A stretch of DNA of 64,000 nt from Isurus oxyrinchus (taxonomy: Eukaryota), in assembly GCA_026770705.1 (NCBI GenBank), contig JANJGN010000052.1, positions 620,001 to 684,000 on the forward strand, read 5' to 3'. Under the pieces are notes generated by a model. The model saw nothing but the letters and a program-made list of their open reading frames with translations, ran no database searches and had not been told where the DNA came from. The translations under genes and the position numbers were made by a program. This document shows positions 1-64,000 of the stretch, one piece after another (position 1 is the stretch's first letter; each line of letters starts with the position of its first letter).

Positions 1-470
1 CTTCATGGGAAGTCCTGACTTAGATCAGCAAAAGACACAAAATTTCAGGGCATTGTTATCCGTGTCCTAGCATCGGGATAGACCTCAACCCCCCGTTTTT
101 ATCCCTGATTCTCTCTTCAGCCGATCGCTTCCCTGTCACTCACTGACCAACACTGACTCCCAGTACAGCAATGACTCAAATTTCAAATTCTCATCATCGA
201 TTTCTTACCACACCATCCCCCCTCTACACTCTCTATCTGTGTAACCTCCTCCAACCCTAAAACCCTCTGAGATCTCTGCTCTCCTCCAATTCTGCTGTCA
301 GACATGGAGTCAGTGAATATCAGTGAGCACAGGGGTGATGGGTGAATGGGATTTGGTGTGTGTTTGTACACTGGCTCACTGCTGAATCGTTTCCCAATCA
401 CAGCTCAATAAGAATGATCTTTTACAAAGACTATTAACCATAAATCTGTCCAAGCTGACGATGTTATTAC

Positions 471-510
471 CTTGGAGAAGTGACAGGAGGAAGTAAGATT
501 TCCCGATCAT
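471..510 (-). CDS. Leader (signal peptide) exon of a Siglec-like gene continuing off the left edge (gene 0): MIGKSYFLLSLLQ
   Basis: acaATG start, 13 codons + 1 nt, CAAG|gtaata donor (phase 1), upstream polypyrimidine+cag acceptor; same exon found in 5 copies. Confidence 0.8.
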
Positions 511-960
511 TGTCCACTCCCAGATATTTCATTAGCTTCTGACTCTCAATCTCTGAAAGAGAAAGGAGTTAATGAGACCTCACCTCTTGTCCGACAGCTC
601 TCAAGAGATCAGAACTGCTTTTGGACAATGTCTTGACAGACTAATTTAATTCTCTGTGGGATGATAGGTACTCTGCAGAGAGTTACAAGGCTTTAAGAAA
701 GAAAAACATTGAAGGATTTGCATTTCTATTGCACCTTTCACCACCTCAAGACTTCCCAAAGCTCATGTCTCTGCACTTCCCTCATCCCTTGAGCTAGAAA
801 GATGTTCTGTACAACAGACTTGAGCCTCACACCCTGATCTCAATAATCAGTAGAAATCTTTCAAATGCATGAATCATTGGAATCTGTCTTTATAAAGTCA
901 CAACATCAACAAAGGACGGTGTTGGTCATGGATGTGAATTCCAATCGTTCCGTTACTTAC

Positions 961-1100
961 CCAGGACCCGTCCGACTGCTCGTCTGGAGAGGAACTGCCC
1001 ACACGCTCTGCTTGAGCTGAATGACCTCTTCCTGTGCTGCTCCCTCTGTGTGTTTAATTAGAAAGGGTGGATGTGTCACTGTGAGACAAAATGTGGAAGT
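961..1100 (-). promoter_or_regulatory. Candidate promoter and non-coding exon 1 of gene 0
   Basis: TGG|gtaagtaa donor at 960 about 400 bp upstream of the leader exon; ETS-like site near 1088-1101; block repeated in front of the leaders. Confidence 0.5.
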
Positions 1101-1324
1101 GGGTAATCAGTGAGAAGATCGAGGATGTTTTGTGCTCTCAGCAAAACGTTTACCATCTGATGATCTGTCAGCTCATATATGGGCATCTATAGTCATGAAG
1201 CTTCTCCATTGGCTCCGTGGGATTAGACTCCTCCCCCTCACCTCGGAGGCTGAAACTCAGGCGATAAGAGTTCCCAATACAGGTCTCTGGCCTTATGATT
1301 CATTTCAACGATCCCTGTTATCAT

Positions 1325-2305
1325 TACGGAGGGAGTGCTGCACTGTCAGTGGGACAGTACTGTGGGAGTGCTGCACTGTGGGAGGGTCAGTACTGAGGGA
1401 GTGCTGCACTAGCAGAAGGTCAGTAATGTGGGGGTGCTGCAATATCAGAGGGTGAGCAATGTGGGAGTGCTGCATTGTCAGAGGTTCAGAAATGAGGGAG
1501 TGCTGCAATGTTGGAGGGACAGTAGTGAGGGAGTGCTGCACTGTCAGAGGGTCAGTAATGTGGGAGTGCTGCACTGTCAGAGGGTCAGTAATGAGGGAGT
1601 GCTGCACTATCAGATGGTCAGTAATGTGGGAGTGCTGAACAGTCAGCGTGTCTGTACTGAGTGAGTTCCACACAGTCGGAGGCTCAGTATTGAGGGGGTG
1701 CCGGACTGTGGGATGGTTAATACTGAGGTAGAGCGGAGTAAGAGCAGATATCCTTTCATGGCAAAGTTTAACTGGAATTTATTTAAACTGAGATTCTTGT
1801 ACTGTGTGTTATTGCAAAAGAAAGGATTTGAGGAACTAAGTCTTGTTCCCGTAAGCCTAAAAATAATTTTCACTGATTTCAATGATGTAGCAATGGAACC
1901 TCCCTCTTTGGGCACCAATCTTGATTGAAACAACTTGCGCAGCACAGTGGGAGTACTGATAGAGTGCTGCACTGTGGGAGGTTGAGTACTGAGGGAGTGC
2001 TGCACTGTCAGAGAGTCTGTACCGCGGGAGTGCTGAACTGTCGGAAGGTCAGTAGTGAGGGAGGGATACAGTGTCAGAGAATCAGTACTGAGGGAGTGCT
2101 GTACTGTGGGTGGGTGAGTACTGAGGGAGTGCTGCACTGTCAGATTGTCAGCCATGAGGGAATGCTGCACTGTCAGAAGGTTAGTGCTGACGGGGTGCTG
2201 CACTTGAAAAGGGTCAATAATGAGGTTGTGCAGCACTGTTAGAGGGACAGTAATGAGGGAGCGCTGCACTGACGGAGGGTCAGCACTGAGGAAACGCTGC
2301 ACTGT
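1325..2305 (+). repeat. 33-bp minisatellite arrays (unit ~ACTGAGGGAGTGCTGCACTGTCAGAGGGTCAGT), interrupted at ~1735-1940
   Basis: Visible tandem units; spurious 11-aa periodic ORFs (EGVLHCQRVST / TVQHSLSTDP). Confidence 0.9.
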
Positions 2306-3029
2306 CAGTTCTGATTGTGGTCCGCAATGTCCTAAGTGCATTCTAGGCACTGCCCAAGATTCCGCCTGATGTCTGTGTAACAACAACATCATGTACAAGT
2401 CAAGAATAATTCTCACTGTGTCAGTGCAGCAAGACAGCTTTGGAATGGCACCACCACTGGCAGGAGTGTGCAACTACAATGTGACATGTTTACATTGGAA
2501 ATTTCTATTATAAAGATGGGCAATGGAATTCATATGATGGAGAAAATGTGACAACATGAAGTAATGTCTTTGAGCCAAGAATTTGGCTGCAAAATAAGAA
2601 TTTTAATCTATAAATATCTACAGAACAGGCTGAGCATTTTAATCACTTGAGTTAATCAATGTAATTTTATTCATAACCCAAATGCCTCCTACAATCTATC
2701 GCAGCATGAAAAAGGTGCAGTATTCAGAAAGCACATTCCAATCAGAGAACAGAGTTTAGCAACGTCACATTTCTGTTCATTCCTATTCGACCATGTTGGC
2801 TGCACACAGCCAGACAATGCCGTGGTTATGATGTGTCCACACAGCAGGACTGGGGAGCACCAGGTATAAGGAAAAGTTTCAGCTTGCTGAGGAGAAGAAG
2901 GAGAATCTCTCGTTGCAGGTTTCTCTCCGTACATTAAGAAGCAGGCATGCCTATGTTTCATTGCACTCTGTCTGCTGATGGGAGTCCGCTTGGAAATTGC
3001 TGTTTGTGCTGATGGAAAGAATAAGCTTT

Positions 3030-3625
3030 TCATAAATCGAGGGATTGAGAACAAACACAGGGAGGTTATGTTGAACATTTATAAAGCTCTGGTTAGGTGA
3101 CAACTAGAGTATTGTGTCCAGTTCTGGTCTCCTCACTTTGGGAAGGAAGTGAGCGTCCTTGAGAGGGTGGGGAGGAGATTGAGCAGAATGGGTCCAGGGA
3201 TGAGGGATTTTAGCTACAAGGTTGGGTTGGCGAAGCTGGGGTTGTTCTCCTTGGAGCAAAGGAGATTGAGGGGGGATCTGATCGAGGTGTACAAGATGAT
3301 GATGGGTTTAGATAACGGTAGACAAAGAGAAGCTGTTGCCATTAGCTGATGGTACAAGGACTGGGGGACACAGATTGAAGGTTTTGGGCAGAGGGGGGAT
3401 GTGAGGAGGAACCTTTTTACACAGCGAGTGGTAATGAGCTGGAACTCGCTGCCTACGAGGATGGTGGAAGCGGAGACGATGAACGATTTCAAAAGGAAAT
3501 TGGATGGACACTTGAGGGGAAATAAACTTGAAGAGATACAGGGATAGAGTGGGGGAATGGAACTGACTGGATTGCTCTACAGAGAGACAGCATGGAGTCG
3601 ATGGGCCAAATGCCGTTCTTCTGTT
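3030..3625 (+). mobile_element. CR1-type LINE 3' fragment (lies in the 3' UTR region of the activating gene)
   Basis: LGLFSLEQRRLRGDLIEVYKMM, typical of the CR1 ORF2 C-terminus, plus CR1 3' tail. Confidence 0.85.
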
Positions 3626-3654
3626 CCATGATGAGATTGTTGCTGTACAATGTT

Positions 3655-3794
3655 TCAAACAGTCTGTCGACTTCCTTTCACTGTTTGTTCCTCCCAGACA
3701 CAGACTCCAGCGATAGTGATAACCACAGCCACAAGGAATATCACAGCTCGTATTCCCAGGATCAGGATCACGTGCAGAATCTCTCCTCCACTGT
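3655..3794 (-). CDS. Transmembrane/short-tail terminal exon, activating type: (D)SGGEILHVILILGIRAVIFLVAVVITIAGVCVWEEQTVKGSRQTV*
   Basis: Polypyrimidine+tag acceptor at 3795-3797, phase 1 matches Ig exons, long hydrophobic run containing Arg (CGA 3750-3748), TGA at 3657-3655; copy at 39635. Confidence 0.85.
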
Positions 3795-5477
3795 CTAGAG
3801 AACACACAGAAAGAAATCATCACTGACTCTCCGCTTTCAATCTCTCACTCTGGCTGAACAATCAAGCTTCATATCACTGCAACATTTGCTGTAATATTGA
3901 CCCATCCACTGGGATTCAATGTGGAATGAATGTTTTCATTGTAAACACTCTAAGAGTGGACAATCGGAACTTTCCCCTTAGCGTGGAACATTGGTGAGAA
4001 TGGATCATTGTGCTGTTGGACTCCCTGTCCAATGTTTCTCTCCATTGCTGTGTACAGGATTGTGCTGTAGAAAATTCTGGAAACGTTTTGTGAAGGATGG
4101 AAATCCATCTCGGATGCGTGTGTGAATCGGGCAGGATCGAGATGGACTCCCCCATGGACTTACACCCCCCGCTTAATAAACAGTTCCAATCTTTACCCAG
4201 AGAGAGGGGAGAATGTGGAACTCACTCCCACTGGGAGTGGTTGAGGTGAACGGTATCGATGTATTTACGGGGCAGGAGGGTCAGTAACCAGAGGGACACA
4301 GATTGACGAACTGGAGGGGGAGATGAGGAGAATTTGTTTTGACAGAGCGAGTTGTTGTGATCTGGAAGATTCTGCCTGAAAGGGTGGTGGAAGCAGATTC
4401 AATAGGAACTTTCAAAAGGGGAATTGGATAAACACTTGAAGGAGGGAGATGGGGGCAAAGTGGAGTGGTGGTTAGTGGATCTGATTGGATAGAACATTGA
4501 AAGACCTGGCACAGGCACAATGGGCTGAATGGCTTCCTCCTGTGCTGTATCATTCTCCACTTCCATGATCTCTCCCCCAGTCAGTAACCACTCCAGATCC
4601 CTCTTGAAGGCAACAGAGCAACAGCAACCACCACACCCACGGACAGCACATTCCCGAGGATCACTGCTCTCTGGGAAAAGATGAACTCCCCAACATCCAG
4701 CCTATTCCTGCTTCCCAGAGAGTGTAAACCCTTCAGGGAGGCACTGAGGAAGTTTTCAATAAAATGACATCAAATCTACCGTTTGAGAAATAATTTAATT
4801 CCGATGAACTCACAGCTTGTGAGGCAAACTGGGAAGTGGATTTGCTTGAAAAGCTGAGAGATGCAAGGGTTAAGTTCTACTGTGCACCACTGGTGGTACA
4901 GTGTAACTACAGCGTGACGTTTACATAGGCAATCCCTATTATAAACAAGGACATTGGACATCAGGTGAAATACGGGCACTGGAAAAGTGAGAACATGATG
5001 TAAGCTTTTCACCAACAGGAATTCCCTTCCTAAACCTCTCCACCTCTCTCTTACTCTCAGATACTCAAACAAAATTTCACACAGATTCACGTAAGGAGGA
5101 GTTGGGACAATTGACTGGTCAAAGGGTTAGGTTTCAGGAAGCTTCTTAAAGGAGGATAGAGAGTTGGAGAGACAGAGAGTATCTGTGAGTGTCTCTATGC
5201 ATCTGAGTGTCTGTAATAGACTTTGCAATTTCCATATTCTTCCATAAACATGAAAGGGAACAGAAATCTCAGAATCCAGGTCAACTCTCCGGTGCAGCAC
5301 TGAGGGAGGTCAGGTAACCCACTGGGGAGTATTGTGCTAGTGTGTTTGTTGGTGTCTTTGTGTGTGCTCATATACGAGGGATTGTGTATCTGCAGGTGTC
5401 TATTTAGGTCTGTATATTTGTCTGTGTTTGTGTCATGTTTCAATCTGAGACAGATGATGAAATCTGTGTGCACTCAC

Positions 5478-5630
5478 ATTCCACAGTGATGGTTATGAAC
5501 CCCTCCACTGCTCCATGTTCATTCTCTGCCAAACACTGATAGTCTCCAGTGTCCCTGGATGTAACGTGAGGAATCACCAACCACAGCTCATTGTTGGAAC
5601 TTGTTCTGTTCATTGTGATATTCAGATGTC
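5478..5630 (-). pseudogene. 3' remnant of second C2-set exon of gene A (5' half and acceptor replaced by ~180 bp of unrelated sequence)
   Basis: Matches the 3' half of the intact exon 21279-21560 (NNELWLVIPHVTSRDTGDYQC...TITVE|gtgagt); match breaks at 5630 and resumes in the intron at ~5810. Confidence 0.8.
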
Positions 5631-5953
5631 AGGGCAGGACTCAGCAAGACAGATCGCATGTTTACCAACAGAGAGTGAACAATAATTTATATTTAAAGGG
5701 AAGAGAGTGCTGATTGGTTGGCAAGTGGTCTCTGATAGGTGGAGGTGTTGCCATGGAAAATAATGTGTGTGAGATTTAAAGTTTAAACAGCTTGTCTCTT
5801 CATTCAGCAACAATCAAATAAAGATCAATTAACTTCTATGGACTGTGAAGCTAATTGAGAGGCCTTAGAATGTGGATACTGAGAACGGGCTGCACTGTCA
5901 GAGGGTCAGCGCTGAGGGAGTGCTGATGTAGAATGAAGGATTTCTCAACTTAC

Positions 5954-6250
5954 CTTGTACAGTTAGTACGAGGGTCCGCTCCGATGAAACAGATGGATAT
6001 CTCACTCTGCAGCTGAGAGTGTGTCCGTGGTGTTTGAGTGATGGGATCAGGGTCAGAACAGAAGTATAGGTCAGAGTGACACCATGCTGAGTTACAGTGT
6101 TTGAGACTGATCCACGTACGTCAGTGGGAGTGTCCCAGGTTAAGACAGGTGCTGCTGTTCCATTGCACGTTGTGTTGAAGGTGCAGCTTACATCCACACG
6201 CTTTCCTGCAATAATTTCAGCAGGGAATATCGTGGGTTTATCTGTGAATT
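5954..6250 (-). CDS. Siglec-type C2-set Ig exon (domain 2), gene A
   Basis: 297 nt, phase 1/1, tag acceptor and G|gtaagt donor; SCTFNTTC (C-x5-C as in Siglec domain 2), LTW, HHGHTLSCRV. Confidence 0.9.
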
Positions 6251-6978
6251 CTAACAGACAGAGAATGGATCCTTTTAGAGAAATATAACGTGAAGCATCA
6301 GTTCAAATAGAAATCACAGTCCCACAAGAGAAAGCACTTTTACAAGGATGATATCAGAACTGAGAGGTTACAATGATCAGGAGAGAATTTCCTGCTTTAA
6401 GACTTTGGTGTTTCTGTCTCTCAGCTTAATACACGTTCACTCCGAGACACTTGAAATGATAATAGTGGGTGAGGGTGGAGGAGCAGACCAGAGTTTGGAG
6501 TGCACTACCTCATCATTCACTCAGCGATCTGGGCCATTTATTACTTTGCAATTTGTGGGAGATTGCTGTGCGCAAATTGGCTGCTGTGTTTCTCACATTA
6601 CAACAGTAACTACAATTCAGGAATCAGCTCATTGGCTGTGAAGTGACTTGGTCCGTGCTGAGGTGGTGAAAGGTGCTATAGAAATGTGAATCTTTCTTTT
6701 GTCGATATGTCAGACTTCGAGACAGGATTAGAGAGATCGACGCGAGTGGATAACCTGATAACATTGATGGACACAGTCAATATATTTAATCATTGATATT
6801 AAAGTGAGTATTAGACATTGCTTTAGGACTGAACTGGAAGCTATCACCAGGTTATTGAGAATCAGACAGTGTGTTATAATAAGCTGTGTTTTGTGTTAAT
6901 ATGTAAACATCACAGTTTGTGTTATTTCCCCTTGAGTGTTGAATGTGAATTGTTGAGTAATTATAACACAGCACTTAC

Positions 6979-7347
6979 CAGAAATGTGAAGCTGGGTTGC
7001 AGGATAGTAGCTGTAACTATTACTGTTGTCAAATTCTATTCTGAAAAAATAAGGTCCTGCATCTTCCCGTCTGATGTTGTTTATAATCAGGGAACAGTCG
7101 CCATCTTTCAGGTCTCCAGACAGCCGGGTCCAATGGTGGAACCGTGGTAACTCGTGACTGTGATCCTTGGAGTGAAAGGCAATGGGAGCCCAGGGAATCT
7201 GTTCCTCATTATTAAACCAGACTCCACCTCGTGGTTGGTTTTCCAGACATGATGGATAACTGTAATGACATGGAATCTGTACACACGAACCTTCCTGAGC
7301 TGTCACCTCTCGTGGACTGTCACCTTTCCACTCTTGTGAGGGTTCAG
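6979..7347 (-). CDS. Siglec-type V-set Ig exon V1 (type B), gene A
   Basis: 369 nt open, cag/gt, phase 1/1; EGSCVQIPCHYSYP, GDLKDGDCSLII, DAGPYFFRIE with essential Arg. Confidence 0.9.
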
Positions 7348-7409
7348 CTGGGGAGAGAAATATCAATATTTAACTCTGGATGTTTTATGGATCCACTGAA
7401 CCCGATATT

Positions 7410-8200
7410 TGCAGATGTGGCTGAATTGGGGGGATGGTCAATACTGAGGAGGACTGCAACAAATTATTTTGGCAGGAAGAATAGAAAAACAGGATATTAT
7501 TTAAATGGAGACAGGCTGCAGAATGCAGTACAGAGGGATCTGGGTGTCCTTGTACATGAATCACAGAAAGTCAGCATTCAGGAACACCACGGAATGAGGA
7601 AGGCAAGTGGAATGTTGGCCTTTATTGCAAACGGATGGAGTATAAAAGGAGGGAAGTCTTGCAACAGCTGCACAGGGCGTTAGTGAGATTGTAACAGAAT
7701 CATTGTGTACAGGCAGTTCAGAGAAGCTTCACTGGGCTGATTCCTGGGATTAAAGGGTTTGTCCTGTGAGGAAATGTTGAGCAGGTTGGGCCTGTATCCA
7801 TTGGAGTTTAGAAGAATGAGGGGTGACCTTATTGAAACATATCCGATTCCGAGGGGGCTTGACAGGGTGGATGCTGGGAGGATGTTTCCCCCTCGTGGGG
7901 GAATCTAGAACCAGGGAGCACAGTTTCGGAATGAGGGCTCTCCCATTTAAGACTGAGATGAGGAGGAATTTCCTCTCTCAGAGGGGCGCTAGCCTGTGGA
8001 ATTCTCTTCCCCAGAGAGCAGTGGAGGCTGGGCCATTGAATAGACTCAAGGCTGAGTGAGGCAGGTTTTTGATCAACAAGGGAGTCAAGGATTTGAGGGA
8101 CAGGCAGGAAAATGGAGTTAAGGCCACAACCAGATCAGTGAGAGCAGGCTCGAGGGGCCGAATGGCCTGCTCCTGTCCCTATTTCTTATGATCCTACATT
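7410..8200 (+). mobile_element. CR1-type LINE 3' fragment
   Basis: QRDLGVLVHESQKVS and FKTEMRRNFLSQR motifs, CR1 tail. Confidence 0.85.
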
Positions 8201-8245
8201 CTTACCTTCTTAAAATATTAAAGCTGCAGAATAAAATGCAAGTGA

Positions 8246-8650
8246 ATGACCCGCTCGACCCACCTTCCATCTGGGGGTCCCATGGGGAGGACCCTTCCTG
8301 AGCCAGATCCACCAGCCAACATGGTCTGGATCCGAGCACAGGAGACACGGGGGGGAGTGACTAACAGGCTCCTTGTGACAGGCCCCGTCTGTCCAATGGC
8401 TGGCTTTCAGCTGCCAAGGCCAGAGTTGTCCTTGCTAAAACCGGCTCAGGACAGGCAGGACCCCTGTGCAGACCCCCTCCAGCGCTGCAGCCTCTGTACA
8501 AACCCCTCATGCGCTTGTGGAGAGACACAAACAAGGCTGCACATTACCGAGGAGAATCCCCTCTACGGACTAAGGGGCTGACTCATCACCTTAAACTCAG
8601 CAAATGAGGAGGCTCTCGCTCGGTATCGGGGCTTGGCATTCGCTCAATAA
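8246..8650 (+). mobile_element. Non-LTR retrotransposon C-terminal remnant (inverted copy at ~49583-49915)
   Basis: CACGETQTRLHITEE zinc-knuckle-like C-terminus followed by an A-rich end. Confidence 0.45.
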
Positions 8651-8769
8651 AAATAATCAAATGACATTTTGGTCAGAAATCTAAGGAGGTTGTACATTCC
8701 CTCTAAAATAAGACTCGAGCTGGGGTCGAGGGTCAAAGGGCAAAAAGTTATATTTACACAACAAATTTA

Positions 8770-10560
8770 ACATGACAAATCACCCCAAAGCGCTACACAG
8801 GAGCGTCATAAAACAAAGTATGTCACGCAGACACATGTGGAGATATTAGCGACAGCTGGCCAGAAGAGGTCGGTGTTATGGAGAATCTTCAAAGAGGGAT
8901 GAAATGGATAGTGAGAGAGAGAGAGATAGAGATAGAGAGAGAGAGAGACAGAGAGAGTGAGAGAGAGGGACGGAGAGGGGTTGAGGGAGGGTATTACAGA
9001 GCTCGGGCCCCAGGCAGCTGAAGGCATGGCCGCCGATGTTGTAGTGATGGGATCGGGGGATGGTCAAGAGGCTGGAATTGGAGGAGCGCAGAGACCTCAG
9101 AGGATTGGAGTGACTGGAGGAGGTTACAGAGATAGGGAGGGTTGTAGGGGCTGAAAAAGTTAAGAGAGATTGGGAGAGTGTAGGGTCTGGAGGAGATTAC
9201 AGAGATAGTGAGGGTTGTAGTGATTGGAGGAGTTACAGAGATAGGGAGGGTTGTAGCGGCTGGAAAAGTTAAGAGAGATTGGGAGAGTGTAGAGTCTGGA
9301 GGAGTTTGCAGAGGTCGGGAGGGTTGTAGTGACTGGGGCAGGTTACAGGGGCAGGGAAAGTTGTCGGGACTGGAGCAGGCTACAGAGATAGGGAAGCTTT
9401 TAGGGGCAGGAGGAAGTTACAGAAATAGGGAGGTTTGTAGTGGCTGGAGGAGGTTGCAGAGATTGGTAGGTTTGTTGGGCAGGATGAATTTACAGATATA
9501 GTGAAGTGGTAAAGGCTTGAAGAGGTTACAAAGAATGGGATTGTTGTAGGTACTGGAGGTGGAAGAGGAGATTACAGGGATAGTGAGGAAACAAAGATGT
9601 AAATTGTGACGTTGACATTTTGCTTGACCAGGAGCCAGTCTCGGTCATCGAGCAGAGCGGGTGATAAGGGAATGGGACTTGGTGTGAGTAAGGACGTGGT
9701 CAGCAGTTTTGAATGGCCTCAAGTTTATGGAGTGTAGAGCGTGTGTTGGAACAGTCGAGTCTGGAGGTAATGAAGGCGTGGATGAGGGTTTCAGCAGCAG
9801 ATGAGCTGAGACAGGGTGAAGTCATGCGATGTTACGGAGGTGGAAATAGACGGTGTTAGTGAGGGCGCAGATATGAGGCCGGAAGCTCATCTCAGGATCA
9901 AATGGGACAACAAAGCTGTGAACAGATTGGCTTCAATCTCAGAGAGCTGCCAGGGAGAGGAATGGAGTTGGTAGCGAGGGAACAGAGTTTGGAGCGGGGA
10001 ATGAAGACAATGGCTTCAGTCTTTCCAATATTTAATTGGAGGGAATTTCTGCCCATCCAGTACTGGATGTCGGATAAGCAGCCTGATAATTTAGCAGCAG
10101 TGGAGGAGTCGAGAGAGGTGGTGGTGAGGTAGAGCTGGGGATCCTCAGTGGACAGGTGAAAACTAACACTGTTCAGATGATGCTGCAAAGCCATTGCAAG
10201 TGATTCTCTGGCTACGATGAGATGGATAAGAATGGAGCCAGGGGAGAGCAGTCCCACCCAGCTGGACGACAGTGGACAGGTGTTGGAGGAGGATGGTGTG
10301 GTCGAGCGTGTCAAAGGCTGCAGACAGATCGAGAAGGACGAGGAGGGAAAGTTGACCTTTGTCACAGTCACACAGGATGCCATTTGTGACCTTGATAAGA
10401 GCTGTTTCAGCACAGTGGCTGGGGTGGGAACCTGATTGGAGGGATTCAAACATGGAGTTCCGGGAAAGATGGGGACAGATTCGGGAGATGGAAACACGTT
10501 CAAGGACTTTGGAGGGGAAAGAGAGGCTGGAGATGGGACGGGGGTTTACACAGACAGTGT
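8770..10560 (-). mobile_element. L2-type LINE remnant with internal (GA)n and ~34-bp tandem repeats (9090-9590)
   Basis: LLVLLDLSAAFDTLDH and QLYL...DIQYWM...LQLNIGKTEAIVF RT motifs. Confidence 0.85.
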
Positions 10561-10817
10561 GAGGGGTGGAAGGTGTAGTGGGGAGGAGACACTTCACTCA
10601 GGGGGGATGTGTCATCACCCCTCAGCTCGGTTTATGTTACAGCTATGATGTGGATTCAATCACACACAATAAGCTCATGGATCTGGGAGCAGAAATAGAC
10701 AAATCATTAAAAATAGTGACGCTGGTTAACACGGCCAAAAAACAAGCAAATCAAACACTATTATTTCCCATTGAGTGTTGGATGTGAATTGTTGAGTAAT
10801 TATAACACAGCACTTAC

Positions 10818-11195
10818 CAGAAACCTGAAGCTGGGTTTCAGGGTAATAGTTATGGCTCGGACCATTGTCAAATTCTATTCTGAAAAAATAAGGTCCTTCA
10901 TCTTCCCGTCTGATGTTGTTTATAATCAGGGAACAGTCGCCATCTTTCAGGTCTCCAGACAGCCGGGTCCGATGGTGGAACCATGGTAACTCGTGACTGT
11001 GATCCTTGGAGTGAAAGGCTATAGACCATTTAGACCATTTGTTCTGTATGTACCTCCTCATATACCAGATTCCGACATGTGTTTTCTTTACCAAATGTGA
11101 TGAGTAACTGTAATGACATGGAATCTGTACACATGAACCTTCCTGCGCTGTCACCTCTCGGGGACTGTCACCTTTCCACTCTTGTGACAGTCCAA
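10818..11195 (-). CDS. Siglec-type V-set Ig exon V2 (type A), gene A
   Basis: 378 nt open, cag/gt, phase 1/1; GIWYMRRYIQNKWSKWSIAF; YFFRIE Arg present. Confidence 0.88.
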
Positions 11196-11409
11196 CTGGG
11201 GAGAGAAATATCAATATTAAACTCTGGATGGTTTGTAGATCCACTAGAGTCGATATCCACCCCCTCCATCACTGGGGCACAGTGGCTGCAGTTTGGACCA
11301 TCTACAGGACACACAAGGAACTCCACAAGGTATCACAATGGATGGAAGAGAATCCTGGACACAGGAGTGGACAAGTTCATTCTACATTGGCTCATGGTGC
11401 TCAGGACCC

Positions 11410-13100
11410 TGTTTGTGCACAAGCCTGCTATCCAACAGAACTGAAGTTGGGGAAAATCCATTTGGAATTCCACTGTCCAGGGCATTGTGTTAACTTGCTG
11501 AGTTTGTTTTAAATCTAACATCTATTTTTGGTCTGTTGCCTTAAAGGGAGTGTAACTGGGAGTCAGGTTAATTAGGAATTTTAGGAGTTATTATAGCAGT
11601 CATTGTAGTCTTATGTATGTGCTTAAAATCTTTTATTTTGATGACAAATATTTTAATTTATTTTTTTAACTCTCTAAAGGTCTTGGTGTAATTATTGCTT
11701 CTGAATTCAGTGCACACATCTCATAATAAATACAAATTGCAAAATCATTATGATCGTGTGACCACCTTTCTCTCATGGACTTGGTCTGCCTGGCACACAT
11801 CACCTGCCAAGTGATAACACTGTTGTAATATGCCTTTCAGGGACAGCAGCATGACATCACTCGAGGGGAAGTGTGTCATGTGATTTTTAGGAGTTGGGCT
11901 TGGCTAAAGGAAGTTCTCTGTGTATTTGTGTGCGTTAGGCATAAGGTATATCTTTCAGTTCAAGTTTAGTTTGTATTTCTGTATTTGGGTGTTTTGAAAA
12001 GGGGGAACTTGAGTTTTGGTTTCACTTTGGAAGAAGCCGCCTATCTAATGCGTTTTTATGACTCTTGAAGGGAAGTCAAAACAAACACAAGGTAGAAGAA
12101 ACTGTGCTGTTGCCTAGTAACAGTGATCCAGAGGGAAAGACCCACAGAGACTGAAAAAGAAAGAAAAGTACTTTCAGTTCTGTTGAAAGGAGTTGCCAGG
12201 AGAAGCAGCAAAGGATTGGGACAGATAGTCAGTCCCAAAGTAAAGATGAAGCCAAAACCATCGAGTGGAACAGGAGAAAGGGCCCAAGAAGACGTTCTTA
12301 TCAAATCTGGAAAAAGCCCTGTTAAGTGAAGTTAAGAGTGAGGAGCAGAAGAAGGCTCCAAACATAAAGGGAGAAAGCAGCAGGACACAGACCTAAAGCA
12401 AAATAGGCTTGCGAGAAGCCAGAAGATCCTAGGAGACACCACAGGTTGGTGACTCATTACTACGGCCATGTGAAGCCATGGTGTTCCATTGACACGGCTG
12501 AGCATTGGAGAGACAGGGCGTGGAAGGAAGGCTGAATGCACGTGGCGATCCAGGGGGCAGGAACATGGGAAGGAGAGTTTGAAATAGTGAAAGTGGACCC
12601 TTGTGGAAGGTGTCTGAGTGAAAGTGTCATGTTGGAGAAGATTCCAAAGCGAGTTCTTGGAGAGTCAGTGAGACTGGTTGTCTCACAGTGTAACAAGCGT
12701 CTGGGGTCAGATGAGGAGGGAGACTTGGCATTTGTTTCAAGTGGGTTCTGTCAGTTTCTTTAAGAATGTGGTGTCCCTGACCACAGGTCGTCTATTGGTT
12801 TACATCGACTGTGTACTTAGTGTGAACATGAGAGTATACGATAACTATTGTAACTTATGATCTACTTATGAATCTGTAAATGTATAGGTCTGGGTGAAGG
12901 AGTAATGTAATATAGTTTGTCTTTCCTAGTTTAATAAATGTTTTATTCTTTTGTTAGAAGTTCATCAGATGATTCCTGTGACTCTGTTCAGTAGCAGCAC
13001 TCCACATTCCTAAATAATAAATAAAAGTTAGGACCTATCAAGCTGAGCTCCACCCTGGGATCTGACTTGCCCAGTAGTAACATCAGCTGGGATGATAACA
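11410..13100. mobile_element. Probable LTR-like/unclassified interspersed repeat(s) in intron (inverted copy ~46165-47890)
   Basis: Interrupts sequence that is contiguous elsewhere (35730, 48590); AATAAA signals and ...ACA end; no coding motif recognised. Confidence 0.35.
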
Positions 13101-13899
13101 CCATCCAGTCCAAGTTTCACTTTGGCCTGTGAGCAGAACACAGCTCACACAGTTTGGCCGCAGGTGTCTCCCAGCTTTCTATCCTTGTATATCTGTTCTC
13201 ATGTCCCTGTTCTAAATAACTGAACCCACAATGTGTTTACCCAAATCCGTATCAGTGGCTGGTGCCTTTATATCATTATAAAAACACAACATGGTGATCA
13301 GCGGTGGCCAAACATTCTGGCAGCAAGATTCAGTACAGGTATGACGTGGTGAACAGCCTTAGATCGAGCTACATGACATGAGACGACCCTCGACGCTTTG
13401 GTCAGACCACAACAGAGACACAGCATCAGAGAGGGTTGAAATCGCAGTGTACTGACTGCTCAGGAAACCTTTGAAGACACAGTGACGGGACAGAGCTCAA
13501 GTAAAGAGCTGGGGAGCAGACGGATCCCTCGTGGTGAGATTACAGCACACGGCCTGTAGGTCAGTGAGTGGGACAGTGTGTATCGCCAGGACCAGCAGCG
13601 GGTTAGCTCAGTCAGGGAAGGCGAGTGACCAGGGTGTGGGCTGGATCGATAGTGAGCGAGGGAGAGTCAAACACACAAAAACCATTATAAAAATCAGCCC
13701 AGAGAAGTTAGTGATTATAACGGGCGGCTTCCAGATTGCTGAACAGCAAATTGAATAAAAAACAAAGACTCCATTACTCCGTGGTGTGTTCCTGCCACAA
13801 CCCGTCTTCGTGGGCGGAGCTTCGGAAAAGCGCACAAAAGGGGCTAAAGCGACACTCATCCCAGGTCCTGTAGGAGAAGGCAGGTCAAAGGAATATTGT

Positions 13900-15080
13900 C
13901 AGAATGTCCACGAAATTCCCCAGTTTGAACTGGGATGTAGCTGACCGACTATCTGAATTCAGAATGTTTAAACAGCGTACAGAGCTCTGGTTTCCTGATT
14001 CAGGTGTGACTGAACCAGACGAGCCACCCATAAAAATTCACCTCGTGATTGGGAATGAAGGTCTACACAGGCTGAACACGTCAGGATTAACAGCAGAAGA
14101 GTGAAAGGATCCCCAATAGATATGGACGACTTTGGAAGACAGGTTCAGAATCAGGTGAAACTCCATATTCATCAACTAGAGTTTATGTCATTTCATCAGC
14201 CTACACAATCCATAGACCACTTTGTCAGCCAATGTAGAGAAAAGGGTACGCACTGTGATTTCAAACACAGAGCCTGCAGACAGAGTTGTTGAGTTGGTGA
14301 TCGCATCCACTCCCATGGAAGCCTTCCAGAAAGATCTGCTAGATAAGTCCAAAACCTATAGCATTGAAGAGCTACTCAAGGATGGACATAAATACGAAGT
14401 AATCCTCGCAGGTCAACGAAGCTTACAGGTCCTCAGTACAACATCAATTGTTGACACACTCACTAGAACATCCAAACCTAGTGAGACGTGTGGAAGGTGT
14501 GGCCTTCTGCAGGCACCAAGGAAATGCCCAGCTTTCCACCAATCCTGCAAGGCTTGTGGCAGAAAGGGCCATTGACAGCGGCAGGGCACGAGAGCAAAGG
14601 CTGATGCAGCTACAAAGAGCCGTGCGCTGATCCAAACAGACCCTACACAACTGGGAACCTTCAAGCAATAAGAATGACCATCCACTATCCCATCAGGAAC
14701 ATATACATGTGGTGACAGACAAACCAGGAAATGGCGATGATGTGCACGGTGAGACGAGGAGCGGTGATCGATATTCCACCTCTCACACATATCCTGACGT
14801 GGCTTGCCAATAAATTGTGGATTGTTGTCCTTAATGATCTCTCTCAGCACATCAAATAAACTGAAAATGTCCCATAGGGGTGGGATTTTCTGGCCCCACC
14901 CACTGCCAGGATTATCCAGTCTGGCCAAAAGCCAATGGATTTATGTTTGTCCCAGTTTCACATACTACCCCATCACCTCAATTCATGACATAACATTGAA
15001 ATATGCAGAAAGTTTCAACAATATTGGCAGTTTCAAAGGAGCTCCAACATTACACCTGCTGGACAATGCAAGTCTGTCAA
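13900..15080 (+). mobile_element. Degenerate Ty3/Gypsy gag-pol remnant
   Basis: gag-like LNWD...FRMFKQRTELWF and CGRCG...CPAFHQSCKACGRKGH zinc knuckles; stops and frameshifts. Confidence 0.75.
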
Positions 15081-16024
15081 TTGATCTAGTCCATTTAGCA
15101 CAACACAAATGCCAGCAGCTGCAAGAGGGAACGGTGAAAGCTTCTACGCTACGGAAACTGAGGAAGCATCATTGAAGGATCTCCTGATTCAACTTGATCT
15201 TATTGGGATGAGCAAGGCATCTCCCGGGGAGTCATTTTTAAAGGCAGGCAGGGCATCATACTGGAATCTTTGTGATCCGATATTCTTCGACAACTTGGCA
15301 GTGGGAAATAGTGGGGACAGCCTGTCAAGGTAAGAAAATGAGGGGCCCATTGGCAGGTGTCAGTACTGTCCACATGTGTGTCCATCTCAGGCTGTTGGCT
15401 GGCCGAGTGCTTACAAGGATTTGAGATCACCTACAACATTTTGACTGTGACTCTCAGCACTCCACTGTGCCTGCTCTTGGACAATGTCCTTTACAGTGCA
15501 TCGAAGGGAGGGCCTGCTGAACCTGCAATGTGAAAAACTGCCCAGGGATATGTCCAATCCAGCGGGACAATTCCAACCTGGCCAATCACCACCTTATTAA
15601 TTTACTCTTCATCATAAGCAAAGTGACAAAGGTGTAATGGACATTAAGAGGCATTGACTCAACAATAACCTGCTCATCCAGCATGGTGGTAGTGCCACAC
15701 AACACAATGGAGGGTATCCTCAGTGAAAGGACGGGACTTCATCTCCAAGGTTTCTGTTCAGGACCAGGGTCCTATGGAGTCACTACACACAAAGGCTCAG
15801 CGGTGAGGCCTAACCAAGGAGAAATCAGATCCATTCCCGCTCCTCAATCACCATACAGTCCTGTTGCATGGAGTCATCGGGCTGAATTTTCCCGTTGGCG
15901 AGCAGGGGGCAGGGCCTGCTCAGCGACACTATGATGATGCGGGATGACATCAGGAGGAACCCCCGACATCATCCTGCTCCATTTAAATATTCAGGCCCAC
16001 CCGCCCGACAGGCAGGAAATTCAG

Positions 16025-18820
16025 CCCATAGAGTCATAGATTCACAGGGGTCCACAGCACAGTAAAAGGCCCTTTGGCCCATCGAATCTGCGTCGGTCAA
16101 ACAAGTACCTAATTGTTCTAATCCCATTAATGCACTGGGCCCAAAGCCTTGTATGCGATGGCATCACAAGTGCACATCCAAATACTTCTTAAATGTTATG
16201 AGGGTTTCTGCCTCTCCCACCCTTTCAGGCAGTGAGTTCCAGATTCAATCTATGCAACATCCTGGTAAATCTCCTCTGCACCCTCTCTAGGGCAATCACA
16301 TCCTTCCTATAATGTGGGTTCCAGAACTGCACGCAATATTCTAGCTGTGGCCTAACCAGTGTTCTATACAGTTCCAGCATAACCTCCCTGCTCTTATATT
16401 CTATCTCTCGGCTAATAAAGGCAAGTATTCCATATGCCTTCTTAACCACCTTATCCACCTGTCCCACTACTTTAAGGGAACGGTGGACATGCACACCAAG
16501 GTCCCTCTGATCCTTGTTACTTTCCAGGGTCCTACCATTCATTGTCTATTCCTGTGCCTTGTTTATCCTGCCCAAGTGCATCACCTCACACTTATGCAGG
16601 TTAAATTCCATTTGGCACTGATCAGCCCATCTGACCAGCCCGTCTATATCCCCCTGTAATCTAAGGCTATCCTCTTCATTATTTACCACCCCATCAATTT
16701 CCATATCATCCGCGAAGTCACTGATCAACCTTCCTACATTCAAGTTTAGACCGTTTATATATACCACAAACAGCAAGGGACCCAACACCGATCCCTGTGG
16801 AACCCCACTGGACACAGGCATCCAGTCACAAAAACACCCGTCGACCATCACCCTCTACTTCCTGGCACTCAGCCAATTCTGGATCCAATTTGCCAAATTC
16901 CCTTGGATCCCATGTGCTCTTACTTTCGTTTACAGTCTCCCATGCTGGACCTTATCAAAAGCCTTGCTGATGTCCAAGTTGACTATGTCAAATTCATTGC
17001 CCTCATCTACACAATTGGTCACCTCTTCAAAAAATTCAATCAAACTGGTCAGACATGACCTCCCTTTAACAAAACCATGCTGACTGTCCTTGATTAATCC
17101 CTGCCTCTCCAAGTGTAGATTAATTCTGTCCCTCAGAATTGCTTTCAATAGTTTCCCCACCACTGAGGTTAGACTGACTGACCTGTTGTTCCCTGGTTTA
17201 TCCCTTCCTCCCTTCTTGAATAACGCTACCACATTGGCTGTCCTCCAGTCCTCTGGTACCTCTCCTCTGGCCAGAGATGTATTGAAAATTATTGCCAGCA
17301 CCCCTGCTATCTCCTCCTTTGCCTCACTCAACAGCCTGAGATACATTTCATCCGGGCCTGCAGATATATCTACGTTTGAGACTGCCAGACAACTTAGAAC
17401 CTCGTTCCTTTCTATTCTAATTTCTTTAACTATATCACAGTCCTTCTGCCTGATTTCCAAACCCACATTGCCCCTCTCACTTGTGAACACTGACACAAAG
17501 TGTTCATTTAGAACCCTACCTACATCTTCCGGTTCCACACACAAACTACCAATATGGTCCTTAATGGGCCTTACTCTTTCCCTAGTTATCCTCTTACTCT
17601 TAATGTACTTGTAAAATAACTTTGGATTTTCCTTCATTTTTCCTGCTAATGTTTCTTCATGGCCCCTTTTTGCTCTACTAATTTTCTTTTTAAGGTCCCC
17701 CCTACACATTCTATACTCTTCTAAGGCTTCCACTGTTTTGAGCCCTTGGTATCTGCCATAAGCCTCCCTTTTTCTCTTTATCCAATCCTGTAAATCTCTC
17801 GACATCCAGGATTCCCTGGATTTGTTGGTCCCACCCTTTGCCTTTACTGGAATATGTTGGCCCTGTACTCTCCCCACTTCCTTCCTGAATGAGTCCCATT
17901 GCTCTGACGCAGATTTCCCTAAAGGTAGCTGCTCCCAGTTCCACTCTGGCCAAATCATATTTGATCTTATTAAAATCAGCCTTCCACCAATTGAGAACTC
18001 AGATTTCTGGCCCATCCTTGTTCTTTTCCATAACAACCTAGAATCTAATGGAATGATGATCACTATCTGCACAATGCTCCCCCACTGATACGTCTACAAC
18101 TTGCCTGGTTACATTCCTTAAAATTTACTCCAGGACCGACCCCTCTCTTGTAGGATTTTCTATGTACTGGCTTAAAAATCTCTCCTGGATGCATTTTAAC
18201 AATTCTGCCCCCTCTAAAACTATCACACTATGACTAACCCAGTTATTGTTGGGGAAGGTGAAAAGCCCCACCATTACAACCCGATTATTTTTATACTTCT
18301 CTGAATTTTGCCTTTGTATCTGCACTTCTATTTCTCTGAGTGTCATTGGGCCTGTAGAACACTCCCAGCAAGCTGATTGTTCCTTATTTGTTTTTAGGTT
18401 CTACCCATATGGCTTCATTTGAGGAGCCCCCTAAGGTGTCTTCCCTCCTCACTGCAATAACTGATTCCTTGATCAATCTTGCAATACCCCCTCCTCTTTT
18501 ACCTCCTTCCCTGTCTTGCCAGAAGACCCTGTATCCTGTAATATTGAGCGGCCAATCCTGCCCCTCTCTAATCCATGTCTGTGACAGCAATGACATCATA
18601 CATCCATGTGTTATTTGTGACCTCAACTCATCTGCTTTATTCGTCAGACTCCTTGCATTAAAGTAAATATAATCCAACTTTGCCACGCTATCTTGTGCCT
18701 TAACTGGCCAATAATTTCTCTGCCTTCCAGGTTCACTTGCTCTCTCTTCTAATTTTGGCTGTGCATCTCCCTCTGCTGAACCTCCTCTCTGGATCCCATC
18801 CCCTGCCATGTTAGTTTAAA
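16025..18820 (-). mobile_element. CR1 LINE ORF2 (endonuclease + RT), fragmented
   Basis: YFNARSL, VPEDWRTANV, QHGFVKGRSCLT, GVPQGSVLGP, FADD, LVRPQLEYC motifs. Confidence 0.95.
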
Positions 18821-21278
18821 GCCTCCCCAATTGCATCAAGGGTAAAATGCCAATTGAAACCAGGGACAACATCCAAGAATGACAATCCCACAGATCACTG
18901 TGAGCATTTAAAGACACCTCCAGACAAGGTTACCAACACAAGATCTGGGCGTAAGTGCAGATTACCTCTACTCTTTAGACACTCAAATATTCAACAAATC
19001 TATACTGTTATGTAATTGTCAATAAAATTGAAAATGATACCAGAAACCTCTTGTTCCCTGTCCTTCTCAAAGATCCATCCCTGCAGCTGGAGCCTTAAGA
19101 GTTATTGATGTGGGTCTTAATTTATCAGATTGTAGAATGATCGGGAACAAAAGGAAGCCATTTGGCCCATCGAGCCTGTGCTGGGCTTTTGAAAGATCTG
19201 TCCAATTAGTCCCACTCTCACCTCTGCTCTCTCCTCCACAGCCCTGCAAAATGTCACCTTCAAGTATTTATCCAGTTCCCCTTCTGAAAGTTCCTGTTGA
19301 ATCTGCTTCCACCGGCCTTTCAGGCAGTGAGTCAATGGTCTCTCTCTGAGCTGCAAAGTGCCCAGATTCTGTGAAATTTGAACTCTGCAGCAGGTCAGAG
19401 ACAATCATGATAACTCAGAATATTTGACAGTTTTACACACAGACAGCTTTGCCTTCCTTCTCTCTTTCAGTTATCTTGCTCCCTTATTGAAGTATCTAGC
19501 ATGGTGAGAATGGACAGGAAGTGTGACACTGAACAGCCTGTCTATTCTAGGAGCTGCTGTGTTGTCTTCATGGGCAATTTTGAATAAAGGCAGCAAAGGA
19601 CACAAATTTCAGGTCATTGCTATCGGAGACCTCACATCAGGATAGACTTCATCCCCCAGTTTTTATCCCTGATTTTCTATTCAGCTGATCACTCCCCTGT
19701 CACTGGCTGAACTACACTAACTCTCAGTCCAGCAATGACTCAAATTTCAAATTCTCATCATTGATTTCTTACCCCACCATCCCCCCTCTACACTCTCTAT
19801 CACTGTAACCTCCTCCAACCCTAAAAACCTCTGAGATCTCTGCTCTCCTCCAATTCTGCTGTCAGACAGGAGGTCAGTGTGTATCAGTAAGCACAGGGGT
19901 GATGGGTGAATGGGACTTGGTGTGAGTTTGTACACTGGCTCACTGGCTCAATCGGGCAGGATTGAGATGGACTCCCCCACGGACTTACACCCCCCGCTTA
20001 CTAAACAGTTCCAATCTTTACCCAGAGAGAGGGGAGAATGTGGAACTCGCTCCCACAGGGAGTGGTTGAGGTGAACAGTATCGATGTATTTAAGGGGCAT
20101 GAGGGTCGGTAACCAGAGGGACACAGATTGACGAACTGGATGGGGAATTTGTTTTGACAGAGCGAGTTGTTGTGATCTGGAAGGTGCTGCCTGAAATGGC
20201 AGTGGAAGCAGATTCAATAGGAACTTTCAAAAGGGAAATTGGATAAACACTTGAAGGAGGAAGATGGGGGTAAAGTGGAGTGGTGCTTAGTGGATCTGAT
20301 TGGATAGAACATTGAAAGACCTGGCACAGGCACAATGGGCTGAATGGCCTCCTCCTGTGCTGTATCATTCTCCGCTTCCATGATCTCTCCCCCAGTCAGT
20401 AACCACTCCAGATCCCTCTTGAAGGTGACAGAGAATCAGCAACCACCACACCCACTGACAGCACATTCCCGAGGATCACTACTCTCTGGGAAAAGATGAA
20501 CTCCCCAACATCCAACCTATTCCTGCTTCCCAGAGAGTGTAAACCCTTCAGGGAGGCACTGAGGAAGTTTTCAATAAAATGACATCAAATCCACCGTTTG
20601 AGAAACAATTGAATTCCGAAGAACTCACAGCTTGTGTAGCAAACTGGGAAGTAGAGTTGCTGGGAAAGCTGGGAAACACAAGGATTAAGGGCTACAATGC
20701 CACCACTGGTGAGAGGCTGTAACTACAGCGTGACGTTTACATAGGCAGTCATCATTATAAACAGGGGCTTTGGACATACTGGGAATTATGTGCACGGAAA
20801 TAGTGAGAACATTATGTAAGCTTTTCACCAGCAGGAATTCTCTTCCTAAACCTCTCCAACTCTCTCTTACTCTCAGATACACAAAGAAAATCACACAGAA
20901 TCAGATAAGGAGGAGTTGGGTTGGTGATTCGTCAAAGGGTTAGGTTTCAGGAAGCTTCTTAAAGGGAGAGAGAGAGTTGGAGACGCAGAGAGTATCTGTG
21001 AGAGCCTCTAAGCATCTGAGTGTCTGTAATAGTAATTTCCATATTCTTCCATAAATATGAATGGGAACACAAATCCCAGAATTCAGGCTAACTCTCCAGT
21101 GCAGTAGTGAGGGAGGTCAGGTAACCCATGAGGGAGTGAGTGTTAGTGTTTGTGTGTGAGTGTGTCTTTGTGTGTGGTCATATATGTGTGTCTGCACGTG
21201 TCTATTTAGGTGTGTATGTTCGATGGTGTTTGTGTAGTGTTCGAATCTGAGAGAGATGTTGAAGTCTGTGTAACTCAC

Positions 21279-21560
21279 GTTCCACAGTGATGGTTATGAA
21301 CCCCTCCACTGCTCCATGTTCATTCTCTGCCACACACTGATAGTCTCCAGTGTCCCTGGATGTAACGTGAGGAATCACCAACCACAGCTCATTGTTGGAA
21401 CTTGTTCTGTTCATTGGGACATTAAGATGTCGCCACGTCAGGTTAGAAGCTGGGAAGCTCTCGACAGAGCAGATTATCACTGCAGAATTCCCCTCAATTA
21501 TATTGATCGATGAAGCGTTAATCATATCAAGAGAAGTAATTGAGAGATTCTGTGGTGCGT
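21279..21560 (-). CDS. Second C2-set Ig exon, intact, gene B
   Basis: 282 nt, phase 1/1, cag/gt; APQNLSI...ICSVESFPASNLTW...DTGDYQCVAENEHG. Confidence 0.88.
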
Positions 21561-21696
21561 CTGAAAACAAATACAGATCAGTTAACTTACACTGACTGTG
21601 AAGCACTTTGAAAGACACTGAGAATGTGAAAGGTGTGATGTCAATGTACGTTCTTTCACCACATAGCCCGTAATCCAGGCAGACACTTCAGTTCAG

Positions 21697-22045
21697 TATT
21701 GAGGGCGTGCTGCACTGTCAGAGGGTCAGTACTGAGGGAGTGCTGCACTGTCAGAGAGTCAGTACTGAGGGAGTGCTGCACTGCCAGAGGTTCAGTACTG
21801 AGGGAGTGCTGCACTGTCAGAGGGTCAGTCCTCAGAGGGTGCAGTCAGTGCTGCACTGTAGGAGGGACAGTACTGTGGGAGCACTGCAGTGCAGGAGGGT
21901 TACTGCTGAGATAAAACTGCACAGTCAGAGCGTCAGTTCTGATTGACCAGTGCAATGTTGGAGGAGCACTACTGAGGGATCATTACACTATTAGAGAGAC
22001 AGTAATGAGGGAGTGCTGCACTGTAGAAGGGTCAGTGCTGAGGAG
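21697..22045 (+). repeat. 33-bp minisatellite array
   Basis: Same unit as 1325-2305. Confidence 0.85.
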
Positions 22046-22304
22046 GCAAACATGCTGTTATGTGTGTACTATAGGCCTCCTGTGATAATGTGGAGTGCCA
22101 GGTACTTTTAAGAGAATACAAGTGGATAAACCATGTGACAGTACTGACCAATCACTGGACAGTGTGGGCCACTGGTTAACTGTAAGTCCAGAGCTGGAGG
22201 TGGTTGTGGGAGCAGGCAAGGATTTAGTGCTCTGCCCTCTGTTACAATAAATAATCAGCTTGTTCTAATGTCGGTCTCTCTTGGTTATTGATAGCGAGCA
22301 TCAG

Positions 22305-22520
22305 CTAAGAATAACTCAACAGGTCTGGCAGCATCGGGGGAGAAGAAAAGAGTTGATGTTTCGAGTCCTCATGACCCTTCGACAGAACTGAGGTCATGAG
22401 GACTCGAACCGTCAACACTTTTCTTCTCCGCCGATGCTGCCAGACCTGCTGAGTTTTTCCAGGTAATTCTGTTTTTGTTTTGGATTTCCAGCATCCGCAG
22501 TTTTTTTGTTTTTATCAACT
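22305..22520. mobile_element. Penelope-like terminal fragment in inverted (hairpin) arrangement
   Basis: CTCAGCAGGTCTGGCAGCATC...GTTTCGAGTC-like arm and its reverse complement; same family as 33290, 35141, 36805. Confidence 0.6.
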
Positions 22521-22559
22521 AACAAGTGTATATGAAGGAATGCAATTCGAGTTTACTCA

Positions 22560-24330
22560 ACCAGTGAACTCATAGACTCAAGATATAAAACCAACAAACA
22601 GTCAGGGAGAGATGGACAATCCAACATGTGATCACATTTCAGAGATGTGTAAGAATAATAAAGCAGTAATACTCAGGGATTTTAACTACCCAAATATTAA
22701 CTGGGACAGCTTTAGTGAGCAAGGTAGGGAGGGAGAAAAATTCTGAAGTTGCATCCAGGAGAAGATTTTTAGTCTGTGCATAGAAAGCTCAACAAGGGAG
22801 GGGACAGTTCTGGACCTAATATATGGAAAAGCGCCGGGGAAGTTGGAAAGCGTATCAGTAGGGGAGATGGTGACTGTAACTCAATTGGATTTAGGACAGT
22901 TATGGAGAAGGATAAGTTTGTGCTGGGAATAAAAATTCTAAACTGGGGAAAGGCTAATTTTACTAAGATGAGATATGATTTGGCCCAAGTGGACTGAGAG
23001 AAGCTCTTTGCAGATAAAACTGTGTCAGAGCAGTGGGAGGCATTCAAGGAGGGAATAGCGAGAGTACAGAGCAGATATCTTCCTGTAAAGACAAAGAGGG
23101 AGACCAAGTCTGGAGAACCCTGGAAGACAAGGAACATAAAGGTTAGGACTGAGAAAAAAAAGAAGCTTATGGCAGATACTGAGGGCTCAATACAGCAGAG
23201 TCCCTAGAGGAGTACAAATAGTGCAGAGGGGAACTGAAAAAGGACATGAGGAAAGATAAGAGAGTGCATGAGAAAGCACTGGTGGGTAGAATAAAGCAAA
23301 ACCCAGAGGGGTTTTTTAAATATGTAAAAAGCAGCAGAATAACTCGGGAAAGAGTGGGGCCGATTAGGGGCCATAGAGGTGATGTGTGTGTGGACCTGGA
23401 AGACGTGGGTACAGTCCTCAATGAATACTTTGCATCTGTCTTCACAATGGAAAAGGATGATGCAGGTATAACATCAGGGTGGAGGACTGTGAAATATGAG
23501 ATGAAATTAACACAGAGAGAGGAGGTACTAGTGGGTTTAGTGGCCTGAAAAGTGGATAAATCCACAAGCCCAGATGAGATGAATCCAAAGCTGTTGAGGG
23601 AGGAAAGGGAAGAGATATCAGGGGCCCTGGCAGTAATTTTCAAATCCTCTCTGGCCACAGGTGAGGTGCCAGAGGACTGGAGGATGGCTAATGTTGTCCC
23701 ATTATTAAAAAAGGGAGGAAGGGATAGATCAGGAAATTACAGGCCAGTCAGTCTAACCTCGGTGGTGGGGAAGTTACTAGTAAGAATTCTGAAGGACAGA
23801 ATGAATCTGCACTGGGAGAGACAAGGATTAATCTGGGATATTCAGTTGGATTTGTTAAGGGAAGGTCATGTTTGACAAACCTGATCAAATCTTTTGAGGA
23901 GGTAACCAGGAGTGTTGATGAGAGTAATGCCTTTGTTGTGGTCGACATGGGCTGAGGAAGGCTTTTGATAAGGTGCCTCTTGGCAGAGAGGCCAAGAAAG
24001 TAAGAGCCCATGGGATCCAAGGCAAAGTGGCACGTTGGATCCAATATTGGCTGAGGCAGGAAGCAGAGGGTGATGGTGGAGGGATGTTTCTGTGACTGGA
24101 TGTCTGTTTCCAGTGGGGTTCCACAGGGCTCAGTGCTGGGGCACTTGCTGTTTGTGGTGTATATAAATGAATTGGACTTATATAAAGGAGGAATGATCAA
24201 GACGCAAATGGAATTCAACCTGGAAATATGTGAGGTGATGCACTTGGGGAGGGAGTTGCTGACCAGCATGGACATGATGGGCTAAATGGCCTCCTTCTGT
24301 CTATGTGTCTATGAGTCTATGAGTCCATGA
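22560..24330 (+). mobile_element. CR1 LINE ORF2 remnant in the C2-C2 intron of gene B
   Basis: LNWGKANF, GEVPEDWRMANV, NYRPVSLTSVVGK, SGVPQGSVLG; (CTATGAGT)-like tail. Confidence 0.92.
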
Positions 24331-24496
24331 TGCACTGTCGGAGAGTCAGTAGTAAGGATGTACTGCCTGTCAGGGCTCACTTTTTACCAGTTAAACACCA
24401 ATGGTTTGTTGGTAAACAAAGTGCAGTATGTGGGAGCTTGCTGTGCACATTTGATACTATTCCAGCTAATGTAGAAAGAAGGGTGTTTGTACTTAG

Positions 24497-24793
24497 ATAG
24501 CACAGTCAGTACGAGGGTCCGCTCCGATGAAACAGATGGATATCTCACTCTGCAGCTGAGAGTGTGTCCGTGGTGTTTGAGTGATGGGATCAGGGTCAGA
24601 ACAGAAGTATAGGTCAGAGTGACACCATGCTGAGTTACAGTGTTTGAGACTGATCCAGGTACGTCAGTGGGAGTGTCCCAGGTTAAGACAGGTGCTGCTG
24701 TTCCATTGCACGTTGTGTTGAAGGTGCAGCTTACATCCACATGCTTTCCTGCAATAATTTCAGCAGGGAATATCGTGGGTTTATCTGTGAAAT
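24497..24793 (-). CDS. C2-set Ig exon (domain 2), gene B; donor mutated GT>CT, frame reads on to a stop at 24384
   Basis: 297 nt open, near-identical to 5954-6250; ends T|ctaagt where paralogues have |gtaagt. Confidence 0.82.
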
Positions 24794-25737
24794 CTAACAG
24801 ACAGAGAATGGATCCTTTTAGAGAAATATAACGTGAAGCATCAGTTCAACTAGAAACCACAGTCCCACAAGAGAAAGCACTTTTACAAGGATGATATCAG
24901 AACTGAGAGGTTACAATGATCATTTTAGAATTGTCTATTTTTACACTTGTTGAATCTCTGTCACTCAGATTAATACACTCTCACTCAGTGACCCTTGATT
25001 TGACCAGACTGGGTGAGGGTGGAGGAACAGCTCACAGCTCGGGGAGAACAGACTCAGCATTTGGAAAAGGATATAGAGACACTGGAGAGGGTGGTAAAAA
25101 GCTTCACAAGGATGATCTCAGCAATGTGAGGCTTTACCTATCAGGAGAGGATGTACAGGCTGGGTCTCTGTTCTCTTGAACAGAGAAGGTTGAAGGGTGA
25201 CCTCATTTGACCTTTGAAGTAGTGAAAGGTTTTGATCGAGTAGACATGGAGAGAATGTTTCCACTCCTCACAATGAACAAAACCAGAGGCTGACAATATA
25301 AGATCGTCACTAATAAATCCAATGGGGAATTCAGGAGAAACTTCTTTACCCAGAGAGTGGGGAGAATGTGTGGTTCAAGAATCACTTCATTGGCTGTGAA
25401 TCGATTTAGGATCGTCCTGAGGTGGTGAAAGGCGCTATAGGAATGCAACTCATTCTGTTGTCAATTTGTGGGAATTTAAAACAGGATTAGACAGCTTGAT
25501 AAGAGTGGATAACCTGATAACATTGATGGACACACTCAATCTATTTAATCATTGATATTAAAGTGAGTATTAGAGGTTGCTTTAGGACTGAACTGGAAGC
25601 TATCACCAGGTTATTGAGAATCAGACAGTGTGTTATAATAAGCTGTGTTTTGTGTTAATATGTAAACGTCACAGATTGTGTTATTTCCCATTGAGTGTTG
25701 AATGTGAATTGTTGAGTAATTATAACACAGCACTTAC

Positions 25738-26106
25738 CAGAAACGTGAAGCTGGGTTACAGGGTAATAGTTATGGCTCGGACCATTGTCAAATTCTATCT
25801 TGAAAAAATAAGGTCCTGCATCTTCCCGTCTGATGTTGTTTATAATCAGGGAACAGTCGCCATCTTTCAGGTCTCCAGACAGCCGGGTCCGATGGTGGAA
25901 CCGTGGTAACTCGTGACTGTGATCCTTGGAGTGAAAGGCAATGGGAGCCCAGGGAATCTGTTTCTCATTATTAAACCAGACTCCACCTCGCGGTTGGTTT
26001 TCCAAATGTGATGGATAACTGTAATGACATGGAATCTTTACACACGAACCTTCCTGCGCTGTCACCTCTCGTGGAGTGTCACCTTTCCACTCTTGTGACA
26101 GTCCAA
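25738..26106 (-). CDS. Siglec-type V-set exon V3 (type B), gene B; essential Arg replaced by Lys
   Basis: 369 nt open, cag/gt; YFFKIEF (AAG at 25801-25799). Confidence 0.88.
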
Positions 26107-27028
26107 CTGGGGAGAGAAATATCTATATTTAATTCTGGATCCTCAATGTCAACTGAATCTTCATTGTCACTTCATTGTCTAAGGAATCTCTTTGGATCCT
26201 CATTGTCTGAGGGATTATTTCTGATCCAAACCCCATATTGTTGTATTGTTGATTCCGATGCAGCATTGTAGACTGACTTGTCCCCAAGCTCAGCACTGAC
26301 CCTACGCCAGCAGACACTGTGAAACACACTAACAAAGCGCCTCTAGCCTGAGCTCTGCATGTGTTGAGAGAAAGACAAATATACAAACTGAATATTGACA
26401 CCTTTACACACGGACAGCTTTACCTTCCTTCTCTCTTTCAGTTATCTTGCTCCCTTATTGAAGTATCTAGCAAGGTGAGAATGGACAGGAAGTGTGACAC
26501 TGAACAGCCTGTCTATTCTAGGAGCTGCTGTGTTGTCTTCATGGGAAATTCTGACTAAAATCAGCAAAAGACACTAATTTCAGGCCATTGCTGTCAGACC
26601 CTCAGCATCAAGATAGACTTCATCCCCTGAATTTTGTGTTTGATTTTCTACTCAAACTTTCACCTCCGCACACACCCACCCCGACCCCACAAGTCACTCG
26701 CTGACCTACACTGGCTCCCAGTCCAGCAATGCCTCGATGTGATTATTTTCACACTTGATTTCCAATCCCTCCATCACTCCGCTCCACTCCCTGTCTCTGT
26801 AACCTCCTCCAAACCTACAACCCTCTGTGATCTCTGCACTCCTCCAATTCTGCTGTCAGACAGGGAGTCAGTGTATATCAGTGAGCACAGGGGTGATGGA
26901 TGAATGGGACTTGGTGTGAGATTGTACACTGGCTCACTGCTGAATCAGTTGCCAATCACAGCTCAATAAGAATGGTCTTTTACAAAGACTATTAACCATA
27001 AATCTGTCCAAGCTGACAATGATATTAC

Positions 27029-27068
27029 CTTGGAGAAGTGACAGGAGGAAGTAAGATTTCCCGATCAT
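27029..27068 (-). CDS. Leader exon of gene B (MIGKSYFLLSLLQ)
   Basis: acgATG, 40 nt, G|gtaata donor; joins V3 as ...LLQ-VGLS-QEWK, a plausible signal peptide. Confidence 0.82.
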
Positions 27069-27512
27069 CGTCCACTCTCAGGTATTTCATTCGCTCTCAA
27101 ACTGTGAAAGAGAAAGGAGTTAATGAGACCTCACCTCTTGTCTGACAGCTCTCGAGAGATCAGAACTGCTTTTAGACAATGTCTTCACAGACCTAATTTG
27201 ACTCTCTGTGGGATGAAAGGTGCTCTGTAGAGAGTTACAAGGCTTTAAGGAAGAAAAACAACAATGAACTTGCATTTCTATAGCACCTTTCACCACCTCA
27301 GGATGTCCCAAAGCTCATGTCTCTGCACTTCCCTCATCCCTTGAGCTAGAAAGATGTTCTGTACAACAGACTTGAGCCTCACACTCGGATCTCAATAATC
27401 AGCAGAAATCTTTCAAAGGCATCAATCATTGGAATCTCTCTTTATAAAGTCATAACATCAACAAAGGACGGTGTTGGTGGTGGAAGTGAATTCCAGTCGT
27501 TCCGTTACTTAC

Positions 27513-27652
27513 CCAGGACCTGTCCGACTGCTCGCCTGGGGAGGAACTGCCCACACGCTCTGCTTGGGCTGAATGACCTCTTCCTGTGCTGCTCCCTCTG
27601 TGTGTTTAATTAGAAAGGGTTGATGTGTCTCTGTGAGACAAAATGAGGAAGT
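27513..27652 (-). promoter_or_regulatory. Candidate promoter (PU.1/Spi site AAAATGAGGAAGT at 27640-27652) and non-coding exon 1 of gene B
   Basis: Motif match plus TGG|gtaagt donor at 27512. Confidence 0.55.
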
Positions 27653-27879
27653 CAGATCAAAGTGACAGAGCAGCTGATGTTTAGAGTTTTTTGAAGCTGT
27701 TAACCCTTTGCGTTCTGGACTTGTGATGATATTTCTGCTCAAAAGTGGAAAGTCATTGACCAGGAATTTCTCCTGTGGGTCACTGGGTTTCGAACCCTCT
27801 CTCGCTCTCTGAGTGGATGGTCACCTGTTCGAGATTCATTTGGCAAAATTCAGGCTGGCAAACCAGATCAGCACTCAGT

Positions 27880-28552
27880 GTCAGGACTGAGAGTCCTGCA
27901 CAATCGGAGGGTCAGTACTGAGAGAGAGCTGCACTGTTGGAGGGTGAGTATTGAGGGAGTGCTGCATAGTCAGAGGGTCAGTACTGAGGGAGTGCTGCAA
28001 GGTCAGAGGGTCAGTGCTAAGAGAGAGCTGCATTGTCAGAGGGTCAGTACAGAGGGACTGCTGCACAATCGGAGCGTCAGTACTGAGGGAGTGCTGCACT
28101 GTCAGAGGGTCAGTACTGAGGGAGTACTGCACTGTTGGAGGGTCAGTACTGAGGGAGTGTTGCACTGTGAGAGGGTCAGTACAGAGGTAGAGCTGCACTG
28201 TCAGAGGGTCAGTACTGAGGGAGTGCTGCACTGTCAGAGGGTCAGTACTGAGACAGAGCTGCACTGTCAGATGGGCAGTACTGAGGGAGTGTTGCACTGT
28301 GGGAGGGTCAGTACTGAGAAGTGCTGCACAGTCGGAGGGTCAGTACTGAGGGAGTGCTGCACAATCGGAGGGTCAGTACTGAGGGAGTGCTGCACTTTCG
28401 GAGGGTCAGTACTGAGGGAATGCTGCACTGTTGGAGGGTCAGTACCGAGGGAATGCTGCACCGTCGGAGTGTCAGTACTGAGGGAGTGCTGCACTGCTGG
28501 AGGGTCAGTACCGAGGGACTGCTGCACTGTCGCAGGCTCAGTACCGAGGGAA
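27880..28552 (+). repeat. 33-bp minisatellite array (~20 units), inner end of left arm
   Basis: Visible tandem units. Confidence 0.92.
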
Positions 28553-28679
28553 TGTAAACCGAACCCATTGGTCAACTAAAATAGTGACAAGGGTTGAATA
28601 AACTGGTGATGAGGTGAAAAACAAGGAAGAAAAAGCAAGGAATGAAAGCAAGCAAATTGAAATCTGGCCGTGCCTCGCA

Positions 28680-31150
28680 CAGTGATTATAAATATAATTT
28701 CCATCCTAATAACCGAAGCAGTCCCCTCGAAGAATGCTGCAGTTTGGAAGAGTTGATCCTTTCGACCCAACGGTGGGTGATTGGTCTCATTATGGTGAAC
28801 TTCTCGCGTTCTTTTTCCAAGTGAAAGACATTGATGGGGAGGAGAAGAGGCGAGCAACCCTCTTATCCACGTGTGGCAGTAAGATTTAGGGATTGATGCG
28901 AACTTTAATGTCACCCGGTGCCATGGATTCAAAAAGTTTAGATGATATAGTGAACCTTGTGAAGATTCCTTCCCAGCCCCAGCCCTCGGTAATGATGCAA
29001 CAGTCCAAATTTAACTCAAGAAATAGAGTCCCAGGGGAGGCAGCTGCATGTTATGTGGAAAGTCTGAAACAGTTAACAGGACATTGTGAGTTTGGTAATT
29101 CTATAAATGATATGCTGAGAGATCGACTGGTGTGCAGTATAAATGAAGATGCGATTCAGAAGAGATTACTGTCTGAAACAGATTTGGATATTCAGAAGGC
29201 TCTGGGAAGAGTGCTGGCTATGGAAAGAGCAGTGAGGGACTCGAAAAACATATGGAGAGTGCAAAATGTCACCGTCCTCATGTTGGGTGAGGAGCCTCAG
29301 CCAAGAAGTGCGGGAAAATGTACAGCTCTGATGAGAAACGGGAAACCTCCACCACTAGCAGCAAATAAAAAGGAATGACTTAGCAGAGAAAACATGGAAT
29401 AATGGGAACAGAGGTGAAGCAGACAACCTCGTAGAATGGAACTTTAAAAAAATCAATTGTTTTTACTGTCATCGAAACAGAGAGCCCATGAGAGATTGCA
29501 AGGATAGAATCAGGCAGAGTTTCAATCAAGAGAGAAAACCCTGTGAGATCCATAACATAGAAGAGCCTGAAGTAACAGATTCAGATAGTTATTCATTGTA
29601 TAATTTAAAGGTAGGAAGAACAGAGCCAATCTATGTAACAGTGAGGGTGAATGATAGAGCTCTCAGAATGGGGGTGGATACAGGAGCTAACACTACGCTA
29701 ATTGGTGAGCATACTTTCAAATACTGGAATCATGGGGAAAGTCAATTAAATTTGGAAGAAACAGATGACTAACTGAAAACTTACACGGGAGAAGACATTC
29801 AAGCCAAAGACATAAGCAGGGTTATTATACAGTATGGAAGTCAATCAGTAAAATGACCCTTGATGATGGGAGCTGGTGAGGGACCAAGCCTCCTTGGACA
29901 AAACTGGCTGAAAGATATTAAACTGGATTGGTCTGAGATCTTCCAACTGAGAGCCAGTGGGCTACCTGAGCTACTACAAAAATACATCTCAGTTTTCCAA
30001 GATGAACTCGGGGAGATCCAGGGGCTGCAAGCAAAAATTCATGTGGATCCAGACTCTACCCCTCTGATTTATGAAGGCACGACCAGTACCTTATGCAATG
30101 TGGGAAAAGGCAGATGCTGAATTGGGCAGGTTCTAGAAACTGGGAGTGATACAATCTGTGCTGTCCTCAGAATGGGCAGCACCAATAGTCCCTGGACCTG
30201 AGCCTGGCCAAAGTGTTTGTGGAGATGACAAGAATTGACTGGAACGGCCTACACGGAGCTGATATGAGCCATGCTTATCAACAATTGGAGTTCGAGAAGG
30301 CCTCCCAGAAGTTTGTCACAATTAATACACACAAAGGGTTGTATCAATAAACCGGTTTGCCTTTCAGAGTCTCCTCTGCAGGATCACAGAGTCTTAATGG
30401 CACAGCAGGAGGCCATTCAGCCCATCGTGTCTATCCCAGCTCTCCAAATGAGCATCATGACCTAGTGTCATTGCCCTGCCTTTCCCCATGCCCCTGCACC
30501 TTTTCTCTATCCAAATAACCATCTAATGCCCTCCTGAATGCCTCGATTGAACCTGCCTCCACAACACTTCCAGGCCGTGCATTCCAGGCCCAAAACTTAG
30601 TTGTGTGAAAAAGTTTTTTCTCACGTCACATTTGCAACATCAGTCATGCTAAATGTCAGCGGGAAGGTGGAAAGGAGTCCAGGAAGACAGGAAACTGGAC
30701 ATGACTGGCATAGCCATGACAGGAAGCTGACCGTAGGAGAGACGGTATATGTGAAGGATTTTATAGAAGGGCCAAAGTGGTCACCGGGTGAAATAAATGC
30801 AGCGATTGGAACTCTTTCTCACCATGTGAAAGTGGAAGACCGAGTCATATGGAGACATGTGGGTCATATAAGGAGGAGAGAAACAAAGTACCAAGAAACA
30901 ATCCCACCAGTCTTCACGGCTGCGTCTATGTCTCCTGTTGAAAGAACTCAGCTGAGAACAGATGTGTCTGAAGGGTCTGTTGTACCTGCAAGAGTTGAGG
31001 AAACAGGTTTGCAGGTGTCCACCGAAGAAGCTGGTGTTGGGACAACATCAGAAAAGGAGACTCCTGACAAAGCATCTGAATCTGTGGATCTGAGACGTTC
31101 CAGACGCATAAGGAAACCCCCCAGAAAGACTGAATTTGTAAATTACTGAT
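28680..31150 (+). mobile_element. Degenerate Ty3/Gypsy LTR retrotransposon (gag, protease, RT fragment, integrase C-terminus), with a short LINE/SINE tail inserted at ~30385-30635
   Basis: MLRDRLVCSINEDAIQKRLL gag, VDTGA protease, GPSLLGQNWL, YVKDFIEGPKWSPG. Confidence 0.85.
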
Positions 31151-32065
31151 CTGTGTAAATCATTTGATACTTTGAGAAAATTTTAAAAGTAAGTGTAAAA
31201 TGTATTTCTGAGTAAAGGGGGAGGGTGGTGGTAATCTGATGTGTGATATACCTTTAAGAAGAAGGTTACAATGGAAGATAACATGAGCTCAGTGTTGTGG
31301 TGTGTTCTCAGAATCAACCTCAGGCCTGGCTAAAAACAGAACTCTACCCATTACAGGGAAACCATCTTTTTTGTTCACAGTGTTAGTCACGTACACATTG
31401 GGTTATTTAAATTCAAATCTTGTCAGTACATAATCACATAATAAGCAGATGTTCCCAGTCCCAGGTACATATCTGCTCATTACCCAAGCAAGAACTGTTT
31501 ATCTCGTTCTAGCCTGGTGCTGTTTGCCTTTACCTGATCTGTTTACCCTCAGCATCTCTTTATGTCTCTTCTCGAGTTAATCCCTCGTGATCTTCAAGGC
31601 CTTTCTGGAGAGTTCTGCTGATGTCAGCCCCATGGTGCACAAGGTTCACCTGGAGAATTCTGCTGACCTTTGGTTTTCACTAATAGAAGTCCCTGTTTAA
31701 CTCTTATATCAGTGTCCAACAGCCGAGTGGCGCAGGTACCTCAGTAGTCGGTCACCTTTGGTTAGAGCCTGTAATGCGGAGACAGGGCTTGAGTTGAAAG
31801 CACACAAGTGTAGCTGCTGAGTTCCTTTGTAAATAAGCAGAATATGTTTCATCTAAGAACTGTCTGCTGATCTACTCTGTCTATTGTACCTACTCAGCCT
31901 CTCCAAAACAAGCCTGGATCCATAAGTCCCAACAAACTCGTGAGCAGCATCCAACAGTATCAATAATTAATGTATGTATTGTGGGTGGAATTTTCGATTT
32001 GGATCAATAATACTAAACACTGATCACTCTGATTGTCACTCTGATCATTTCTGTTTCTATTACAG

Positions 32066-32182
32066 AAGAAAGATGAGAAGGATCTGGAAATGAAATCTAA
32101 CCGCGGAGTCAATCCTGATACAGATGATGATCTTTACGCAAATTGTGATTTTGCCAAGGATTCTGTTTATGGGAATTTATAA
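32066..32182 (+). other. Orphan cytoplasmic terminal exon: KKDEKDLEMKSNRGVNPDTDDDLYANCDFAKDSVYGNL*
   Basis: Strong acceptor tttctgtttctattacag, phase-0 frame open to TAA, two acidic tyrosine motifs; no upstream plus-strand exons seen. Confidence 0.6.
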
Positions 32183-33289
32183 ACTGAGCAAGAATGAGAC
32201 ACACACAGTGTGGGGAGAATACAGAACGGGAGAATCATTCAAAACTCCAATTTACCTTCCTAATATCCACAGGAACTCACTCCCAGGAAATAGATTTAAA
32301 CCTCTTGTTACAATCTGATGGAATTTCTTCGGAATGATCTATCCAGGATGATTGTCTGTGGGTGTCAATTTGAACATCCTCCTTCAGAATTGTCCCTCAC
32401 TGTTGGAAACATCCTTCTCTCCATTCTGATTGTAAATATCTTTAGATATCGTTCGATGATGTACCAGGACAGAACGGACAAATTCAATCCCGTGTCCGTG
32501 ATTATGAGTTAATTTTCATTCTGTTATTCACCTTCCTGTCTGTCAGTGTTTACAGAATATTCATCAGCCAGTGCAGACTTCAGGAAATGCAGGATCGGTG
32601 GATAATTGGAACAGAGGAGATTGGTAAAATTTACACCATTTTGTAGTCAAATGTATTTTCAGAAATATATTTGGATTTTACACTTCATTGTTAAACAGCG
32701 AAACGAACAACAATCTGGGATACAATTTGATTGGAGATTTGAGAAATTCTCTGCAGCTTAGAGGATAACATGTGCTACAGTGCCACCAATGATGGGAGTT
32801 CATCAGTACAACGTGACATGTTTACATTGATATAGCCAATGAACATTGGAAATTATGATGTGAAAAATTGGTTGCAGGTTTATCTTCTTCAATATATCAT
32901 GGATGGATGAGACAGCTTTGATAACAGAATGAGATAGAGCTCCAATAAACCATCATTTTAGTCTTTCACACTTGGAGAGTACAATTAGCATCCATTCTGA
33001 AGGCTGAGTGGATTGGTGGACTGTGTGATGTGTTACAGATTACAGAGACCAACATCCTTGATCCTGGTTCCGCTCTGTGTTTGATGAGATGCTTGGATCA
33101 AAGATTGGGAAAATAAATAATCCTCCTGCATTGATCTATAACTGGTCATTTCCTCTATCAGTGCCCTGAGGACAGAATTGGGTTCGATGTCCAAAATCAG
33201 ACACATGCTTTAACTGCCCATTGAATAGGAACAGGAGGAGGTCTTCAGCCCCCTCGAGCCTGCTACACAGGAACAAGAGAGTACCTGAA

Positions 33290-33500
33290 ATAAAAACAGA
33301 AAATGCTGGAGAAACTGAGTAGGTCTGGCAGCATCTGTGCAGAGATAAACAGAATAATAATTTCGAGTCCGTATGACCCTTTTTCAGATTCTCAAAGCAA
33401 AAACTCTGTTTTTCTCTCCACAGCTGCTGCCAGACCTGCTGAGTTAATGCAGCATTTTCCGTTTTTATTTCAGATTTACAGCATCTGCAGTATTTATTTT
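33290..33500. mobile_element. Penelope-like inverted terminal fragment
   Basis: Same family as 22305 and 35141, more diverged. Confidence 0.55.
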
Positions 33501-33504
33501 TAAT

Positions 33505-34110
33505 GAGAGGAGGACATTCAGCACCTGAGCCTGTTACACAGGAACAGGAGGAGGCCCATTCAGACCCCTCGGGCCTGATACACAGGAACAGCAGGAGGCC
33601 CATTCAGCACCTGAGCCTGTTACACAGGAACAGGAGAAGGCCCATCAGCCTCATGAGCCTATTACACAGGAACAGGAAGAGGACATTCAGTCTCTCAACA
33701 CCCTTCAACAGGAACAGGAGAGACTCTCAGCCCCTCGAGCCTGTTACACAGGAAAAGGAGGAGTCCTATTCAGCCCCATAGAGCCTGTAACACAGGAACA
33801 AGAGGAGGCCATTCAGTCACCTTAGCCTGTTATCCAGGAACAGGAAGAGCACATTCAGTCTCTCAACCCTCTTACACAGGAATAGGAAACCCATTCAGCC
33901 CCTTTAGCCTTTTACACAGCAACAGGAGGAGGCCCACTCAGCCCCTCAAGCCTATAACACAGGAACAGGAGGAGGCCCACTCAGCCCCTCGAGCCTATAA
34001 CACAGGAACAGGAGGAGGCCCATTCAGCCCCCTCAAGCCTGTTACACAGGAATAGGAGGAGGCCCATTCAGCCCCATCAAGCCTGTTACACAGGAACAGG
34101 AGGAGGCCCA
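33505..34110 (+). repeat. ~43-bp minisatellite (CACAGGAACAGGAGGAGGCCCATTCAGCCCCTCGAGCCTGTTA)
   Basis: About 14 visible units; unit resembles the CR1 3'-terminal sequence seen once at ~52130-52180. Confidence 0.88.
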
Positions 34111-34245
34111 TGCAGCCCAAGCAGAGCGTGTGGGCAGTTCCTCTCCAGGCGAGCAGTCGGACAGGTCCTGGGTAAGTAACGGATCGATTGGAAATCACGG
34201 GGGGAGTTCTGAGGGCTCCTAATCCATTGTCCTGTCTTCTAAATC

Positions 34246-34558
34246 AGCACCTTAATACTGACCCTTCAACAGTGCGGCACTCCCTCAGTACTGATCCTCC
34301 AACAGTGCAGCACTTCCTGATTAATGTCCCTCTGACAGTGCAGCACTCCCTCAGTACTGACCCTCCAACAGTGCAGCACTCCCTCAGTACTGATCCTCCA
34401 ACATTGCAGCACTCCCTGATTAATGTGCCTCTGATAGTGCAGCACTCCCTCAGTACTGACCCTCAAACAGTGGAGATCTCCCTCAGTACTGACCTTACAA
34501 TAGTGCAACACTCGCTCAGTAATGACCATCCGACAGTGCAGCACTTGCTCAGTACTGA
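34246..34558 (-). repeat. 33-bp minisatellite array, inner end of right arm
   Basis: Reverse-complement units. Confidence 0.88.
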
Positions 34559-35140
34559 CACTGGGGAATTTCAGTCTACTCTGTGGGGCAGACGTCCCCT
34601 GAATGGGGTCTTGAATCCCGCAACATTCTGACCCCCTGAATTTGGCTGTGAAAACCATTGACCCACAGGAAAAACTCCTGGTCAATGACTGTCCACCTGT
34701 GAGCAGAAATATCATCACAGGGTCAGGACACAAACGGGTAACAGTTCACCAACATCTCAAAACATGAGCTGCTCTGTCACTTTGATCCAACTTCCTCATT
34801 TTGTCTCACAGTGACACATCCACCCTTTCTAATTCATTTCTAATCCATTTCTAATTTTAGACATTGTCTAAAAGCAGTTCTGATCTCTCGAGAGCTGTCG
34901 GACAAGAGGTGAGGTCTCATTAACTCCTTTCTCTTTCACAGCTTGAGAGTGAGAAGTGGATGGAATATCTGGGAGTGGACGATGATCGGGAAATCTTACG
35001 TCCTCTTGTCACTTTTCCAAGGTAATATCATCATCAGCTCAGACAGATTTATGTTTAACAGTCTTTGTAAAAGATCATTCTTATCTCTTAATCTCTGAAA
35101 CCTCCTGCAACTCAACCAAACAACTTCCCAGATCTCTGTG

Positions 35141-35355
35141 ATGAAAACAAAGAAAACTGCGGATGCTGGAAATCCAAAACAAAAACAGAATTACCTGGAA
35201 AAACTCAGCAGGTCTGGCAGCATCGGCGGAGAAGAAAAGAGTTGACGTTTCGAGTCCTTCTGTCGAAGGGTCATGAGGACTCGAAACGTCAACTCTTTTC
35301 TTCTCCGCCGATGCTGCCAGACCTGCTGAGTTTTTCCAGGTAATTCTGTTTTTGT
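35141..35355. mobile_element. Young Penelope-like insertion with 80-bp inverted arms and a target-site duplication
   Basis: Arms 35179-35258 and 35276-35355; CCCAGATCTCTGTG at 35127-35140 and 35356-35369. Confidence 0.75.
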
Positions 35356-36802
35356 CCCAGATCTCTGTGTTACTCCAATTCCGGCCTCTTGACCATCCCC
35401 CGATTCCCATCACTCCAATACTGGCGGCCGGGCCTTCAGCTGCCTGGGGCCTGAGCTCTGGAATTCACTCCCTAAACCTCGGGATGTAGGAGATCAGAGG
35501 GTTTCATTTTACTGAGAATCACCACGACCACATCACAGCTGCAGTGAGAATAGACAGAGAGTCCAGCCTTCACACTTCCTGTACAGTTTCACCATAGCAA
35601 CCACAATATGGAAATTTAAAAATACTGAAAGTTAAACTGAAGCTCCACCAGTCAGTGTAGAGAGTTGAGATGTTTACACAGTTTCCCTGTGTATCTTGTA
35701 GACACTGTGTTGGGTGGAAGACTGGCTTCACTAAACAGGGTCCTGAGGACCATGAGCCAATGTAGAATGAACTTGTCCACTCCTGTGTCCAGGAATCTCT
35801 TCCATCCATTGTGAAAACTTCGGGAGTTCCTTGTGTGTCCTGTAGATGGTCCACACTGCAGCCACTGTGCCCCAGTGATGGAGGGAGTGGATATCAAGTC
35901 TAGTGGATCTATAAACCATCCAGAGTTAAATATTGACATTTCTCTCCCCAGTTGGACTGTCACAAGAGTGGAAAGGCGACACTCCATGAGAGGTGGCAGC
36001 GCAGGAAGGTTCGTGTGTACAGATTCCATGTCATTACAGTTAATCATCACATTTCGTAGGGAGATCACGTGTTGGAATCTGGTTGAAAGGAAGAGATGGG
36101 AACCCACAGCCTAAATGGTCTATAGCCTTTCATTCCGAGGGTCACAGTCACAGGGATCAAAGATTCCGCCATCGTACCCGGCTGTCTGGAGACCTGAAAG
36201 ATGGCGACTGTTCCCTGATTATAAACAACATCAGACGGGAAGATGCAGGACCTTATTTTTTTCAGAATAGAATTTGACAACAGGAATAGATACAACTATT
36301 ATCCTGTAACCCAGCTTCACGTTTCTGGTAAGTGCTGTGTTATAATTACTCAACAATTCACATTCAACACTCAATGGGAAATAACACAAACTGTGACGTT
36401 TACATATTAACACAAAACACAGCTTATTATAACACACTGTCTGATTCTCAATAACCTGGTGATAGCTTCCAGTTCAGTCCTAAAGCAACCGCTAATACTC
36501 ACTTTAATATCAATGATGAAAAGCATTAACTGTATTATCAGGTTATCCACTCCCATCAATCTCTCCTGTCCTGTTTGAAAGTCTGACGTATCGATAAAAG
36601 AAAGATGTGCATTTCTGCAACGCAATTTACCACCTCAGGAGGATCCAAATCCCTTCACAGCCAATGAAATTATTCCTGAATTGTAGTCACAGATGTTAAA
36701 CACAGCAGGCAGTTTGTGCACAGCAAGATCCAACAAACCACAATGTAATAAATCACCCAGATCACTGAGGAAATGAGAAGCCAGTGAACTCAAACCTCTG
36801 GT

Positions 36803-36935
36803 CTGATGAAGAGTCATACAGACTCGAAACGTTAACCCTGTCTTCCTCTCCACTGATACTGTCAGACCTGCTGAGTCTTTCCAGCAATTTTTGTTTTTGT
36901 TTCAGATTTCCAGCATCCACAGTATTCTGCTTTTA
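36803..36935 (+). mobile_element. Penelope-like fragment with a minimal hammerhead-ribozyme-like core
   Basis: CTGATGA-A-GAGTC-ATACA-GACTC-GAAAC-GTTA; flanked by a near-repeat AACTC..CTCTGGTCTGA; empty site at ~50825-50842. Confidence 0.6.
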
Positions 36936-62556: not shown

Positions 62557-63010
62557 ACTGGATTTCCAAAAGGCATTCGTTAAGGTGCCACATCAAAGGA
62601 TACTGCACAGGGTGAAATTGGATGGTGTTGGGGGGGATATATTAATATGGATAGAGGACTGGCGAACTGACAGGAAACAGAGAGCCAGGATAAATGGGTG
62701 ATTTTCAGCTTGGTAAACTGTAACTAGTGGAGAGCCACAGGGATCAGTGCTGAGGCCTCAACTATTCACAATCTACATTAGTGACTTGGATGAAGGGACT
62801 GACTGTACTGTAGGCAGATTTTCTGACTGTATGGTGAAGATAGGTAGGAAATATATCAGCTGGGCAGGAAAGCAAGTTGTGAGGAGGACACAAAGAGGCT
62901 GCAGAGGGAGATAAATAGTTTCAAAGAGTGGGTAAAAAAATGAGTGGATGGAATATAAGGAGGGGAAATGTCAGGGTGTCCAGCTGATCCTATTTGTTCT
63001 GTTCTTATAT
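62557..63010 (+). mobile_element. CR1 RT fragment
   Basis: LDFQKAF...SGEPQGSVL...TIYISDL readable in the DNA. Confidence 0.75.
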
Positions 63011-63074
63011 TCTTATACAGACACAGGGTTTACTGACAGTGCACAGCAAAGTGCTGTTCTCTCACTTTGTTCCA

Positions 63075-63214
63075 ACTTCCTCATTTTGACTCACAGAGAC
63101 ACATCAACCCTTTCTAATTAAACACACAGAGGGAGCAGCACAGGAAGAGGTCATTCAGCCCAAACAGAGCGTGTGGGCAGTTCCTCCCCAGGCGAGCAGT
63201 CGGACAGGTCCTGG
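63075..63214 (+). promoter_or_regulatory. Candidate promoter (PU.1 site) and non-coding exon 1 of gene E
   Basis: ACTTCCTCATTTT at 63075-63087; TGG|gtaagt at 63215. Confidence 0.55.
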
Positions 63215-63647
63215 GTAAGTAACGGAACGATTGGAATTCACTTCCACCACCAACACCGTCCTTTGTTGATGTTGTGACTTTATAAAGACAGATTCCAATG
63301 ATTGATGCCTTTGAAAGATTTCTACTGATTATTGAGATCTGGGTGTGAGACTCAAGTCTGTTGTACAGAACATCTTTCTAGCTCAAGGTACATGAGCTTG
63401 GGGACATCCTGAGGTGGTGAAAGGTGCTATAGAAATGCAAGTCCTTCATTGTTTTTCTTTCTGAAAGCCTTGTAATTCTCTGCAGAGCACCAATCATCCC
63501 ACAGAGAATCAAATTTGTCTGTGAAGATATTCTCTAAAAGCAGTTCTGATCTCTCGAGAGCATTCAGACAAGAGGTGAAGTCTCATTAACTCCTTTCTCT
63601 TTCAGAACTTCACAGCTAGAAGCTGAGGAAATATCTGGGAGTGGACA

Positions 63648-63687
63648 ATGATCGGGAAATCTTACTTCCTCCTGTCACTTCTTCAAG
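63648..63687 (+). CDS. Leader exon of gene E, continuing off the right edge
   Basis: acaATG ATC GGG AAA TCT TAC TTC CTC CTG TCA CTT CTT CAA G|gtaata. Confidence 0.82.
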
Positions 63688-64000
63688 GTAATACCATCGT
63701 CAGCTCGGACAGATTTATGGTTAATAGTCTTTGTAAAAGATCATTCTTATTGAGCTCTGATAGGGAACTGATTCCGCAGTGAGCCAGTGTACAAACTCAC
63801 ACCAAGTCCCATTCACCCATCACCCCTGTGTTCACTGATATACACTGACTCCCTGTCTGACAGCAGAATTGGAGGAGACCAGAGGTCTTGGAGGGTTGTA
63901 GGGGCTGGAGGAGTTTACAGGGATAGGCAGGTTTGTAGCAGTGAGAGCAGAATCTTAAAATTCAGGTGCTGTCGGATGTTGGTCAGTGAGCGAAGGGGAT

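Follow-up and report, generated by a model that had tools for sequence, protein, structure and literature searches.

Siglec-like shark receptors with tandem V exons: serial splicing at the family level and a probable cysteine staple between V domains

Tandem V-set exons in a large family of Siglec-like genes of the shark Isurus oxyrinchus are spliced in series, as the assembled RNA of the family supports. We consider it probable that the encoded V domains follow one another in a single chain, stapled V to V by a loop cysteine, and form a rod whose tip varies and whose tail is either activating or inhibitory. The window analysed here, i.e. the whole stretch of 64,000 nucleotides from contig JANJGN010000052.1, holds two loci, A and D. 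A preliminary description had assigned to each of them two open, differently looped V exons before one C2, and the exon borders, the phase, the Pfam matches and the loop differences all agree with this layout. The V exons concerned are:

10818..11195, minus strand: V1, first-type V-set exon with a long WYMRR C-C' loop, without the extra cysteine, arginine kept
6979..7347, minus strand: V2, inner-type V-set exon with an EPS start, the extra cysteine at B+7, arginine kept
25738..26106, minus strand: V3, first V of the fused B+A unit, without the extra cysteine, lysine replacing the arginine
48796..49161, plus strand: V5, first-type V exon of D
49979..50347, plus strand: V6, second V of D, without the extra cysteine; 5' flank and 5' part first-type-like, with a switch near 49915

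A check of the sequence found V1, V2, V5 and V6 open, bordered by AG and GT and in phase 1-1. The Pfam models V-set and Ig_CD22 score in all four, and C2-set_2 scores in C2a. Each of the four keeps the VGLS/AEPS/AGLP start, the SCVQ cysteine and the F-strand arginine. The start had been taken for a signal-peptide tail retained by every exon along with the SCVQ cysteine; both are indeed present throughout, and the supposed tail is the 5' end of a duplicated V exon, which becomes a linker. The paired V exons are 83.9% (V1/V2) and 81.3% (V5/V6) identical in DNA with different loops, and a single C2 exon stands after each pair. The top matches in a PDB sequence search are Siglec-5, Siglec-8, CD33, Siglec-7 and MAG, with pIgR and JAML among the weaker ones, and FFRIEF/LFRTDF of the shark V aligns with the Siglec YFFRVE around the F-strand arginine. 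The closest proteins are shark RefSeq models of Carcharodon and Cetorhinus with 91-94% identity. Judged by their sequences, these genes agree with Siglecs of the CD33/MAG type in having a Siglec-type V-set and then a C2-set, the F-strand arginine, the cysteine pattern and the TM and tail types; arginine-dependent sialic-acid binding by the shark V domains is putative.

Locus D is complete: it runs from exon 1 and the leader through V5, V6 and C2a to a TM exon without charge and a tail present in two copies. Its exons other than V5 and V6 are:

ending at 42308, plus strand: non-coding exon 1, based on RNA joints in the family
42717..42798, plus strand: leader exon, with the ATG at 42759
51076..51372, plus strand: C2a exon
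53672..53769, plus strand: TM exon, uncharged
54924..55005, plus strand: first cytoplasmic exon, with a second copy near 58007
56567..56816, plus strand: last exon, with the motifs LLYANP and TEYAQI and a second copy near 59455

In the last exon we take LLYANP to be ITIM-like and TEYAQI to be ITSM-like, and the ITIM-like tail suggests that the receptor of D is likely inhibitory. A C2b exon concealed in D is unlikely, as both N runs of that intron are too short for a 282-nt exon. V6 looks recombinant, its flank and 5' part matching the first-type V exons.

The exons of locus A lie on the other strand, downstream of a further set of exons that we call B:

27029..27101, minus strand: leader exon of B, the sole leader upstream of V1/V2 on that strand
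24497..24793, minus strand: C2a exon of B, 3' end approximate, donor CT in place of GT
21279..21560, minus strand: C2b exon of B, intact
19937..19961, minus strand: junction of the 3' intron of B with the leader intron of A; the TM exon of B and the exon 1 and leader of A are removed
5954..6250, minus strand: C2a exon of A, with the putative interdomain cysteine at B+6 (its basis includes the CD33 alignment of a relative)
5473..5628, minus strand: C2b remnant of A, 3' half only, acceptor side missing
3655..3794, minus strand: terminal TM exon of A, with an intramembrane arginine and a short tail, presumably of the activating type

The preliminary description had treated A as a gene. There is no leader for A between V1 and B, and the intron-1 homology of A to D ends at about 19950, the point where the 3' region of B joins. 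A has no leader because this junction removes its exon 1 and leader, and we rejected A as a stand-alone gene with a leader of its own; we read it as the 3' half of a fused B+A unit. The B/A-type junction has 14 copies genome-wide. All seven other copies that we examined lie after a V-C2a module without a TM exon and before a leaderless V, with the upstream C2a intact in six of the seven, which argues that B+A is one compound unit, L-V3-C2a-C2b-V1-V2-C2a-TM. The CT donor in the C2a of B is unique among 46 full C2a exons, and a transcript reaching V1-V2 is therefore not predictable from this copy. The TM exon type of A also terminates the Carcharodon models P0023 and P0026, and its arginine suggests that the receptor is likely activating. 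A hydrophobic-looking frame at about 4560-4700 on the minus strand was rejected as the TM exon, being out of phase with C2 and upstream of the true Arg-TM exon. The layout of B+A resembles V-C2-V-V-C2 protein models of Pristiophorus and Cetorhinus. Over V2-C2a/V6-C2a the identity between A and D is 94.9%, in a mosaic relationship, and the two share ectodomain sequence over opposite tail types, the sequence half of a paired-receptor test.

Exact-word counts across the genome gave at least 656 V, 226 Cys-type V, 473 C2a and 323 leader copies; these are lower bounds, as the same words recover 76 of 86 V, 30 of 41 Cys-type V, 39 of 49 C2a and 29 of 78 leaders of our census, and they may include duplicated haplotigs. 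The census covers five regions with 1.264 Mb in total, four of them picked around V hits. Its 42 leader-to-C2a units hold no V exon in one case, one in 23, two in 12, three in two, and four, five, six and ten in one unit each, i.e. 2-10 V exons in 18 of the 42. The tandem V layout is far above the chance expectation, yet common in the family, and the gene whose leader marks the left edge of the window has five V exons. Other exon types are also tandemly repeated, with C2b found up to 9 times, exon 1 plus leader about 28 times and tails 2-4 times in a row. Single-V and multi-V heads are both found with both tail types. The V copies in the shark are 80-100% alike, pointing to duplication within the shark lineage, and the length of a V array would shift by unequal crossing-over. 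Three of the 19 middle V exons are broken with later V exons intact, which implies skipping or dead genes.

Of the 19 RNA runs listed we compared five, all as assembled contigs, runs X1-X3 being one sample of one study. Predicted GT..AG sites are used from exon 1 to leader in X7, from leader to V in X1, X4 and X7 (with loose ends in X1-X3), and from V to C2a in X1, X2 and X7 (with loose ends in X2, X3 and X7). Joints from V to V occur in three runs. The one in X2 is 49160>49978 on GT..AG sites, with depth 84 and 29 letters on its short side; in X3 a V end runs into an EPS-type start at depth 94.5, and in X1 a V end leads back to a V start at depth 169.5. A loose end of X2 is also a V end plus an EPS start, and X7 has no V>V joint. 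The V5-like contig of X1-X3 has 14 differences from V5 and a 9-nt insert, so the RNA evidence stands at the family level and is not assignable to A or D. At this level, the junction check suggested earlier finds V>V and leader>V, and no joint or loose end from the V5 end to C2a and no leader>EPS joint among those listed.

The inner V domains carry an extra cysteine. In V2 it is the fourth one and lies in the B-C loop, seven residues past the B-strand cysteine (B+7), and the partner cysteine of C2a lies six past (B+6). In the sequence alignment of the relative P0014, the SCVQ cysteine and the C2a B+6 cysteine fall on a cysteine pair of CD33, and the B-E intrasheet cysteines of V also fall on CD33 cysteines. 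The CD33 pair is an interdomain disulfide, and so is the counterpart pair of Siglec-6 (excerpts of PMC7426717 and PMC10122656, respectively). The C2-type partner cysteine appears to have been re-created in the B-C loop of the V domain, and V-V-C2 chains are likely disulfide-linked through it. The single C2 had been considered the sole partner for the SCVQ cysteines; this holds for D only, where V6 is without the B+7 cysteine that V2 has in the position corresponding to the C2 partner, and the V5 cysteine of D would be free.

The extra cysteine follows the position of the V. Its counts are not independent, owing to recent duplicates. In the census it is present in 36 of the 39 V exons after a V versus 5 of the 47 others; one of these five is at the margin of a region, and two are broken exons. 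The corresponding figures are 11/13 versus 1/18 for the unselected block that surrounds the window, 6/6 versus 1/15 for another 200 kb, and 34/45 versus 1/97 for 114 protein models of sharks and rays, counted without 14 incomplete domains and within-species duplicates. Of 20 first/second V pairs, 18 follow this rule and none is reversed. In each of the 11 shark and ray species, V domains after a V carry the cysteine more often than the rest, none of the seven V domains following a C2 has it, and the neighbouring B+9 position varies freely, unlike the B+7 cysteine. Inner V exons without it are V6 and two others here, the three exceptions among the 39, and 11 of the 45 in other species. A set of 42 cluster members includes four leader-Vc-C2a models from Carcharodon, one of which is isoform X4 of a V-Vc gene, and the value of 1/97 is therefore too low for a first-position cysteine. 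In a quick-method tree with the Cys column removed, poorly resolved with 68 of 128 forks open, the Cys-bearing V domains are scattered over species clades and need 16 changes, four of them forced by strong branches, so inheritance within one clade does not account for the distribution. Four ray inner V domains without the B+7 cysteine have a different extra cysteine right after the C-strand Trp. The Cys codon is near the upstream intron, and linkage could help maintain the position pattern.

AlphaFold models of relatives are of moderate quality (pTM 0.51 and 0.42, linker pLDDT 53-58) and were compared by fold superposition. The V2-C2a model superposes on D1-D2 of MAG with Z 19.0 and rmsd 4.5 over 211 residues, and the V-V model of the relative P0017 on D1-D2 of MAG 5lf5 with Z 15.4 and rmsd 4.5 over 207 residues. 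The P0017 model gives rmsd values of 4.4-4.7 against Siglec-10, 5.6-6.0 against CD33, 6.4 against pIgR, 8.7 against JAML, 11.1 against PD-L1 and about 20 against three other MAG chains. The V1-V2 part of the first model gave no Siglec D1-D2 match, chains being listed once each, by their V2-C2 match. The modelled V-V arrangement fits that of Siglec D1-D2, with the disulfide itself putative. An unpaired cysteine had been the argument for either-or use; inner V exons supply their own partner cysteine, and the argument therefore fails, V6 of D being one that does not supply it.

The first V domains vary more than the inner ones, which are conserved: the pN is 0.103 in the first V versus 0.042 in the inner V, and 0.222 versus 0.063 in their loops. 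The F-strand arginine is kept in all 36 inner V and in 31 of 35 first V. Positive selection was rejected, as pairwise pN/pS is below 1 in loops and framework, in first and inner V alike. The loop pS is high, which fits a shuffling of old loop variants.

In the stapled chain that we propose, the SCVQ cysteine of V(n) would bond the B+7 cysteine of V(n+1), and the last V of the array would bond C2a. The rod would be stiff, its variable tip would do most of the ligand discrimination, and the Arg-bearing inner V domains would add reach and perhaps avidity. A wider proposal, which we hold tentatively and with somewhat less than even confidence, is that a self-extending V carrying both halves of the interdomain disulfide gave rise to several hundred Siglec-like receptors. 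Each would be a rod in which as many as ten Arg-bearing V domains end in a variable tip. The rods would act as multivalent sialic-acid sensors, exon copy number and splicing would determine their length and valency, and they would be shuffled onto activating or inhibitory tails.

Strict either-or splicing, which the preliminary description had favoured over a V-V receptor, would have the leader select one V exon and join it to C2a, in the manner of Dscam. Every V retains an acceptor, a leader tail and phase 1-1, the RefSeq isoform P0159 splices the leader to the second V, and V6 of D is first-V-like and without the linker cysteine. But the V>V GT..AG joints in X1, X2 and X3, three runs of one sample, speak for the V-V receptor, and V5-end>C2a is absent among the joints and loose ends listed. 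Adjacent inner V exons within the long arrays are 92-100% identical, so little diversity would be gained by choosing among them, and an inner V used alone would leave its cysteine free. Neither intron length nor frame would enforce exclusion, the introns between paired V exons being 817 bp and about 3.5 kb with double inclusion in frame. We regard strict either-or use as highly improbable. What stands of the alternative use of V exons is the skipping of the first V in that one RefSeq isoform, against V>V joining in the family RNA; optional skipping of the first V may occur as minor isoforms.

The tandem exons could instead be neutral duplication debris of a fast birth-and-death cluster, in which the cysteine hitch-hikes with the V-V intron. 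All exon types are tandemly duplicated here, 15 of the 86 V exons in the census are broken, and pN/pS values of 0.6-0.7 indicate weak constraint. However, inner V exons are intact in 36 of 39, the cysteine follows position in 11 species while B+9 varies freely, it is missing after C2, and its bearers are scattered over the species clades, so we find this explanation unlikely. Somewhat less likely still are V exons in series whose extra cysteine forms inter-chain disulfide dimers or clusters. The B-C-loop cysteine would be exposed on the surface, and in the leader-Vc-C2a models it has no upstream partner, yet it is nearly missing from the tip V, the easiest site for inter-chain pairing, and it occurs just where an upstream cysteine would otherwise stay free.

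Siglecs are textbook single-V lectins, and if the stapled chain is true, the V domain that binds the ligand was itself turned into a module that can be repeated. Cartilaginous fish would then seem to have a large innate receptor system that is as yet undescribed, and this reading opens tests of sialic-acid binding by the inner V and of selection for valency or reach. The best 120 of 181 protein matches are all from cartilaginous fish, and multi-V proteins of these fish are already among the NCBI models. A literature search found no study of multi-V Siglecs in sharks; mentions of the expansion may exist in subscription journals and in the supplements of genome papers, outside the scope of that search. 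Human Siglecs number about 15 (excerpt of PMC8615218), and Siglecs are counted among the jawed-vertebrate families (excerpt of PMC8455134).

The V-C2 module of CD33, MAG, Siglec-5 and Siglec-10 gives the best PDB sequence and fold matches and shares the cysteine pattern, the F-strand arginine and the V-C2 cysteine pair with the shark genes; it has one V only, whereas the shark V has a C2-type partner cysteine in its B-C loop. Siglec-12, or XII, of primates is alike in having two V-set domains before C2 in a Siglec-type receptor (excerpt of PMC6288428), and several shark V-V models carry Siglec-12-derived names at NCBI. Siglec-12 is a single primate gene, whereas the shark family has hundreds of members with arrays of 1-10 V exons, and we infer an independent origin of the two-V layouts. 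The Siglec-11/16 pair likewise combines inhibitory and activating tails with near-identical ectodomains (excerpt of PMC5701461). It is one pair, whereas the shark genes form a pool of hundreds. Several V-type domains in series are also found in pIgR and JAML, but their match is much weaker, and the V-V model is closer to Siglec D1-D2 (rmsd 4.4-6.0). In Dscam1, mutually exclusive Ig exons are tandem in-phase copies within the gene. The shark genes resemble it in their tandem in-phase Ig exon copies, but their adjacent copies are joined in RNA (at the family level, in one study) and their inner copies are near-identical.

Long arrays of V-set exons occur elsewhere in the same genome, together with repeated leaders and further family copies, as listed here by contig or scaffold:

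G000:C52:2271651-2301627 (-), ten V exons with a single leader; nine of the ten carry the extra cysteine
C150:944508-965425, copy of six V exons
G000:C150:1002207-1051047 (+), exon 1 plus leader repeated in tandem about 28 times, upstream of one V-C2a-C2b gene
G000:C34:15136748-15189555, large scaffold carrying three copies of V, two of C2a and three of the leader

The ten-V array has a frameshift in its second V exon, followed by eight intact ones, and the identical frameshift is found in the six-V copy. The exon 1 and leader repeats could represent alternative promoters or decay. The copies on C34 may anchor the cluster to a chromosome.

The ray protein models P0011 and P0015 are four-V receptors with the extra cysteine, seven residues past the B-strand cysteine, in V3; V2 and V4 carry a different one immediately past the C-strand Trp. 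Across our census of family loci (1.264 Mb, four of whose five regions were picked around V hits), the essential F-strand Arg is missing solely among first V domains (4 of 35; three Thr and one Lys), and Phe replaces the B-strand cysteine in three first V domains. Most census members of the WLKG-type V class, to which the V exon of gene C belongs, are broken.

Within the window we observed the following:

34096-39760 (+), gene C, a pseudogene with V4 disrupted by stops and a frameshift, C2a interrupted by a stop, and a remnant of C2b
1320-2310, 21680-22050, 27870-28560, 34240-34570, 41100-41950, 56020-56430 and 59080-59320, 33-bp minisatellite
13900-15000 (+) and 44300-45400 (-), decayed retroelement-like frame with a C-x2-C / G-H-W-like motif, read by eye
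~16750-18300 and ~22600-24200, LINE remnants

Every gene unit has this minisatellite in its introns and spacers, where it may favour unequal crossing-over. The retroelement-like frame sits in the leader-to-V intron common to A and D.

Both cytoplasmic exons of D are present twice (54311-56263 and 57394-59317, +, ~91%), which from the sequence would provide two alternative ends, each with an ITIM; other genes of the family have as many as four copies of these exons. In B, the donor of C2a is dead and the frame continues for 36 codons to a stop (exon with extension, 24384-24793, -), so that a secreted V-C2 protein is predicted if the read-through is used. This tail is similar to the intron read-through tail of the Cetorhinus protein model P0016.

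What the first reader, a model, noticed from the sequence alone, without database searches (positions are those of the whole stretch)
19935..19965. A ~3.7-kb deletion fuses gene B to gene A
Left of 19950 matches 1-385; right of it matches 4123 onward. The reference copy has TGAATCG at both 383-389 and 4123-4129, a microhomology. The lost interval contains the TM(Arg) exon of the upstream gene plus the promoter, exon 1 and leader of the downstream gene. So B lacks a membrane anchor and A lacks a start, but together they form one in-phase unit: L-V3-(C2)-C2-V2-V1-C2-TM(Arg), with three selectable V exons under promoter B. This is reminiscent of the human SIGLEC14/5 fusion allele.
Basis: partly seen in the sequence, partly recalled or inferred. 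Interest (0 to 1): 0.8.

Follow-up and report, generated by a model that had tools for sequence, protein, structure and literature searches.

The report
Deletion joining two shark Siglec genes
In a shark cluster of Siglec-type immune receptor genes, about 3.6 kb has been lost between two neighbouring genes, removing the membrane anchor of one and the promoter and start of the next. This leaves one unit that could be read through, but nothing yet shows that it is used.

Summary
Left of 19948-19955 the sequence matches 26-389, and the inverted unit at 44190-42879. Right of it the sequence matches 4125 onward, and 39302-37807. The two undeleted units carry TGAATCG(G) at both breakpoints.

The missing 3.6-3.7 kb holds a TM(Arg)+stop exon, a minisatellite, a promoter region and a leader exon. 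Both breakpoints lie in introns. Upstream gene B therefore has no anchor exon, and downstream gene A has no leader. All exons are phase 1, so read-through would stay in frame.

The loss is derived. It was mediated by microhomology, not by homologous recombination, so the SIGLEC14/5 analogy is loose.

I found two extra lesions in B. Its first C2 exon has lost its splice donor, and its V domain has Lys at the sialic-acid-binding Arg.

Expression is untested. The only runs available were short contigs, and none shown bridges 19950. The RNA contigs that lie on B's C2 exon come from paralogs.

I read this as a real, probably young structural variant in a fast-evolving gene family. The odds of a working fusion receptor are roughly 30%.

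The scan has noted many Siglec clusters and multi-V genes elsewhere in this genome, but the notes I retrieved record no such deletion.

The parts
19948..19955 (.). Deletion junction. The microhomology block TCAATCGG is shared by both parental sequences (TGAATCGG in undeleted units). Just to its left lie one extra G and a G>C change, which create the direct repeat TGGCTCA(C)TGGCTCA(A).
18643..19947 (-). Left flank: the remnant of gene A's intron 1. In undeleted units it starts 81 bp downstream of the leader's splice donor.
   Evidence: (93.0% to 44190-42879; 89-91% to 26-389)
19956..21278 (-). Right flank: the remnant of gene B's last intron. In undeleted units it ends about 330 bp before the TM(Arg) exon.
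   Evidence: (92.7% to 39302-37807; 89.3% to 4125-5630)
27029..27068 (-). Gene B leader exon (MIGKSYFLLSLLQ, donor G|GTAATA, phase 1). The 44-nt probe covering this exon plus the first 4 intron bases matches the leader at 510-471 at 44 of 44.
25738..26106 (-). Gene B V-set exon 'V3' (369 nt, intact reading frame and splice sites). The canonical sialic-acid-binding Arg is replaced by Lys (FFKIE, codon 25801-25799).
24497..24793 (-). Gene B C2-set exon 'C2a' (domain 2 type). The acceptor is intact. The donor is destroyed: GTGCTAT|CTAAGT instead of GTGCAAG|GTAAGT.
21279..21560 (-). Gene B C2/I-set exon 'C2b' (282 nt, intact, donor AAC|GTGAGT, phase 1). It is the last B exon before the junction.
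10818..11195 (-). Gene A V-set exon 'V2' (378 nt, intact, Arg kept: FFRIE). It is the first exon after the junction.
6979..7347 (-). Gene A V-set exon 'V1' (369 nt, intact, Arg kept).
5954..6250 (-). Gene A C2-set exon 'C2a' (297 nt, intact acceptor and donor).
5478..5630 (-). Gene A half C2b exon. Only the 3' half is present and it has no acceptor, so it is probably skipped. The inverted unit D shares the same truncation.
3655..3794 (-). Gene A terminal exon: a TM segment with Arg, a short tail and a stop (…ILHVILILGIRAVIFLVAVVITIAGVCVWEEQTVKGSRQTV*).
390..4129 (-). Undeleted reference interval 1. It holds the TM(Arg) exon, a 33-bp minisatellite (1321-2308), the upstream region and the next gene's leader (510-471). 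This is the stretch missing at 19950.
39299..42878 (+). Undeleted reference interval 2 (inverted unit). It holds D's TM(Arg) exon at 39635-39774, a minisatellite at 41120-41525 and gene C's leader at 42759-42798.

Best explanation
The window holds an array of Siglec-type receptor genes of a shark. Each repeating unit reads leader, intron 1, one or two V exons, C2a, C2b, a TM(Arg)+stop exon, then an intergenic stretch with a 33-bp minisatellite, then the next leader.

Between two same-strand neighbours, B upstream and A downstream on the minus strand, about 3.6-3.7 kb was lost in one event. That event joined two unrelated intronic points sharing 7-8 nt (TGAATCGG). This signature fits microhomology-mediated end joining or replication slippage, not unequal homologous crossing-over.

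The lost piece carried B's only membrane-anchor/stop exon, B's 3' end, and A's promoter region and leader exon. What remains is a hybrid 10.1-kb intron with B's C2b donor (21279) at one end and A's V2 acceptor (11195) at the other. A's exons can now be expressed only from B's promoter, and B's exons can reach a membrane anchor only through A.

Shown here: the junction, what was lost, that the loss is derived, and that splice sites and phase are compatible. Inferred: the repair mechanism and the present function.

My commitment on function is as follows. It is a real and probably young deletion. Slightly more likely than not (about 55%) the hybrid is a decaying relic or yields only aberrant read-through RNA, because B already has a donorless C2a exon and a Lys at the binding Arg of V3. 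About 30% of the time B's promoter and leader would rescue A's intact exons as a membrane-anchored activating receptor. That product would be L-V3-C2b-V2-V1-C2a-TM(Arg), or L spliced directly to V2 or V1.
For: - Junction and homology jumps against two independent undeleted units.
- Left-flank sequence continues past the breakpoint in four other copies.
- The interval holds a TM(Arg)+stop exon and a leader.
- Only two TM(Arg) exons exist in the window (3794-3655 and 39635-39774), none of them for B.
- Five leaders exist, none between 19950 and 11195.
- Homology to other repeat copies in the window starts only at 20139 or beyond, so the breakpoint is not at a mobile-element edge.
- Both flanks are unique sequence, 6-11% from every other copy, so the join is not a collapse of identical repeats.
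- B's flank is nearest to D (K2P 0.064). A's flank is nearest to C (0.094) and far from B's own intron 1 (about 0.2).
- Exon lengths of 369, 297, 282, 378, 369 and 297 nt, all phase 1 with canonical sites except B's C2a donor.
- The exons are of Siglec type.
Against: - No read or contig shown bridges 19950. All runs on offer were short Logan contigs of runs of roughly 0.1-5 billion letters, so the junction rests on the assembly alone.
- No B>A splice junction was seen. The spliced RNA contigs on B's C2b continue into a C2-like exon that is absent from the window.
- A's four exons are all intact, and A's C2a is only 1.0% diverged from C's against 4.9% in flanking non-coding sequence. This is compatible with A still being under selection, so the 'relic' leaning could be wrong.
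- Relationships among the units are mosaic. A and D share the half-C2b truncation although B's flank is closer to D, so gene conversion blurs the history.
Confidence: 0.6

Rival explanations
1. Working fusion receptor. B's promoter and leader drive a spliced in-frame mRNA that runs into A's exons and ends in A's TM(Arg) exon. The product is a multi-headed activating Siglec, or a promoter-swapped A.
For: - Same strand, with both breakpoints intronic; donor 21279 and acceptor 11195 are intact, and all exons are phase 1.
- A's V2, V1, C2a and TM exons and B's leader, V3 and C2b are all open with canonical sites.
- A's C2a is conserved against its paralog: 1.0% versus 4.9% in non-coding sequence.
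- An earlier scan note (s1-871168, not tested here) reports RNA with V exons of such genes spliced to one another.
Against: - No transcript evidence.
- B's C2a exon has no donor, so V3 would lose its partner domain 2.
- V3 has Lys at the essential Arg.
- The hybrid intron is 10 kb and holds a same-strand LINE insertion (15080-18642).
- A V-C2-V-V-C2 order is not a known Siglec layout.
Confidence: 0.3
2. Assembly artefact. The 3.6 kb exists in the animal but was dropped by the assembler or by a chimeric read.
For: The region is a dense array of 85-96% similar repeats with nearby N gaps (51540-52012), and no independent bridging read could be shown.
Against: - Repeat collapse joins sequences within long identical stretches. 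Here the two sides share only 7-8 nt, and each flank is unique, 6-11% from every other copy in the window.
- There are no Ns near the junction.
Confidence: 0.06
3. No loss at all. An internal tandem duplication of the exon block between intron 1 (point y) and the pre-TM intron (point x) of a single gene would create the same x|y junction. B+A would then always have been one gene.
For: The junction topology (x joined to y) is identical under both models, and genes with many repeated V exons exist in this genome (scan notes s1-871168 and s1-865389, not tested here).
Against: - The two blocks are not each other's closest relatives. B's flank groups with D and A's with C or unit 1, and B's own copy of the y region is the most distant (about 0.2).
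- B has one V and a 0.9-kb intron 1, whereas A has two V exons and a long intron 1 shared with C.
- The parallel pair D-C on the other strand has the full interval between them.
Confidence: 0.07

Closest known systems
Human SIGLEC14/5 fusion (SIGLEC14-null) allele
   Same: A deletion between adjacent, same-orientation paired Siglec genes puts the downstream gene's coding exons behind the upstream gene's promoter. One partner is an Arg-TM activating receptor (PMC4042635, PMC6288428).
   Different: - The human allele arose by recombination inside highly similar 5' regions and encodes a normal Siglec-5 protein. It is proven to be expressed and polymorphic.
- Here the breakpoints are intronic and unrelated apart from 7-8 nt.
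- The anchor lost is the upstream gene's, and the retained tail is the activating one.
- The predicted product is a chimera with extra domains.
- Expression and polymorphism are unknown.
Hybrid genes from deletions in other tandem families (KIR/LILR hybrids, haemoglobin Lepore); from my own knowledge, not tested here
   Same: The DNA between two tandem paralogs is lost, leaving one composite transcription unit.
   Different: Those cases arise by unequal homologous crossing-over at equivalent positions and keep the normal exon count. Here two non-equivalent introns are joined, so exons are added rather than exchanged.
Microhomology-mediated deletions (MMEJ, replication slippage or template switching); from my own knowledge
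   Same: Unrelated flanks, 7-8 nt of shared sequence at both breakpoints, and a small extra change next to the junction that creates a local direct repeat.
   Different: The repair pathway cannot be proven from one junction.
Multi-V 'many-headed' shark Siglec genes noted elsewhere in this scan (s1-871168, s1-865389, s1-868840)
   Same: One leader is followed by several intact V-set exons, all phase 1, ending in one C2 and a TM(Arg).
   Different: Those genes have V exons in an uninterrupted row. Here a stalk-type C2 exon and a donorless C2 exon sit between V3 and V2, and the layout came from a deletion between two genes.

Membership tests
[quoted passage not shown] | N-terminal V-set domain of Siglec type | tested here: met
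   V3, V2 and V1 hit Pfam V-set (E 1e-10 to 1e-12) and Ig_CD22. The best solved relatives are Siglec-5, -7, -8, CD33 and MAG. The nearest database proteins are shark 'Siglec 13/14' and 'CD33-like'.
[quoted passage not shown] | Conserved Arg on strand F (YFFR[IV]E) that binds the sialic acid carboxylate | tested here: met
   Met for V2 and V1 (FFRIE). Not met for B's V3, where FFKIE aligns with FFRVE of human Siglec-5.
[quoted passage not shown] | C2-set domain 2 directly after the V domain | tested here: met
   The C2a exons hit Pfam C2-set_2. In B this exon has lost its splice donor.
[quoted passage not shown] | Actual sialic acid binding | not testable with these tools
   Needs a glycan-binding assay.
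Activating (adaptor-coupled) immune receptor | Basic residue inside the TM helix and a short tail without signalling motifs | tested here: met
   The exon at 3794-3655 encodes ILHVILILGIRAVIFLVAVVITIAGVCVW followed by a 13-aa tail and a stop. Adaptor pairing was not tested.
SIGLEC14/5-type fusion allele | Deletion between adjacent same-strand paralogs that removes the downstream promoter | tested here: met
SIGLEC14/5-type fusion allele | Breakpoints within long, highly similar sequence (homologous recombination) | tested here: not met
   Only 7-8 nt are shared, and the flanks are otherwise unrelated.
SIGLEC14/5-type fusion allele | Product is a normal-architecture receptor, shown to be expressed | tested here: inconclusive
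   The RNA contigs lying on B's C2b derive from paralogs, and no B>A joint is listed. Only part of the output was shown, and the RNA run is small.
SIGLEC14/5-type fusion allele | Polymorphic in the population alongside the undeleted allele | not tested
   The single reads call gave only short contigs, which cannot tell alleles from paralogs.
Microhomology-mediated deletion | Non-homologous flanks with short identical sequence at both breakpoints, one copy retained | tested here: met
   TGAATCG(G) occurs at 383-389 and 4123-4129, and one copy (TCAATCGG) remains at 19948-19955.

The most novel reading that the evidence does not exclude
The deletion created, by natural exon shuffling through two introns, a new activating Siglec that is expressed from B's promoter. 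It would have a domain order not seen before (V-C2-V-V-C2-TM(Arg)), or would be a promoter-swapped A. It might segregate with the undeleted haplotype as a presence/absence polymorphism, making it a shark counterpart of the human SIGLEC14/5 situation with an independent origin and a different mechanism.
Probability: 0.15. Interest if true: 0.6.

Novelty: new member of a known kind. Interest (0 to 1): 0.33.

Why it matters
If the hybrid unit is expressed, it would be a caught-in-the-act example of how paired immune receptor families invent new domain combinations and swap promoters by small intronic deletions. It would also show that the gene-fusion route known from human SIGLEC14/5 is very old or recurrent. 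If it is not expressed, it is one more casualty of birth-and-death turnover in a very large shark Siglec family. In that case its main use is as an annotation warning: two 'partial' genes here are one deletion product.

Tried and rejected
1. Reads. The one run search offered only Logan contigs, plus one raw-read run of another organism. The one read-laying run (19000-24999; runs X2, X5, X6, X7) returned pieces of 80-390 bp, and none shown bridges 19950. It neither supports nor refutes the junction.
2. RNA. X6 holds spliced contigs. Its C2a>C2b joint carries the intact-donor letters (GTGCAAG|ACGCACC), which B lacks. The loose end after donor 21279 (ATGCACCACGGGAT, the start of another C2-like exon) is absent from the window even with 2 mismatches. 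These contigs therefore come from paralogs.
3. Word search with the V2 exon, hoping for transcript-derived fragments that show what is spliced upstream. It returned only three annotated proteins of other sharks (62-74% identity). Longer annotated models are outside that tool's length range.
4. Breakpoint at a mobile-element edge. Rejected, because homology to other repeat copies in the window begins only at 20139 or beyond.
5. Internal tandem duplication instead of deletion. Disfavoured by the distances.
6. A constraint test on A's exons. The A-C alignments are nearly free of indels even in introns, so intact frames say little.
7. The look-up of encoding contigs with the 54-aa ORF that spans the junction.
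8. Steps left out. The large representative-protein search was not used, because the family is not in doubt.
9. Restrictions.

Full report
WHAT IS THERE

The window is a dense cluster of Siglec-type receptor genes.
- The V exons hit Pfam V-set and Ig_CD22, and the C2 exons hit C2-set_2 or Ig_3/I-set.
- The best solved relatives of the V exon are human Siglec-5, -7, -8, CD33 and MAG.
- The nearest database proteins are annotated shark Siglecs: Carcharodon at 72-74% and Rhincodon at 62%. The source is therefore a shark of another species.
- Earlier notes of this scan record hundreds of Siglec observations in the same genome.

THE OBSERVATION

- 26-389 matches 19591-19954 at 89%, and 4125-5630 matches 19950-21431 at 89%.
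- A second, inverted undeleted unit shows the same jump: 18643-19955 matches 44190-42879 (93.0%), and 19952-21431 matches 39302-37807 (92.7%).
- The sequence left of the breakpoint runs on without a break in four other copies.

In the alignment of all seven flank copies:
- the left copies read ...CTCACTG-CTGAATCGGTTCCC...
- the right copies read ...GTGTGAATCGG|GCAGGAT...
- the junction copy reads ...CTCACTGGCTCAATCGG|GCAGGATT...

The switch therefore lies within 19948-19955. In unit 1, TGAATCG stands at 383-389 and at 4123-4129. Unit C's left side and unit 1's right side share 8 nt.

Next to the junction, the junction copy has one extra G and a G>C change. Together these create a small direct repeat (TGGCTCAC/TGGCTCAA).

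The missing stretch is 3,740 bp in unit 1 and about 3,580 bp in the inverted unit.

WHAT WAS LOST

On the minus strand the gene order is B (upstream), A, then a third gene whose leader is at 510-471. I read each exon with its splice sites.

Gene B:
- Leader, 27068-27029: MIGKSYFLLSLLQ, donor G|GTAATA.
- V3, 26106-25738: intact.
- C2a, 24793-24497: intact acceptor, donor destroyed.
- C2b, 21560-21279: intact.

Gene A:
- V2, 11195-10818.
- V1, 7347-6979.
- C2a, 6250-5954.
- A truncated half C2b, 5630-5478, with no acceptor.
- A terminal exon, 3794-3655, encoding a TM helix with an Arg, 13 tail residues and a stop.

In the undeleted units the right breakpoint lies about 330 bp upstream of the TM(Arg) exon, and the left breakpoint lies 81 bp downstream of the leader's donor. 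Both cuts are therefore intronic. The interval carried the upstream gene's anchor/stop exon and 3' end, a 33-bp minisatellite, the upstream region and the downstream gene's leader.

A scan for leader-like exons finds five: (-) 510-471 and 27068-27029, and (+) 34982-35021, 42759-42798 and 63648-63687. None lies between 19950 and 11195.

A scan for the TM(Arg) exon finds only 3794-3655 and 39635-39774.

All internal exons are multiples of three in phase 1, so any read-through stays in frame. That is trivially true of Ig-superfamily exons.

DELETION, DUPLICATION OR ARTEFACT?

Direction of the change. The interval contains functional exons. It is present between the parallel pair D-C on the other strand and between A and the next gene. 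The left flank continues in four copies. The junction is therefore the derived state.

Internal tandem duplication. Duplicating the exon block from intron 1 to the pre-TM intron would give the same junction without any loss. It predicts that the B block and the A block are sisters, and they are not.
- B's flank is closest to D (K2P 0.064, against 0.099 to A's own homologous stretch).
- A's flank is closest to C (0.094) and unit 1 (0.113).
- B's own intron 1 copy is the most distant (about 0.2).
- B also has one V and a 0.9-kb intron 1, whereas A shares two V exons and a long intron 1 with C.

I give this model about 7%.

Assembly error. Repeat collapse needs long identity. Here the two sides share 7-8 nt, and each flank is 6-11% from every other copy in the window. 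I give an artefact about 6%, but I could not obtain independent read support.

Mobile elements. The breakpoint is not at a mobile-element edge, because homology to other repeat copies begins only at 20139 or beyond.

Mechanism. Unrelated flanks, 7-8 nt of microhomology and a small local change at the joint fit microhomology-mediated end joining or replication slippage. They do not fit unequal homologous crossing-over. This step is an inference.

STATE OF THE TWO GENES

Gene A. Its four usable exons are open with canonical sites, and V2 and V1 keep the FFRIE arginine. I compared A with its closest paralog C over an ungapped 1,469-bp block:
- C2a differs at 1.0%;
- non-coding sequence differs at 4.9%;
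- V1 differs at 7.9%, with 17 non-synonymous against 6 synonymous codon differences.

This is the conserved-stalk, diversified-head pattern of paired receptors. It dates from the A-C split, not from the deletion. Indels are nearly absent even in introns, so intact frames say little.

Gene B. It has two further lesions.
- The C2a donor reads CT instead of GT, through three clustered changes (CAAGG>CTATC). The next GT is 4 nt on and would shift the frame, so this exon must be skipped.
- V3 carries Lys where human Siglec-5 has its essential Arg: FFKIE aligned to FFRVE.

If C2b's donor were not used, the frame runs 25 codons into the intron and then stops (ORF 21205-21687). That would give a possible soluble product.

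EXPRESSION

The single run search listed only Logan contigs of two coded organisms, plus one raw-read run of a third. The single read-laying run (19000-24999) returned pieces of 80-390 bp, and none shown bridges 19950.

One run (X6) is clearly RNA, since it holds spliced contigs. Its evidence does not concern B:
- Its C2a>C2b joint carries the intact-donor letters that B lacks.
- The sequence following donor 21279 is the start of another C2-like exon that is not in this window.
- It also shows C2b-to-C2b joints, as expected from genes with repeated stalk exons.

These RNAs come from paralogs. Whether B transcripts reach A therefore remains untested. An earlier scan follow-up (s1-871168, not checked here) reports that V exons of such shark genes are spliced to one another. 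That makes a multi-headed product conceivable.

COMPARISON WITH WHAT IS KNOWN

The human SIGLEC14/5 allele fuses two adjacent paired Siglec genes and puts SIGLEC5 coding sequence under the SIGLEC14 promoter (PMC4042635; listed as 'SIGLEC14-SIGLEC5 fusion (SIGLEC14 deletion)' in PMC6288428). The shark case shares the topology: an adjacent same-strand pair with the downstream promoter removed. It fails the defining mechanism, which is recombination in highly similar regions. It would also yield a chimera rather than a normal receptor, and its expression and polymorphism are unknown. It works like an interstitial fusion-by-deletion, which is a well-known class of structural variant. I found no paper on shark Siglec clusters in the held library.

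VERDICT

- The structural reading is correct.
- The functional reading is unproven and is weakened by B's extra lesions.
- This is most likely a genuine, fairly young microhomology-mediated deletion in a rapidly turning-over gene family.

I put about 55% on a relic or aberrant read-through, about 30% on a working fusion or promoter swap, and the remainder on an artefact or an internal duplication.

Interest is modest. The case would become notable only if cDNA shows the 21279>11195 or 27029>11195 junctions, or if the deletion segregates in the population.

LIMITS

- The N runs were not touched.

Noticed in passing
window 1321-2308, 27877-28555, 34250-34560, 41120-41525, 56035-56424; also 21680-22043: A 33-bp minisatellite (one frame reads LSTDPPTVQHS repeats) lies upstream of four of the five leader exons, at roughly 0.4-1.2 kb, as part of the repeating gene unit. 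No copy was seen near the leader at 63648. The copy at 56035-56424 lies far from any leader found. One further copy sits inside B's intron just upstream of the C2b exon. One copy lies in the deleted interval and could have favoured replication errors there.
   Followed up: partly
window 24495-24499 (-): B's C2a splice donor is destroyed by three clustered substitutions (CAAGG>CTATC), which looks like one complex mutational event. The exon's acceptor and reading frame are intact.
   Followed up: yes
window 25799-25801 (-): V3 of gene B has Lys (AAG) at the position of the essential sialic-acid-binding Arg. V2, V1 and both V exons of gene C keep Arg.
   Followed up: yes
window 5478-5630 and 37807-37976: Units A and D share the same truncation of the C2b exon (only the 3' half, with no acceptor), while B keeps the full exon plus about 3 kb more. 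Yet B's flank is closer in sequence to D's than A's is. These mosaic relationships point to gene conversion.
   Followed up: partly
window 390-4124 vs 39303-42878: The two undeleted copies of the interval (TM exon, intergenic stretch, leader) differ by only 4.7%. Their immediate flanks differ by 8.8-10.7%. This suggests homogenisation or constraint on the tail-plus-promoter module.
   Followed up: no
window 15080-18642: A 3.56-kb insertion carrying LINE reverse-transcriptase reading frames (e.g. 16933-18093, minus strand) sits in A's intron 1. It is absent from the homologous intron of gene C, where the flanks abut at 44187/44190. It lies on the same strand as the gene, inside the hybrid intron.
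   Followed up: partly
window 5929-7397 vs 49929-51397: Between paralogs A and C the V exon is more diverged (7.9%; 17 non-synonymous against 6 synonymous codon differences) than the intron (4.9%), while the C2a exon is almost identical (1.0%). The head has diversified and the stalk is conserved. A ends in TM(Arg), whereas C continues into a different 3' region beyond the N gaps.
   Followed up: partly
window 27068 (-) and 34982 (+): Genes B and D are head to head, with leaders 7.9 kb apart and retroelement gag/pol-like reading frames (28.6-31.2 kb) and satellites between them. The pairs B-A and D-C form roughly mirror-image arms, and only the B-A arm has lost the inter-gene interval.
   Followed up: partly
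run X6, on window 21279-21560: RNA contigs join the end of a C2b-like exon to the start of another C2b-like exon (21280 joined back to 21555/21560). This fits genes elsewhere with repeated stalk exons, as in the scan note on an 'accordion stalk' just beyond the window.
   Followed up: no
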